Below are positions 1 to 64,000 of a stretch of 64,000 nt of DNA, piece after piece. Every line of letters starts with the position of its first letter. Position 1 is the first letter of the stretch. Origin of the DNA: an uncultured bacterium. Lineage in GTDB: Bacteria > Patescibacteriota > Patescibacteriia > SG8-24 > DYFX01. The stretch covers positions 57,988 through 121,987 of the forward strand of contig CALCDZ010000001.1 of the NCBI GenBank assembly GCA_937900255.1, written 5' to 3'. The translations under genes and the position numbers were made by a program. A model generated the notes under the pieces. The model saw nothing but the letters and a program-made list of their open reading frames with translations, ran no database searches and was not told the DNA's origin.

Positions 1-312
1 GAGCTCATCGAGGAACTGCGCCGCTTGGAGCCGTCCGGCGTCGGCAATCCGCGCCCGAAGTTCCTCCTGCGCGACGCCCGCGTCGCGGCCGCGCAGCTGA
101 TGGGCCAAGAAGGGAAGCACCTGCGCCTGACGGTCGCTGGCGGAAAGGGCGGCCGCCTGAAGCTGGTCGGTTTCGGCTTCGGCGGACGCTTCGGGGAAGT
201 CTCGCCGGGCCAACCGATCGAAGCGGTCGTGGAGCTTGAAATCAACGGATGGAACGGCCGGGTCGAACCGCAAGGACGGCTCATCGATTTCCGCATGGCA
301 GACGGCTCGTGA
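1..312 (+). CDS. recJ: ssDNA-specific exonuclease RecJ, C-terminal fragment (5' end lies upstream of the window)
   Basis: Frame 1 is open from nt 1 to the stop at 310-312. Translation (ELIEELRRLEPSGVGNPRPKF...HLRLTV...VELEINGWNGR) resembles the RecJ C-terminal OB-fold region. Confidence 0.6.
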   Translation, partial: ELIEELRRLEPSGVGNPRPKFLLRDARVAAAQLMGQEGKHLRLTVAGGKGGRLKLVGFGFGGRFGEVSPGQPIEAVVELEINGWNGRVEPQGRLIDFRMADGS

Positions 313-338
313 CGCCGCATGTTATACTCTTTCATGAT

Positions 339-752
339 ATGCCGAAGCATCTCATTACCTACACCGACGGCGGTTCGCGCGGTAACCCGGGTCCGTCGGC
401 GTTCGGTTACGTCGTGAAGACGCCTGATGGCGAGACGATCGCAGGGCACGGGGAATACATCGGCATCACCACCAACAACCAGGCGGAGTACAAGGCCATC
501 CTGGCGGCCATCCGCAAGGCGCGCGAGCTGGGCGCCGAGACGCTGGAGATGCGGATGGATTCGGAACTGGCGATGAAGCAGCTGACGGGGGAATACAAGG
601 TGAAGGATCCCGGCATCGCCACGCTCTACATGCTGATCCACAACGAACGCGTGGCCTTCAAGAAAGTCGCCTTCAAGCACGTCCGGCGCGAGTTCAACAA
701 GGAAGCCGACGCGCTGGTCAATCAGGCGCTGGATCGGCAGATGAAGAAATGA
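339..752 (+). CDS. rnhA: ribonuclease HI
   Basis: MPKHLITYTDGGSRGNPGPSAFGYVV...NNQAEY...DSEL...NKEADAL gives the RNase H DEDD motifs. ATG at 339 is preceded by TATACT (-10 like) at 323-328. Confidence 0.85.
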   Translation: MPKHLITYTDGGSRGNPGPSAFGYVVKTPDGETIAGHGEYIGITTNNQAEYKAILAAIRKARELGAETLEMRMDSELAMKQLTGEYKVKDPGIATLYMLIHNERVAFKKVAFKHVRREFNKEADALVNQALDRQMKK

Positions 753-783
753 GAAACCCTCCGGTGACGGAGGGTTTCGGTTT

Positions 784-2649
784 TCAGCGGACTCCATCGG
801 ATGCGGACTTGCCGTTCCGTTTGGCCTTGGCGTCGCGCAGCTTCACCAGGCGCTCGGCGTCGGCGATAAGGGCGCCCAGGCCGACATCAAGGCCGCTCCC
901 CCAGAACGCCGGCGTGCCAGGGTCGAGACCGAACGGCTTCATGAGGCCCTTGGCGTCCTGGGTTCCGCCCTTGCGGAGCAGGTTCAGGTAGAGCGGCTCG
1001 AAGCGCTTGCCGTACTCGTCCTTCCGAGCATAGAGGCTCTGCGTCAGCAGTTCGCCCACGGCATAGCTGTAGACGTAGAACGGTCGGTGGAAGTGGCCGA
1101 TGTAGGCCCAGAGGTTGGACATGTCGGCATAGGTGAAGACATCGCCGTCCTTGCCGTAAAGCTCGCGGGTCACGTCCAGCCAGATGCCGGAGAGCTCTTC
1201 CGCCGAGAGCTTCTTGCCGGTGCCGTGCAGCCGCCGTTCGAAGTTCGAGAAGCTGATCTGGCGGACGACGGTGTTGAGCATGTCGCCGATCTTTCCGGAT
1301 ACGAGCGCGAGCTGGGCATCGATGTCGCCGGACAGGGCCAGTTTCTGACGCAGGTGATGGAACGCGGTCATTTCGCCGAAGACCGAGGCGGTCTCGGCAT
1401 AGGCCATCGGCGCGTGCGCCATGAGCGTGCCTTGCGCCTCGCCGGCCAGGAGGCCGTGGACCGCGTGCCCTTCCTCATGCGCGATGGTCATGACGTCGCG
1501 GCCTGAACCTTTGTAGTTCAGGAAGTTGAACGACACGGGCCGTCCGTCCGGCAGGACGATCGACATGCAGTAAGCGCCGCTTTCGCGTCCGGGTCCGGCT
1601 GGGGCGTCGATGCGCCGGTCCTTTAACATGTCGCGGATGAGGTTGGCGAGCGTCGGGCTGAAGCTCTCGTAGGCCGGGAGCACGATTTCCTCTTGGGCGA
1701 CGTGGAACGGGATGACCGAGTGGTCCTCGAACGGCAACGGTGCGTTGCGATCGCTCCAGCGCAGCTTGGGCAAGCCCAAAAGTCCGGCCTTGAGCTTGTA
1801 CCAGCGGCGCGCAAGGGGGCCGCCGGTCGCCAGGACGGCTTCATGCAGGGCGTCAACGGCCTTGTCCGGCAGCATGTTATCCATGTTGCGGGACTGCATC
1901 GGATGGCGGTACTTGCGTTCCTTGCGTTCGAGCGCGCTCGAACCGGCCACCTGCCAAAGCACCTGCGCCGAGAACTTGCCGAAGCCGCCGCCCAGGCCGT
2001 CATTGACGACCTTGAGAGCGCGAGCCCGACGTCCAGCGTCGAGGTCGTCGCTCATGACGTGCAGGGCATCGGTCAGCGTGAGTTCCTGGCCTTCGAACGG
2101 GAAGCGCAGGTCGGCCTCGACCTCGTCGTAGAACTCGCTCCAGCTGCCGGGGCCGAAAGGGCTGCGTTTGGCGAGTGCGCCCTCCACGCCCTCGGCAAGG
2201 ACGTGCGGCTTGAACTTGCGCGCCTGGCGGATCCATGGCAGATGCTTGCGCACGAACGGATCCTTGGCGGCCTGGCGGGCGATCGACGCTTCGGGCAGGG
2301 CGAGCAACTCCAGTTCGAAGAAGGTCAGGTACGCGCCGCTGGCGGACGAAAGCGCCAGGTCTGCTTCGGCGCTCTTGGCGATGATCCGGCGATCGTTCAC
2401 GTCGGTGCTCTTGGTCATGTGCAGAAAGGCGCCGATCCTGCCCATGCGAGCGTTGATGTCGGCATAGGCGCGGAGGGCCTTCCCGAGCCCGGAGGAGAGC
2501 TTGCCGCGATACGTGGCATGGAGGCGCTTGGCGCGGACGATGATGTCCTTGAGGTCCTTGTCGAGGCCGGGATCATCGATGCTCTTGTAGAGTATGGACA
2601 GGTCCCAGCGGGTCTTTTCGGCTCCGGTCGTGGCGACTGACGTAGTCAT
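784..2649 (-). CDS. pepF: oligoendopeptidase F (M3B zinc metallopeptidase)
   Basis: 621-aa ORF with the HEEGHAVH zinc-binding motif and M3-family length and layout. Confidence 0.85.
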   Translation of the reverse strand: MTTSVATTGAEKTRWDLSILYKSIDDPGLDKDLKDIIVRAKRLHATYRGKLSSGLGKALRAYADINARMGRIGAFLHMTKSTDVNDRRIIAKSAEADLALSSASGAYLTFFELELLALPEASIARQAAKDPFVRKHLPWIRQARKFKPHVLAEGVEGALAKRSPFGPGSWSEFYDEVEADLRFPFEGQELTLTDALHVMSDDLDAGRRARALKVVNDGLGGGFGKFSAQVLWQVAGSSALERKERKYRHPMQSRNMDNMLPDKAVDALHEAVLATGGPLARRWYKLKAGLLGLPKLRWSDRNAPLPFEDHSVIPFHVAQEEIVLPAYESFSPTLANLIRDMLKDRRIDAPAGPGRESGAYCMSIVLPDGRPVSFNFLNYKGSGRDVMTIAHEEGHAVHGLLAGEAQGTLMAHAPMAYAETASVFGEMTAFHHLRQKLALSGDIDAQLALVSGKIGDMLNTVVRQISFSNFERRLHGTGKKLSAEELSGIWLDVTRELYGKDGDVFTYADMSNLWAYIGHFHRPFYVYSYAVGELLTQSLYARKDEYGKRFEPLYLNLLRKGGTQDAKGLMKPFGLDPGTPAFWGSGLDVGLGALIADAERLVKLRDAKAKRNGKSASDGVR

Positions 2650-2731
2650 ATCGGTCCTTCCAGTTAAGGTGCGATGTCCCCAGTTTGCGGTGCGTGCGCG
2701 GACGTGTCAATTCAGGTAAAATGGCTCGCAT

Positions 2732-4159
2732 ATGGGGATGCTCGGACGTATCGCGAGATTCACCGCCCTTCTTTTCGCAGTGGGAGCGTTTTGGCTGTTT
2801 TCGATGCCGAAAACCGCTTTCGCCGCCGCACATAACGTCAACGGCTGGGCGTGGTCGGGAACCACCGGCTGGATCTCGACGAACTGCAACACCGACCCGA
2901 GCGGTTGCGGAGGGGCGGCGGGGGATTATGGGTTGGATATCGATGCGACCGGAAACCTTTCCGGCTGGGCATGGTCGAGCCAGGCGGGTTGGATCTGCTT
3001 CGGCTCCACCTGCAACGGCGCGCCGGGCGCTCCTCCCGGAGGCACGCCATCGAGCCCCGCGTCCGCGGCCGATCACTATTGTCCGGGCTTCGTGCCGTGC
3101 GCCCGGTACGACTCGGCGACCGGCAAGCTGCACGGATGGGCGTACGTCATCAGCCAGACCGACGGCACGGACTATCGCGGCTGGATTTCGTTGAACTGCG
3201 AGGATGTCGGAACCAATACCGCTTCCCCGCATGCATGCCCTTCTTCCGACTACGCGGTATCGTTCGACGAGTCCGCCACGCAGGCGGCGGGAGAATTCTA
3301 CGGCTTCGCCTGGAACGGCAACGGCGACAATACCGGGAACGGCTGGATCGGTTTCAGTTGCGGACAGCCTTTCAGTTCTTGCGGCGCCGGCGGGCCCGGG
3401 CGTTGGGGCGTTACGAGCGGTTGGGTCAATACCGGCTGGTCGCAGATCCTCCCGATCGAAGGCGTCTACTCGCCTCCGGGAGGGGAGCCGACCTCCACGC
3501 TGTCCGACATCCCGATCGTCTTCAAGCAGTTTTCGGCGCCTGCGGGGTCGATCCTCGATTGCGTCTTCCGCATGTCGGACGGATCGTACCGGCAAATCGA
3601 GAGCGTTTTCCCGTCGCGCATCTCGCGCGTCGATCATGTGGAAACGTACTCGATCCTTGCGGGCGACGCGGTCGTCGATGGCGCCGGCAATCCCGTCCTA
3701 TGGACGTTCAGTTCCCAACCGCCGTCCCCGCCGTACGGCTGCGAAATCAGCGGGTCGCCATCCGTCCGCAAAGCCGTCTCGAACCCGATCGCCGTCCATC
3801 CGCAGACCTGGACGTTCGCCGGTCCGGGCGGAGCGGGGACGCTCGACGCGCTGCGGGCGAAATACTGCCTTGACGGCAATGTCGTCGCGGACCCATCGCG
3901 CGCCTACTTCCTGAACACGGCGCCAGATGGCACGGTCGTGCAATGCGATACGGAAGGCGATCTGGCCCTTACGTTGCTGCGCGCGCGCGGCGTACCGGTG
4001 GAGGTGAAGTGCTACGACAATATCGACAACGACGCCAACCTCCAGAAGGATTGCGCAGGCGGGACGCCCTCCACGGCTCCGGACCGGAACTGCCGCGGCA
4101 TCACGTACCTGTGCATCCCTCATCCTGCCGCTTCGTCACCGCAACCGCCCCGTCCATGA
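2732..4159 (+). CDS. secreted Trp/Cys-rich repeat protein (four G-W-A-W...G-W-I...C repeats plus one DND Cys repeat at the C-terminus)
   Basis: N-terminal signal peptide MGMLGRIARFTALLFAVGAFWLFSMPKTAFAAA. Repeats GWAWSGTTGWISTNC / GWAWSSQAGWICFGSTC / GWAYVISQTDGTDYRGWISLNC / GFAWNGNGDNTGNGWIGFSC. C-terminal KCYDNIDNDANLQKDCAGG. Stop overlaps the next start (ATGA at 4156-4159). Confidence 0.7.
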   Translation: MGMLGRIARFTALLFAVGAFWLFSMPKTAFAAAHNVNGWAWSGTTGWISTNCNTDPSGCGGAAGDYGLDIDATGNLSGWAWSSQAGWICFGSTCNGAPGAPPGGTPSSPASAADHYCPGFVPCARYDSATGKLHGWAYVISQTDGTDYRGWISLNCEDVGTNTASPHACPSSDYAVSFDESATQAAGEFYGFAWNGNGDNTGNGWIGFSCGQPFSSCGAGGPGRWGVTSGWVNTGWSQILPIEGVYSPPGGEPTSTLSDIPIVFKQFSAPAGSILDCVFRMSDGSYRQIESVFPSRISRVDHVETYSILAGDAVVDGAGNPVLWTFSSQPPSPPYGCEISGSPSVRKAVSNPIAVHPQTWTFAGPGGAGTLDALRAKYCLDGNVVADPSRAYFLNTAPDGTVVQCDTEGDLALTLLRARGVPVEVKCYDNIDNDANLQKDCAGGTPSTAPDRNCRGITYLCIPHPAASSPQPPRP

Positions 4160-7100
4160 AGAAACGCGTCCTTATCGCCGCCGCTCTCATCGCCGCCGCT
4201 TCGGCCTGGCGCGTTTTTTGGCCGCCCGCAGCCGAAGCGCTGACCGGGTCTTCCTGCCCAGGCAACATCTGTAACGGCACGGTGAAGGTCGGCGGACAGG
4301 ATGTCGGATACTCTTGGACGGAAAACCAGGGCGCTGCGGGCGCGAGCCTCAAATTCCGTTTTCGGAGCGGTCCATACGTGGCCAGCGCGGATCCGGTGCG
4401 TTTCATCGTCACCGTCAGCGCGCCGTTCACTTCGAACTCCAGCCTGAAGAATCCGAGCCCGAGCACGGCTTTGCCTCCGAACCAGGTCGTCAACGGCCCG
4501 AGGACGATCGTCGAGCGGTCTTCCGCGTCCGTGAGTGCCGGTACCAGTTACGATTTCGTCCAGGAACTTCAGTACGGCTCGGCATCTCCGGGAACCGTTT
4601 CCGTCACGCTTGAGTTCGACGCGTACGGCACCGCCAAATTCGTCGGGCCGTTCGACGTCTACTTCGACTCCGCTTCGCCGTCGAACCGCGATGAGGGCGG
4701 ATCGCTCGCCCCCATTTATGGGGGAGGGTATCGTCAATGCTACGACGCAGTGGATAACGATCTCGATTATCGGCAGGATTGCGCCGACGCGGATTGTTCC
4801 GGAAAGCCTATCGGGGCGACCAGCGTCTGCGAAGCCTCGGAAACGACCTGCAACGACGGATTGGACAACGACGGCAACGGCAAGACGGATTGCGCCGACC
4901 CGCTCTGCAACGGCAGGCCCGGCAACGCCGCCGGCACCAAATCCTGCGGGGTGGAGAACGGTGGCGCCGCTCATGCCAACTGTGCCGACGGCTTCGATAA
5001 CGACGGCAACGGCAAGATCGATTGTTCCGACGACGCGCCCGGGACCGGCTGCTGGAAGTCCGGCTTCCAGGATTGCGCCGCGACCGAGACGTCCTGCACC
5101 GACAACATCGACAACGATCGCGACCAGGATTACTCGTCGGCCGTCGATGCGAATCCCGGAACAGGCGTCGATTGCCGCGATTACGATTGCAAGGGGCGGG
5201 GTAACTGCACGACCGACGAACGCAAGCGCTGGGATGCCGGTTCCGGCACGTTCGTCGAGGACCCGGCCCAGTGCTTCGACGGCATCGATAACGATCTTGA
5301 CGGCATGAAGGACTGTGCCGATCCTGATTGTCTCGGAGCGACGAGCGGCGCCCAACGTTGCACTACGTATGAGGCCTACCTGCCTCCGCGTCCTCTCGAC
5401 CCGACAGGCGCTTCGGCGCCGGCTTTCTATTTCAACTACTGCAACGACGGCATCGACAACGACGGTAACGGACTGACTGATGCCCTTGACCCGGCTTGCA
5501 AGAACGTTTTCGGCGAATGCGGTCCATCTCCGGCCATCGAAGACTTCACCTCCCTCTCCTGTTCGGACGGCAAGGACAATGACCTGAACGGGCGGATCGA
5601 CTGCGGCGATGCCGCTTGCCGCGCGGGCGGGAAGATCGGACGCGCCGGCTGCTTGAACGGGACGTGCGGCCTCCCTGCCAAATATGCGACGACGCAAACG
5701 GACGCGGCCGCGTGCGCCGCTTCCGAAAACGCCGCCAGCGTCTGCGGTGACGGCATCGATAACGACGGCAACGGCAAGGCGGATTGTTCGGACGCCAGCT
5801 GCGCCGGGCTGCGGCATGGCCCGACCGTCGGTTCGGTCGGCGCGCCTTACGTATGCGGTGCGGAGTCCGGGCCGCTGACCTGCCATGACGGCGCCGACAA
5901 CGATTCGGACGGCGGCGCGGACTGTTTCGACGCGGCCTGCCAGGACGGCGCGCAATGCGCCAAGCGTCCCGGAGCCGGAGGTTGGGCGCTTGCGGCCAGC
6001 TGCCCCGTCATTCCGGAAACGACTGCCCTGGCGCCGATCGCGCCGGGGAGCTTGGTCCTGCAGTACGCCCATGATGACCGCATCTACGCCGGAAGCCCAT
6101 ACCGCGTCCGCTTCGTCGGATACGGCAGCTTCAGTTCGCTGACGATCGTCATCGGGGATGCGGCGGTGCCGGCCAATGCGTTTCCGTTCGATGCCGGAAC
6201 CGGCAACTGCACGCTGGCGGGAACGGGTTCAGCCAAGCTGCGGTACGGAAGCCCTTCCGCCGGAGTGGGCGTCATCACCGAGATTCCAGGGCAGGCTCCT
6301 TCGGATTTCGACGTGACGTTGACATGCGCTTCCTCTTCGGCCATGCCCCTGGGCCCGCGCAGCTACAAGCTTTCGGTCGTGGATACGCATGCCGGCAACG
6401 TCGAGTTCGGAGAGGCGTCTCCCGTCGTCCAAGTGTTCGAGCACATGCCGCCGACGCTCACGGATCCGGCCGTCGAGGCGGAGGCGATCGTCTCCGGCAA
6501 GGTGGACGTGCCGGTCGGCGGTACCGTCCGTTTCCAGGCGACGCCGTCATCCGACCCTTCCGGAATCTGCCGCTGCGACTTCAACCTGAACGGGATGTCG
6601 ACCAGCTCGCCAGACGGCAATTGCCTGGTGACGATCGGTCCGTTCGCGAACGACGCCCCCTCCTATGCGATTTCGGCGGCTGCCGTCGACGGGGCTTCCA
6701 ATAAAAGCGCGACCAGCACGATCCAGACGATTAACGTGAACGTCATCCCGTCGGTCGCGGAAGATCTCACGCTCGGCGTCGACGGGAACGGCGCGGCTGT
6801 CACCACCTATCGCGGAGGCGATGACATCAGCCTCTCGGCGAACTACCGGACCGACACGCTCAGCACCTTCCCGGCCGCCTCGAACTGCCGCGTCTATGTC
6901 TACGACAAATCCTGGACCGGCGGCCAGGCGGCCAGCGTCTCGATGACGCCGGTGCCGGTAGGCGATATGCTCGGTTGCCAGGGCGTCTATACCGTCCCGG
7001 CTGGCCTGGCGGCGGGCCGTTATTGGATTTTCGTCGAGGCGACGGATTCGAGCGGGGACATCGTGCGTTCCAACGTCCAAACGTTCCTGAAATGCGAGCC

Positions 7101-8367
7101 TTCGGATGTCGGTACCGGCGATTGCAAGGATGCCGACTTCGATCATGACGGGGTTCCGGAAGGCCGTTATACCCCCGGCGCGTACGCTTCGCCTCCGACG
7201 CCGACGTACCCAGGCGCACAGCCTCATGCATGCGATGATTGCGTCAACCTTTACAATCCGAACCAGACCGACCGGAACGCCAATGGCATCGGCGACGCCT
7301 GCGAAGCCGGCGCGGTCGGTCGCTGTCAGTACAAATACTGCGGTTCCGCCCCGAACGACGCGACGCCTGGCGCGGCTTGCTCGACCGATGCCGATTGCGC
7401 GGCGCCGGACCTCTGCATCGTCGTCGATCAGCCGATGTGCACCGTCAACTGCGCCGCGGACGCCGATTGCCAGCCGCCGAACCTCGCGCTTTCCGGCGTG
7501 TGCAAGCTCGATTGGGGCGTCTGCGACGGAACCGGCGCGGGGGCGGGGGATTGCTGCTTCTCGAACTCCGATTGCGTTTCCGGAACCTGCAAGGCGCTCG
7601 TCAAGCCGTTCATCGAGACGGTTTCCGGCCAGATCTACAGCGGGGGCGAACTGCAGGCCGGCGAGACGCCGCCCGTCTATAACGCGACGTTCTGCCTGCA
7701 GTCCAACGGCTCGATCACCAATTTCACGAGCGCGGGCGGCTGCTCGCTCTCCGGTATCCCTGAGTACCGGATACCTTCCAAGGAGACGGGGTATTCAGGC
7801 TCCTTCGGATCGATCGACGTCGACGGTATCCTGAACGGGAAATATGGAGCGCTGAAGACGCCGGCACAGCCACCTGACCAGCTCGGCGGCGGCATCTACT
7901 ATTATCCCTCAGGCCTGACCGTGAGCGCGCCGATCGTCTTCAAGAACTCCGCGGGCGTCGCTCGCGCCAACGGGCTTGTGGTCGTCAAAGGGGACTTGCA
8001 CATCGACGCTGACCTTGAATACCAGGACCGCAACGAAAGCGACCTCAAGAACCTGGCCTCGGTCGGGTGGATCGTGCTCAAGGATGCGGGCGGGTCCGGC
8101 GGCAACGTCTACGTGTCCGGCACGGTCCGCAAGCTGGTCGGTGCGTTCTATGCCGAAAACGGCATCGATACCGGTGAAGGGACGACCCAGCTTGAGGCAG
8201 CGGGCGCCTTCGTCGCCAGGAACTTCAGCTTCAAGCGGCAGTATGCGTCGCGGACGTCGGGTTCGGAGCGCGTGACGTTCGACGCGCGCCTCATCCTCAA
8301 TCCACCGCCGGGCCTTTCGGATGCCGGACGTTCCCTGCCCGGCTTCCGTTCCGTGTCGGGGGAATGA
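4156..8367 (+). CDS. giant secreted Cys-rich repeat protein (nine CxDGxDNDGNGKxDCxDxxC repeats; thrombospondin-type-3 / MopE-like metal-binding motif) - putative surface adhesin
   Basis: Start MKKRVLIAAALIAAASA (signal peptide) at 4156; the ORF-track start at 3943 is an upstream extension. Nine tandem Asp/Cys repeats at 4738-5950. A TSP3-like YNPNQTDRNANGIGDACE at ~7243-7308. Further Cys-rich modules lie at 7300-7600. About 1403 aa. Confidence 0.75.
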   Translation: MKKRVLIAAALIAAASAWRVFWPPAAEALTGSSCPGNICNGTVKVGGQDVGYSWTENQGAAGASLKFRFRSGPYVASADPVRFIVTVSAPFTSNSSLKNPSPSTALPPNQVVNGPRTIVERSSASVSAGTSYDFVQELQYGSASPGTVSVTLEFDAYGTAKFVGPFDVYFDSASPSNRDEGGSLAPIYGGGYRQCYDAVDNDLDYRQDCADADCSGKPIGATSVCEASETTCNDGLDNDGNGKTDCADPLCNGRPGNAAGTKSCGVENGGAAHANCADGFDNDGNGKIDCSDDAPGTGCWKSGFQDCAATETSCTDNIDNDRDQDYSSAVDANPGTGVDCRDYDCKGRGNCTTDERKRWDAGSGTFVEDPAQCFDGIDNDLDGMKDCADPDCLGATSGAQRCTTYEAYLPPRPLDPTGASAPAFYFNYCNDGIDNDGNGLTDALDPACKNVFGECGPSPAIEDFTSLSCSDGKDNDLNGRIDCGDAACRAGGKIGRAGCLNGTCGLPAKYATTQTDAAACAASENAASVCGDGIDNDGNGKADCSDASCAGLRHGPTVGSVGAPYVCGAESGPLTCHDGADNDSDGGADCFDAACQDGAQCAKRPGAGGWALAASCPVIPETTALAPIAPGSLVLQYAHDDRIYAGSPYRVRFVGYGSFSSLTIVIGDAAVPANAFPFDAGTGNCTLAGTGSAKLRYGSPSAGVGVITEIPGQAPSDFDVTLTCASSSAMPLGPRSYKLSVVDTHAGNVEFGEASPVVQVFEHMPPTLTDPAVEAEAIVSGKVDVPVGGTVRFQATPSSDPSGICRCDFNLNGMSTSSPDGNCLVTIGPFANDAPSYAISAAAVDGASNKSATSTIQTINVNVIPSVAEDLTLGVDGNGAAVTTYRGGDDISLSANYRTDTLSTFPAASNCRVYVYDKSWTGGQAASVSMTPVPVGDMLGCQGVYTVPAGLAAGRYWIFVEATDSSGDIVRSNVQTFLKCEPSDVGTGDCKDADFDHDGVPEGRYTPGAYASPPTPTYPGAQPHACDDCVNLYNPNQTDRNANGIGDACEAGAVGRCQYKYCGSAPNDATPGAACSTDADCAAPDLCIVVDQPMCTVNCAADADCQPPNLALSGVCKLDWGVCDGTGAGAGDCCFSNSDCVSGTCKALVKPFIETVSGQIYSGGELQAGETPPVYNATFCLQSNGSITNFTSAGGCSLSGIPEYRIPSKETGYSGSFGSIDVDGILNGKYGALKTPAQPPDQLGGGIYYYPSGLTVSAPIVFKNSAGVARANGLVVVKGDLHIDADLEYQDRNESDLKNLASVGWIVLKDAGGSGGNVYVSGTVRKLVGAFYAENGIDTGEGTTQLEAAGAFVARNFSFKRQYASRTSGSERVTFDARLILNPPPGLSDAGRSLPGFRSVSGE

Positions 8368-8404
8368 TCGGGTCCGTCCCATCCGTGACGGTCTTGCGCG
8401 CGAG

Positions 8405-8415
8405 TGTGCTATACT
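8405..8415 (+). promoter_or_regulatory. extended -10 (TGTGCTATACT) upstream of pilM
   Basis: TGn plus TATACT, 26 nt upstream of the pilM ATG. The same TATACT hexamer recurs before rnhA (323-328), the third pilin (16116-16121) and pgi (57362-57367). Confidence 0.4.
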
Positions 8416-8440
8416 CTTTGGGAATCCACATACGGAGGCT

Positions 8441-9499
8441 ATGGCGTTTCTTGCCCGATCAAAACCCAGCTATCTCGGCATCGACTTCGGCGCGGGCGGC
8501 ATCAAGCTCGTCGAGTTGATGAACGAGAAAGGACGGGCGCGCCTCGTCACCTACGCGTTCATCGAGCGCCCGGTGGCCGAAATGCCGCACGGTTACGTCG
8601 ACGATCCGACCGCGACGGCGGAGTTGCTGAAGAAGATGCTCAAGAAGGCGAAGACGACGACGAGAAAGGCCGTGTCGGCCCTGCCGATCGCCTCGGTCTT
8701 CAGTTCCATCATCAGCGTCCAGAAGTCCTCGAAACGGGAAGAACTGGAACAATCCGTCCAATACCAGGCCAAGAAGCTGATTCCGCTGCCGCTTGAAGAG
8801 ATGTCGGTCGACTGGAAACCGCTCGCGGCGCCCTCGCAGGATCCCGAGGAGAAATATCTCCAGGTGCTGCTGACGGGAGCGGCCAAGACGCTGATCGGGA
8901 AGTATACCGGCATTTTCGCGGCGGCCGGACTCGAACTGCTCAGTCTCGAGACGGAGGCGCTGGCGATGATCCGTTCCCTGATCGGGCGCGACCGTTCGCC
9001 GACGCTGGTGCTCGATATCGGGACCGTCCGGACGAACATCCTGATCGTCGAGAATGGCATCCCGCTCGTCAGCCGGAGCGTCGCGCAAGGGGGGGCGACC
9101 GTCACCAGGGAAATGTCTTCGGCGTTGGGCGTGCCCGAAGACCAGGCGGAGAGCATGAAGATCGACGCCTCCGCGATGGCGGCGATGTACGAAAACGGTT
9201 TCCCCAAGCTGTTCGAAAACGCGTTGGCTCCGATCCTTTCGGAACTCACGTATTCGACCAACCTGTTCCTCGGGCAGAAGGCCAACGAGAACAAGCGTCT
9301 GGACAAGATCATCCTGACCGGCGGCGGCGCCCTGCTGCCGCAATTGGCGGATCATCTTTCCAAGGCGATGAATCTGCGCGTCTATATCGGCGATCCTTGG
9401 GCCCGGGTCGTCTACCCGGAGGCCTTGCGTCCCGTGCTCAACCAGATCGGGCCGCGGTTCGCGGCTGCGGTCGGTTTGGCGATGCGCGACATCGATTGA
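8441..9499 (+). CDS. pilM: type IV pilus assembly ATPase-like protein PilM
   Basis: MAFLARSKPSYLGIDFGAGGIKLVEL... actin-like fold typical of PilM. RBS GGAGG at 8435-8439. Extended -10 TGTGCTATACT at 8405-8415. Confidence 0.85.
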   Translation: MAFLARSKPSYLGIDFGAGGIKLVELMNEKGRARLVTYAFIERPVAEMPHGYVDDPTATAELLKKMLKKAKTTTRKAVSALPIASVFSSIISVQKSSKREELEQSVQYQAKKLIPLPLEEMSVDWKPLAAPSQDPEEKYLQVLLTGAAKTLIGKYTGIFAAAGLELLSLETEALAMIRSLIGRDRSPTLVLDIGTVRTNILIVENGIPLVSRSVAQGGATVTREMSSALGVPEDQAESMKIDASAMAAMYENGFPKLFENALAPILSELTYSTNLFLGQKANENKRLDKIILTGGGALLPQLADHLSKAMNLRVYIGDPWARVVYPEALRPVLNQIGPRFAAAVGLAMRDID

Positions 9500-9500
9500 T

Positions 9501-10418
9501 ATGGACGACATCAACCTGCTCACGGGCGCTCATGCGCCGAAAGAAACCAAATCCGGCGTCCGTCCTTCTCCGACTCCGAGCGAGGATGAAATGGCCCTGC
9601 ATGTGCCGGAACCTGATCCTGGCGCGCCCGAACCTCCACCCGCCGATTTCCTGAAGCCCGAATCCGCCATATCCGGAAAAAAAAAGGAGCCTGATGCCCC
9701 CGCGGCGACCGTGCGCGAACCCGCTCTGGCGCGACCGTCCGTGAAGATGTCCGAACCGGCCGTGGCTGCCTCCGTACCGCCCATCGAAGAAGCCGGCGGA
9801 GGGACGCTGCGGGTAAGCCTGATCACGACCGGATCCGAAGCCGGTTTCTCGGAAATCGCGCTCAATCGGCGTCTCAGGTCTTTTGCCTTGGTCGGCGTGG
9901 CGGGACTTCTCGTCGATGCGCTGATTTTCGGCGGCCTGACCTTCCGACAGATCCAGGTGGAAGCACGGAACGCCGATATCGATCGTCAGGTGAAGGACGT
10001 CGATGCGCAGATCGCCGCGCGCGAAAAGGCGCTTTTCCCGGCGCGGGATTTCCAACAGTTGATCCGCGCCGAACAGTCGGTGCTGGAGAACCACGCGCAT
10101 TGGAGCGGGGTCCTCAGGCTCCTTGAGGAAACGGCCTTGCCGCAGGTGCAGTTCGGCGGGCTGTCCGGAGCGGAATCGGGTACCCTTAACTTCGAGGTCT
10201 TCGCCCGCGACTACACGACGCTGGCGAAACAGATCGTGGCGTTCCGCCAGGATTCCAGGGTGAGGAAGGTCGTCTCGGGGACGGCCTCCGCGGATTTCGG
10301 GGAAAACGACCTGCTGAAAGGCGTCCGTGCGGAGATGACCTTGACCGTCGACCCCGACGTCTTCAAATACGCGCCGGAACGCGAGATCACCGGATCCGCC
10401 ACGGCCACGACATCCTGA
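9501..10418 (+). CDS. pilN: PilN-like pilus assembly protein with a long Pro/Ala-rich N-terminal insertion
   Basis: Starts MDDINLLTG (PilN-type INLL motif), has a single TM (FALVGVAGLLVDALIFGGL) then a coiled region. Lies immediately after pilM. Confidence 0.7.
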   Translation: MDDINLLTGAHAPKETKSGVRPSPTPSEDEMALHVPEPDPGAPEPPPADFLKPESAISGKKKEPDAPAATVREPALARPSVKMSEPAVAASVPPIEEAGGGTLRVSLITTGSEAGFSEIALNRRLRSFALVGVAGLLVDALIFGGLTFRQIQVEARNADIDRQVKDVDAQIAAREKALFPARDFQQLIRAEQSVLENHAHWSGVLRLLEETALPQVQFGGLSGAESGTLNFEVFARDYTTLAKQIVAFRQDSRVRKVVSGTASADFGENDLLKGVRAEMTLTVDPDVFKYAPEREITGSATATTS

Positions 10419-10428
10419 TGACTCTCCC

Positions 10429-11001
10429 GTGATTACCCTGACGAGAAGCAAAAGCGCGGTCTGGATCGCCCGGCATCTCCTGGTTTCCTGCCTGGTCCTT
10501 TTCTTGGTGCTGCTCGCATTGGGGTACGCATTTCTCTTCCGTCCCCGGATCGCCGCCGTCGTGGCTGCGGACCGCACCGCGCTCCTGGATGAGGAGCGCC
10601 GTTCGAAACAGGCATACCTGGCGAAGCTCGACGAGCTCGGGAAGCGCTACGACGCGTTCGACCATGAAGACGTCGATCGCGTCCGGAAGATGATCCCCGC
10701 CGATGAAGACGTTCCGGGGCTCCTGGCGATGCTCGAGGCTTCCGCCGTCGCGAGCGACGTCCAACTGACCGCCATCAACTTCGCCGCCAGCGACACGACC
10801 GGGTTGCCCGGCATCCAAGGGCTTTCGGCCGTCAACGTTTCCGTTTCCATCCAGCATGGCGACTACGGGCGTTTCAAGCTGTTCCTCGACGCGCTTGAAT
10901 CCAACCTGCGCATCTTCGACGTGCGCAGCGCCAGCATCAACCCGGGTTCCGCCACCTACTCCCTGACCATCCGCACCTATATTTGGGGTAAGCTCACATG
11001 A
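10429..11001 (+). CDS. pilO: PilO-like pilus assembly protein
   Basis: GTG start. N-terminal TM, then a coiled-coil, then a PilO-like C-terminal domain. Position between pilN and pilB. Confidence 0.65.
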   Translation: MITLTRSKSAVWIARHLLVSCLVLFLVLLALGYAFLFRPRIAAVVAADRTALLDEERRSKQAYLAKLDELGKRYDAFDHEDVDRVRKMIPADEDVPGLLAMLEASAVASDVQLTAINFAASDTTGLPGIQGLSAVNVSVSIQHGDYGRFKLFLDALESNLRIFDVRSASINPGSATYSLTIRTYIWGKLT

Positions 11002-11261
11002 CTATGCGGAAATTCACCAAGAGCCAAAAGCAGATGATGGTCCTCGCCGCGCTCCTCGTCGCGATCGTGGTCGTCTTGGCGATCTTCGTCTTCAAACCGA
11101 CGGTCGCGGTCCGCTCTCCGTACGTGCCGAAGGTCGTCGATACCCGCATCCCGGATGATCTCCTGCGGCAGCCCGAATACCGGAAGCTCAATCTGCCGGT
11201 CGAGCTTCCGTTGGTGCCGGGGCGCACGGGCAGGAGCAATCCTTTCGAACCGTACCGTTAA
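10998..11261 (+). CDS. small membrane protein, possibly PilP-like (R-N-P-F motif near C-terminus)
   Basis: 87 aa with an N-terminal TM helix and a C-terminal GRSNPFEPYR. ATGA overlap with pilO. The PilP assignment is tentative. Confidence 0.45.
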   Translation: MTMRKFTKSQKQMMVLAALLVAIVVVLAIFVFKPTVAVRSPYVPKVVDTRIPDDLLRQPEYRKLNLPVELPLVPGRTGRSNPFEPYR

Positions 11262-11270
11262 GAATCCTCC

Positions 11271-13025
11271 ATGCCTGTCGCCCTCAAGACCGCCGCCGGC
11301 CTGCTTGAACTGCTTGCCGGCCAGGGAAAACTCGGCAAGGAATCGTTCGTGGCGTTGTCCACGGAGTTTTCAGGACAAGACGCGCTCAACCTCGAGCGCG
11401 CGCTGGTCGAACGCAAGCTGGTGCAGGAAGAGGATCTCGCACGGGCGAAGGCCGAGGGGTTGGGAGTGGAGTTCGTCGATCTCATCGGCCGCCAGGTGGA
11501 TGCCGAAACGCTCAACATCATCCCGAAATCCGTGGCGGAAACGTATCAAGTGCTGGCCTATGAGCTTTCCGGCCCTTCGATCAAGATCGCCTACGTCGAT
11601 CCCTTGGATGCCGGCGCCGTCGAAGCGATCGGGTTCCTGACGGCCGAGCGCAACCTGCAGCCGATCCCCGGCATCATCACCCCGACGGCCTTCATGGCGG
11701 TCCTCAAGCAGTACGGCACCCTCAAGAGGGAGGTCGCGACGGCGCTCGAGACGGCCAAGGAAGAACGGGAACCGGAAAAGGAAGACCGGTTGGCGGGCGA
11801 GGAAGCCAGGATCGAGGAGGTCATCAAGGGCGCTCCGGTATCCCGCATCGTTTCCGTCATCATGCGGTATGCGGTCGAATCGAAGGCGTCCGACATCCAC
11901 ATCGAGCCGAAAGGCAAGGAAACGAGGGTGCGGTACCGCGTCGACGGGCTGCTCCGGACGCTGCTCACGCTGCCAGGCTATCTCCATGGATCGATCATCT
12001 CGCGCGTGAAGGTGCTCGCGAACCTCAAGCTCGACGAGACGCGCATCCCCCAGGACGGGCGCATCACCCAGGTCATCGGCGGCAAGAACATCGATTTCCG
12101 CATCTCCACCCTGCCGGTGGTCGACAACGAGAAAGTCGTCATGCGCGTGCTCGACACTTCCACGGGCGTGCCGAGCCTCGAGCAGCTCGGTTTCCGCGGG
12201 AAGTACCGCGAAGCCATGGAGCAGGAGATCCGCCGCCCGCACGGCATGATCCTGATCACCGGCCCGACCGGATCGGGCAAGTCGACGACGCTCCTGACCA
12301 TGCTCAGCATGATCAACGACGAAGGCATGAACATCTCGACCTTGGAGGACCCGGTCGAGTATTTCCTGCCCGGCGTCAACCAGTCCCAGGTGCGTCCCGA
12401 GATCAATTTCACCTTCGCGAACGGGCTGCGCGCGCTGCTCCGCCAGGATCCCAACGTCATCATGGTCGGCGAGATCCGCGATCGTGAGACGGGTGAACTG
12501 GCCGTCCATGCCGCGCTGACGGGTCACCTGATCTTGAGCACGATCCATACCAACGACGCCATCGGCGTGATCCCGCGCCTGAACGACCTCGGCGTCGAGG
12601 CGTTCCTGCTGTCCGCCACGCTCAACCTGATCATCGCGCAGCGGCTCGCCCGCAAGATCTGCGAGCACTGCAAGGAGCCGGCCGAAACGCCGGCCAATCT
12701 GGTGGAAACGGTACGCGAAACCCTCAAACGGATCCCCGCGGAGTATCATCCGGCCGGCCTTGATCCGGACGGCGTCCTGCCGTTCTTCAGGGGCAGGGGA
12801 TGCCCGCGTTGCAGCGACACCGGATACCTGGGGCGCACCGTCATCGCCGAGCTGATCGACGTCACGCCGGAAATCCAACGATTGATGAACGCCGGGTTCC
12901 CGACCGATCAAGTCAAAGCCGAAGTCGAACGGCAGGGCTGGATCACCATGAGACAGGACGCCATGTTGAAGGTCGTCGAAGGCGTCACTACGATTGACGA
13001 GGTCCTCCGCCTCGCGCGAGAATAG
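11271..13025 (+). CDS. pilB: type IV pilus extension ATPase PilB (GspE family)
   Basis: 584 aa with Walker A GPTGSGKST and an N-terminal GSPII_E_N-like region. Confidence 0.9.
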   Translation: MPVALKTAAGLLELLAGQGKLGKESFVALSTEFSGQDALNLERALVERKLVQEEDLARAKAEGLGVEFVDLIGRQVDAETLNIIPKSVAETYQVLAYELSGPSIKIAYVDPLDAGAVEAIGFLTAERNLQPIPGIITPTAFMAVLKQYGTLKREVATALETAKEEREPEKEDRLAGEEARIEEVIKGAPVSRIVSVIMRYAVESKASDIHIEPKGKETRVRYRVDGLLRTLLTLPGYLHGSIISRVKVLANLKLDETRIPQDGRITQVIGGKNIDFRISTLPVVDNEKVVMRVLDTSTGVPSLEQLGFRGKYREAMEQEIRRPHGMILITGPTGSGKSTTLLTMLSMINDEGMNISTLEDPVEYFLPGVNQSQVRPEINFTFANGLRALLRQDPNVIMVGEIRDRETGELAVHAALTGHLILSTIHTNDAIGVIPRLNDLGVEAFLLSATLNLIIAQRLARKICEHCKEPAETPANLVETVRETLKRIPAEYHPAGLDPDGVLPFFRGRGCPRCSDTGYLGRTVIAELIDVTPEIQRLMNAGFPTDQVKAEVERQGWITMRQDAMLKVVEGVTTIDEVLRLARE

Positions 13026-13032
13026 AACCACT

Positions 13033-13422
13033 ATGGCCGACGATCGAAAAAACGTGAAGATCCTGCTGGTGGAAGATGACGCGTTCCTGGCGGGAGTCTA
13101 CGCGACCAAGTTCGAACTCGAGGGTTTTTCCGTCCTCCTGGCTTCGGATGGCGAGCAGGGGCTGAAGATGGCCGAGAAGCACGTGCCGGACCTCGTCCTG
13201 CTGGATATCCTCATGCCGAAGATGGACGGATTCGAGATGCTGCATCGCATCAAGCTCGACCCTAAGCTTGAGCATATTCCCGTCGTGATGCTGACCAATC
13301 TCGGGCAGAAGGAGGATGTCGAGCGTTGCCTGAAGGACGGCGCGGCCGACTACCTCATCAAGGCCCATTTCGTGCCGGGCGAAGCGGTCAAGAAGGTCAA
13401 GCGGATATTGAATCTGAAGTGA
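13033..13422 (+). CDS. single-domain response regulator (CheY/PilH-like receiver)
   Basis: KILLVEDD...LLDILMPKMDGFE...DYLIKA receiver motifs. Embedded between pilB and pilC. Confidence 0.8.
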   Translation: MADDRKNVKILLVEDDAFLAGVYATKFELEGFSVLLASDGEQGLKMAEKHVPDLVLLDILMPKMDGFEMLHRIKLDPKLEHIPVVMLTNLGQKEDVERCLKDGAADYLIKAHFVPGEAVKKVKRILNLK

Positions 13423-13425
13423 CGC

Positions 13426-14634
13426 ATGCCGATTTTCAGTTATAAGGTCAAGGACGCGCGCGGCGCCCAGCTCGATGGGGCGGTCGAAGCGGTCGACGAG
13501 ACCCAGGCATCGGAAGTCCTGCGCGAGCGCGGGTATCAGGTCATCTCCGTCATCGCGCGCGAGGAACCTTCGGTCGGCAACATGCGCTTCACGTTCCTTC
13601 AGCGCGTGACGCCCAAGGACGTCGTCGTCTTTTCGCGCCAGCTTTCGGTCATGGTCGGCGCCTCCGTCGCCATCGTCCGCGCGCTTCGCACGAGCGCGCG
13701 GCAGACGAGCAACTCCAAGCTTCGGGCCATTGTGCTGGACATCGCCAACGAAGTCGAAGGGGGCGTGCGCCTGTCGGAGGCGTTCAACAAGCACCCGCGC
13801 GTCTTCGGCAGCTTTTACGTCAACATGATCCGCTCCGGCGAGACGACCGGCAAGCTGGATGATGTCCTCCTGTACCTTGCCGAGCAGCAGGAAAAGGATT
13901 ACGACCTGCGGCAGCGGGTGCGCGGCGCGATGACGTACCCTATCTTCGTCCTCGCGATGCTTTTCGCGGTCGGCACGGTCATGATGATCTTCGTCGTCCC
14001 GAAACTGACCGCCGTGCTGTCCGAGTCCGGCGTCGGACTGCCGGTCTCCACGCGCATCCTGATCGCCGTGAGCGATGTCTTCGTCAACTTCTGGTACCTG
14101 ATCGTGGGCGGCGTCCTCGGCGCCGTCCTCGGCGTGCGCGCGGCGTATCGCACGCCGGTCGGACGGCGCATTTTCGACGGTTTCGTCCTGCGCCTGCCGG
14201 TGTTCGGCTCCCTGCTGCGCCGGATCTACATGACCCGCATCACGCATAGCCTTTCGACCTTGATCGAAGGCGGCGTCGATATGGTCACGAGCCTGAAGAT
14301 CGTCTCCGGCATCGTCGGCAACGAGGTCTATCGCGAGACGCTCGTGAGGACGGTGCAGGAAGTCGCGGCCGGGAACTCCATGACGACCGTCTGGAAAGGC
14401 AACAAGGCGATCCCGGACATGGTCACCCAGATGGTGGCGGTCGGGGAGGAGAGCGGAAAGCTGCAGCAGGTCCTCGAGCGGCTGACGGATTTTTATACCC
14501 GCGAAGTCAACGCTTCCGTCGCGAACCTCTCGACCGCCATCGAGCCGATCATCATGGTCGTCATGGGCGTCGCCGTCGGGGGCCTGGTCTCGGCCATCAT
14601 CTTGCCGATGTACACGTTAGCCCAACAGATGTGA
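13426..14634 (+). CDS. pilC: type IV pilus inner-membrane platform protein PilC (GspF family)
   Basis: 402 aa with two T2SSF-like repeats and three TM segments. Confidence 0.9.
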   Translation: MPIFSYKVKDARGAQLDGAVEAVDETQASEVLRERGYQVISVIAREEPSVGNMRFTFLQRVTPKDVVVFSRQLSVMVGASVAIVRALRTSARQTSNSKLRAIVLDIANEVEGGVRLSEAFNKHPRVFGSFYVNMIRSGETTGKLDDVLLYLAEQQEKDYDLRQRVRGAMTYPIFVLAMLFAVGTVMMIFVVPKLTAVLSESGVGLPVSTRILIAVSDVFVNFWYLIVGGVLGAVLGVRAAYRTPVGRRIFDGFVLRLPVFGSLLRRIYMTRITHSLSTLIEGGVDMVTSLKIVSGIVGNEVYRETLVRTVQEVAAGNSMTTVWKGNKAIPDMVTQMVAVGEESGKLQQVLERLTDFYTREVNASVANLSTAIEPIIMVVMGVAVGGLVSAIILPMYTLAQQM

Positions 14635-15008
14635 ACAAGGGCATGAGCGCGCTTGGCGCCGTATCTTCCGTGGCGGTCATCATCCTGGTCTCAGCCTTGA
14701 TGTTCTTGGGCGTGCGCGACCAGCAGCGTCGTTCGCGGGACGCGCAGACGGTGTCGCGCGTCCGCCAGATGCAAGCGGAAATCGAGAGATATCGCGCCAG
14801 GACCGCCTCGTATCCGTCCGCGGTCTCCGAACTCGGTACCGCAGGAGCGGACGGCTTCGGGTATCAAGCCGAGCCGTCGGGGTGCGGCGTCGACCGTCTC
14901 GAATCTTGCCGAAGCTACCTCTTGCGGTTCCGCTTGGAAGGCGACGTCGGTACGCTCGCCGGGAAAAATTGCGTCGCAAAACCCCTGGAGCTCTCGTGCT
15001 CCCGCTGA
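14631..15008 (+). CDS. pilin-like protein lacking a canonical prepilin (G/FTLIE) cleavage motif
   Basis: A hydrophobic N-terminal helix is followed by RDQQRRSRDAQTVSRVRQMQ, which parallels the NSARQRSRDAKRVSDI segment of the downstream pilins. There is no G-F-T-L-I-E. GTG at 14631 overlaps the pilC stop; an alternative ATG is at 14643. Confidence 0.45.
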   Translation: MNKGMSALGAVSSVAVIILVSALMFLGVRDQQRRSRDAQTVSRVRQMQAEIERYRARTASYPSAVSELGTAGADGFGYQAEPSGCGVDRLESCRSYLLRFRLEGDVGTLAGKNCVAKPLELSCSR

Positions 15009-15022
15009 AAGCGTGCTAGACT

Positions 15023-15046
15023 GTGGATAATCTCCTTTGAATATTC
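15023..15046 (+). promoter_or_regulatory. candidate pilin promoter region
   Basis: TGTGGATAAT and TTGAATATT -10-like elements lie 20-43 nt upstream of the first pilin ATG (15066). The choice between them is ambiguous. Confidence 0.3.
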
Positions 15047-15065
15047 CCGTAAACTTCCTCATCAT

Positions 15066-15548
15066 ATGATTGAGCCGCGGCGACGAAAAGCCGGCTTCAC
15101 CCTCATCGAGCTGCTGGTCGTCATCGCCATCATCGGCCTGCTCTCCACCCTGGCCGTGGTCGCCCTCAACAGCGCCCGTCAGCGTTCCCGCGACGCCAAG
15201 CGCGTGTCCGACATCAGCCAGATCCAGACGGCCTTCGAGCTGGCGTTCTCCGAAGTCGGGAACTATCCCACGGCATCAGGCCTCGTGTTGGGAGGGACTT
15301 CCTCCAAGGTGTTCTGCAATGTCGGCAATGCCCCGACGTTCCAGGCGACGGCATCAGGTTGCAGCACGGTCTACATGGGGCTCGTTCCGAGCAATCCCTC
15401 GCCGAACGGTGCCGACTACGTCTATACCAGCGCGACGGCATCAGGGCTTTACTCGCTGACCTTCACCTTGGAAGGCGCGACCGGACAGCTCGCGGCAGGC
15501 GCCAACTGCGCCAACCAGAACGGCATCCAGGCCGGTTCCAGCTGCTGA
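15066..15548 (+). CDS. pilA: type IV pilin (class III signal peptide)
   Basis: MIEPRRRKAGFTLIELLVVIAIIGLL shows the prepilin peptidase site G|FTLIE. Confidence 0.85.
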   Translation: MIEPRRRKAGFTLIELLVVIAIIGLLSTLAVVALNSARQRSRDAKRVSDISQIQTAFELAFSEVGNYPTASGLVLGGTSSKVFCNVGNAPTFQATASGCSTVYMGLVPSNPSPNGADYVYTSATASGLYSLTFTLEGATGQLAAGANCANQNGIQAGSSC

Positions 15549-15586
15549 CCACGTTTACTAAGTCTTAGGAAGACGCATCTTCATCT

Positions 15587-16060
15587 ATGAAGCGTTCCCA
15601 ATCGGGTTTCACCCTCATCGAGCTCTTGGTCGTCATCGCCATCATCGGCTTGCTCTCCACCCTGGCCGTGGTCGCTCTCAACAGCGCCCGTCAGCGCTCC
15701 CGTGACGCCAAGCGCGTGTCCGACATCCGCCAGGTCCAGACCGCGCTCGAGCTCGGCTTCTCCGAGACGAATAACTACCCGGTCGGTTCTGCGGTCGCCC
15801 TGGGCGGCGCGTCGACCAAAGTCCTGTGCAACGTCGCGAACGCGGCCACGTTCCAGGCTACGTCCGCCGGCTGCGGCACGATCTACATGGGTCTTGTCCC
15901 GACCAACCCGACGCCGAACGGTGCCGACTACGTCTATACCAGCGCTTCCGCCTCCGGCGCGTACTCGATCACCTTCACCCTTGAAGGCGCGACCGGACAG
16001 CTCGCGGCAGGCACCAACTGCGCCAACCAGAACGGCATCCAGGCCGGTTCCAGCTGCTGA
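15587..16060 (+). CDS. pilA: type IV pilin, tandem paralog of the preceding gene
   Basis: MKRSQSGFTLIELLVVIAIIGLL. Long stretches are identical at nucleotide level to 15066-15548 at the N- and C-terminal ends. RBS AGGAAG lies upstream. Confidence 0.85.
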   Translation: MKRSQSGFTLIELLVVIAIIGLLSTLAVVALNSARQRSRDAKRVSDIRQVQTALELGFSETNNYPVGSAVALGGASTKVLCNVANAATFQATSAGCGTIYMGLVPTNPTPNGADYVYTSASASGAYSITFTLEGATGQLAAGTNCANQNGIQAGSSC

Positions 16061-16085
16061 GGCTTGAACGGCGGCGGAAAACGGA

Positions 16086-16117
16086 CCCCCGCACCTCGCG
16101 TGCGGGGGTTTCGTGTT
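16086..16117 (+). terminator. rho-independent terminator after the tandem pilin genes
   Basis: CCCCCGCAC-CTCGC-GTGCGGGGG, a 9-bp GC stem, followed by TTTCGTGTT. Confidence 0.6.
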
Positions 16118-16135
16118 ATACTGGTGGCGTCGTTC

Positions 16136-16681
16136 ATGAGCCTTGTCCCGCTTATGCCTTATCACGAAAAAACCGAAGCTTTCACCCTCATCGAGCTCTT
16201 GGTCGTCATCGCCATCATCGGCCTGCTCGCGACCGTGACGGCCGTCTCCGTCAATGCGGCGCGCGCCAAGTCACGTGATTCCAAACGCGTGTCCGACATG
16301 AAGCAGATACAGAAGGCGTTGGAGCTCTCCTATGAGCCAGGCTCCGGCTATCCGGTCGTAAGCGCTCCGGTCACGATCGGGACGCCGTCGACCGACGTGC
16401 TTTGCGCCAAGGGGGCGAGCACGGGATTCGTCGCCGATACGACGGCCGCCAACTGCGACGCCGGAAAGGTCTTCATGGGACTGGTCCCTGGCAACGCCGT
16501 TCCGGGCGGAACGGCCTATACCTACAGGAGCACCGATGCCAACGGCGCCGCCTGCACGACGGCTCCCTGCAACGGCTATTGTCTGCAGGCCAACCTGGAA
16601 ACGGGCTTGCCTCAAGGCGGACTGGCGGCCGGCGGGATCATCGGCAACCAGACCGCCCTCAAGAACGGCACATGCCCATGA
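16136..16681 (+). CDS. type IV pilin (third, divergent paralog)
   Basis: ...KTEAFTLIELLVVIAIIGLLATV. An alternative start is at 16154. Preceded by the terminator hairpin and TATACT at 16116-16121. Confidence 0.75.
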   Translation: MSLVPLMPYHEKTEAFTLIELLVVIAIIGLLATVTAVSVNAARAKSRDSKRVSDMKQIQKALELSYEPGSGYPVVSAPVTIGTPSTDVLCAKGASTGFVADTTAANCDAGKVFMGLVPGNAVPGGTAYTYRSTDANGAACTTAPCNGYCLQANLETGLPQGGLAAGGIIGNQTALKNGTCP

Positions 16682-17457
16682 TGGCAGCCCTGATCATCAG
16701 CGCGCTGCTGGGCCTCGTGATCGGCAGTTTCCTGAACGTTGTCATCTGTCGCTTGCGTTCAGGGGAGTCGGGCTGGAGAAGCCGTTCGCGATGCCCGGAG
16801 TGCCGCACGACGCTCCGACCTTCGGAACTCGTCCCTGTCGTCAGTTTCCTGATGCTGCGCGGGCGATGCCGTTCCTGCCGCAAGACGATTTCCTGGCAGT
16901 ACCCCGCCGTCGAGCTTTCGACAGCGGTACTTTTCGTGTCTGCATACCTGTCCCATGGCGGTGCCGGCATCACGGGGCTTGGCGCGTGGCTTCCGATCCT
17001 GAGGGACTGGTTATTCATCGCCGGCCTGACCGTGGTCTTCGTCATCGATCTTCTGGACATGGTCGTCTTCGATTCCGTCACGATCCCGATGGCCGCGATC
17101 GCGTTCTTCCTCAACTGGGCCGCCGGAAGCCGTCCGCTCGGCTTGGTCCTGGCGGCGGCGGTCGGGGGAGGTTTCTTCCTGGCGCAATACCTGGTTTCGC
17201 GGGGCAGATGGATCGGCGGCGGGGACATCCGCATCGGTGCGATGATGGGGTTCATGTTGGGGTTTCCCGGCATCCTGCTGGCGCTTTTCTTTTCGTACGT
17301 GAGCGGCGCCATCGTCGCGGTCTCCCTGCTTTCCGCCGGAAAGGCGAAGTGGACGAGCCAGATGGCGTTTGGGACCTTCTTGAGCCTTGGGACGGTTTTC
17401 ACTTTGTTTTTCGGCCGGTTCGTGCTGTCATGGTATGCGGGCCTCTTGGGTGCGTGA
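16672..17457 (+). CDS. pilD: prepilin peptidase PilD (A24 family)
   Basis: N-terminal tetra-Cys (CPECRT...CRSCRK), multiple TM segments, and a GGGDIRIGAMMG-type motif. The start overlaps the pilin stop. Confidence 0.85.
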   Translation: MPMMAALIISALLGLVIGSFLNVVICRLRSGESGWRSRSRCPECRTTLRPSELVPVVSFLMLRGRCRSCRKTISWQYPAVELSTAVLFVSAYLSHGGAGITGLGAWLPILRDWLFIAGLTVVFVIDLLDMVVFDSVTIPMAAIAFFLNWAAGSRPLGLVLAAAVGGGFFLAQYLVSRGRWIGGGDIRIGAMMGFMLGFPGILLALFFSYVSGAIVAVSLLSAGKAKWTSQMAFGTFLSLGTVFTLFFGRFVLSWYAGLLGA

Positions 17458-18061
17458 GGGAGCCCGGAGCGGCTTCACGCTCGTCGAGTTCCTGGTCTCG
17501 ATCGCCATCATCGGCGTCATGACCGGGATGATGATGGCGAACTTCCATGGCGGGCAGCAGAGTTCCGAAATCCGATTATCGGCCGACCTGCTCGTCTCGC
17601 AACTGAGGTCGATCCAGACTTCCAGTTACTCCGGCCGCCTCGTGGCCGTCTGCAGCGGAGGTTCGAACGACCTCGCCGTCTGCGAACCGGGCAGCGGATC
17701 GGCCCTGGGCTGTCCTGGCGGCATCTGTCAAAAGCGCGTGCCGAGCGGCTACGGGGTCCATTTCAATGCGGGATCGGCCTCTGAGTATACGCTGTTCTAC
17801 GACACCGACGGCGACAAGCGTTATGAGGCGGGGGAGCGGGCGTACGGCGTCCCGTTCGTCTCGAGCGGTACCGTCCGACTGACCGATTCGAGCGCCGGGT
17901 TGCCGCTCGATCTGGTCTACGTCCCGCCCTACGGCCAGTTGTACGTCAACGGTTCCGCATCGGGAACCGTCACGGTGACGCTCACGCTCGGTCATCGGTA
18001 TGGAGGGCTCATCCGGCACGTCAATATCCACCGGCTTTCAGGGAAAATCGATCATGACTAG
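17435..18061 (+). CDS. minor pilin / pseudopilin
   Basis: SGFTLVEFLVSIAIIGVM prepilin motif. A possible GTG start at 17450 would give the leader MREGARSG. Confidence 0.7.
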   Translation: MRASWVREGARSGFTLVEFLVSIAIIGVMTGMMMANFHGGQQSSEIRLSADLLVSQLRSIQTSSYSGRLVAVCSGGSNDLAVCEPGSGSALGCPGGICQKRVPSGYGVHFNAGSASEYTLFYDTDGDKRYEAGERAYGVPFVSSGTVRLTDSSAGLPLDLVYVPPYGQLYVNGSASGTVTVTLTLGHRYGGLIRHVNIHRLSGKIDHD

Positions 18062-18656
18062 AAACGTCCCGCGCGGACAATCCTTCATCGAGGCGATGGT
18101 GGCGATCGGCGTCATCATCTCTTCGGTTTCCAGCTCGCTGGCGCTGGTGCAGTCCTCGATCACGGCCACGACGAAAGGCGGCGCGCAGGTCGTCGCCGCC
18201 AATCTGGCGCGCGAGGGTGTGGAAGTGGTCCGCGCGGCGCGCGACACGAATTGGCTCAAGGGCCGGGGATTCCAAGTCGGCTTGATCGACCCCGGCGGCG
18301 ACAAGACCGTCCGTCCGATCCTCGACAGGGCCGCCGGCACGTGGACGCTCTCGTTCCTCCCCACGTCGCTTTCATCTTCGAACGCCGACGTTTACGTCAC
18401 GGATGAAGGCCTCTATCTGCAGGCGGACGCTCAACCGAGCGGCAGCGCGGTCAGCCCGTACGCGCGCACGGTCACGCTGCTGCATCTCTGCCGGGACGAC
18501 GCATCGGGGACGGAGCGTGCGGTCGGAGGGTCCGGGACGTGCTCTGGGTCCGAGACGTTGGTCGGCCTGCTGGTCGATTCCGACGTCCGGTGGCGCGGTG
18601 TCGGAGGCCGGTTTCAGACGTTGACGGTCGAAGAACGCCTCTATGATTGGCGCTAG
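18054..18656 (+). CDS. minor pilin / pseudopilin
   Basis: MTRNVPRGQSFIEAMVAIGVI (G|QSFIE with E at +5). Overlaps neighbouring genes. Confidence 0.65.
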   Translation: MTRNVPRGQSFIEAMVAIGVIISSVSSSLALVQSSITATTKGGAQVVAANLAREGVEVVRAARDTNWLKGRGFQVGLIDPGGDKTVRPILDRAAGTWTLSFLPTSLSSSNADVYVTDEGLYLQADAQPSGSAVSPYARTVTLLHLCRDDASGTERAVGGSGTCSGSETLVGLLVDSDVRWRGVGGRFQTLTVEERLYDWR

Positions 18657-19219
18657 GCGCGGTCTCACTCTGATGGAACTCCTGGTCGTCATGGGCGTCT
18701 TCAGCCTGACGGTCACGATCGCTTCCGCCATCTTCATCCAATCGAACCGCGCGCAGCGGCGGGTCTTGGCGTTGACGACGGCGCAGGCCGATGTCCGGTT
18801 CGCGCTGGAGGCGATCGTCCGCGAGGTCCGCGGCGGGCAGGTCGATTATGCGACCTATGAACGTTCCGGCGGCGTGCCTATTCCCGCGGCTGCGCTGCTG
18901 ATCAAGAGCGCCGATGGACGCCACTTGAAATTCCACGCCTCGACCGACCCCACGGTCTGTCCCGGGAACGTGGCCGGATGCTTGGCGGTCGACGTCGATG
19001 GCCAGACCCAGAGCGTCACTTCTTCCGGCGTCAACCTCCAGTCCCTGACGTTTTTCATCAGTCCTCAGGCCGACCCCTTCTCCGTCGACGAAGCGAGCGG
19101 CCTCTACAAGGCCGACAGCCAACCGCTCGTGACCGTCTCCATGAAAGTCAAGGTGGCGGGATCGAAGACGGAAGACGCAGCCGTCCTGTCCGCCCAGACG
19201 ACCGTAGCCTCGAGAGCCT

Positions 19220-19230
<11 letters not shown>
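18643..19230 (+). CDS. minor pilin / pseudopilin (PilW-like)
   Basis: MIGARRGLTLMELLVVMGVFSL (G|LTLME with E at +5). Confidence 0.65.
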
Positions 19231-22160
<2,930 letters not shown>

Positions 22161-22162
22161 CT

Positions 22163-22456
22163 ATGCATCTCACGAAAGACGACGTCTTGCGCATCGCCGA
22201 GTTGGCCAACCTGCGGCTGACGGAAGAGGAAATCGGAACGTCCGGAGGACAGCTCTCCTCCATCTTGGAGTACGTCGGCCAGCTTTCAAAGGTGGATGTC
22301 GCCGGTCTCGAGCCGGTCGCGCACATCACGGACGTGAGCGGGGTCCTCAGGAACGACGAAGTGCGCCCGACCGACCGGATCGTCCGGGCGGCGCTCTTGG
22401 ATGCGGCGCCGGAGCGGGAAGGGGATCTCGTCAAGGTGAAAACGGTCTTCCAATGA
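22163..22456 (+). CDS. gatC: Asp/Glu-tRNA amidotransferase subunit C
   Basis: 97 aa, MHLTKDDVLRIAELANLRLTEEE..., a typical GatC. Confidence 0.85.
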   Translation: MHLTKDDVLRIAELANLRLTEEEIGTSGGQLSSILEYVGQLSKVDVAGLEPVAHITDVSGVLRNDEVRPTDRIVRAALLDAAPEREGDLVKVKTVFQ

Positions 22457-22457
22457 T

Positions 22458-23915
22458 ATGGCTTCCCTGAACCGAATGACTCTCAAGGAAGCGGCGGACG
22501 GCCTCCGCTCCAAGGCGTTTTCCAGCCAGGAATTGACCGAGGCTTGCTTGGGGCGCATGCGAGCCGTCGAAGGGCAAGTGCACTCCATGCTGCAGGTGCT
22601 CGAAACGCCGGCGATGGAGGCGGCCAAGGAGGCGGATGCCCGATTGTCCTCCGGCAAGGCATTGGGACCGCTCGACGGCATCCCTGCCGTCGTGAAGGAT
22701 AACTTGCTCCTGCGCGGCAGTCGGACCACCTCCGGTTCGAGGATTCTCGAAACCTATGAGTCGCCATACGACGCCACGTCCGTCGCTCTGTTGAAGGCCG
22801 CCGGAGCGGTGATCTTGGGGAAGTCCAACATGGACGAGTTCGCGATGGGTTCTTCCACCGAGTCATCGGCGTACGGCCCGACGCGCAACCCCTGGAACCT
22901 GGCCAAGATACCGGGCGGATCTTCCGGCGGTTCCGCGGCGGCCGTGGCGGCAGCTGAATGCCTGTTCGCGCTCGGATCCGACACGGGAGGTTCGATCCGT
23001 CAACCGGCCGCGATGTGCGGCGTGACGGGTTTCAAGCCGACCTATGGACGGGTCTCGCGCCACGGGCTCATGGCGATGGCGTCGTCGTTCGACCAGATCG
23101 GGCCGCTCGCGCGCTCCGCGGAAGACGCCCGTCTGGCGCTTTCGGCGATTGAGGGCGAAGACCCGCTCGACGCGACCAGCGCCGGTCGTTTCAGGTATGT
23201 CGAGCCGCGCCTGCCCTCGGAAGGGCTTCAAGGCCTTCGTATCGGACTGCCGGACGAGTTTTTCACGCCCGGCATGGATGCTGACGTCAAGGACAGGACC
23301 ATGGAAGCGGCGGCGAAATTGGAGGCGCTGGGCGCCGAAATCGTGCCGGTGAGGTTCCCGTCCGCGGCGTACGGCTTGCCGGTCTATTACGTCATCGTCC
23401 CTTGTGAAGTCAGCGCCAACCTTTCTCGTTATGACGGCGTACGGTTCGGGATGTCCGTCCCGGCACCGACGTTGAAGGAGACGTACTCCGTCACGCGCGC
23501 CGAAGGGTTCGGACGGGAAGTGCGGCGTCGCATCATGCTCGGCGCCCATGCGCTGTCGTCCGGCTATTACGAGGCATATTATCTCCAAGCGCAGAAGGTG
23601 CGCGCGAAGATGCGGAGGGAGTTCGACGCGCTGATGCAGGACGTCGATCTCCTGCTTTCCCCGACATCGCCATCGGTGGCGTGGGATATCGGCGAGAAGT
23701 TCGACGATCCGATCGCCATGTACCTGACCGACATCTACACCGTGACCGCCAACGTGGTCGGCGCGCCGGCCATTTCCGCCCCGTGCGGATTCGTGCGTGA
23801 CCTGCCCGTGGGCTTCCAGCTCATCGGGCGGCCGTTCGAAGATGGGCTTGTCCTCGAGACGGCGAAGCGCTTCCAGGACACAACGGACTTCCACCTCAAG
23901 ATGCCGATGCTTTGA
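22458..23915 (+). CDS. gatA: Asp/Glu-tRNA amidotransferase subunit A (amidase signature family)
   Basis: 485 aa with the amidase signature GGSSGGSAAAVAA, immediately after gatC. Confidence 0.9.
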   Translation: MASLNRMTLKEAADGLRSKAFSSQELTEACLGRMRAVEGQVHSMLQVLETPAMEAAKEADARLSSGKALGPLDGIPAVVKDNLLLRGSRTTSGSRILETYESPYDATSVALLKAAGAVILGKSNMDEFAMGSSTESSAYGPTRNPWNLAKIPGGSSGGSAAAVAAAECLFALGSDTGGSIRQPAAMCGVTGFKPTYGRVSRHGLMAMASSFDQIGPLARSAEDARLALSAIEGEDPLDATSAGRFRYVEPRLPSEGLQGLRIGLPDEFFTPGMDADVKDRTMEAAAKLEALGAEIVPVRFPSAAYGLPVYYVIVPCEVSANLSRYDGVRFGMSVPAPTLKETYSVTRAEGFGREVRRRIMLGAHALSSGYYEAYYLQAQKVRAKMRREFDALMQDVDLLLSPTSPSVAWDIGEKFDDPIAMYLTDIYTVTANVVGAPAISAPCGFVRDLPVGFQLIGRPFEDGLVLETAKRFQDTTDFHLKMPML

Positions 23916-23940
23916 GCAGGACGCTTGTCTTGGCGTTTTC

Positions 23941-23949
23941 TGCTATAAT
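23941..23949 (+). promoter_or_regulatory. extended -10 (TGCTATAAT)
   Basis: A perfect TGnTATAAT 10 nt upstream of the ATG at 23959, suggesting a leaderless or short-leader transcript. Confidence 0.45.
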
Positions 23950-23958
23950 AGACCCATT

Positions 23959-24543
23959 ATGCCATCCAAGAAACCCTACGTCGCCGTCCGGAGCGCCAAA
24001 AAGAAGCAGACCAGGTCATCCGTCAATCGTCAGGAGACCCATTGGTGGCAAAAGGAGACGCGCAAGCTCTCTGCCGCCCAGTTGTGCGAACGTTGCAACG
24101 CCGTCTGGTTCGACGGTCATTGGCACACCGCACCGGCCATGGCCGCTGCCTTGAGAGCCAAGAAGAAACTCGCCGGGAAGTCCGGCAAGGCGGGCAAGCA
24201 GGTCCTGTGCCATGAGTGCCACTTGGCGGCCAACGGCCCGGCCGACCCGACCAAGCAGGCACTTGAAGGGGCGTTGACCCTCGACGGCCTGACCGATCCG
24301 GCAGAAAAGGCCAAGATCCTGTCCACCTGCCGTAATTTTTCGGCGAGGGCCAGCAAGCGCGACCCGGAAGACCGCATCATCAGCATCGACGATCGAGGCA
24401 AGCGGGTCGTGATCACCACCACCGAAAACCAGATGGCCGTCGGCATGGGCAAGGCCGTCGATGCGGCCTTCAAGGGAGGCAAATTGCGCATCGTCTGGTC
24501 GAAGGACGATATGCCGGCCCGCGTCTTCTGGGTCCACAAATAG
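23959..24543 (+). CDS. hypothetical basic protein with a putative zinc ribbon (C-x2-C ... C-x2-C)
   Basis: ATG at 23959 is preceded by the extended -10 TGCTATAAT at 23941-23949. Contains CERC...CHEC. No family recognised. Confidence 0.55.
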   Translation: MPSKKPYVAVRSAKKKQTRSSVNRQETHWWQKETRKLSAAQLCERCNAVWFDGHWHTAPAMAAALRAKKKLAGKSGKAGKQVLCHECHLAANGPADPTKQALEGALTLDGLTDPAEKAKILSTCRNFSARASKRDPEDRIISIDDRGKRVVITTTENQMAVGMGKAVDAAFKGGKLRIVWSKDDMPARVFWVHK

Positions 24544-24551
24544 GCTCCGAG

Positions 24552-25007
24552 ATGTTGACCGTCACTTTCGACGTCGTCGGTCTCGGGAAATTCGCGGCCG
24601 TCCTTGTCGGTCTTGCGATCGTCTTTCTTCTTATCCGCGGAGCGCGTCGTCTCATCGGAGGCCTCTTCGCTCCCAAGCTTCAAGGATCGGATCGCGGCGT
24701 CATCCGTGCCCGTTGGAACGAGATCGAACGGATGGCCGACGGCGGCGGCATCAATTTGAAGGTCGCTGTCATGGAGGCCGATGCGCTGCTCGATCACGCC
24801 CTCAAGTCCCTGGCCATGCCCGGGGCGACCATGGGTGAACGCCTGAAGTTCGCCGCTTACAAGTACCCGAAAATCAGCCGCGTCTGGAACGCGCACCGCT
24901 TGCGTAACCAGTTGGCGCACGAGGCTTCATTTTACCTGGACCCCTCCATGGCCAAATCCGCCATCAGGGACTTCAAGGACGCGCTCCGGTTGATGAGCGT
25001 CCTGTGA
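24552..25007 (+). CDS. hypothetical membrane protein
   Basis: 151 aa with an N-terminal TM helix. Its stop overlaps the lgt GTG start. Confidence 0.5.
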   Translation: MLTVTFDVVGLGKFAAVLVGLAIVFLLIRGARRLIGGLFAPKLQGSDRGVIRARWNEIERMADGGGINLKVAVMEADALLDHALKSLAMPGATMGERLKFAAYKYPKISRVWNAHRLRNQLAHEASFYLDPSMAKSAIRDFKDALRLMSVL

Positions 25008-25771
25008 TCCCGTTCTTCGAATGGAGGGTCATTCCTGCAGGACCTTTCGCCATCCAGGTCTGGGGGCTTTGGGCGGCCATCGGGGTCATCTCCGGCACCT
25101 GGTTCGCGGTGCGGACGGCAAGGCGCACCGGTCTTGACGGCGATAAGGTCGAGGCTCTGGCGTTCCGGATGATCGTGGCCGCATTCCTTGGCGCGCGGCT
25201 TTTCCACGTGCTGTTTTATGAGCCCGGCCATTATCTGAGCCATCCGCTCGAGGTCTTGGAAGTCTGGAAAGGAGGGCTGTCCTCTTTCGGCGGCTTCGTC
25301 GGGGCGGCCATCGTCTTTTTTTGGCGAGTACGCGCTTCCAAGCTGCCGATCCTTAAGACGGCGGATGTCTTCATGACCGCGCTGCCGCTCGGTTTGGGTT
25401 GCGGACGCATCGGCTGCTTCCTCATCCACGATCATCCGGGTACCTTGGCGCATGGCTTTTGGCGCTGGCTGGCCGTAAGCTATCCCGGCGGTGCCCGTTA
25501 CGACCTCGGCCTGCTATTGGGACTCTTTGACTTTTTGGCGTTCTCGGCGTTCCTCGCGCTGTCGCGACGGCCGCGCAAGGACGGTTTTTTCGCGATCTCC
25601 TTCGTCGTCGCCTACGCTCCAGCCCGTTTTTTCCTCGACTTCCTTCGTGAAATCGACATCCGGTACTTCGGGTTGACGCCCGGGCAGTATGGGGCCGTCG
25701 CCATGCTGATTTTCGGCCTCGCATCCTTGCTGCGCTTGCGGTATGCTGAAAGGGTTATGCCACGCGCATGA
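25004..25771 (+). CDS. lgt: prolipoprotein diacylglyceryl transferase
   Basis: GTG start. Multi-TM protein with Lgt-like motifs (FEW..., GARLFHVLFYEPGHY, GGFVGA). Confidence 0.8.
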   Translation: MIPFFEWRVIPAGPFAIQVWGLWAAIGVISGTWFAVRTARRTGLDGDKVEALAFRMIVAAFLGARLFHVLFYEPGHYLSHPLEVLEVWKGGLSSFGGFVGAAIVFFWRVRASKLPILKTADVFMTALPLGLGCGRIGCFLIHDHPGTLAHGFWRWLAVSYPGGARYDLGLLLGLFDFLAFSAFLALSRRPRKDGFFAISFVVAYAPARFFLDFLREIDIRYFGLTPGQYGAVAMLIFGLASLLRLRYAERVMPRA

Positions 25772-27540
25772 AATCGGATGGACGCCAAGCGTTCTGGCTC
25801 GCGATAGGGATGCCCGCCATCGTCCTGTTGGGATCGCTTTGGATTTGGTCGCAAGACCGGATCTTCAGGGGTACCGTCGTGGCACGCCTGGGCGCTTCCG
25901 TGGAGGCGGCCGCTATCGGAGTCGATCCTGACGCGTTCGGTGTCCTGCAGGCACGTCCTGAAGATGCGTCGACCGGGGAATACGCGAAGCTGCGCGGGCG
26001 GCTGGCCAGCATGGCTAAAGTCTTCAAGAGCGAAGGCGTCCGCGGTTTTTACGTGATGAAAGTAGGCATGGATGAAACGCGCTTTTACGTGGACTCAGCT
26101 CCCGCCGACGACCCATGGCACAGCGAGCCCGGAGTGATCTACCGCGAGCCGCCCGCGGCTGTCGCCGAAGCGTCCACAGGCGGAAAGCTCGTTTTTGCCG
26201 GTCCGTATACCGACGAGTATGGACGGTATTACTCCTCCTTCGTGCCGATTTTTGATCCTTCAGGCAGGGTCGCGGCCGTGATGGGGGCGGATATCGAAGT
26301 CTCAGCCTATGACGCCACGTTGTGGGGCGAGCGCTTGCCGGCGATCGGGGTGACGCTGTTCGCGCTCGCCGTCTGCGTCACGTTCTTCCTGCTCGCGAGC
26401 AAGCGCCGTCAGGAGGTCGCGCTCATCAGGAGGTATACCAAACGGCTGGAGATCCTGATCGATCAGATGCCGGTCGGCATCTTGATCCTGGAAGGCCGCA
26501 AGGGCTTCGCGACCATGTCGAATGAGGCTGCCGTCAGGCTGCTCGGGAAAGAGATCGATTCGACCGCCGCTTCGGGAAATTTCGCGGCGACATACGGTAT
26601 CGTGCGCGAGGACGGAAGCCCGTATCCTGAATCCGACCTTCCGCTCGCCGAGACGATGGCGAACGGCCGTCAAGCCGCAAAGGCGGGCCTGTTCGTGAAA
26701 AGGGGAGGCGTCGAACGACCGCTCGCGATCCGGATGGCCAGCATGCCCATCAGGGACGAGGCGGAAAGGGTCGCGGCGGTCCTTGTGGTGCTGGAGGATA
26801 TGGCCAAGGAGTATGAGATCGACCGTCAGAAGTCCGAGTTCATCTCCATCGCTTCCCATGAGCTGCGGGCGCCTCTCACCGCCATCCGTTGGAATACCGA
26901 CCTTCTCCTGGATAAGACCGAAGGCGCCTTGAATCGGGATCAGCGTGCCTACGCTTCGCATATCAAGGAAATCAACGGACGTCTCGTCAAATTGGTCAAC
27001 GAACTGCTTGATGTCTCGCGGCTGGAAACCGGGACGGTCGGCGTGGCGCCGGTCAAGACGGACGTTTCGGAGCTGCTGGCCCAGACGGTCCAGGACTTCG
27101 CCGGGCTGGCAGGGAAGAAGCGTCAGAAGCTTTCTTACGATCGCGGGAACCTTCCGGAAATCGAACTTGATCCGAGACTCATCCGGGAGGTCGTCACGAA
27201 CTTGGTCTCCAATGCCATCAAGTATACGCCGGAAGGGGGGTCCATCGCCGTCACGGCCGTGGCGGAAGCTTCGGGCATCCGCGTTTCCGTCAGCGACACG
27301 GGCATCGGTATCCCGAAGATCCAACAGGCGCAATTGTTCAAGAAATTCTTCCGCGCCTCGAACGCTTCAGACTTGAATGTCGAGGGGACGGGTCTGGGGC
27401 TCTATATCTGCAAGCAGGCGGTCGAGCTTTCCGGCGGCACGATCGGTTTCCTTTCCGACGAGGGGAAAGGGTCGACGTTCTGGTTCACGCTGCCGTTCAC
27501 GGGAAGCCGGCCCAAAGCGGGGACGAAGAAACTTTCCTGA
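25768..27540 (+). CDS. sensor histidine kinase (periplasmic Cache-like domain, PAS, HisKA, HATPase_c)
   Basis: Two TM segments bracket a ~180-aa extracytoplasmic domain. H-box ISIASHELRAPLTAI. G-boxes GTGLGL. No cognate response regulator is adjacent. Confidence 0.85.
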   Translation: MKSDGRQAFWLAIGMPAIVLLGSLWIWSQDRIFRGTVVARLGASVEAAAIGVDPDAFGVLQARPEDASTGEYAKLRGRLASMAKVFKSEGVRGFYVMKVGMDETRFYVDSAPADDPWHSEPGVIYREPPAAVAEASTGGKLVFAGPYTDEYGRYYSSFVPIFDPSGRVAAVMGADIEVSAYDATLWGERLPAIGVTLFALAVCVTFFLLASKRRQEVALIRRYTKRLEILIDQMPVGILILEGRKGFATMSNEAAVRLLGKEIDSTAASGNFAATYGIVREDGSPYPESDLPLAETMANGRQAAKAGLFVKRGGVERPLAIRMASMPIRDEAERVAAVLVVLEDMAKEYEIDRQKSEFISIASHELRAPLTAIRWNTDLLLDKTEGALNRDQRAYASHIKEINGRLVKLVNELLDVSRLETGTVGVAPVKTDVSELLAQTVQDFAGLAGKKRQKLSYDRGNLPEIELDPRLIREVVTNLVSNAIKYTPEGGSIAVTAVAEASGIRVSVSDTGIGIPKIQQAQLFKKFFRASNASDLNVEGTGLGLYICKQAVELSGGTIGFLSDEGKGSTFWFTLPFTGSRPKAGTKKLS

Positions 27541-27989
27541 TGAAATTCAATAGCCGTCCTTGCGGGACGGCTTGAGAAGCTACAGAAAGTGCGCTTGGAT
27601 GCTCTTCATTCCCAACTCCTTTCCAGAGCGTTTGAGATGTTTTCGTCATGCCGCCCCGCCCCTTGCCAGACCGGGCGAGCGGAGCCGCATGACGTGACGC
27701 TAGAAGAACTGAAATACGACCGATCTTTTCTTTTGCACGGATTCCCCGGCGGGTTGGTGGTGACCGACTTTCGTCGATCGGTTTGGCCATGCGCGAGGAG
27801 AGAGCGGTATGTCCGCTCGCGCCGACCGCTCGTTGATCCCCGGGGTGTTCCCGGTTCGGATGTGAGAGTAGCATATATGGCATTCCCTGTCAAGTCCCGG
27901 ACTGGAGCGGGGCGGTCGTCTCGTGAAACATGAGCTTCCCATCGAATTTCCATCCTGGAATCGCCATTTCCATGAATCAGGTCATCTCG

Positions 27990-28020
27990 GGAAAACAAAA
28001 ATCCCATGAAATCATGGGAT
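27990..28020 (-). terminator. rho-independent terminator downstream of tRNA-Ser (minus strand)
   Basis: Plus-strand ATCCCATG-aaat-CATGGGAT hairpin at 28001-28020, preceded on the plus strand by GAAAACAAAAA (a T-tract on the minus strand). Confidence 0.5.
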
Positions 28021-28025
28021 TCTTG

Positions 28026-28113
28026 TGGCGGAGGGGAGGAGATTCGAACTCCTGATACCTTGCGGTATACTCGCTTTCCAAGCGAGCGCACTCGACCACT
28101 ATGCGACCCCTCC
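28026..28113 (-). tRNA. tRNA-Ser (anticodon GGA), CCA encoded
   Basis: Minus-strand sequence GGAGGGGTCGCATAGTGGTCGAGTGCGCTCGCTTGGAAAGCGAGTATACCGCAAGGTATCAGGAGTTCGAATCTCCTCCCCTCCGCCA. It has a 7-bp acceptor stem, anticodon loop TTGGAAA, a long variable arm and a T-loop TTCGAAT. Confidence 0.85.
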
Positions 28114-28220
28114 GCGGGCGTGGCGGTACGGAGGCAGTCTACCGGATAGCCTTCGTTTGGGCAAGGTGGGTCCGGGCATTGCGCGGACGGGGATTTGCGC
28201 TAGTATGGACGGGAAGCCTT

Positions 28221-30065
28221 ATGACGCCTGCCGAAGAAGTAAAACAGAAGCTGGACCTGACGGAGGTGATCGGTGAGTACGTCCGGCTGCAGCCGGCCGG
28301 CGGCCAATCGCTCCGGGGCCTTTGCCCATTCCATGGCGAGAAGACGCCGAGTTTCTACGCGCATCGCGACAAGCAGTTCTGGCATTGTTTCGGCTGCGGC
28401 GAGGGCGGCGACGTCTATACCTTCTATCAGAAGATCGAAGGCGTGGATTTCCGCGACGCCCTCAAGGAACTGGCCGCCCGTGCAGGCGTGGCGCTGCCGG
28501 AATACGACCCGAAGGCCGACTCCGAGCGGTCGGCCGTGCTGGCCGTCTTGGAAGACGCGGCGAAGTATTATGAGGCCGCGTTGAAGCACGAGACGGTCGG
28601 CGCGCGCGGGCGGTCGTATCTGTCCAAACGGAAACTGAACGCGGCGACCATCGCCGAGTTCCGGCTCGGCTACGCGCCGGCGGCATGGGACGCCCTCGTC
28701 AAGGGCCTGCTCGGCAAAGGGCACATGATCGAGAAGATCGTCGCGGCCGGTCTTGCCATCCCGAGCGACCGCCAACGCAGCCACTACGACCGCTTCCGCG
28801 ACCGCGTCATGGTGCCGCTCATGGATCACAAGGGGACGGTCGTCGGTTTCACCGGCCGCATCCTGCCCGACAGTCCCGAAGCGGACAAGGCGGGCAAATA
28901 CATCAACACGCCAGAAACCGCCGTCTATCGGAAGCGCGAATTGGTCTTCGGGTTTCCGCAGGCCAAGCCGCATATCCGCGCCGCGAACTTCGCCGTCCTG
29001 GTGGAAGGCAACCTGGACGTGATTTCCTCGCACCAGGCGGGAGTCAAGAACGTGGTGGCGATCTCCGGCACCGCGCTCACCGGCGGCCAGCTCAAGCAGC
29101 TCTTCGGGAGCCGCGGCGAGGATGGCGGGCATTTCAAGATCGGCTTGGCTTTCGACAACGACGAGGCGGGACGCAAGACCATGAAGAGCAATCTTCCTGC
29201 CGTGCACGAGGCGCTTCGTGCCGCCTGGGGCAATCACGTCCAGGTCTATGGCTACCTCCTGCCGGACGGCTATAAGGATCCGGACGATCTCATCCAGAAG
29301 GACCCTGAGCTTTGGAAGGCTTTGCTGCGGGAAGCCAAGGATTGGGCCGAGATCTCGTTTTCCTTGGCGATGAAGGACTACGTCCCGCGCGACCCGTACT
29401 CGGCCGGTCGCGTCATCGCGAAGTTCAAGCCGGTGCTCGCGATCTTGCGCGAACAGGATCCGGTCATCTTCGATTTCTGGACGCACCGGTTGGGACAGGC
29501 CCTTGGCGTGACGGATGAGGCGCTCCGGAGGGAAATCGGCCAGGCCTCGGTCCTCGAAGGGCGTTCGCTCGCCATCCCGCAGAATGCCGCCGTGCCGAGG
29601 ATCGAAACGCGCGAGGGGCGGCTGGCCGAACGCCTCTTATGCCTGATGTTGCAGGAGGAGGGGTTCTTCGCCAAGCACATCGGTGCCCTGGATGGCCGTT
29701 TTCCGGAAGGCCCTCTGCGGACTCTAGCGGAAAAAATGAGGGCGTATTATACTGATTTCGGCAAAGCCCCCATCCTTCAAGACGCTTTCATCGCCTGGTA
29801 CTTCGATGCCAGGCTGGCCGATCCGGCACTGCCGGCCCTCGAACCGATCCTGCTTCTCAAGGATCGCGACATGGCCGGATGGACCCCGGAACAACTGGCC
29901 GAAGAAGCGGACGTCTGCGCGCGGGAACTCGAAAAAACCGCGGTCAAGAAGACGGAAAAGGAGCTCGTGGGCGCCCTCGCCGAGGCGGAACAGCGCGGTG
30001 ATCGCGCAGCGGCAACCCAAATCGCCAAACGCCTCGAGGCACTCGCCAAACGCCTGCACAATTGA
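28221..30065 (+). CDS. dnaG: DNA primase
   Basis: Zinc-binding [11 protein letters not shown]...[19 protein letters not shown], about 614 aa. The ORF-track start at 28101 is an upstream extension that overlaps the tRNA. Confidence 0.9.
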
Positions 30066-30094
30066 GACGAGGAGCGTTATTTTTTACGTTACGT

Positions 30095-31348
30095 ATGGCG
30101 AAAGCATCACCGAAAAAGAAGACGTCCAAAAAACCCGTCGTCAAGAAAAAGGCCCCCGTGGCCAAGAAAAAGCCCGCTCCGAAGGAAAAAGCTCCCAAGA
30201 AAGGTCCGGAACCGAAGACGAAGCGCTTGAAAGTCGAACCGCCGGCCATCGAGGCCGTCGACAACCTCTTCAAGAAAGGGTTGGCGCGCGGGTTCGTCAC
30301 CGAGATGGAAATCCTGTCGGTCTTCAACGAGGTGGAGGAATACCTGCCCGTCTATGACGAGTTCCTGAACCGCCTCGACAAAGGCGGCATCCAGATCATC
30401 GAGATGAAGGAAGGCCTGCTCGGGAAGAGCTCCGAGCGCGAAGGCGCCATGGCGATGATCCGCGTCGTCAACAAGGAGAAGGATCTCAAGAGGGACGCCA
30501 AGAAGTCGCCGCTCGACATGGAGATCTCGACCGACTCCATCCAGATGTACCTGCGCGAGATCGGCAAGATCCCGCTCCTCACCGGCGCCGAGGAAGTCGA
30601 GCTCGCCAAGCGCAAGGAGCGCAACGACCGCGAGGCCGAACGCCGCCTGATCGAAGCCAACCTGCGCCTGGTCGTCTCGATCGCCAAGAAGTTCGTGGGC
30701 AAGTCGCTTTCGCTGCTCGACCTGATCCAGGAAGGCAACATCGGCCTCTTCCGCGCGGTCAAGAAGTTCGAATACCGCAAGGGCTACAAGTTCTCGACCT
30801 ACGCCACCTGGTGGATCCGCCAGGCCATCACGCGCGCCTTGGCCGACCAGTCGCGCACCATCCGCATCCCGGTGCACATGGTCGAGACCATCAACCGCTT
30901 CCAGCAGATCGAGCGCCAGCTCATCCAGGACCTCGGCCGCGAGCCGCTGCCGGAAGAGATCGCCGCCGAGATGGGCGAGTCGGTCGAGAAGGTCCGCCAC
31001 ATCATCCAGATCTCGCAGGACACGGTCTCGCTCGAAGCCTCCGTCGGTGAAGACGACGAGGACTCCACGCTCGAGGACTTCATCGAGGACGTGAAGAACG
31101 TCTCTCCCGACCGCGCCGCCGCGCTGCAGCTGCTGCGCGATTACGTCGGAGAGATCACCAAGGACCTCTCGCCCCGCGAGCAGAAGATCCTGGAGATGCG
31201 CTTCGGCCTGACCGACGGCGTCGCCCATACGCTGGAAGAGGTCGGCAAGGAGTTCGACGTCACCCGCGAACGCATCCGCCAGATCGAAGCCAAGGCATTG
31301 GAAAAGATCCAGGCGCACTCGGGCATCGCCCGCCTGCGCGACTATTAG
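30095..31348 (+). CDS. rpoD: RNA polymerase sigma-70 factor RpoD
   Basis: Lys-rich N-terminus. Regions 2-4 ([24 protein letters not shown], and the region 4 HTH). Conserved dnaG-rpoD order. Confidence 0.9.
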
Positions 31349-31357
31349 AACGGATAC

Positions 31358-31396
31358 GGAAAAGGCCCCGGCGGAAGCCGAGGCCTTTTTCTTTCG
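31358..31396. terminator. bidirectional terminator between convergent rpoD and the surface-protein gene
   Basis: GC-rich hairpin AAAGGCCCCGGCGGAAGCCGAGGCCTTT flanked by an A-run on one side and TTTTTCTTTC on the other. Confidence 0.55.
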
Positions 31397-31400
31397 CCGT

Positions 31401-33173
31401 TCAATCCTGATAGCCGGCGGGGCGTTCGCCGTCCTGGAGCGGCGAGCCGATCCGATAATCGGCGAAGAGGCTGACGTCGACGTCACGTACGCGCGTGTTC
31501 CAGGCGGTGCCGTAGAGCGCCTTGGCTTGCGCTTCGGTCTGGACCCAGCGGAGCAGGCCATCGGGCTCGACCGCGTAGGTCTTCGGATCGCTCTGGATCT
31601 TGATCAGGTAGGCGCCTTCGCGCAACCGGACGTTGCCACCGATCACGAGGCCGCTCAGCTGGTCGGCGGGCACGGTGACGACCTTGGAGAAGTCCTGCCC
31701 GAACCAGGACCGATAGCTGGTCTCGTTCGGGAAGACGTAGCGTTTCCCGTTCTTGTACCAGTAGACGGCTGGGGAGGCAGAGGCCTTGATGAGGTCTCCG
31801 TCCTTCAAAGGAAGGAAACCGACGCCCTGCGGCGCCGAAGCCTGGGCGGTGATAGGAGCCGACTCGATTGAGAGGGCATCCTTGACTCCGTCGGAAACGG
31901 CGAAGCGGCAGGTGACGGGAGTCGCGGTCAGGCCTTCTGCCAGCGTCGCCAGGCGCGCCGGTCGGTCGCCGACCACCGTGACGGTGGAGGGCCTGCCTCC
32001 GCAAGAGGCGGTGACGGAGGTCGGCGCCCGGTCGAGTTCAACGGAAACCTGCGCGGCGGAGTCCGTGAGGCGGGCGACGTCGGGTCCAGAGACGACCCTC
32101 GGGGCCGCGGTAGCCGGCGTCGAGATCATCACCGGGCTGACGACCGAAACGTTCATCACTGCGCCGGCGGCGTTCAGCGCTTCGGCCTTGAGCGTGAGCG
32201 CGCCGTTCACGGCGGGCGGATACCAGACGTAGGCGCCGTCGGTCACCGGCCGTTCGACGATGGGGCGATAGCTGCCGCTGCCGTCCGTCGAGTAACTGAG
32301 CCGTACCTTCACGACGCCCGCTTCGTTGGCGTACCAAGCCAGCGGGCTCGGCGCCCCGGCTTGGAAGGACGGAAGGCCATGGGGCGACGTCAAGGCGAAG
32401 ACGGTATCCTTGGAAGGCGTGGGGTCGTTCGAAGTGCCGGTCCGGAAACTGAAAGGATTCGGATAGCTGCCGAGCGCGACGGAGTTCCCGGCCGCGTCCT
32501 TCGCGTCGATCCCGAAAGTTTCGGCCGCTCCGCGCGCGTACGGCGCATGCGAGATCGTCAGTACGTTTCCGGAGAAGGCGTAGCCCCACCCATCAGGATT
32601 CTTTTCGGAGAAGGGGACGACGCTGCCTGACAAGACCGGCTCGCTGAAGGTGAGGACGAGGTCAGCGTCACGCGAAGCGTCGATCGTCCCGGCGGCTGGG
32701 TTGGAGGAAAGCAGCACCGGCGGAGCCTGGTCGATTTCCGTGTCGGAAGCGCCGGTGTCTCCGATGGCGATCGCCGAAAGTTCGGTCGTGCCGTCGCTCA
32801 CGCCCGCGTTCGCGCCCTGTGGCGCATAGGTGACTTCAAAACCCTGGGCAGAAGTCGTGACCGGCAAGCGCGCGTCGGACTCATCCAACGCGATTTCCAG
32901 CGACGCCGGGTCGCCCGAAACGGCCACGAAGGCGGAGCGGACGGCCAACGCCTGCCCTTGATAGCTCACGCCGATCCCTTTCGTGCCGCGAACGCGCCAA
33001 TCCGTCTTAGCGGGGTTGGCGAAGGCGATGACGGCATGGTCGATCCGTCCGTCGTGATTGAGGTCCCGGAGGGCGATGGACGTGACGTTCCCCGCCGCCG
33101 GGGCGGCAAGGGCCGGCAGGGCGGTCACCGCAAGCAAGGCGGCGAAAGAGCCCAAAAGAAGTTTGTTGCGCAT
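31401..33173 (-). CDS. secreted surface protein with Ig-like regions and a C-terminal ~100-aa domain shared with two other proteins in the window
   Basis: Start at MRNKLLLGSFAALLAVTALPALAA (signal peptide); the ORF-track start at 33329 is an extension. The C-terminus (AVYWYKNGKRYVFPNETSYRSWF...KIQSDPKTYAV...LRWV) matches domains in 54059-56668 and 49982-51391. Confidence 0.65.
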   Translation of the reverse strand: MRNKLLLGSFAALLAVTALPALAAPAAGNVTSIALRDLNHDGRIDHAVIAFANPAKTDWRVRGTKGIGVSYQGQALAVRSAFVAVSGDPASLEIALDESDARLPVTTSAQGFEVTYAPQGANAGVSDGTTELSAIAIGDTGASDTEIDQAPPVLLSSNPAAGTIDASRDADLVLTFSEPVLSGSVVPFSEKNPDGWGYAFSGNVLTISHAPYARGAAETFGIDAKDAAGNSVALGSYPNPFSFRTGTSNDPTPSKDTVFALTSPHGLPSFQAGAPSPLAWYANEAGVVKVRLSYSTDGSGSYRPIVERPVTDGAYVWYPPAVNGALTLKAEALNAAGAVMNVSVVSPVMISTPATAAPRVVSGPDVARLTDSAAQVSVELDRAPTSVTASCGGRPSTVTVVGDRPARLATLAEGLTATPVTCRFAVSDGVKDALSIESAPITAQASAPQGVGFLPLKDGDLIKASASPAVYWYKNGKRYVFPNETSYRSWFGQDFSKVVTVPADQLSGLVIGGNVRLREGAYLIKIQSDPKTYAVEPDGLLRWVQTEAQAKALYGTAWNTRVRDVDVSLFADYRIGSPLQDGERPAGYQD

Positions 33174-33262
33174 ATGCCCATATCTTAGCAGTTTTTCCGA
33201 GACATGGCACATCCACGTTTGAAACGCTGTCCCGACCTTTAAATATGAGGTGCACAGGGGCC

Positions 33263-33291
33263 TTGATGCGCTCGGGCCCCTCGTGTATAGT
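33263..33291 (+). promoter_or_regulatory. sigma-70-like promoter for tRNA-Asn (TTGATG-N17-TATAGT)
   Basis: TTGATG at 33263-33268, a 17-nt spacer, TATAGT at 33286-33291, about 38 nt upstream of the tRNA 5' end. Confidence 0.5.
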
Positions 33292-33329
33292 GTGCCTGGT
33301 ACCGACCGCCCATCCGGGGCGTGAGCCAT

Positions 33330-33404
33330 TCCGAGGTAGCTCAGCGGTAGAGCAGTGGACTGTTAATCCATTGGTCCTGGGTTCGAATCCCAGCCTCGGA
33401 GCCA
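33330..33404 (+). tRNA. tRNA-Asn (anticodon GTT), CCA encoded
   Basis: TCCGAGGTAGCTCAGCGGTAGAGCAGTGGACTGTTAATCCATTGGTCCTGGGTTCGAATCCCAGCCTCGGAGCCA. Acceptor TCCGAGG/CCTCGGA, anticodon loop CTGTTAA, T-loop TTCGAAT. Confidence 0.85.
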
Positions 33405-33441
33405 TGAGCAGGCGTGTGGGGCGACCCACGTGCTTGGTCAA
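33394..33441 (+). repeat. 48-bp direct repeat copy 1 (tRNA-Asn 3' end plus 37 nt downstream)
   Basis: cctcggagccatgagcaggcgtgtggggcgacccacgtgcttggtcaa. Copy 2 at 35157-35204 is identical except for one mismatch. Confidence 0.75.
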
Positions 33442-33443
33442 AA

Positions 33444-33478
33444 GCCAGCCAAAAAATTGGCTGGCTTTTGTGTTTTTT
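33444..33478 (+). terminator. rho-independent terminator after tRNA-Asn
   Basis: GCCAGCCAA-aaaa-TTGGCTGGC hairpin followed by TTTTGTGTTTTTT. Confidence 0.6.
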
Positions 33479-33708
33479 AGGTCGTTCGGATTAGCGACCT
33501 GAACCAGTGTGATTTCGCATTGGAAACGCACCCACGTGGGAATCAAGAACTTTAACCTTATTTCCTGGTTCGAATCCCACGTGTTTTCACGCGCCGTCAC
33601 TGCATGACCTCGGGCGCATTGGTTGACCCAATGCATCAGAAAAGCTACTCTTAAAGGAGGATTTCCAACGTAATTCGATATAGCACCTATTTTGCAAATG
33701 ATAATGTT

Positions 33709-34305
33709 ATGAAGCGAGCATATATTTTGCTGCTTGTCGTTACGTATAGCCTTGGACTGATCGGGGTGACATCCTGGTTTTGGTTGCGGCAAAATCGGAA
33801 TAATCAAACCGGATCTTCCTGCTTCGACTCCGCGATTTTTTGCAGGCCCGCGGAATACATGGCGGAGGACGGCATCGTTTATGCTCATCTGCGTCGGGGC
33901 GAAGAGGAGGCAATGATTGAACGTATCCGCGAGTATTACACTGCAGACTATCGCAAGACGCTACCTAAGAAGTTCGAAGCGGAATTGACCTCTGCCGATA
34001 CTCCTCAGGAAAAGCAAAAGTACGCAGACGCCCTTGCGTCCCTGAAAAAGTGGATTGACGTGGATACGTCCTTTAGCGCGCCTCGTACTTATAAGGACTT
34101 GGACGGCGTCGTGGCTGTGGTCACGGGCGCCTCGGCATTCGTACCGGGCGTAGGATACGTTGAGTCGAGAGCTAACGTTTTTTTCTTCCGCCGCGATGAT
34201 ACGTCGTACCGGCTCGCGGCTGTCACGCCCGTCGGGGAAGATGCAAGGACGTATGAATCGGCGCCGGTCGACATGTTCAAGAGGGGTGTGGGGGCTATAG
34301 AATAG
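33709..34305 (+). CDS. hypothetical membrane-anchored protein (island cargo)
   Basis: 198 aa with an N-terminal TM helix. It sits in an AT-richer segment and is convergent with the CHAP-like gene. Confidence 0.5.
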   Translation: MKRAYILLLVVTYSLGLIGVTSWFWLRQNRNNQTGSSCFDSAIFCRPAEYMAEDGIVYAHLRRGEEEAMIERIREYYTADYRKTLPKKFEAELTSADTPQEKQKYADALASLKKWIDVDTSFSAPRTYKDLDGVVAVVTGASAFVPGVGYVESRANVFFFRRDDTSYRLAAVTPVGEDARTYESAPVDMFKRGVGAIE

Positions 34306-34360
34306 CTTACCGAACAAAAAAGAGGCATTCTGACAGTGGATGCCTCTGATGATCTCGATC

Positions 34361-35041
34361 CTAGTACGTGTACGTGGCCTTGAGCCTGAATCCCTGGAAG
34401 ATGACGTTGGGGAAATAGTTCTGCCGTACCTGCCTGAGTGACATGTCGCCACAACGATTCGTCGTGTGCGCGGCGAGCCAGACGTCGTCCCCGTTTTGTC
34501 CCGTCACGAAGTAGGCGTGATCCCAGCTGCCGTCTCCGGTCCAGTCCGCTAGGATCACATCCCCGGCATAGAAGCGCGGAATGGTCGAGAGGCTCTGTGG
34601 AATGGACACGGCGCCATATGTCCTTCCGGAGTTAAGCATGAAGGTGCGGAACTCGCTGACACCGGCCCAGGAGTTGCTTCGGTTGTGATCACCGGCGCTG
34701 AGGTAGTACCAGGCATCGCTACACCACCAACACGTTCCGCCGACCGGCTGCCAACCGCCGAATGCGAGTGCTTGAGACACGAAGTTGGTGCAGTCGCTTG
34801 AGTATGCCTCGTAAGCCTTGTTGTACCCAGTGGTGAGTGACGTGTTGGTTATTCCGCAGTAGTGCAGCGCGTACGTGACTGCGGAACTCGCGGAATAGGT
34901 GCCGGTCGTGACCGACTGCACCACGGACCCCGTGTCGCTGCCGTCGCTGTCTCCGGACGTCGAGGCGTCCATGTCGGCAACGCACGACATCGATACCGAT
35001 CCAATGAGCGCGAAGACCAAAAGAGCTGTTCCTAGTCGCAT
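34361..35041 (-). CDS. secreted CHAP/NlpC-P60-like cysteine amidase (putative peptidoglycan hydrolase)
   Basis: Signal peptide MRLGTALLVFALIGSVSMSC. Cys motif SDCTNFVSQALAFGGW and downstream His GSWDHAYFV give the papain-fold Cys/His arrangement. RBS GGAAGAGGA before ATG 35041; an alternative start is at 35059. Confidence 0.55.
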   Translation of the reverse strand: MRLGTALLVFALIGSVSMSCVADMDASTSGDSDGSDTGSVVQSVTTGTYSASSAVTYALHYCGITNTSLTTGYNKAYEAYSSDCTNFVSQALAFGGWQPVGGTCWWCSDAWYYLSAGDHNRSNSWAGVSEFRTFMLNSGRTYGAVSIPQSLSTIPRFYAGDVILADWTGDGSWDHAYFVTGQNGDDVWLAAHTTNRCGDMSLRQVRQNYFPNVIFQGFRLKATYTY

Positions 35042-35156
35042 CTGTCCTCTTCCTTTCATGCAATGCCATCGACACTATGTCGATGCGGGAGGAGACTAGC
35101 ACGCGGTTGGCGTTGGCGTCAACCGTGCCTAGGGACTCCAGTGGGAATCGCTACCT

Positions 35157-35204
35157 GGGAGCCATGAGCAGGCGTGTGGGGCGACCCACGTGCTTGGTCA
35201 ATAG
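35157..35204 (+). repeat. 48-bp direct repeat copy 2 (att-like duplicate of the tRNA-Asn 3' end)
   Basis: cctgggagccatgagcaggcgtgtggggcgacccacgtgcttggtcaa, preceded by a degenerate T-arm-like gggaatcgctacc. Confidence 0.75.
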
Positions 35205-35250
35205 ATCATCAAATCATTGGTGGGCTGTTGACTGATAGCAACACGAGTCT

Positions 35251-35847
35251 ATGTGGTTCCACAAGGAGGAAAACCAAATAGATAAAATGTCAAAAGTTTT
35301 TATTGACGAATTTCCTTCTTGGGCGATTAAGCACTCGGCCAAATTGATTTCGGAACTTAAGGAATCACGAAACGAGTATGAGAAGAGTTGGGCCAATCTT
35401 CTCAAGGAACAAAATGCACTTGGAGATACTCTAATTGATTATTTTACGGCCGCGCACGCCATCTACATCAATTCACTGCCTGATGCTTATATTCAATTAT
35501 TGGGAGGTGGCAAAAAAATTGCATCAGCGCTCTCCCTGTGGCCAAGTCGATCCCAAAACTTTTTCCTAATAGCATCGAAGTTCCATCAAAAAGTTTCGTC
35601 TGATGTAGGTCGCGGCGGCAAGAGTTCACTGGTTGAATCATTTGAAAAAGTGTTTTCAAGCGGTGGAAATCTTGAACCCTTGGCTGTGCACATCAGCACT
35701 GCAATTGCGCATTCAATTTCCCAAGAAATGGGCGTGGACACAGATGACCCATTTTCAGCTGCAGGCCTATACTCAACTCTTTTTCGATTATCGCAGGAGC
35801 AACTGGAGTGGGTTTCCAGCCACATTATCAAGCGGGATGCCCGTTGA
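35251..35847 (+). CDS. hypothetical all-alpha protein, low-GC orphan gene
   Basis: 198 aa with markedly AT-rich coding sequence. Lies between the tRNA-end repeat (35157-35204) and the R-M flanking repeat (35935). No family recognised. Confidence 0.5.
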   Translation: MWFHKEENQIDKMSKVFIDEFPSWAIKHSAKLISELKESRNEYEKSWANLLKEQNALGDTLIDYFTAAHAIYINSLPDAYIQLLGGGKKIASALSLWPSRSQNFFLIASKFHQKVSSDVGRGGKSSLVESFEKVFSSGGNLEPLAVHISTAIAHSISQEMGVDTDDPFSAAGLYSTLFRLSQEQLEWVSSHIIKRDAR

Positions 35848-35934
35848 GACCCAAGTACGGCAGTGGCCCACAAATTGACCCCTTCAAAAGCCCTAAGGTG
35901 CCCACAGGAATTGGGCACCAGACCCACCAGCGGA

Positions 35935-36040
35935 GCCAGCAAGACCCATCACGCAAGTGGCGGGTCTTTGCTTTCCGTAAGTCGATTTCCCTTTGGGGGT
36001 GTCGTCTGCTAAAATTGGTCAACATCAGCCAAGGCCGCCT
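35935..36040 (+). repeat. ~105-bp imperfect direct repeat, copy A (immediately upstream of hsdM)
   Basis: gccagcaagacccatcacgcaagtggcgggtctttgctttccgtaagtcgatttccctttgggggtgtcgtctgctaaaattggtcaacatcagccaagg... is about 90% identical to copy B. Confidence 0.75.
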
Positions 36041-36070
36041 CTTTTTTGCTGAAATCAGCGACATACCGCT

Positions 36071-37522
36071 ATGTTCGAGCAAGCCTTCAAGAACATCGAC
36101 GACATCCTCCGCACGGATTCCGGTTCGGCTACGGAGCTGGACTACGTGGAGCAGACTTCCTGGATCATTTTCCTGAAGTACCTGCATGACCTGGAGCTCG
36201 AGAACGCGAAGAAGGCGGAGCTCTCCGGCAAGAAGCACGAGCATACCTTTGAACCGAAGTTCCGCTGGGATACCTGGGCCTGCCCACGGACACCCGACGG
36301 CAAGATCGACCACCATAAAGCGCTCGACGGTAAGGACCTCAAGGAGTTCGTCGACGAAAAGCTTTTCCCGTACCTCAAGAAGTTCAAGAGCGCAGATCCG
36401 GACACCGTCGAATACAAAGTCGGTGAGATCTTCAGCGAACTCAAGAATAAAATCACGAGCGGCTACAAGCTCCGCGAGATTTTGAACATCGTCTGCGATT
36501 TGCACTTCCAGCGTAGCGAGGAGAAGCATGAGCTCTCGCATCTGTACGAGGCCCGAATCGCCAAGATGGGCAACGCGGGACGGAACGGCGGCGAGTACTA
36601 CACGCCTCGCCCCCTCATCCGCACCATCGTGCAAGTGGTCAGGCCTGAAATCGGCGACAAGATCTACGACGGCGCCTGCGGCTCAGCCGGCTTCCTGGTC
36701 GAGGCCTTCAAGTACCTGACGGAAAACAGCGCCAAGCTCTCCACGGCCGAAATGCGCACGCTCCAGACCAAGACCTTCTACGGCAAGGAGATCAAGTCCT
36801 TGGCCTACATCATCGGCGTGATGAACATGATCCTGCACGGGGTCGAGGCGCCGCACATCCGGCACATGGACACGCTGTCCCAGAACGTCAACGACATCCA
36901 GGAGAAGGACCGCTTCGAGGTCATCCTGGCCAACCCGCCGTTCGGCGCCGGTATCGGCAAGGAAGTCCAGCAGAACTTCCCGATCAAGACCGGCGAGACG
37001 GCCTACCTGTTCCTCCAGCACTTCATCAAGAGCCTCAAGGCCGGCGGCCGGGCGGGCATCGTCATCAAGAACACCTTCCTTTCCAACACCGATGACGCCT
37101 CCGTGCGCCTGCGCAGGCACTTGCTTGAGAGCTGCAATCTCCACACCGTGCTGGACTTGCCGGGCGGCGTCTTTTCAGGCGCTGGGGTGAAAACTGTGGT
37201 GCTGTTCTTCGAGAAAGGCGCGCCCACCAAGAAGGTCTGGTACTACCAGCTCAAGCTCGACCGCAATCTCGGCAAGACCAACCCGATCAACGAGAAGGAT
37301 CTGGCGGACTTCGTGAAGCTCCAGAAGACCAAGGCCGATTCCTCCAACGCCTGGTCGGTCAAGGTTTCGGATCTCGATCAGGAAACGCTTGATTTGTCGG
37401 TGAAGAACCCTAAGGGCACCGAGACTGTCGCGCACCGCAGCCCCAAGGACATTCTCAAGGAGATGGTGAAATTGGATGCAGAGAGCGCGAAAGCGTTGGC
37501 TGGTATCAAGGGGTTGCTATGA
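36071..37522 (+). CDS. hsdM: type I restriction-modification system methyltransferase subunit
   Basis: MFEQAFKNIDDILRTDSG... N-terminus. N6-adenine MTase motif NPPFG. AdoMet motif DGACGSAGFL. Confidence 0.9.
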   Translation: MFEQAFKNIDDILRTDSGSATELDYVEQTSWIIFLKYLHDLELENAKKAELSGKKHEHTFEPKFRWDTWACPRTPDGKIDHHKALDGKDLKEFVDEKLFPYLKKFKSADPDTVEYKVGEIFSELKNKITSGYKLREILNIVCDLHFQRSEEKHELSHLYEARIAKMGNAGRNGGEYYTPRPLIRTIVQVVRPEIGDKIYDGACGSAGFLVEAFKYLTENSAKLSTAEMRTLQTKTFYGKEIKSLAYIIGVMNMILHGVEAPHIRHMDTLSQNVNDIQEKDRFEVILANPPFGAGIGKEVQQNFPIKTGETAYLFLQHFIKSLKAGGRAGIVIKNTFLSNTDDASVRLRRHLLESCNLHTVLDLPGGVFSGAGVKTVVLFFEKGAPTKKVWYYQLKLDRNLGKTNPINEKDLADFVKLQKTKADSSNAWSVKVSDLDQETLDLSVKNPKGTETVAHRSPKDILKEMVKLDAESAKALAGIKGLL

Positions 37523-38679
37523 GTGGTGAGTGGCCCACGAGAAAATTGGGCGCTGTTTTGCAGATAATCAATGGTTACGCGTTTGATTCCAAACATTTTG
37601 ATGCCACAAATGGAATGCCGCTGATTAGGATCCGTGATTTAAAATCTGGTACTCACACGGAAACGCGATTTGCAGGGGCATACGACAAAAAATATATAGT
37701 TAAAGCAGGAGATTTGCTCATTGGAATGGATGGTGAGTTTGGTTGCTACGAATGGGGTGGTGAACCCGGCTTATTAAATCAGCGAGTATGCAAGTTACAG
37801 TCGTTTGCAACATCGCTAGCGCCGCGCTTCTTATTTTACGGAGTTAACAGTTACCTTAAGGACATTGAGAATGAGACTGGATATACCACAGTAAAGCACC
37901 TGTCTTCAAAACAAATCCTCGACATCGAATTTCCAATTCCGCCGCTACCGGAGCAACGGCGGCTCATTAAGTTACTCGACCAAGCTTTTTTGGATATCGC
38001 CATCGCCAAGGCGAATGCCGAAAGGAACTTGCAAAATGCGCGCGATCTTTTTGAGAGCCGTCTCAATGAGATTTTTACCAAGCGGGGACTGGGGTGGGTG
38101 GAAAAACGGCTCGATCAGATTGGAACAACACAAACCGGTTCGACTCCGTCGACTTCCGATAAAGAAAACTACGGCAACTTCATTCCTTTTATAAAGCCGG
38201 CAGACTTTAATGAAGATGGCTCATTGAACTATGGCAATGCTGGTCTTACCGAAAAGGGATTATTGAAAGCGCGCAAAGTGCGAGCTGGATCAGTCCTAAT
38301 GGTGTGCATCGGTGCGACTATCGGGAAATGTGGTTATTGTGATCGTGATGTAACCACAAATCAGCAAGTTAACTCACTCACCCCATTCAAAGGTACTTTC
38401 TACAAGCTTGTTTATTATCAGATGCGTACCAGAGACTTTCAAAGACGCATGCTTTTGAGTTCTGCTCAGGCCACGTTGCCGATAATAAACAAGTCTAAGT
38501 GGGAGGCTTTAACAATTTTGCTGCCACAAAAGACGGGAGAACAATCACGTATCGTTATGGAGCTGGCCGGCTTGGACAAAGAAGCAGCCCGCCTCAAGTC
38601 CACCTATCAGAAAAAGCTCCACGCATTGGAAGCGCTAAAGAAATCCTTGCTCAACAAGGCTTTTCGTGGTGAGCTGTAG
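37519..38679 (+). CDS. hsdS: type I restriction-modification system specificity subunit
   Basis: 386 aa with two target-recognition-domain halves separated by conserved helical repeats. ATGA overlap with hsdM. AT-rich relative to hsdM and hsdR. Confidence 0.85.
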   Translation: MSGEWPTRKLGAVLQIINGYAFDSKHFDATNGMPLIRIRDLKSGTHTETRFAGAYDKKYIVKAGDLLIGMDGEFGCYEWGGEPGLLNQRVCKLQSFATSLAPRFLFYGVNSYLKDIENETGYTTVKHLSSKQILDIEFPIPPLPEQRRLIKLLDQAFLDIAIAKANAERNLQNARDLFESRLNEIFTKRGLGWVEKRLDQIGTTQTGSTPSTSDKENYGNFIPFIKPADFNEDGSLNYGNAGLTEKGLLKARKVRAGSVLMVCIGATIGKCGYCDRDVTTNQQVNSLTPFKGTFYKLVYYQMRTRDFQRRMLLSSAQATLPIINKSKWEALTILLPQKTGEQSRIVMELAGLDKEAARLKSTYQKKLHALEALKKSLLNKAFRGEL

Positions 38680-38685
38680 GCGCAT

Positions 38686-40989
38686 ATGAACGAAGCCGAA
38701 ACGCGCGCGGAATACGTCGACCCCAAGCTTAAGGCGAGCGGGTGGGGCGAAATCGAAGGATCGAAGGTCCTGCGCGAGTTTCGGATCACCGAGGGCAAGA
38801 TCCAGACGGGCGGCACGCGCGGGAAGCCGGAGATCGCCGATTATGTGCTGGTCTACAAGAACCGCAAGCTCGCCGTCGTCGAAGCTAAACCGGAAGGGAT
38901 GGAGGCGACGGAGGGCGCAGTCCAGGCCAAGGCCTATGCGGCGAAGCTCGGTTTGGAATACACCTACGCCACCAATGGTCGGGACATCTACGAGGTGTCG
39001 ATGAAGACCGGGCACGAAGGTGCCGTGGGCAGCTTCCCGACGCCTGACGAACTCTGGGCCCGCACCTTCGCCGAGCAGAACGCCTGGCGCGAGAAGTTCG
39101 CCGCCGTCCCGACGGAGGGCGAAAAGGGCCGCCGGTATTATCAGGAGCTGGCCATTGACAACGCGCTCGAGGCCGTGGCCGAGGGCAAGAAGCGGATCCT
39201 GGTGACCATGGCCACCGGTACCGGCAAGACGGCCGTGGCGGCGCAGTTCTCCTGGAAGCTGTTCCAGTCGCGTTGGAACCTCCGGGGCGACGGCGCGCGC
39301 CGGCCGAGGATCCTGTTCCTGGCCGACCGCAACATCCTCGCGGACCAGGCCTTCACGAACGACTTCGCGATCTTCGAGCGCGACGCCCGGGTGCGCATCA
39401 ACCCGCTCGACATCCGCAAGAAGGGCGGCGTGCCGACCGGCGGCAGCGTCTTCTTCACCATCTTCCAGACGTTCATGAGCGGGCCGGGCGATACGCCGTA
39501 CTTCGGCGAGTACCCGCCGGATTTCTTCGACCTCGTCATCATCGACGAGTGCCATCGCGGCGGCGCCAACGACGAGGGCAACTGGCGCGGCATCTTGGAA
39601 TACTTCGCCCCGGCCGTGCAGCTCGGTCTGACGGCGACGCCGAAGCGCAAGGACAACGTGGATACTTATAGATATTTCGGCGAGCCGGTCTACACGTATT
39701 CCCTCAAACAAGGCATCAATGACGGCTTCCTGACGCCGTTCAAGGTCAAGCGCATTCAGACGACGCTGGACGAGTACGTCTACACCTCGGACGACCAGGT
39801 CATCGAGGGCGAAGTCGAGGAGGGCAAGATCTACGAGGAAGTTGACTTCAACAGGATCATCTTCATCAAGGAACGCGAAGCCAAGCGCGTGCGCATCGTG
39901 CTGGACGAGATCGACCAGGACGAGAAGACGATCGTCTTCTGCGCGACCCAGGACCACGCCTTGGCCGTCCGCGACCTGATCAACCAATACAAGGACAGCC
40001 GAGACCCGAATTACTGCGTCCGCGTGACCGCCAACGACGGCGCGCGCGGCGAGCAGTTCCTGCGGGAGTTCCAGGACAACGAGAAGACCATCCCGACCGT
40101 CCTGACCACTTCGCAGAAGCTCTCGACGGGCGTGGACGCCCGCAACGTCCGCAACATCGTGCTGATGCGGCCGGTCAACTCCATGATCGAGTTCAAGCAG
40201 ATCATCGGGCGCGGCACGCGGCTTTTCGACGGCAAGGAGTATTTCACCATCTACGACTTCGTCGACGCCTATCACCACTTTTCGGACCCGGAGTGGGACG
40301 GCGAACCGATCGAGGAAACGGAAGAGAAACCCCGCCACTCCAAGGAGTCCCAAGGAGATCCCAAGAAACCGCGCCAGGTGTCCGAACAGCCGGAAGACCA
40401 GCCGGCGAAAAAGCTTCGGATCAAGTTGCGTGACGGCAAGGAACGCGAGATCCAGCACATGATCTCGACCTCGTTCTGGAGCGCCGACGGCAAACCGCTT
40501 TCGATCCAGGAGTTCATGGACAACCTGTTCGGGGCGATGCCTGAGTTCTTCAGAGACGAGGAGGAGCTCCGCAAGATCTGGTCCGACCCGCGCACGCGCC
40601 AGGCCTTCCTCGATAAGATCGCAGAACTCGGCTACGGCAAGGATGCGCTGGAGACGCTCCAGAAGATGATCGACGCTGAGGACAGTGACCTGTTCGACGT
40701 GCTTTCGTATGTCTCGTTCCTGACGCCGCCGATCACGCGCGAGGAGCGCGTCAGCCACGCGAAGGATCGCATCTACCAAGGCCTCGGCGAACTCCAGCAG
40801 GATTTCCTCGGGTTCGTCCTCGGGAAGTACGAGGAGAGCGGGGTCGACGAGCTCGGCGAGCACCAACTGCCGATCCTGCTGAACCTGAAATACCAGGCCA
40901 TCGCTGACGCCGAGCAGGCGCTCGGGAATGTCGGCACAATCCGCACGCTCTTCCTGGATCTGCAGAGGAAGCTGTATGCTAAGATGTGA
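38686..40989 (+). CDS. hsdR: type I restriction enzyme R subunit (shorter than usual at 767 aa)
   Basis: N-terminal MNEAETRAEYVDPKLKASGW, helicase motifs ATGTGKT and DECHRG, then a C-terminal helical region. Confidence 0.85.
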   Translation: MNEAETRAEYVDPKLKASGWGEIEGSKVLREFRITEGKIQTGGTRGKPEIADYVLVYKNRKLAVVEAKPEGMEATEGAVQAKAYAAKLGLEYTYATNGRDIYEVSMKTGHEGAVGSFPTPDELWARTFAEQNAWREKFAAVPTEGEKGRRYYQELAIDNALEAVAEGKKRILVTMATGTGKTAVAAQFSWKLFQSRWNLRGDGARRPRILFLADRNILADQAFTNDFAIFERDARVRINPLDIRKKGGVPTGGSVFFTIFQTFMSGPGDTPYFGEYPPDFFDLVIIDECHRGGANDEGNWRGILEYFAPAVQLGLTATPKRKDNVDTYRYFGEPVYTYSLKQGINDGFLTPFKVKRIQTTLDEYVYTSDDQVIEGEVEEGKIYEEVDFNRIIFIKEREAKRVRIVLDEIDQDEKTIVFCATQDHALAVRDLINQYKDSRDPNYCVRVTANDGARGEQFLREFQDNEKTIPTVLTTSQKLSTGVDARNVRNIVLMRPVNSMIEFKQIIGRGTRLFDGKEYFTIYDFVDAYHHFSDPEWDGEPIEETEEKPRHSKESQGDPKKPRQVSEQPEDQPAKKLRIKLRDGKEREIQHMISTSFWSADGKPLSIQEFMDNLFGAMPEFFRDEEELRKIWSDPRTRQAFLDKIAELGYGKDALETLQKMIDAEDSDLFDVLSYVSFLTPPITREERVSHAKDRIYQGLGELQQDFLGFVLGKYEESGVDELGEHQLPILLNLKYQAIADAEQALGNVGTIRTLFLDLQRKLYAKM

Positions 40990-41120
40990 CGACGTGGGTA
41001 CGATCGTCGATTGCTGATTCGCCGGAATCAATAAACCGAATCCGCCCCTGTGAGGCGGGGGAGATGGACGTACTCGGCCTGTCTCCGTATCGAGGTTTCA
41101 ACGTCCTCCACGACGTGGAA

Positions 41121-41226
41121 GCCAGCAAGACACATCACGCAAGTGGTGTGTTTTGCTTTCCATAAGTCGATTTCCCTTTGGGGGTGTCGTCTGCTAAAAT
41201 TAGTCGACATCAGCCAAGACGCATTT
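41121..41226 (+). repeat. ~105-bp imperfect direct repeat, copy B (immediately downstream of hsdR)
   Basis: gccagcaagacacatcacgcaagtggtgtgttttgctttccataagtcgatttccctttgggggtgtcgtctgctaaaattagtcgacatcagccaagac... Confidence 0.75.
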
Positions 41227-41240
41227 TTTCCAAGTCCTAG

Positions 41241-41705
41241 GTGAAGGTTCATGGTCAACCTTATGAAACGGTGCCGTATATTCACATGACCAAAAGCCCC
41301 CTCAAAAATATACCTGCCGATTTTCGTAAAGCACTTGCGGCTGCGCCCAAAGCCAGGGAGCAATGGGAATCGTTGACGGCGATCGCGCGGAGGGATTTCA
41401 TCAGTTGGATCGCATCGGCCAAGCAAGAGAAGACGCATGCGCGTCGGATCGAGGTGGCGTGTTCGAAGCTTGCCGCCGGGCAGCGTCGTCCTTGCTGCTA
41501 CGCGGTCGTGCCGATGGATCTTTATAAGGCGCTTGCCACGGCGCCGAAGGCCAGGACGCAGTGGAGCGGCCTCACGCCGGATGAGCGCCGGGATCTTGTC
41601 GGTTGGATCGGGATATCCGGGAAACCGGGGGCGAGGGTGGGCCGAATCGCCGAAGCTTGCGCGATGCTCGCAGCCAGGAAAAGACGTTTTAAACCAGCGA
41701 AATAG
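41241..41705 (+). CDS. YdeI/OmpD-associated-family-like protein with an internal duplication
   Basis: Two ~55-aa repeats (ALAAAPKAREQWESLTAIARRDFISWIASAK / ALATAPKARTQWSGLTPDERRDLVGWIGISGK). GTG start at 41241; an alternative ATG is at 41286. Confidence 0.5.
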   Translation: MKVHGQPYETVPYIHMTKSPLKNIPADFRKALAAAPKAREQWESLTAIARRDFISWIASAKQEKTHARRIEVACSKLAAGQRRPCCYAVVPMDLYKALATAPKARTQWSGLTPDERRDLVGWIGISGKPGARVGRIAEACAMLAARKRRFKPAK

Positions 41706-41779
41706 CTTGCGAACGTTCCCGCCACACGGCATGGCACCGAACGTTTGATATTTCGGCCTCTTTCGGGCAAAATAGGGCC

Positions 41780-43219
41780 ATGTCGAACGGCGTGGCCAAG
41801 AACATCTTTCACCTGCTGACCTCCTCGGTCCTCCAAAAGGGCATCGCTTTCGTGTACTTCGCGCTCATCGCCCGTTGGGCCGGCGTCGCGCATACGGGGG
41901 CGTATTTCTTCGCCCTCTCCTGGACGTTGATGTTCACGACGATCACCGACATGGGCCTCACGCCCGTCCTGATCCGCGAATCGGCCAAAGACCACGCCAA
42001 TACCGAGAAGTTCCTGAACCAGACGCTTTCGCTCAAGCTTCCGCTCACGGCCGTGGCGGTACTCTCCGCCATCGTCGGCGCCTGGCTGTTCCATATCGAA
42101 CCGGTCACGCGTACGCTCGTCATGCTCTCCACCATCGTCATTTCGCTGGATGCCGTCTCCCTTACATTCTACGGCGTCCTGCGCGGGCACCATGTCCTGA
42201 AGCACGAAGGCCTCGGGCTGGTCATCGGCCAGTCCGTCACCATGCTCATCGGCCTCGCATCCTTGAAGCTCCACATGCCGCTCTGGGTGCTGGTCGTCGC
42301 GCTCATCGCCGGCAGTTCCTGGAACGCGCTGGCGTCCTGGTGGGTCGTGACCCGCAAGCTCCGTATCCGCGTCCGTCCGAGCTGGGACCGGAACTTCGCC
42401 CTGACGATCCTGCGTACCGCCTTCCCGTTCGCGCTCGCGGGCTTTTTCGTGAAGATCTACACCAGCGCCGACGCCGTGCTGCTCACGCACTTCCATGGAG
42501 AGGCGGCGGCCGGCCTTTACAGCGTCCCGTATAAGCTGACCTTCGCCTTCCAGTTCGTGCCAATGACGTTCACGGCGGCGTTCTACCCGGCCATGAGCCG
42601 CGCCTTCGCGACGGACAAGAAGGCGCTCGGCGATCTCCTGTACCAGGCGCTGCGGTCGCTGACGCTGATCGTCGCCCCGATCGTCTCCGGCATCGCCGCC
42701 CTGGCGCCGCAATTGGTGCAATCCGTTTTCGGCAAGGAGTACCTGCCGTCCGTCCTTGCGGTCGAGACGCTTATTTTCGTACTCGTCCCGATCTTCCTGG
42801 ATTTCCCGATCGGCTCGCTCCTGAACGCCTCCGACCGCCAGATGACGCAGACGAAACTGATGGCGGCTGCGACCGCCGTCTCGCTCGCGCTCAACCTCGC
42901 CCTCATCCGGGATTACGGCTTGGTCGGGGTCGTCGTCGCATCGATCGTCAGCCACATGGTCCTGATCGTCGGCGGCCTCATCGTCATCGGGAAGTTCCTG
43001 GAATGGCCGGCGGCCCGGTTCGCCGGGGCTGCCGTCCGCACGGGTCTGGCGGCCGGCGCGATGGCGCTCGTCGTGACGTTCACGAAGTCGCTCCTGCCTC
43101 TTCCGGCCGTGGTGTTCCTCGGTGCGCTCAGTTACCCGGCCGCTGCCTTCGCGTTCGGCGCGATCGGCGTGAAGGATCTCAAGATGCTGGCCGCGGGGGT
43201 GCTGAAGCCAAGCGCATGA
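41780..43219 (+). CDS. polysaccharide/oligosaccharide flippase (Wzx / MOP superfamily)
   Basis: 479 aa with about 12-14 TM helices. The N-terminus has the typical polysaccharide-biosynthesis-protein layout. Confidence 0.75.
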   Translation: MSNGVAKNIFHLLTSSVLQKGIAFVYFALIARWAGVAHTGAYFFALSWTLMFTTITDMGLTPVLIRESAKDHANTEKFLNQTLSLKLPLTAVAVLSAIVGAWLFHIEPVTRTLVMLSTIVISLDAVSLTFYGVLRGHHVLKHEGLGLVIGQSVTMLIGLASLKLHMPLWVLVVALIAGSSWNALASWWVVTRKLRIRVRPSWDRNFALTILRTAFPFALAGFFVKIYTSADAVLLTHFHGEAAAGLYSVPYKLTFAFQFVPMTFTAAFYPAMSRAFATDKKALGDLLYQALRSLTLIVAPIVSGIAALAPQLVQSVFGKEYLPSVLAVETLIFVLVPIFLDFPIGSLLNASDRQMTQTKLMAAATAVSLALNLALIRDYGLVGVVVASIVSHMVLIVGGLIVIGKFLEWPAARFAGAAVRTGLAAGAMALVVTFTKSLLPLPAVVFLGALSYPAAAFAFGAIGVKDLKMLAAGVLKPSA

Positions 43220-44253
43220 GACTGCTTCTCGCCACCTACGAATATCCGCCGGACAAAGGCGGCATCGCCAGTTACCTGGGCGGTCTGTTCGGTGCCATGC
43301 CCGAGCATGATGTCAGGGTCCTGAAATTGAGAATACCGGCCAGGCGGCTCGGCTGGCTCCTGCAGCTGCCGAAGCTTTGGATCGCTTCGAGATGGGCGGA
43401 CGCCGTGGTCGTCTCGCATGTGCTGCCGCTCGGCACCGCCGCGGCCTTGATCGGAAAACCGTACGCCGTCATCGTGCACGGGCTTGATTTGCGTGCGGCC
43501 GCCGCGCAGCCGCGGAAAAGACCGACGGCCGCCCGCGTGCTGAAGGCCGCAAAATTGATCGTCGCCAACAGCCGCGCGACCGCCGATGAGCTGGCGGGTT
43601 TCGGAGTGGATCCCGCATCCGCGCTCGTCGTGACGCCCTGTCCGGACCCGGAACTGGAACGGAAAGGGCTGGGCATCGATGCACGAGAGATATTCGATCT
43701 CAGCGGAAAGAAAGTACTGCTCTCGGTCGGACGTCTCGTCGGGCGCAAAGGCTTCGATCGGCTCGTCCGCCTGCTTCCGGAACTCCGCAAGGCATGCGAG
43801 GATGTGGTGCTCGTCATCGCGGGGGCGGGGCCGGAGGAGGGGAGGCTCCGCAGCGAAGCCGCCTTGTCCGGCATGGAACCCTACGTGCGCTTCGTCATCG
43901 GTCCCGACCAGGAGACGCTCGCGGCTTTGTATCGCGCCGCCGACGTCTTCGCGCTCGCGGTGCGCGCGTCGAAGGGTGACGTCGAAGGGTTCGGGATCGT
44001 CTTCCTGGAAGCGGCGCTCTTCGGCGTACCGTCCGTCGGTTCGCGGGTCGGAGGCGTGCCGGAAGCGATCGTGGATGGGCGCACCGGCCTCCTGACGGAT
44101 CCGGATTCCGAAAGCGATCTCCATGAGAAACTCCGGCGCTTGCTGAACGATGCGGACGGCGCCACGCGCCTTGGTGCGGCCGCCCGCGCCCGCGCCCTTG
44201 AAGATTTCCGGTGGCCGGAGCGGGCAGCTCGGTTGATCGAAAGGCTTTCATGA
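43216..44253 (+). CDS. glycosyltransferase family 4
   Basis: MRLLLATYEYPPDKGGIASY... plus the C-terminal EGFGIVFLEA...G.P GT4 motif. ATGA overlap with the flippase. Confidence 0.8.
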   Translation: MRLLLATYEYPPDKGGIASYLGGLFGAMPEHDVRVLKLRIPARRLGWLLQLPKLWIASRWADAVVVSHVLPLGTAAALIGKPYAVIVHGLDLRAAAAQPRKRPTAARVLKAAKLIVANSRATADELAGFGVDPASALVVTPCPDPELERKGLGIDAREIFDLSGKKVLLSVGRLVGRKGFDRLVRLLPELRKACEDVVLVIAGAGPEEGRLRSEAALSGMEPYVRFVIGPDQETLAALYRAADVFALAVRASKGDVEGFGIVFLEAALFGVPSVGSRVGGVPEAIVDGRTGLLTDPDSESDLHEKLRRLLNDADGATRLGAAARARALEDFRWPERAARLIERLS

Positions 44254-44954
44254 GACGCATTTCCGTCATCATCCCGTGCTACAACCACGCGTCTTCCATC
44301 GGGAAGTGCCTTGGGAGCGTTTTTGCGCAGACGTATCCGGAGATCGAGGTCATCGTGGTGGATGACGGGTCGACGGACGATCTCGAAACCGCCCTCAAAC
44401 CGTTCCAAGGCCGTTTCCGATTCATCCGGCAAGAGAACCGCGGCGGGCCCGCGGCGCGCAATCGCGGATTCAGAGAGAGCTCGGGCGCATTCGTCATCTT
44501 CTGCGACGCGGACATCATCTGGACCAAGGATGCGCTTTCCAGCATGATCGCGGCGCTCGATGCGCATCCGGAGGCCGCCTATGCCTATGCCTCCTTCAGG
44601 TTCGGTTGGAAGAGCTTCCGGGGGGGGTCGTTCGACTCGGAGCGCTTGAAGCGTCATAACTACATCCATACCGGTTCGCTCATCCGCAGGGAGAAGTTCC
44701 CGGGTTTCGACGAATCGCTGCGCCGCTTCCAGGATTGGGACCTATGGCTTACGATGTCCGAGAGGGGAGACGCCGGCGTCTGGATCCCGCGCGAACTCTG
44801 CCGGGTGATGACGAGGCGCGGCGGCATCTCGAGCTGGTTGCCGAAGGTCGCCTACCGCATCCCATGGGCGCGCCTGGGCTGGAAGCCCGCCCGCGTGCGC
44901 GCGTACGAGGAAGCGGCCGCCGTCATCAGGAAGAAGCATCATCTTTCGCCATGA
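44250..44954 (+). CDS. glycosyltransferase family 2
   Basis: ISVIIPCYNHA...VVDDGSTDD DxD-type GT2 N-terminus. ATGA overlap. Confidence 0.8.
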   Translation: MRRISVIIPCYNHASSIGKCLGSVFAQTYPEIEVIVVDDGSTDDLETALKPFQGRFRFIRQENRGGPAARNRGFRESSGAFVIFCDADIIWTKDALSSMIAALDAHPEAAYAYASFRFGWKSFRGGSFDSERLKRHNYIHTGSLIRREKFPGFDESLRRFQDWDLWLTMSERGDAGVWIPRELCRVMTRRGGISSWLPKVAYRIPWARLGWKPARVRAYEEAAAVIRKKHHLSP

Positions 44955-45844
44955 GCCGTCCCGCCGATCTCAGCATCATCACGGTCAATTGGAAGGTCGC
45001 CGATCTGGTCGGCGAGCTTTTGGGATCGATCCAAGCGAACCGTGAAGGCTTGTCGATCGAGATTTTCGTCGTCGACAACGATTCCGGCGACCGCATCGAG
45101 GACGTCGTCGCCGGGTTCCGCTCCCGTTCCGACATCCCCGTCACGTTCATCCGTAACGGACGGAACCTCGGTTTCGCCGCCGCCAACAATCAGGCGATCC
45201 GTCGCTCTTCCGGGCGGGTAGTCGCGCTCTTGAATCCGGACGCGCGCGTCATGAAAGGCGCCTTGAAGCGGATGGTCGAATGGATGGACGCGCACCCCCG
45301 CGTCGGCATCGCTGGTCCGCGGCTCCTCGAGACCGACGGATCGACCCAACGCTCCGTCCGCCGGGACCCGTGGTTGTCCGACCAGATCCTCATCCTGCTC
45401 AAGACGCATCATCTTTGGCCGGCCGCTCCGCCGTTCCGACGCTACTTGGCCGACGGTTTCGATTACGGCAAGGAACAGGACGTCGAGCAGCTGATGGGCG
45501 CGGCGCTCTTCATCCGTCGGGAGGTCTTCACCGGCATCGGTCTGCTCGACGAGTCGTTCTTCATCTGGTTCGAGGAGGTCGACTTCTGCAAGCGGGCTCG
45601 TGATGCCGGTTGGCGGGTGTCATACGTGCCTTCCGCCGCCGTCGTTCATCATGGGGGGGCCAGTTTCGCCAAGGCGATGACGCTCAGGAAGCAGCGGTAT
45701 TTTTCCGGCAGCATGCGAACGTACTTCAAGAAGCACCGCGGCGCATGGACCGGCGCGGTGCTGGCCTTGCCGGTCCTGCTCGGTCTTGCGGCGGCTGCCA
45801 TGCTTTCGCTATGGAACAACCTGCAAAAAAAAACGAAGGCCTGA
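44951..45844 (+). CDS. glycosyltransferase family 2
   Basis: LSIITVNWKVADL...FVVDNDSGD. ATGA overlap with the preceding GT2. Confidence 0.75.
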   Translation: MSRPADLSIITVNWKVADLVGELLGSIQANREGLSIEIFVVDNDSGDRIEDVVAGFRSRSDIPVTFIRNGRNLGFAAANNQAIRRSSGRVVALLNPDARVMKGALKRMVEWMDAHPRVGIAGPRLLETDGSTQRSVRRDPWLSDQILILLKTHHLWPAAPPFRRYLADGFDYGKEQDVEQLMGAALFIRREVFTGIGLLDESFFIWFEEVDFCKRARDAGWRVSYVPSAAVVHHGGASFAKAMTLRKQRYFSGSMRTYFKKHRGAWTGAVLALPVLLGLAAAAMLSLWNNLQKKTKA

Positions 45845-47361
45845 ACGCCTCAAGGGCCGTTTTCCTGCTCTGCGTGGCGGCTGAGCTGCTTTCTTTCCTC
45901 ACGTTCTACCGTCCCTGGCTCGCGGCCCCGTTCCTGTACGCGCTGGGTCTCGGAGCGATCGCATTGGCGTTCACGGACCTAAGGAAACTCTTTTCGGTCG
46001 TCGTGGTGGAGGCGATCATCGGCAGTCATGGGCGGCTCTTCTCCGCCGAAGTCGCAGGTTTTTCGGTCTCCGTCCGCATGGTCCTCTTCGCCGTCCTAGT
46101 CATCGGATGGGCGCTTCATACGGTTCATGGGCGTTCGCGCATCCTGCATTTCCGGCATGTCGGGATAGGCGCCCCGCTGACGCTGCTGCTTTCGGCGCTG
46201 GCGCTTGCCGCCGCACGCGGGTTGGAGCGCGGGGTGGGCGCGGCCTTTTCCGACGCGAACGGGTACGCCTTCCTTCTCATGCTGCCGATAGGCCTCGACC
46301 TGTTCGCTGGGCGCGAACCTTTCGCGAAGCTGCTCGGCGTCATGGCCGGTGCCGCGGCCTGGCTGGCGGCCAAGAGCCTGATCCTGCTCTATCTTTTTTC
46401 GCACGACTTCGGCCCGTTCCTGAAAGACCTGTTCAGATGGCAGAGAACGTACGGCCTGAGCGAGATGACGCGCCTTGCGGGGGGTGCCGTCCGTGTCTTC
46501 GCCGCTTCCGACCTCTTCCTGATCCCGGCCGTGGCCCTCGGAATCCTTCTCTCCTGGAAATTCCGGCGCCGTTGGACCTTTGCCTGGACCATCCTCGTCA
46601 CGGCCGCCTTCCTTCTCAGCCTTTCCAGAAGTTTCTGGCTCGGCATCGCGTTTTCCGCGGCGATCATGCTGCCCGCGCTCGTGAAACATGAAACCAGGCC
46701 GCTCCGGGAGATCGGGCGGCTGTCCGGGAGCGCTTTTGTCGCCCTGGCGATCGGAACGGCGCTGCTTGCCGGGCTGCTGTTCCTCCCCTCACCGAAGCGT
46801 CTTCAGGATGCCGGGGCATGGGGTGCATACGGCGGGCGCTTCCTGAACGCCTCCGACGCAGCCGTTTCCAGCCGTTGGAACATGATCGCGCCGCTCCGCC
46901 AGGCGATCTCCGTTTCACCGGTCTTCGGATCCGGTTTTGGATCGGTCATCAGCTATCAGTCGGACGATCCGCGCATGCATGACCTCTACCCGGGCGGGCG
47001 CGTCACGACCGGAGCGATCGAATGGCAGTACTTGGAAATCTGGCTGAAGACGGGACTCTTCGGCCTCTTCGCCGTCCTGTGGCTCTGGTGGCGCATCGCG
47101 ATATTCCTCTGGAAATCGATCGGGGGGGCATCACGGGAAACGGGCCGGCTCATGGCGTCAGGAGCGATGCTGTCGTTCCTCGCTTTCGTGATCGCCAACG
47201 TCTTCACCCCTTACATCAATCATCCGCTCGGATGGATGTATCTGGCACTCGTCGTCGTCGGGGCGCATGCCTACGGCGGTCACGAGGCTCCGGAGCGCGA
47301 ATTTCCGGCTAGTCCAATTCCGCGTTGGCGAAGTCAGGATAGCCGTTCAGGAAACTCTTGA
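45811..47361 (+). CDS. O-antigen ligase-like (Wzy_C) membrane protein; candidate O-oligosaccharyltransferase
   Basis: Multi-TM protein with a large loop, a Wzy_C-type layout. The ATG at 45811 overlaps the GT2 3' end; the ORF-track start at 45610 is probably too far upstream. The start is uncertain. Confidence 0.6.
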   Translation: MEQPAKKNEGLNASRAVFLLCVAAELLSFLTFYRPWLAAPFLYALGLGAIALAFTDLRKLFSVVVVEAIIGSHGRLFSAEVAGFSVSVRMVLFAVLVIGWALHTVHGRSRILHFRHVGIGAPLTLLLSALALAAARGLERGVGAAFSDANGYAFLLMLPIGLDLFAGREPFAKLLGVMAGAAAWLAAKSLILLYLFSHDFGPFLKDLFRWQRTYGLSEMTRLAGGAVRVFAASDLFLIPAVALGILLSWKFRRRWTFAWTILVTAAFLLSLSRSFWLGIAFSAAIMLPALVKHETRPLREIGRLSGSAFVALAIGTALLAGLLFLPSPKRLQDAGAWGAYGGRFLNASDAAVSSRWNMIAPLRQAISVSPVFGSGFGSVISYQSDDPRMHDLYPGGRVTTGAIEWQYLEIWLKTGLFGLFAVLWLWWRIAIFLWKSIGGASRETGRLMASGAMLSFLAFVIANVFTPYINHPLGWMYLALVVVGAHAYGGHEAPEREFPASPIPRWRSQDSRSGNS

Positions 47362-48292
47362 GATCTGAGGCGTTCTTCCCTTCGAGCTGGACCGTCTTGA
47401 GGATGAGCGAACCTTCACCGCAGTTCACTCCGACGGTGCCGTCCGAAAGCTTGCAGACGGTTCCCGGCCTTTCCGGGTTTCCGCAGCGGCTGACGGGATG
47501 CAGCACGGTTGCTTTCTTGATCGTCAGCTTGAGCGGCGTCTTGCCGCCGCGCGCCCAGCGGGTGAACGCCTCGGGCCACGGTTGCATGGCCCGTACCAGA
47601 CGCTCGATCTCTACGGCGCTTCTTGACCAGTCGATGCGGCCGTCTTCCCGCGTGAGGATGCCGCAGACGGTGGCCTTGGACGGATCCTGCGGTTCCGGGA
47701 CGAGCGTGCCCTCGAAGTAGCCTTTGAGCGTCGGTCCGATGAGCATGGATGCCGCCCGCGAGAGCTTGGCGGCGAGCGAGGCGGTCGTATCTTCATCGTC
47801 GATCGGAAGGCGCTGCACGGCCAGGATCGGGCCTTCGTCCATCTTGGCATCCATCCGCATGATGCTGTTGCCCGTTTCCTTTTCGCCGGCGGCGATGGCG
47901 GCATTGATGGGGGAAGCGCCGCGATAACGGGGCAGGAGCGAGGCATGCACGTTCACTCCGCCGAAGCGCGGGATGTCCAACAGCTTTCCAGGCAAGATCT
48001 TCCCGTACGACACCACGACGTACGCGTCGGCCTGCAGCGCCTTGAAGTGGGAGATCGCCGCTTCGTCGCGGAGCGACTCCGGCTGATGGACCTTGATGCC
48101 CAGCGAGAGCGCGGCGCGCTTGACGTCCGGGGCGGTCAGCAGCCGCTTGCGCCCGGCCGGGCGGTCCGGCTGCGTCACGGCCTCCAAGACAGAAAAACCG
48201 CCGTCATGATGGAGGCGTTCGAGGATAGGGACGGCGAAATCCGACGTGCCGAAGAAGACGATCCTGTAGGGTTTCTCCGGTGGACGGCTCAT
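47309..48292 (-). CDS. fmt: methionyl-tRNA formyltransferase
   Basis: MSRPPEKPYRIVFFGTSDFAVPIL... typical Fmt. 3' end convergently overlaps the ligase-like gene. Confidence 0.85.
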   Translation of the reverse strand: MSRPPEKPYRIVFFGTSDFAVPILERLHHDGGFSVLEAVTQPDRPAGRKRLLTAPDVKRAALSLGIKVHQPESLRDEAAISHFKALQADAYVVVSYGKILPGKLLDIPRFGGVNVHASLLPRYRGASPINAAIAAGEKETGNSIMRMDAKMDEGPILAVQRLPIDDEDTTASLAAKLSRAASMLIGPTLKGYFEGTLVPEPQDPSKATVCGILTREDGRIDWSRSAVEIERLVRAMQPWPEAFTRWARGGKTPLKLTIKKATVLHPVSRCGNPERPGTVCKLSDGTVGVNCGEGSLILKTVQLEGKNASDLKSFLNGYPDFANAELD

Positions 48293-48756
48293 GGCTGCGG
48301 ATCGATGATCTTTTTCGCCCGATCGACGAAGAGCACGCCGTCAAGATGGTCGAGTTCGTGCTGCAGCACGCGCGCGAAGAACCCGTGCGCGTCATGGGTC
48401 ACTTGGGCGCCATTGCGGTCGAGCCCCCTGATCTTGAAATCCCGATAACGCCGCACGATCCCGTAGGTGCCCGGAACGGACAGGCAACCCTCTTCGCCAT
48501 CCTCCATGCGCCAGGACTTCCTGACGACCACGGGGTTGATGACGACATGCGGCGTCGTGCCGTCGACCGCCACGAAGACTCGCGCCGGACGGCCGACCTG
48601 GGGCGCGGCGATCCCCACGCCGTCGGCCTTCCACATCGTCTCCACGAGATCATCAATCCAGCCCTGGAACTCCTTAGTCAGGATCGTCGGGTGATCGACT
48701 TCCACGGAGCGCTTGCGCAACTCTGGGTTCGGCAGCGTGATGATAGGGAGAAGCAT
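48289..48756 (-). CDS. def: peptide deformylase
   Basis: GCLSVPG, EGCLS and HELDHLDG motifs. ATGA overlap with fmt. Confidence 0.9.
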   Translation of the reverse strand: MLLPIITLPNPELRKRSVEVDHPTILTKEFQGWIDDLVETMWKADGVGIAAPQVGRPARVFVAVDGTTPHVVINPVVVRKSWRMEDGEEGCLSVPGTYGIVRRYRDFKIRGLDRNGAQVTHDAHGFFARVLQHELDHLDGVLFVDRAKKIIDPQP

Positions 48757-48765
48757 GCGCTCAGA

Positions 48766-49185
48766 TTAGCCTAAAAAAACGTTCATGTCAAGCTGCTTGC
48801 CCGGACGTTTTTTCTTCGGGCCTCTCTTTTTTTCCGGCTTCGGGGAAGCGGCTTCCTCTTTTCCCGACTTCGAGAGCCACATGAAGAACTTGCGGGGGCT
48901 CCGGACGTCGGCGTGATCGGACTTCACCGATGAGAACAAGGCGCGCGCCTGGGCGATTCCCAGCCGCCTGACGATCCCGAGATAGAGCCCGAACTTCGCC
49001 CGTTCGGCGAAATAGGCGCTGATTTCCGCCGCGAGCGCGTGCTCGCCGCTATGGATGCGCCGCTCTTTCCTGGCGTCCGGCGACTCGAGTCCTGGCAACT
49101 GGCCTTTCTTTCCAGGCGGCGGATCTCCCGCTTGCCGCGCCGGGCGCCGTTTGATGACGCCGCCGATGCCTTCCATGGCGGTCAT
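48766..49185 (-). CDS. hypothetical basic protein
   Basis: The ATG at 49185 overlaps the upstream stop in ATGA fashion; the ORF-track start at 49308 would overlap the upstream gene by 126 nt. Lys/Pro-rich C-terminus. Confidence 0.4.
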   Translation of the reverse strand: MTAMEGIGGVIKRRPARQAGDPPPGKKGQLPGLESPDARKERRIHSGEHALAAEISAYFAERAKFGLYLGIVRRLGIAQARALFSSVKSDHADVRSPRKFFMWLSKSGKEEAASPKPEKKRGPKKKRPGKQLDMNVFLG

Positions 49186-49976
49186 GCGAAGCGATAATGG
49201 ATCGCCGCGCAGCCGATGCCGAACGGGCTTTCGTAGCTGAGAAGTTCCGGCACGGCGTCGATCTTGTCGAGGATGCCGGAGAGGATGGTCAGGACGGGCA
49301 ATCCGCACTGCGCGGCCTTTTCGGCCAGCTCGGTCTCGAAGGAAAGCAGCGCCGAGAACTTCCTTTCGCTGAAGATGTCCAGGATCTTCTGGTCGAACTT
49401 CTTCCCGAAGGGCGAGTACCCGGCCGGAGCGGAACGGGTCAGTCGATGCGAGAGGTCCGCCGAAGCGATGACCGCGACGCGCCGGTCGGTGTGCAGAAGG
49501 ACTTCCTGCACGGCTTGTCCGAACTCGAACTGCGCTTTGGGCGGCAGGGAAGCTGGAGTGATCGGGACGATCTGCATGGATGGCAAGTGCGCCGTCAGGT
49601 AGCTGAGCGGTACCGCGACGCCATAATCGAGTCCCGGTTCGGACCGGAGCATGAGCGGGATACCGCGGTCTTCCAGGTGCTCCTGCAAGGCGCTGGCCAG
49701 CCGCATGTCCGCGCGGAAGGTCATGTCGGAATCCATGATCCCGAACTCCTTGAGGTCGCAGATGTACCGTTCGTTCAGGTCGATCGTGAAATGCCCGTCA
49801 GCAGCCGCGCCATGCGGGGAAATCAGGAGGATCGTGTCCGGGTGCGCGGCGTACAGTTCCTGCTCGAGACGGCGCATGGCCGTCACGGTCTTGCGGAGCT
49901 TCTTCAAGTGCTCCTTGCCGATCGACGGCAGGAGGACGGGGGAATGCGGCGTGACGGCGGCGAAGACGATCGGCAT
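49182..49976 (-). CDS. Memo/LigB-like class III extradiol-dioxygenase-fold protein
   Basis: MPIVFAAVTPHSPVL...ISPHGAAADG...ASADLSHRL resembles the Memo1/AmmeMemoRadiSam-B and LigB family. Confidence 0.6.
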   Translation of the reverse strand: MPIVFAAVTPHSPVLLPSIGKEHLKKLRKTVTAMRRLEQELYAAHPDTILLISPHGAAADGHFTIDLNERYICDLKEFGIMDSDMTFRADMRLASALQEHLEDRGIPLMLRSEPGLDYGVAVPLSYLTAHLPSMQIVPITPASLPPKAQFEFGQAVQEVLLHTDRRVAVIASADLSHRLTRSAPAGYSPFGKKFDQKILDIFSERKFSALLSFETELAEKAAQCGLPVLTILSGILDKIDAVPELLSYESPFGIGCAAIHYRFA

Positions 49977-49981
49977 GGCGA

Positions 49982-51391
49982 TCAGTTGGAGGCGAGCGTC
50001 GCCTGGATCGATGCATCGCTGGGCGCCGAAGGGGCCGTGACGGCCGGGCCGAGCGGATGCAAGAGCAGCGCATCAGCCGTGGTCCATACGACGCGCTTCC
50101 ACGAGTACCCGAGCTGCTCGAAGGCCTGGCCCGAGACGATCGGGCGGCGTTGTCCGTTCGAAATCACGTAGACCGTCCGATCGGCTCCGGAGGCGGTGAC
50201 GAGATCGCCGTCCTTGAAGCGGATCGGGTCAGTCGATTCGTATTTTGCGAGCGTCGAAGGCGAGACCTTCGTAGGCTTCTTTCCGGGATAGTCCGCTTTC
50301 ATGATGGCATCGTCGACGACAGGGGATTTCCGGCCGTTCTCCACGAAATAGACGGCTCCAGTCTTCGAGTCCTTCAGGAAGGCGCCGGTCGGATAAGCGC
50401 TTTTCAGGGTGATCATGTCGCCATCCTCGTAGCCGTCCAGGTCGGCCGGGTCGACATCATCGATCTCCTCCGGATTGAAGCCGATCGAACGGAAGACCGT
50501 CATTGACTGGATCGGCCTCTTCCGGTCGCCGACGAGGAGGTAGACCGTTCCGGCGGGAACACGCACCAAAGAGTACTCCGCGAACCTGATAGGCGCACCT
50601 TCCTGGTAAGCGGCCAGGACCGCATCCGAGACCTGGATGATCTTCCCGGCATCGACACGGGTGTGCAGGGCGCTTTTGTTTTCAAAGCGCCTCTTCAAGC
50701 CGCCTTGAATCAGGTACACCTTGCCGTCGGGGCCGGAAAGCGCCGAGCCGTCCGGATAGTCGAGCGCGAACCAATCGGACCAGATGGACTTCAGGTTCTG
50801 GTTGCCATGGAGATGCGGCGTATACGTATAGAGGATGGCCGTGGCCGTGTTCGCCGGCGTGACATCGCGCCCGTCGATCGTGGCCTGCACGCCCGGGAAA
50901 AAGCCGAAGGTGCGTTTCGCGTTCATCCGCTCCTGGTCGTAAATGAAACGGACGAAGGCGGCCGCATTCACGATCTGCGAGGTGAACCCGCGATATCGTT
51001 GCCAGCTCGGGTCGTCGCATGTCGAACCGTCCGGTCGGCCATATCCGGCCGCCCAGTCGATCTGGCAACGGCTTGGATCGCGGTCTTCCACGAGGCTTTG
51101 TTCCTTCTGGATGAGGGCCAGCAGGAAACGCGGGTTCACCCCCGATGCCTTGCCATAATAGTCGATGATGTACCCGGGCGATCTCTGGGAACCGTCCAGG
51201 TCGGGGAAGGTCATCTTCGCCAATGCGCCTCCATGCGCTTCCAGGAACTTCTGCGAAAAACCGGCCGGCACGTCCGTGTCGGTCAAGTCCTGGTCGGAGA
51301 GGACATAGCCTGGATCCGTATCGGCGGCGCGGGCCGGCAACGCTCCGGCCAGCAGGCAGATTTGGAGCAAGATCAGCGGGAATTTCTTCAT
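49982..51391 (-). CDS. secreted protein with four tandem copies of a ~55-aa G-x-V-Y-(L/F)-(I/V)-x-x-G-x-(K/R)-R-P-(I/V) repeat
   Basis: Signal peptide MKKFPLILLQICLLAGALPARA. Repeats GKVYLIQGGLKRRF / GTVYLLVGDRKRPI / GAVYFVENGRKSPV / RTVYVISNGQRRPI. Confidence 0.65.
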   Translation of the reverse strand: MKKFPLILLQICLLAGALPARAADTDPGYVLSDQDLTDTDVPAGFSQKFLEAHGGALAKMTFPDLDGSQRSPGYIIDYYGKASGVNPRFLLALIQKEQSLVEDRDPSRCQIDWAAGYGRPDGSTCDDPSWQRYRGFTSQIVNAAAFVRFIYDQERMNAKRTFGFFPGVQATIDGRDVTPANTATAILYTYTPHLHGNQNLKSIWSDWFALDYPDGSALSGPDGKVYLIQGGLKRRFENKSALHTRVDAGKIIQVSDAVLAAYQEGAPIRFAEYSLVRVPAGTVYLLVGDRKRPIQSMTVFRSIGFNPEEIDDVDPADLDGYEDGDMITLKSAYPTGAFLKDSKTGAVYFVENGRKSPVVDDAIMKADYPGKKPTKVSPSTLAKYESTDPIRFKDGDLVTASGADRTVYVISNGQRRPIVSGQAFEQLGYSWKRVVWTTADALLLHPLGPAVTAPSAPSDASIQATLASN

Positions 51392-51446
51392 ATCTGCCGA
51401 TAGGATAGCATGACGTCAGGTCTCCTGACAATCGTGCGCGGTCATC

Positions 51447-52655
51447 ATGCCGACGACCGCGTTGCCCTTCCCGTCCATCCCGGATACAATCTCTCATATG
51501 CTGATTTCCCGCGCTCATTTCCGCACGATCGGCCTCGTGGGGCTGAACTTGATCGTCGCTGTTGCCGTACACTCCGCTTGGACGGCATGGCTGCCCGCAG
51601 CTGACGCTGCCCAAAAGCCGTCCTCGACAGCCGTCCTCGACAGCGAGGAACAGTTGATTCGCATGGTCGCGAAAGCATCGCCGGCCGTCGTTTCCATCCT
51701 GATAGAAAAGCGGCAGCAGACCGCCCCCGGAGAGGAAGGCGGTTCGGGATCATCGACGGACGGCCTCGCCGAGGTCGGTCGCGGGACCGGTTTCCTGGTC
51801 GATCCGGGCGGCATGATCGTGACGAATCGCCACGTGGCAGGAGACCGGGCGGCGGCGTACACGGTCTTCTTGACGGATGGGCGCTCCTTCAAGGCGGATG
51901 TCGTCGACATCGACCCCGTCAATGACCTGGCCCTGCTCAAGATCGATGCGAACGGCCTGCCGACCGTGCCGCTCGCGGCGGCGGACGACGTACGGATCGG
52001 GCAGACGACCGTCGCGATCGGGAACGCCTTGGGAAAATACGCGAACACCGTCACGCGCGGCATCCTTTCCGGCCTCGGCAGGGACCTCGACGCCACCGAC
52101 GGCCTCACCGGGACGTCCGAACGGCTTGAAGAGCTCCTGCAGACCGACGCCGCTATCAACGCCGGAAATTCCGGTGGGCCGCTCCTGAACAGTCGCGGTG
52201 AAGTCATCGGCGTCGATACGGCGGTGGAGAACGGAGCGCATGGCCTCGGATTCGCGATTCCCGTTTCCGAAGTCCGGAAGGTGCTCGGCTCGTACGCCCG
52301 GTACGGAGCCATCGCCCGGCCTCGTTTCGGAGTGCGGTACGTGGCGATCACGCCCGAACTGGTCCGGGAGCGCGCGCTCCCGTATACATACGGCGCACTG
52401 GTCGACGCGGATGACCCGAACGACGCTTCCGTCCTGCCCGGCAGCCCCGCGTATGCGGCGGGGGTACGCCAAGGCGACATCATCCTGGAAGTCGACGGCA
52501 AGAGGCTGGAAGGGAAGCGCACGCTCGCCAAGGTCATCCAATCGAAAGAAGTCGGTGACGCGGTGACGCTGAAGATCGCGCGCGGCGGCGAGCTCCTGGC
52601 GCTTTCGGCGCAGCTCGATGCCTTTCCGCCGTACGCGCCCGCGCAGACCCGGTAA
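51447..52655 (+). CDS. htrA: HtrA/DegP-family serine protease with PDZ domain
   Basis: Catalytic triad context TNRHV, DLALLKI, GNSGGPLLN, plus a C-terminal PDZ. An alternative start is at 51498. Confidence 0.85.
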   Translation: MPTTALPFPSIPDTISHMLISRAHFRTIGLVGLNLIVAVAVHSAWTAWLPAADAAQKPSSTAVLDSEEQLIRMVAKASPAVVSILIEKRQQTAPGEEGGSGSSTDGLAEVGRGTGFLVDPGGMIVTNRHVAGDRAAAYTVFLTDGRSFKADVVDIDPVNDLALLKIDANGLPTVPLAAADDVRIGQTTVAIGNALGKYANTVTRGILSGLGRDLDATDGLTGTSERLEELLQTDAAINAGNSGGPLLNSRGEVIGVDTAVENGAHGLGFAIPVSEVRKVLGSYARYGAIARPRFGVRYVAITPELVRERALPYTYGALVDADDPNDASVLPGSPAYAAGVRQGDIILEVDGKRLEGKRTLAKVIQSKEVGDAVTLKIARGGELLALSAQLDAFPPYAPAQTR

Positions 52656-52686
52656 GAAACGCCTGACTCATCCGTCTCAACAAGGC

Positions 52687-54015
52687 ATGACACCTATGCG
52701 GAACCTCTCGCGTTTCTCCATCGCCTTCTTCTTCCTCATTTCCATCTCCGGCGCTGCCGGGGTCGCGCACGCGGAAGAGCCGTATTCCGATTCTCTCGGC
52801 CTTTCCGTCCCTCTTGCGGCACCTGCCGCGGAAACCTCCGCATCGGACCAGCCCGCGACCTCGGATGCCGGTAACAGGGCGGCGCTGCCTTCGGAGCCGC
52901 CGTTGATTTCCGCGATCCAAAGGGCCCGCACCCTTTTGCGGGAACGGATCGACACCGATGTCGAGCGGCGGACGAAGCCTGAGGTGGTGAGCGGGTACGA
53001 CGTCTGGGTGAACGTGACCCTGGCCGTATGGGATGCCCGCACTGACGGGATTTCCTTGATCGAAGCGCGCAAGAACGGCACGAAACTGAAGTTCGAAGGC
53101 CTGGAAGACCCCGGCATCAGGGTGCGTTTCAATAACGGCGTCAATACGCAGTTCGCGGTCGACGACGGCGACAAGGTCGTCGTAGCCATCCGTTACCCGA
53201 TCTTCAAGGACGTCACCGTAAAAAAGAAGCATCCTCGGTATGAGCTGCAGGATGTCGTGTACGCGCCGTATTCTCCCGCATTGCGGCAGCCGGAAGTCGT
53301 TTCCTATGGAAGGGGCACCTTGAAAAGCTACATCACCCAGGCGTTCGACGCATATCGGGCCGCAGGCATCCGTTCGCGTGCGTTCCCCGACAAGCTGATG
53401 GCCGACGTGGTCGACCCACAGCTCGTCGAATCGATCGCCCTCATCGAGCACTTGAACGTGGGAGCGCTGGACGGACAGAACGCCCAGGCGGCCCTGGAGT
53501 CCGTGTACGTCACCGTGGCGGCCAACCAGGAAGACGCGTTCGATTATTCGCGTTCTCCCGCCGGAGCGCTCGGGATGGTCCAGTTCATCCCGAGCACCTA
53601 TGCACTCATGGCCAAACGCGCGGAGCTCGGCCTCATCAAGGACTTCACGGCCGGCATGTCCGATCCGGTGAACGCCATCAAGGCGGAGATCGCCTACCTC
53701 GATGCGGAACTGGCCTCGATGCCGCTCTCCGTCAAAGACCTGTACTACGTGGATAACGACCGGGTGAAGGAGTATCTCGCGGCCGGTTACAATGCCGGCG
53801 ATACGCGGGTCAAACGCGCCATCGCCTTGTGGGGCGACGCCTGGTCCGAGACGCATGAAGAGGAGATCGCCACGCTCGCCAAGAAGAAAGGGACGCGCAG
53901 CGCGGCCGTGAAGGCGATGAAGAACGCGACCTTGCGTGCGGAGACCATCGGCTACGTGCGGAAGATGCGCCAGGCGCTCAAGATGCTGAGACCGCCGGAA
54001 CTTCCCATGACCTGA
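52687..54015 (+). CDS. secreted SLT (lytic transglycosylase)-like domain protein
   Basis: Signal peptide MTPMRNLSRFSIAFFFLISISGAAGVAHA. SLT-like SPAGALGMVQFIPSTYA, but the usual catalytic E-S is replaced by D-Y-S. Confidence 0.55.
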   Translation: MTPMRNLSRFSIAFFFLISISGAAGVAHAEEPYSDSLGLSVPLAAPAAETSASDQPATSDAGNRAALPSEPPLISAIQRARTLLRERIDTDVERRTKPEVVSGYDVWVNVTLAVWDARTDGISLIEARKNGTKLKFEGLEDPGIRVRFNNGVNTQFAVDDGDKVVVAIRYPIFKDVTVKKKHPRYELQDVVYAPYSPALRQPEVVSYGRGTLKSYITQAFDAYRAAGIRSRAFPDKLMADVVDPQLVESIALIEHLNVGALDGQNAQAALESVYVTVAANQEDAFDYSRSPAGALGMVQFIPSTYALMAKRAELGLIKDFTAGMSDPVNAIKAEIAYLDAELASMPLSVKDLYYVDNDRVKEYLAAGYNAGDTRVKRAIALWGDAWSETHEEEIATLAKKKGTRSAAVKAMKNATLRAETIGYVRKMRQALKMLRPPELPMT

Positions 54016-54058
54016 CGCGCGCCGGACGTGATAGGCCCGTGTGATACACTGTGGAAAT

Positions 54059-56668
54059 ATGCCGAGACATCGTCTGTACGCCGCCAGTGCGCTCCTGGCA
54101 GGGTTGTTGCCTTTTTCCGTTCATGCGTCCGGCCTCATCAAGGGTTCTTCTTCTGCCGTCTATTACGTCGAGGAAGGCAGGCGGTATGTCTTCCCGAACG
54201 AAAGCGTCTACCGTTCTTGGTATCAGGATTTCTCCGGGGTCGAGACCGTCGACGACCGCGAACTGGCTTCATACCTGATCGGAGGGAACGTGACGTATAA
54301 GCCCGGTTCGCGGCTGGTCAAGATCCAGAGCGACCCGAAAGTCTACGCGGTTGGTCCCGGAGGGGCCTTGCGATGGATAGCGTCGGAAGACGCGGCGCGC
54401 GCCCTCTACGGCGACGGATGGCCGAAGCGCGTGGACGACATCCCGGACGGGCAGTTTCCGGACTATCGCCAAGGGTCGTCGGTCGCGGGCGCGCCCGATT
54501 TCGACATGAACGCCGCAAAGGCGGTCTCTTCCATTTCCGACGATCTGGCGGCACGTACAGGCGCTCCGGCGCCGCAGGATTTCACGGCGGTCAGGTCCGG
54601 GGCCTGGAGCGAGAATTCCACGTGGGGAGGAAAACGCCCTTCGTCCGGCGCGCACGTGACGATCCCCTCGGGCATCAAGGTCCTTTATGACCTGGCGGAT
54701 GCTCCCAGCGTGAAATCGCTTGATGTCGATGGTGCTCTTGAATTTTATCCGGGCATGTCGACCAGGCTTTCCGTCCGGAAGATCGCCGTACGGGGCGCGC
54801 TGACGATCGGCACGAGCGAAGCGCCTCTTCCTTCCGACGTGCAAGCGGAGATCTTCTTGACCGCCGATGCGCCGGGAGACGATGGATTCGTCATCGACGG
54901 CGGGCGTCTTTCCTTGCATGGAGCGGTGAGCGGTCCGTCTTGGACCCGGCTCTCAGCGCCAAGCGCGAACGGCGCTCGCTCGCTGGAAGTCGATCCGCCG
55001 GTCCGATGGCCGGTCGGCGGCGAAGTCGCGGTGCTTGGAGCGAAGGCGGGATCGGCACCGGAAATCCGCAAGATCGCCGCCATCGAAGGCGCGAAGATCG
55101 TCCTGGACGCGCCCCTCGCGGCAACACATCGGTCCGAAGAAGGGCTGCGCACGGAAATCGTCCTCTTGTCCCGCAACGTGACCATAAGAGGGGTAGGGGC
55201 AGGCAACGGAAGTTATGTCCGCGCTTTCGATCGTGCGAGCGTCGACGTATCCAGCGTCGCGTTCCGGGATCTCGGACGGAAGGGGACGGAAGGCCAGTAT
55301 CCGCTCGGGTTGGAAGGGCTGGAGGCCGGTTCGATCAAGGACAGCGTCATCCGATCTTCCGGCAACCGCTGCCTGACGCTCCGCCGTACGAGCGGCGTCA
55401 CGGTCGAAGGGGTCGTAGGCATCGACGCCTACGGCCATTGCTTCGCGACTGCCGAAGGAACGGAAACGGGGAACGTCTTCAGGCATGACCTGGCTGCGTA
55501 CATACATCCGGGCGCGATGGCGGAAGACGCGATTCCGGCCGCATTTTTCATGAAGAATCCGGATAACGTCCTTTCGGAAAATGTCGCGGTCGGCTCCGAA
55601 GGGCACGGTTACTGGTATGACCTGCCGGAAAACGCCATGAAGGACGGCGGTGCCGCGCTCAAGCCGCGCGAGACGGCGCTCGGCGCGTTCATGGGGAATT
55701 ACGCGCGGGGAAACAGGAAAGCCGGCCTCTATCTCGACGATGAGGCGAAGGGGCGCCTGAATTACGCGCCGGAACGGAAAGCAGTCTTTTCCAAGTTCTC
55801 ATCCGTCATGAACGGCGAGCGCGGTTTCTGGATCCGCGGATCGAACATCGAGGTTTCCGGGGCCTATCTGGCCGAAAATCCGATCGGCGGGACGTTCGCG
55901 GCGTTCGGGGCGGCGCTCAAGGATTCCGACGTCCTTGGGCGGCTAAAGGGGTCCGAGGCGCCAGGTCCCGCCCGATACGGTTTCACATATCTTGACGGTC
56001 CGGTCAGCGTGCAGGACGTGCGCTTCTCCCGTTTTGTCGCGCCTTCGGCGGCGCTCGGTTTCGAAGAGAAGGATCCTGCGTTGCCTGACCCTCGGAACAG
56101 TCTGCGCGGCGTGTCGTTCACGGATGCGCGGGCTTGGCGTTTCCAGGACCCGGTGACGCCGGGAGATGCCATGGCCATGGTGCGTGACCTCGACAACGGG
56201 GACGTGATCGCCGGAAGATCCGATTTCCTCGGGCCCCACTGCGTGCCGGACAAGGACAGCGGCGGCGTACGTTGCGCAGACGCCTATGCGCAGGTATCGG
56301 TGGCGCTCCGGGATTCCCCGGGCGACAAGAACATCACCTTCACCAACCTCTCGACGAAGGCTTCGGTGACGCTCGTTCCCGGCCCGGCTTTCGACGGACG
56401 CTACGCCTATGCCACCGTCGCCGAGGGAGGGTCTTATCGCGTGGAGGTCCCGAACGTGAACACGGTACGCGTGGAGTACGACGGCTTGAGCGCCCCTCTG
56501 AAGATACGCATCCCGGCAAGCCTCTCTGCGCAGGTGATTTCGGACGGGAGACTTTTGCCGAAAAAAGAGCTTCCGGACCTCGTACCGGGCGCATGGGCCT
56601 ATGACGCCGCCGCGAAAGAAGCGGCGCTTTGGCTCGCGCAGGGAGACGCTTACGAACTCAGCCGTTGA
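54059..56668 (+). CDS. secreted G8-domain / parallel beta-helix protein with an N-terminal shared ~100-aa domain
   Basis: Signal peptide MPRHRLYAASALLAGLLPFSVHASG. N-terminal AVYYVEEGRRYVFPNESVYRSW...KIQSDPKVYAV...LRWI. G8-like WSENSTWGGKRPSSGAHVTIPSGIKVLYD...LDVDGALEF, then PbH1-like repeats. Confidence 0.65.
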   Translation: MPRHRLYAASALLAGLLPFSVHASGLIKGSSSAVYYVEEGRRYVFPNESVYRSWYQDFSGVETVDDRELASYLIGGNVTYKPGSRLVKIQSDPKVYAVGPGGALRWIASEDAARALYGDGWPKRVDDIPDGQFPDYRQGSSVAGAPDFDMNAAKAVSSISDDLAARTGAPAPQDFTAVRSGAWSENSTWGGKRPSSGAHVTIPSGIKVLYDLADAPSVKSLDVDGALEFYPGMSTRLSVRKIAVRGALTIGTSEAPLPSDVQAEIFLTADAPGDDGFVIDGGRLSLHGAVSGPSWTRLSAPSANGARSLEVDPPVRWPVGGEVAVLGAKAGSAPEIRKIAAIEGAKIVLDAPLAATHRSEEGLRTEIVLLSRNVTIRGVGAGNGSYVRAFDRASVDVSSVAFRDLGRKGTEGQYPLGLEGLEAGSIKDSVIRSSGNRCLTLRRTSGVTVEGVVGIDAYGHCFATAEGTETGNVFRHDLAAYIHPGAMAEDAIPAAFFMKNPDNVLSENVAVGSEGHGYWYDLPENAMKDGGAALKPRETALGAFMGNYARGNRKAGLYLDDEAKGRLNYAPERKAVFSKFSSVMNGERGFWIRGSNIEVSGAYLAENPIGGTFAAFGAALKDSDVLGRLKGSEAPGPARYGFTYLDGPVSVQDVRFSRFVAPSAALGFEEKDPALPDPRNSLRGVSFTDARAWRFQDPVTPGDAMAMVRDLDNGDVIAGRSDFLGPHCVPDKDSGGVRCADAYAQVSVALRDSPGDKNITFTNLSTKASVTLVPGPAFDGRYAYATVAEGGSYRVEVPNVNTVRVEYDGLSAPLKIRIPASLSAQVISDGRLLPKKELPDLVPGAWAYDAAAKEAALWLAQGDAYELSR

Positions 56669-56669
56669 T

Positions 56670-57023
56670 ATGATCAGGATCATCCTGCACGCGCTGGCTT
56701 TCCCCGCCATGCTTTGGCTCGAACGGAAAGGCGGACCGAAGCTCCCTCCGCTCCGCGCGACGCTCGCATGGTATGCGCTCGGCATTCCGCTCATGACCGT
56801 CGAAGCTTCGGTGGGCGGACGCGATTGGCCGATCATCCTCCTGCAGAACCTGCTCATCGCCCTGTTCTTCCTGCCTCCGGCGTACCTGGCTTTCCGTTCC
56901 GCGCGCGGCAAGAAAGGGGTCGCCGGCCCCTTCGCGCTGTTCCTCGCCCTCTCGCTCCTGGCCGGTTTCGTCGTCGCTTCCATTCTCGCTCGCGCGCCTT
57001 CCGTGCAAGGGGTCGCGGACTGA
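56670..57023 (+). CDS. small multi-TM membrane protein
   Basis: 117 aa, 3-4 TM helices, stop/start overlap with the G8 gene. Confidence 0.45.
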   Translation: MIRIILHALAFPAMLWLERKGGPKLPPLRATLAWYALGIPLMTVEASVGGRDWPIILLQNLLIALFFLPPAYLAFRSARGKKGVAGPFALFLALSLLAGFVVASILARAPSVQGVAD

Positions 57024-57065
57024 CGCTTGCGTGGAAGGCGGAACGCCGGTACCCTAGCGGCATAT

Positions 57066-57335
57066 ATGGGATACGCCTCCGACGCAAAAATCGACATCCA
57101 GAGATCCTTGAGGGATTGCGGGGCGTGCGGGTCCGTAAAAGGTCACCTGCATCTTTTCGGCCAAGAGCGCATCGTCAGCGTGTCGTGCCGTTGCGTGTCA
57201 CCGCAATGCCCGCGCTGTGGGCGCCAGCTTCTCGTCGCTCCTGTCACCATGCTCATGAACGACACCGGGGGCATGAGCCGGGAGCATGATTTGCTTCGTG
57301 CGCGATGCGCCTCCTGCGGACCGATGTACGCCTGA
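57066..57335 (+). CDS. small Cys-rich (zinc-ribbon-like) protein
   Basis: CGACGS...CRCVSPQCPRCG...CASCG. The start is uncertain (TTG at 57027 or ATG at 57066). It is overlapped by a long antisense GC-shadow ORF. Confidence 0.35.
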   Translation: MGYASDAKIDIQRSLRDCGACGSVKGHLHLFGQERIVSVSCRCVSPQCPRCGRQLLVAPVTMLMNDTGGMSREHDLLRARCASCGPMYA

Positions 57336-57376
57336 AACCCGTCATTCGGCGGGTTTCGTGCTATACTTACGTCGGT

Positions 57377-58708
57377 ATGACCATGCGTTACGATTTCCTC
57401 AACATGATGCGCGGGCGGGTCGGATCCGAAGGCGTCGCGCCCGAGGAACTGCAGGCGCTCTCCGGCCGGTTGGAAATCGCCCGCCGAGCGTTGAAAGAGG
57501 CGAAGGCGGCGGGCAAGCTCGGTTTCTTCGACGTGCCGAAACGCCAACCGAGCCGCGAAGCCATGCGCACGCTGCTCCGAAAGCTCGACAAAGAGATCGA
57601 CACGCTGGTCGTGATCGGCATCGGCGGCTCCTTGCTCGGGGCCCAGGCCATCCATCAGGCGCTTGAAGGCTTGGATGCGCCGCGTCGGGGTGCGCGGATC
57701 CTGCGCCTGGTCTTCGCCGGAGACGCGACCGACCCGCGCGCCATCGCCGACACCATCGGTTCGGTCGATTGGAAACGGTCGGCCATCAACGTCATCTCGA
57801 AAAGCGGCGACACCATCGAACCGATGGCCGTCTTCACGTTGCTGAGAGCCGAACTCGTCAGGGCCGTCGGAGCGCGGAAGGCCGCCGCAAGGATTATCGC
57901 CACGACCGACGGCAAGAAGGGGACGCTGCGATGCATCGTGGAGCGCGAAGGGTACGCCGCGCTGCCGATCCCGGAAAACGTCGGCGGGCGTTTTTCCGTC
58001 TTCACGGAGGTCGGAGCGTTCCCGCTTTTGGCGGCCGGCATCGACGTCGACCGCCTCTGGAAAGGGGCCGCGGAGGCGGACGCTTCGTTCTGGAGGACGG
58101 TCCCGCTTCGGAACGTCCCGATGCTTTATGCGGGGCTGCACTACCTGCTGATGCGGAAGGGAAAGCCGCTCTCCGTCCTCATGCCTTATGCCAAACGGCT
58201 GACGCTCGTCGGTCAATGGTATCGCCAGCTATGGGCGGAAAGCCTCGGCAAGAAGACCGATCGCAGGGGCCGGCCTGCGGACCTCGGACCCACTCCGATC
58301 GCCGCCGTCGGTCCCGCGGACCAGCATTCGCAAATGCAGCTCTATAATGAAGGGCCGAACGACAAGACGGTCAGTTTCCTGGAAGTCGACGGATTCGGAG
58401 TCGACTGGAGGCTGCCGGAGCCATGGCCCGACATCGAGGGGGTGGCGTATTTCGCAGGCCACACTTTGGAGGAGATCGTCCACATCGAACGGCAGGCATC
58501 GGCGGAAGCCTTGACCGGAAATCGTCGACCGAACGGCACGCTCTTCATCCCTGATCTGACGGGACGTTCGATCGGCGGCCTGCTCCAGGACCTGATGTGC
58601 GCGGCCTCCGTCGCCGGAGAACTCATGGACATCGACGCCTTCGATCAGCCGGGCGTCGAGGCCGGCAAGCAGGCGATGTACCGACTCATGGGACGGAGAA
58701 AAAACTAA
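57377..58708 (+). CDS. pgi: glucose-6-phosphate isomerase (short bacterial/archaeal-type PGI)
   Basis: VIGIGGSLLGAQAI..., SKSGDTIEP, and the GGRFSV-type motif. TATACT at 57362-57367 lies 9 nt before the ATG. Confidence 0.85.
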   Translation: MTMRYDFLNMMRGRVGSEGVAPEELQALSGRLEIARRALKEAKAAGKLGFFDVPKRQPSREAMRTLLRKLDKEIDTLVVIGIGGSLLGAQAIHQALEGLDAPRRGARILRLVFAGDATDPRAIADTIGSVDWKRSAINVISKSGDTIEPMAVFTLLRAELVRAVGARKAAARIIATTDGKKGTLRCIVEREGYAALPIPENVGGRFSVFTEVGAFPLLAAGIDVDRLWKGAAEADASFWRTVPLRNVPMLYAGLHYLLMRKGKPLSVLMPYAKRLTLVGQWYRQLWAESLGKKTDRRGRPADLGPTPIAAVGPADQHSQMQLYNEGPNDKTVSFLEVDGFGVDWRLPEPWPDIEGVAYFAGHTLEEIVHIERQASAEALTGNRRPNGTLFIPDLTGRSIGGLLQDLMCAASVAGELMDIDAFDQPGVEAGKQAMYRLMGRRKN

Positions 58709-58716
58709 CGGACACT

Positions 58717-58986
58717 ATGCCCATCATCCTTGCGCTGCTCGTGCTCTACTTCCCGCGCCTCCTGCTCGCGTACCTCGCCATCTTCACGCACTGGTTCGAT
58801 GCCGCCAGGCTGTCCCTGCTTTGGCTCCTGCTCGGGTTCTTCTTCGCGCCGTTCTCCCTGCTCTGGTACTCTGCCGTGCACGGCTGGTTCGGCGGCTCCT
58901 GGGGCTTGGTCGAGAAGGTCGTGATGGCCATCGCCGTGGTGGTGGATCTGAGCGGAGGTTTCGGCGCGATGCGCAAGCGCAAGTGA
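58717..58986 (+). CDS. small Trp-rich membrane protein
   Basis: 89 aa with two TM helices. Confidence 0.4.
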   Translation: MPIILALLVLYFPRLLLAYLAIFTHWFDAARLSLLWLLLGFFFAPFSLLWYSAVHGWFGGSWGLVEKVVMAIAVVVDLSGGFGAMRKRK

Positions 58987-58987
58987 C

Positions 58988-59608
58988 ATGAAGATCATCG
59001 ACATCACCGTCCCGTACCACGAAGGGATGGCGACGTTCCCCGGGACGGAACCGCCGGAATTCGTCCAGTCGAAGTCGCTCGAACGTGACGGAAAGAGCCT
59101 TTGGACGATGCGGATGACGACCGTGACCGGCACCCACATCGAAGCGCCGTGCCATACGGTCAAGGATGCGGCTTGCGTCGACCAGATCGATCTCCATAAG
59201 TGTTACGGGCCGTGCGAGGTGCGCGAGGTCGCGGCGAAAGACGGCTTCATCCAATTCACCGACGTCCGCGACGTGAGAGCCGAGCGCGTGCTCTTCAAGA
59301 CGACGAATTCGGAAATGATCCGCCAGGACCGCTTCTTCGATGACTACGTGGCGCTCTCGCTCGAAGCGGCCGAAACCCTGGTCGCCAACGGGGTGAAGCT
59401 GGTCGGCCTGGATTATTACGGCATCGAAAGGCGCGGTTCGCTTGATCATCCGGTGCATACGACGCTGCTCAAGGCAGGGGTCGTCATCCTCGTCGGCATC
59501 GACCTCAGTTTCGTCACGCCGGGCCGTTACACGCTGGTCGCCATGCCGCAACGCCTGCGCGGACTGGACGGTTCTCCCGTGCGTGCGGCGCTGATCCAAG
59601 AAGAATGA
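58988..59608 (+). CDS. cyclase-family protein (kynurenine formamidase-like fold)
   Basis: MKIIDITVPYHEGMATFPG...GTHIEAPCH, the putative-cyclase motif pattern. Confidence 0.75.
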   Translation: MKIIDITVPYHEGMATFPGTEPPEFVQSKSLERDGKSLWTMRMTTVTGTHIEAPCHTVKDAACVDQIDLHKCYGPCEVREVAAKDGFIQFTDVRDVRAERVLFKTTNSEMIRQDRFFDDYVALSLEAAETLVANGVKLVGLDYYGIERRGSLDHPVHTTLLKAGVVILVGIDLSFVTPGRYTLVAMPQRLRGLDGSPVRAALIQEE

Positions 59609-59817
59609 CGTCGGAACACGGCGACAAACCGACCCTGTTCTCCCTGATGACGCGCCTCACGGCGGAGGAGCGCCAGAGGCTTGCGGAACGCCGACGGGCG
59701 CTGCTGGCGTCGGGCGATCTCGAAGAGCGCTTGGTCAAGACGGGGGAGGGTATCTGGAGCCTGGAATATTGGAACCGGGATGGGAAGGCGCACGAGATGC
59801 GGATCGCCCATACATGA
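59605..59817 (+). CDS. small hypothetical protein
   Basis: 70 aa; start/stop overlaps with its neighbours. No family recognised. Confidence 0.35.
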   Translation: MTSEHGDKPTLFSLMTRLTAEERQRLAERRRALLASGDLEERLVKTGEGIWSLEYWNRDGKAHEMRIAHT

Positions 59818-59824
59818 TTTACGT

Positions 59825-60478
59825 ATGAAGTGGAAACCTGGCCCGTCCGGACTCGTCACGTACGCATCCATCGCGGCCTCGACGGCCGTGACGGCCTTCT
59901 TTTACCGGGCCTTGCCGGAACGGCTCGCGACGCACTGGAACGCTTCCGGCCAGGCCGACGGGACGTCCGGCAAGGCTTTAGGCGCCTTCCTGCTGCCGGC
60001 GATTTCTGCGGCGCTCTCCCTGCTTCTCTTCGTGCTGCCGTCCATCGATCCCATGCGAGAGGGCTTTTCCGTTTCCAGGAAAGCTTACGATCGGATGGTC
60101 ATGGCGCTGGCCGTCTTCTTTTTCCTGCTGCAGATGATGATCCTCTCCTGGAACCTCGGCGTCCGTTTCGACTTCAGCCGATTCCTCATGCCCGCGCTCG
60201 GTGCCCTCTTCTTCTCCATCGGCACGTTCTTGCCAGGCATCAGGCGCAACTGGTTCGCGGGGATCCGCACCCCGTGGACCTTGTCCTCTGAAGAGGTCTG
60301 GACGAAGACGCACGTTCAGGCCGGTGCCGTCTTCCGCCTGATCGGGGTCGCGGCATGCTTCGGCGCCCTTTTCCCGCGAAGCGCCTTGGCGCTGCTGGTC
60401 ATCCCGACCCTCGTGGGACTCGCCTGGCTGACCTTCTATTCGTATCTGGCCTATCGCCGCGCCTTGACCGCCCGATGA
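59825..60478 (+). CDS. SdpI/YhfL-family-like membrane protein
   Basis: Multi-TM with NWFAGIRTPWTLSSEEVWTKTH, the SdpI-family signature region. Confidence 0.6.
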   Translation: MKWKPGPSGLVTYASIAASTAVTAFFYRALPERLATHWNASGQADGTSGKALGAFLLPAISAALSLLLFVLPSIDPMREGFSVSRKAYDRMVMALAVFFFLLQMMILSWNLGVRFDFSRFLMPALGALFFSIGTFLPGIRRNWFAGIRTPWTLSSEEVWTKTHVQAGAVFRLIGVAACFGALFPRSALALLVIPTLVGLAWLTFYSYLAYRRALTAR

Positions 60479-60512
60479 GTAGTTAGGTATCCTAAGTACC
60501 TTGAGCCTACGC

Positions 60513-62252
60513 ATGAAGCATCGTCCTACGCCCCAGAAACCTGCCGGTCTCGGATCGCTGCTCAGGCCCTACCGGGCGTCCTTGTCGCTCCTGGCGTTCT
60601 TGGCGATCGCCGGCAACCTCATCGGCTTGGCCGTGCCGCAGCTCATCGCGCGCGGCATCGACAGCTATTCCGCCGGGACTTTCCGGCCCTGGGCGAGCGC
60701 GCTCGGTCTCCTATCCGTGGCGATCGGAGTGCTGGTCTTCAGCTATTTCCAGAACATGGTCCAGACGCGCGTCTCCGAGAAAGTCGGACGTGACCTGCGC
60801 ACGCGCCTCATCGCCAAGCTCTCGCGGCAAAGCGCGATTTTCGTGGAACGCGCGGATCCATCGAAATTGCTGACCAACCTGACCGCGGACGTCGACGCCA
60901 TCAAGACGTACGTCGCCCAAGCGATCGCCTCGCTGATCTCATCGGCCGTCGTCATCATGGGAGTCAGCGTGCTCTTGCTCCTGACCGACTGGAAGCTGGC
61001 GCTCGCGGTCCTCGCGGTGCTGCCGATCATCGCCGTGACGTTCTTCACGGTCCTGAAGCGCGTGCGCGAGCTATTCCTCAAGAGCCGCGAGGTCATCGAC
61101 CGCCTCAACAAGGTCATCAACGAGAGCATCCTGGGCGCCGCCCTCATCCGTATCCTGCACGCCCAGAAGCGCGAGCAGGCCAAATTCGCCGTCACTAATG
61201 CGGAAGCGCGCGAGCTGAGCCTGCGCATCCTCGGGCTGTTTTCGGCCATGATCCCGGTCATCGTCTTCGTCTCGAACTTCGCCGTCCTGATCATCCTGGT
61301 CCTGGGAGGGCACTTCGTGATCCAGGGCGACCTCAGCCTCGGACAGTTCACGGCCTTCAACAGCTACGTGATGATCCTGATCTTCCCGATCCTGATCATC
61401 GGTTTCGTGAGCAACCTGATCGCCCAGGCGACCGCTTCTTATGGCCGCATCATCGGCGTGCTGGAAGCGCCTGAAGACCCGCAGGGAGGGGAGCTGAAGG
61501 CCGCGCTGCGCGGCGACATCGAAGTCAGGGACGTGAGCCTGGCCCATGGGGAGAGGCCGGCCCTGAAAGGCGTCTCGTTTTCCGCTCGAGCCGGCACCAA
61601 GACCGCCATCATCGGCCCCACGGCGGCAGGGAAGACTTCGCTCATGTACCTGCTGACGGGCCTGGGGCGTCCGGATGCGGGCAGCATCGAATACGACGGC
61701 CGGCCCATCGACGCTTACGACAGCGAAGACCTGCATCGGCAGATCGGGTTCGTCTTCCAGGACAGCGTGCTCTTCAACATGACGCTCCGCCAGAACATCG
61801 CCTTCAGCGAAACGACGACGGACGCTTCGCTCGCCAAGGCCATCGAGGCGTCCGAGCTTCTTGATTTCATCGGTACGCTGCCGGAAGGCCTGGAAACGGT
61901 GGTCTCCGAACGCGGCACCAGCCTTTCCGGCGGGCAGAAGCAGCGCATCATGCTGGCGCGCGCCCTGGCGCTCGACCCGAAAGTGCTGCTTCTCGACGAC
62001 TTCACCGCTCGCGTCGACGGCCGGACGGAACGGAAGATCCTCTCCAACCTGGAACGCCTCTACCCGGACCTGACCCTCATTTCCGTCACCCAGAAGATCG
62101 CTTCGGTCGAACATTACGACCAGATCCTCCTGCTCATGGAAGGCGAGCTGCTGGCCAAGGGCTCGCACGAGCAGCTGATGGCGTCCTCCCCCGAATACGT
62201 CCAGATCCACGAATCGCAACGCAGTACCGAGCAATATGAACTACGCGCTTGA
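60513..62252 (+). CDS. ABC exporter, fused permease/ATPase (half-transporter with a degenerate Walker B)
   Basis: 6-TM domain plus NBD. Walker A GPTAAGKTS, signature LSGGQKQR, Walker B LLLDDF (D where the catalytic E is expected). TTG at 60501 or ATG at 60513. Confidence 0.85.
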   Translation: MKHRPTPQKPAGLGSLLRPYRASLSLLAFLAIAGNLIGLAVPQLIARGIDSYSAGTFRPWASALGLLSVAIGVLVFSYFQNMVQTRVSEKVGRDLRTRLIAKLSRQSAIFVERADPSKLLTNLTADVDAIKTYVAQAIASLISSAVVIMGVSVLLLLTDWKLALAVLAVLPIIAVTFFTVLKRVRELFLKSREVIDRLNKVINESILGAALIRILHAQKREQAKFAVTNAEARELSLRILGLFSAMIPVIVFVSNFAVLIILVLGGHFVIQGDLSLGQFTAFNSYVMILIFPILIIGFVSNLIAQATASYGRIIGVLEAPEDPQGGELKAALRGDIEVRDVSLAHGERPALKGVSFSARAGTKTAIIGPTAAGKTSLMYLLTGLGRPDAGSIEYDGRPIDAYDSEDLHRQIGFVFQDSVLFNMTLRQNIAFSETTTDASLAKAIEASELLDFIGTLPEGLETVVSERGTSLSGGQKQRIMLARALALDPKVLLLDDFTARVDGRTERKILSNLERLYPDLTLISVTQKIASVEHYDQILLLMEGELLAKGSHEQLMASSPEYVQIHESQRSTEQYELRA

Positions 62253-63987
62253 TGCCCGGCCCAAGGAGACGTCCGGAGCGCTGACGGCCGTGAAGCGGCT
62301 CTGGCTTCTGATGCGTGACGAGAAACGGACGCTCATCCTGGCGCTCGCTTCGGTCATCGCCAATGCCGCGCTCAACCTGACGGCGCCGGTCCTGGTCGGC
62401 CGCGCGGTGGACCGCTACGTCATGACGAAGCAGTATCACGGCGTGCTCATGTACTCCGCGATCCTCCTGGGCGTCTATCTGACGGCGCTCATCACCCAGT
62501 ATCTCCAGACGCGCCTCATGGGCGGCGTCGGCCAGCGCGTGCTCTACAAGCTGCGCGACGCCATCTTCGCCAAGTTGCAGGCCTTGCCGATCGGCTTCTT
62601 CAACCAGAACAAGTCCGGCGACCTCATCTCCCGCATCAATAACGACACCGACAAGCTCAACCAGTTCTTTTCGCAGGCTTTGGTGCAGTTCGTCGGCAGC
62701 CTGTTCATCATGATCGGCGCCGGCATCTTCCTCATCAGCCTGAACCCGATGCTCGGTGCGGCTGCCTTGGCGCCGGCCGCTCTCGTCGTGATCTTTACGC
62801 GCGCGGTCTCGCCGTGGGTCAAGCGTCGCAACGCCTTGAGCCTCAAGAGCACCGGGGGATTGAGCGCCGAAATCCAGGAAAGCCTTGAGAACTTCAAGGT
62901 CATCGTCGCCTTCAACCGCCGGGATTTCTTCCGCCGACGTTTCGAGACGGCCAATGACGACAACTTCCGGGCCGCCGTCGGCGCCGGTGTCGCCAATAGC
63001 CTCTTCGTGCCGGTCTACACCTTTTCCTCGCAGCTGGCGCAACTGCTGGTACTGAGCTTCGGCGTCTACCTGATCCTGGTCGGACGTTCCACGCTCGGAT
63101 TGCTGATCAGTTTCCTGGCCTACGTCAACAGCTTCTACAATCCGATGCGCCAGTTGGCGGCGCTGTGGGCCAACTTCCAGGTGGCGCTGGCCGGATGGGA
63201 CCGCATCGCCGCCATCCTGTCGCTTGAAACGGACCTTGTACGCATGCCGGAGGTTTCGGCCGCCAAGACGGGGCCGCTCCTGGAGTTCGATCACGTGCGC
63301 TTCAGCTACGCGGGCGGGAGAGACGTCCTCCACCAGGTGAGTTTTTCGCTGGAGCGCGGCAAGACGTATGCGTTCGTCGGGCCGACCGGCGGCGGCAAGA
63401 CGACCACCGCTTCGCTCATGGCGCGCCTGTACGATCCGGACGAGGGGGCGGTACGGCTGGACGGCAGGGACATACGCGGCTACGCGGAGTCCGAACGCGC
63501 CGCCAGGATCGGATTCATCCTGCAGGAGCCGTTCCTGTTCTCCGGCACGGTCTGGGAGAACCTGGCCTACGGAAACGGCCGCCAGGAGGGCTTGGACAAG
63601 GCAGGCGTCGAGGGTCTGATCGCCAGGCACGACCTTCGGGAGCTGCTGAAGCGTTTCGATAACGGGCTCGATACGTCCGTGTCCGGGAACCAGGGACTGA
63701 GCCTCGGCCAGCGCCAACTGATCGCGTTCATGCGAGCGGTCATCAGGGAGCCGGAGTTATTGATCCTCGACGAGGCGACCGCCAACGTCGACACCGTCAC
63801 CGAGAAGCTGCTCGACGGGATCCTGAAGAAACTGCCGGCGACCACGACCCGCGTGATCATCGCGCATCGCCTCAGCACGATCGAGAATGCCGACGAGATC
63901 TTCTTCGTCAACGGCGGATCCATCACCCGCGCGGGTTCTATGGAGCACGCCGTCGAACTGCTCATGCACGATAAACGTCAAAGCTGA
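62236..63987 (+). CDS. ABC exporter, fused permease/ATPase (half-transporter with consensus Walker B, degenerate signature)
   Basis: Walker A GPTGGGKTT, signature LSLGQRQ (degenerate), Walker B LILDEAT. Overlaps the upstream paralog by 17 nt. Confidence 0.85.
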   Translation: MNYALDARPKETSGALTAVKRLWLLMRDEKRTLILALASVIANAALNLTAPVLVGRAVDRYVMTKQYHGVLMYSAILLGVYLTALITQYLQTRLMGGVGQRVLYKLRDAIFAKLQALPIGFFNQNKSGDLISRINNDTDKLNQFFSQALVQFVGSLFIMIGAGIFLISLNPMLGAAALAPAALVVIFTRAVSPWVKRRNALSLKSTGGLSAEIQESLENFKVIVAFNRRDFFRRRFETANDDNFRAAVGAGVANSLFVPVYTFSSQLAQLLVLSFGVYLILVGRSTLGLLISFLAYVNSFYNPMRQLAALWANFQVALAGWDRIAAILSLETDLVRMPEVSAAKTGPLLEFDHVRFSYAGGRDVLHQVSFSLERGKTYAFVGPTGGGKTTTASLMARLYDPDEGAVRLDGRDIRGYAESERAARIGFILQEPFLFSGTVWENLAYGNGRQEGLDKAGVEGLIARHDLRELLKRFDNGLDTSVSGNQGLSLGQRQLIAFMRAVIREPELLILDEATANVDTVTEKLLDGILKKLPATTTRVIIAHRLSTIENADEIFFVNGGSITRAGSMEHAVELLMHDKRQS

Positions 63988-64000
63988 TGAAATTCATCCT

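Follow-up and report, generated by a model that had tools for sequence, protein, structure and literature searches.

A run of nine adenines lies at the junction of two genes of a surface-glycan operon in the window (the whole 64,000-nucleotide stretch of DNA analysed here), where a family-2 glycosyltransferase gene, GT2b, overlaps the start of a gene for a membrane protein of the Wzy_C/O-antigen-ligase family. Is this run a switch that turns the downstream gene off and on by changes in its length, or coding sequence that happens to be prone to slippage? An earlier note, made from the sequence alone, had described it as a classical phase-variation arrangement. We favour, with moderate confidence, the reading that the tract is a Lys-Lys run peculiar to this lineage and read in both frames of a conserved, coupled overlap, i.e., a latent slippage site and not an evolved switch.

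The A9 Tract and the Overlapping Genes

The A9 tract occupies positions 45825–45833 of the forward strand (exactly AAAAAAAAA, with a C on either side) and lies within the 34 nt (45811–45844, forward strand) that GT2b and the Wzy_C gene share out of frame. When the two frames were re-read from the window sequence, the tract was found to encode Lys-Lys in both, and the A_AAA_AAA heptamer is present in both. In the GT2b frame, the codons CAA AAA AAA ACG AAG GCC TGA give the C-terminal ...NNLQKKTKA and the stop codon (TGA, 45842–45844). In the Wzy_C frame, which is −1 relative to GT2b, ATG GAA CAA CCT GCA AAA AAA AAC GAA GGC gives the N-terminal MEQPAKKNEG; both peptides had been quoted correctly in the earlier note. 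The Lys-Lys pair is located near the C-terminus of GT2b and at codons 6–7 of the Wzy_C gene, in which the tract spans codons 6–8. The earlier note had also placed the start of the gene at an ATG upstream of the tract, which is right, although the position that it implied (45812) is not, the ATG being at 45811. This ATG sits within the Ser-Leu-Trp codons of GT2b (..CTATGGA..). Because the Wzy_C start is embedded in GT2b codons in this way, its translation is most likely coupled to that of GT2b.

The two genes close a conserved five-gene operon on the forward strand. It begins with a Wzx-type flippase (Polysacc_synt; 41780–43219), followed by a GT4-family (Glycos_transf_1) glycosyltransferase (43216–44253), a family-2 glycosyltransferase of 234 aa, denoted GT2a (44250–44954), GT2b (44951–45844; 297 aa, Pfam PF00535 with E = 1e-22) and the Wzy_C gene (45811–47361; 516 aa). 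The GT4 gene overlaps each of its neighbours by 4 nt, and overlaps of this length are found at all junctions before the 34-nt one at the end. GT2b terminates in a hydrophobic helix followed by a basic tail. The gene order wzx, GT4, GT2a, GT2b, Wzy_C is kept in related loci, as are the convergent genes fmt and def that follow it, which indicates that the operon belongs to the conserved core and is no accessory island, a point against phase variation. The window comes from the genome of an uncultured, ultrasmall member of the Patescibacteria (CPR), and the closest proteins are those of Patescibacteria, Minisyncoccota and Paceibacter MAGs. An Rfam scan of the window returned two tRNAs only, with no match at the GT2b/Wzy_C locus.

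The description of the downstream gene as ligase-like in the earlier note was borne out. Its product matched Pfam PF04932 above the cut-off (35.4 bits, cut-off 31.7, E = 1.1e-8, residues 261–422), and most of its homologues carry the same annotation. An alignment of these homologues has invariant R, H and D columns. An AlphaFold2 model of the protein (pLDDT 80, pTM 0.83) was compared with the PDB using Foldseek, and the sole match at E ≤ 0.001 was WaaL (7TPG; E = 7e-6, probability 1.0). The protein resembles the WaaL/Wzy_C superfamily, which comprises O-antigen ligases, Wzy polymerases and PglL-type O-oligosaccharyltransferases, in its Pfam match, its multi-helix fold and its place in an operon with Wzx and glycosyltransferases. 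However, it is very distant from characterised WaaL (15% identity, TM-score 0.35–0.42 to 7TPG), and it had no match among PDB sequences in a family-profile search or in NCBIfam. Judging from the profile and the predicted fold, the ligase-like label is right at the superfamily level, and the protein may be a ligase, a polymerase or an O-oligosaccharyltransferase. Patescibacteria have, to our knowledge, no LPS, and the candidate acceptors of the Wzy_C product are a polymer, a protein or the wall.

Consequences of a Change in Tract Length

The effect of altered tract lengths was predicted in silico. With A8, the Wzy_C frame runs into a stop after 10 codons and GT2b is lengthened by 13 residues; A11 resembles A8, the Wzy_C frames of the two ending after 10–11 codons. 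With A10, the frame that begins at the ATG of Wzy_C ends after 24 codons, and GT2b and Wzy_C become fused into a protein of 803 aa. A7 also yields a GT2b–Wzy_C fusion, of 802 aa, and its own-ATG frame ends after 23–24 codons. The earlier note had stated that a one-base slip would frameshift the ligase-like gene, and this agrees with the predictions, in which the Wzy_C frame is lost after 7–8 codons and any change of one base in the tract removes independent translation of Wzy_C.

We considered the possibility of SSR phase variation, in which slipped-strand mispairing at A9 would reversibly switch Wzy_C off (A8, with A10 giving the fusion) and on (A9). The geometry is apt, as the tract is located 15 nt past a conserved start, where a one-base change has the effect just described, and the target is a gene of a surface-glycan pathway. 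Together with the runs of G8, G7 and G7 in the same group of genes (see below), such switching would diversify the envelope glycan, allowing an episymbiont to evade phages or to alter its attachment to the host; Patescibacteria are attached to the cells of their hosts and encounter phages. The kind of step affected speaks against this reading. Losing a late step of the Wzy/WaaL type tends to be costly through the trapping of lipid-linked intermediates, and the known phase-variable glycan genes usually encode terminal-sugar transferases, not a ligase or polymerase. Taken together with the comparisons described in the following sections, we judge SSR phase variation to be unlikely.

The Junction in Related Loci

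The junction was compared with that in 19 related loci, at 46–67% protein identity. The Wzy_C ATG is at the identical position in all 19, and public annotation uses the same ATG, confirming that the gene starts upstream of the tract, as the earlier note had it. The Wzy_C N-termini align without gaps (MEIPARKTL.. and MEIGTRQAL.. compared with MEQPAKKNE.. in the window). A start downstream of the tract is ruled out by the conserved ATG and the gap-free N-termini. The next in-frame start is a GTG at codon 22, which is not conserved and falls inside helix 1 of the model (residues 3–33), most of which would be deleted if translation began there. The overlap is likewise out of frame in 19 of 19 relatives, with a length of 28 nt in 18 of them and 34 nt, as in the window, in the remaining one (L023).

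The earlier note had proposed looking for homopolymers at the same junction in relatives. None of the 19 loci has one (a run of at least 7), and the longest run near the junction is an A6 in one relative (L012), on the 3' side of the GT2 stop codon. With none of the 19 relatives carrying it, the A9 tract is not a maintained feature, which argues against SSR phase variation. The basic residues have counterparts in the relatives, in which the GT2b tails end in K/R-K/R and Wzy_C residues 6–7 are R-K/Q, encoded by mixed purine codons. The junction of the closest relative (L016) is ATGGAAATCCCTGCAAGGAAAACGCTGACC; it is already purine-rich, and reads GCA AGG AAA ACG where the window has GCA AAA AAA AAC.

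From this comparison, A9 is probably a derived, lineage-specific state, and the alignment suggests that a few G-to-A changes, from GCA AGG AAA ACG to GCA AAA AAA AAC, would have produced it in this lineage. Both proteins appear to need basic residues at this point, in the K/R-rich tail that follows the GT2b helix and as R/K at positions 6–7 of Wzy_C, and the relatives would meet this two-frame demand through their mixed purine codons. In Wzy_C, the basic residues would lie in a disordered N-terminal tail before helix 1. The structure model shows residues 1–8 as disordered (pLDDT < 50), and there is therefore little constraint on residue identity. A past +1/−1 slip with compensation in the tract was also considered. 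A hand alignment of L016 and the window with a shift of one base matched at 7 of 14 positions compared with 5 of 15, which is only slightly better, and the MAFFT alignment was ungapped; this explanation was dropped.

A-rich codons may in addition be mildly favoured, in that the start region is computed to be kept more open. No Shine-Dalgarno sequence was found for any of the 22 genes examined, and an unstructured start region therefore probably matters. With the native codons, the opening energy of the start region is 9.9 kcal/mol, the fourth lowest of 32 synonymous versions, compared with 13.0 kcal/mol for GCC AAG AAG AAC, the version preferred by codon usage. However, the start regions of the relatives have opening energies of 6.7–17.9 kcal/mol without an A run. 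Since similar or lower energies are reached in this way, an accessibility benefit of the run is not required, and any such benefit may be modest. If the tract is a latent slippage site in ordinary coding sequence, as we prefer, its slipperiness would be a by-product: one-base errors would lead either to the loss of separate Wzy_C translation or to a GT2b–Wzy_C fusion, and slips in replication or transcription at A9 would be a liability or noise.

On the opposite strand, the T9 complement of the tract could provide the U-tract of an intrinsic terminator that stops antisense transcripts coming from the convergent def-fmt operon. A terminator scan found a 5-bp hairpin on the minus strand (45851–45836), followed by CG and T9. 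However, the hairpin has a weak stem with 3 G-C pairs, the site is 1.5 kb past the fmt stop codon and is absent in relatives, and the scan itself was unspecific, with 12 sites compared with 6.6 ± 2.8 in shuffles. There is very little chance that the tract has this function.

Possible Recoding at the Tract

An added base need not be a change in the DNA. In the zero frame of GT2b the tract forms the heptamer A_AAA_AAA, and Wzy_C is in the −1 frame. The in-frame 803-aa fusion would result if the ribosome slipped by −1, and equally if RNA polymerase inserted one more A. The tract could accordingly serve programmed recoding, by RNA polymerase slippage on 9A or by −1 frameshifting, so that some GT2b–Wzy_C fusion is made by design, as with orfA-orfB of IS elements, Shigella mxiE or Thermus dnaX. 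In many bacteria, transcriptional slippage turns efficient once a run reaches 9A or 9T, and on the 9A of Thermus dnaX it occurs in about half of cases (PMC1088944). Furthermore, one relative (P0018 / L003) contains a natural GT2–Wzy_C fusion of 733 aa, showing that such fusions are tolerated. In that protein, however, the fusion partner is GT2a, which has no C-terminal membrane helix, and GT2b has been lost; a fusion after the GT2b helix may invert the topology of Wzy_C. In the window, Wzy_C can start at a conserved ATG of its own and so does not depend on recoding, and the slippery site is missing from all 19 relatives. No frameshift-stimulating structure was detected in the 72 nt downstream (fold z = 0.55 compared with shuffles), nor a Shine-Dalgarno-like stimulator upstream of the tract. 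We regard programmed recoding as highly unlikely.

Tract Length in Public Data

The contigs ENA ERZ650241 and Logan SRR6231188 are 100% identical to the window, and all public contigs with the gene, including the longer records underlying the NCBI MAG, encode an identical protein and hence all carry A9. We considered whether the tract length could be a sequencing or assembly error, the true run being of another length or interrupted, since homopolymers are error-prone and the coverage of the ENA contig is only ≈6x. However, there is no difference among the NCBI, ENA and Logan contigs, and A9 is the one length that reproduces the arrangement of the two genes seen in the 19 relatives and lets the N-termini align without gaps. 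For these reasons A9 is taken to be the true length, and an artefact is scarcely credible.

Slippage variants were sought among proteins as well as contigs. A search of 5.8 billion clusters returned no homologues with identities between 67% and 100% and no truncated or fused variant, the A7 fusion being one that would have come up there, and the 90%-identity clusters of the wild-type proteins have a single member. The GT2b products predicted for A8, A10 and A11 had no exact match among 15 billion proteins, in which the wild-type controls were found, and the predicted variant products of the G8 run in GT2a and of a second A9 run, in the pilN-position gene (see below), had no exact protein matches either. 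An exact DNA scan of JGI metagenomes with the 23-nt flank of the tract gave 0 matches. None of the assemblies and protein collections searched thus contained a tract-length variant, these being consensus assemblies at low coverage from what seems to be one population, in which minority length variants would stay hidden.

This result counts against SSR phase variation, as does the length of the tract: PhasomeIt applies a cut-off of at least 10 to poly-A/T tracts, as used for Campylobacter phasomes (PMC6321876), and nine A's fall below it, although they reach the length from which selection against A/T runs shows in many genomes (PMC1088944). With the run in 0 of 19 relatives, no length variant found and a length under the cut-off, the earlier proposal of a phase-variation device is unsupported. 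Of the features that characterise phase-variable loci, the tract has the frameshift consequence and the surface-glycan target; it shows no length polymorphism in the consensus assemblies searched and is not maintained in relatives.

Long Homopolymer Runs in the Window

The window has a G+C content of 62%, and an independent-base model predicts 0.014 runs of at least nine A's per 64 kb, compared with 2 observed (at 9677 and 45825). Synonymous-codon shuffling within genes gave an expectation of 0.32 sense-strand runs of this length per window (P = 0.03 for at least 2) and of 0.04 in the Wzy_C gene. AAA makes up 24% of Lys codons and GCA 7.6% of Ala codons, and there were no runs of at least 9 in ≈150 kb of related loci. 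That the A9 is rarer than codon usage predicts is a point in favour of SSR phase variation. The run is unusual, but not wildly so, given that it encodes a Lys-Lys-Asn peptide after an A-ending codon. Selection against A/T runs is evident from 9 nt in many bacterial genomes (PMC1088944). In the window, A9 runs are not avoided (2 compared with 0.32 expected), and by the same logic 9A would not be strongly slippage-prone here, which argues against recoding.

The other A9 run, at 9677, codes GKKKE in the gene at the pilN position, between pilM and pilO, and an A8 run at 20699 codes PKKS in the NAD-dependent DNA ligase LigA (763 bits), an essential gene in which a switch would be pointless. The A8 in ligA indicates that long A runs arise from Lys codons without a switching role, which is a further point against SSR phase variation.

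Three G runs are located in the same 3 kb as the tract: G8 in GT2a (44620–44627), G7 in GT2b (45653–45659), within the conserved HHGGAS motif, and G7 in Wzy_C (47122–47128). None of these is found in the relatives, which write the HHGGAS-motif stretch mostly as CAC/CAT GGC GGC. In GT2a, GT2b and Wzy_C taken together, the 3 G runs observed compare with 0.62 expected from within-gene synonymous shuffles (P = 0.015), which again favours phase variation, whereas there is no enrichment over the whole window (4 observed, 5.3 expected). A G7 run is also present in pilM. When all long runs are considered (G/C of at least 7, A/T of at least 8), 6 of 7 are in genes for type IV pili or glycans, where 2.7 would be expected (P = 0.045), and 1 of 7 is elsewhere, where 4.2 would be expected (P = 0.059). 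The skew is in the direction that phase variation would predict. This clustering of long runs in envelope genes is suggestive but was noticed post hoc, and relaxed constraint fits it as well as selected mutability does.

One could go further and propose that this lineage has evolved a small "phasome", in which the A9, G8, G7 and G7 runs, together with the G7 in pilM and the A9 in the pilN-position gene, vary both the glycan and the type IV pili. We consider this distinctly unlikely. If true, no repeat-driven contingency loci would have been described before these in the Candidate Phyla Radiation; a full-text literature search for phase variation in Patescibacteria returned incidental co-mentions only, and no study.

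The rarity of the A9 (0.04 expected), the G-run cluster and the pilus/glycan skew of the long runs count against reading the tract as ordinary sequence.

Comparison with Known Systems

The locus shares several features with the poly-G tracts of Campylobacter jejuni capsule and LOS genes, the lgt and pgl genes of Neisseria and the poly-A/C tracts of Helicobacter: the run is near the 5' end of the gene, a one-base change causes a frameshift, and there are further runs in neighbouring transferase genes. However, the tracts in those organisms are usually G/C of at least 7–8 or A/T of at least 10 (PMC6321876), compared with A9 here. They vary among isolates and recur in related strains, whereas this tract is invariant in the assemblies and absent in 19 relatives, and they are found in terminal transferases, whereas this one is in a gene of the ligase/polymerase type. 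Slippage would be raised by the absence of MutS/MutL in some CPR lineages, which would favour switching if it held for this one; the two proteins are missing in Saccharibacteria and present in other CPR groups (PMC8406219).

Transcriptional slippage in Thermus thermophilus dnaX, Shigella mxiE and IS elements (PMC1088944) likewise involves 9A in a stretch shared by two ORFs, which one extra base joins together. In those systems, the downstream ORF is without a start of its own or the product is conserved, whereas here the ATG is its own and conserved and the run is not. The −1 frameshifting of E. coli dnaX and the IS3 family, on A_AAA_AAG/A heptamers, resembles the present arrangement, which has A_AAA_AAA in the upstream zero frame and the downstream gene in −1. 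Unlike these, the GT2b/Wzy_C junction has no Shine-Dalgarno-like element or structured stimulator, and the relatives have the −1 overlap without the slippery site.

Another parallel is glpK of Mycobacterium tuberculosis, a G+C-rich bacterium lacking mismatch repair, in which a run of 7C undergoes reversible frameshifting, as shown experimentally and in clinical isolates. Runs of 7–9 bases in ordinary genes of G+C-rich genomes can give reversible loss of function in this way. The A9 tract is similarly a run of 7–9 bases in a G+C-rich genome, and would be a candidate for such behaviour.

Were the tract to switch, it would mean that CPR/Patescibacteria vary a surface glycan through the inexpensive random switching that host-adapted pathogens use, and it would help to show which envelope polymer is important in attachment. 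What is documented, as the evidence stands, is a strictly conserved out-of-frame GT2/Wzy_C overlap in a core glycan operon of Patescibacteria, which persists down to 46% identity.

G Runs and Gene Fusions in the Glycan Operon

Besides the A9 run near the start of its O-antigen-ligase-family gene (Wzy_C gene, 45811–47361), the glycan operon contains three long G runs: a G8 at 44620–44627 in the first family-2 glycosyltransferase gene (GT2a, 44250–44954), a G7 at 45653–45659 in the second (GT2b, 44951–45844), and a G7 at 47122–47128 in the Wzy_C gene itself. Compared to the 0.62 runs expected from synonymous shuffling of codons within these three genes, the three observed represent an excess (P = 0.015). 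None of the three runs was present in the relatives, in which the conserved HHGGAS motif is encoded mostly by CAC or CAT followed by GGC GGC. With the Wzy_C frame already open at position 45610, a +1 slip at the G7 at 45653 would also give a GT2b–Wzy_C fusion.

Natural fusions between family-2 glycosyltransferases and Wzy_C proteins occur in this family, as shown by the related locus L003, in which GT2a is joined in frame to the Wzy_C protein in a product of 733 aa (P0018, encoded at 3296–5482 of that locus). GT2b is absent from L003, and the Wzy_C protein has lost its own ATG. In another relative, L010, the GT2a homologue has an in-frame stop within the conserved ASF(R/K)FGWK motif (ASF*CGWK), and is possibly a pseudogene or the product of an assembly error in the MAG. 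At its 3' end, the Wzy_C gene of the window overlaps the convergent fmt gene by 53 nt (47309–47361), compared to 4 nt in the related locus L015, and the C-terminal tail of the protein (residues 492–516) is longer here and is modelled with low confidence.

Homopolymers Elsewhere in the Window

A second A9 run, at 9677–9685, is located in a type IV pilus operon that includes pilM, pilO, pilB, a response regulator, pilC, two prepilins and a prepilin peptidase. The run encodes GKKKE towards the N-terminus of the product of the gene in the pilN position (9501–10418), a gene flanked by pilM (8321–9499) and pilO (10429–11001), and a one-base slip would cut the protein to 64–80 aa. A G7 run is found 600 nt upstream, at 9089 in pilM. 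The 1474-aa open reading frame directly upstream of pilM (3943–8367) had no Pfam match. An A8 run at 20699–20706, encoding PKKS, lies within ligA (20085–22160), the gene for the essential NAD-dependent DNA ligase, and would be a useful negative control when homopolymer instability is tested at the read level.

Upstream Region and Annotation

The sequence at 33330–41218, directly upstream of the glycan operon, is low in G+C (49–58%) and looks like tandem integrated islets. It begins at a tRNA-Asn (33330–33404), of which the 3' end and flank are repeated at 35145–35230 (83%). Direct repeats of ≈100 nt (35934–36033 and 41120–41218; 89–96%) enclose a complete type I restriction-modification system, consisting of hsdM (36071–37522), hsdS (37519–38679) and hsdR (38686–40989); no such system was found at the corresponding place in L015.

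A tRNA-Val (GAC) called by ARAGORN at 42628–42701, inside the wzx coding region, had no support from Rfam at the gathering threshold and is probably a false positive. The related MAG contigs L003, L005, L009–L012 and L014 carry the record title “uncultured Gammaproteobacteria bacterium”. In both gene content and closest relatives they are Patescibacteria, and they are probably mislabelled third-party assemblies. No GGAGG-type Shine–Dalgarno motif was seen upstream of the start codon at the gene starts inspected across the window (0 of 22), and the organism appears to start translation without such pairing. Several gene junctions in the window have 4-nt ATGA overlaps.
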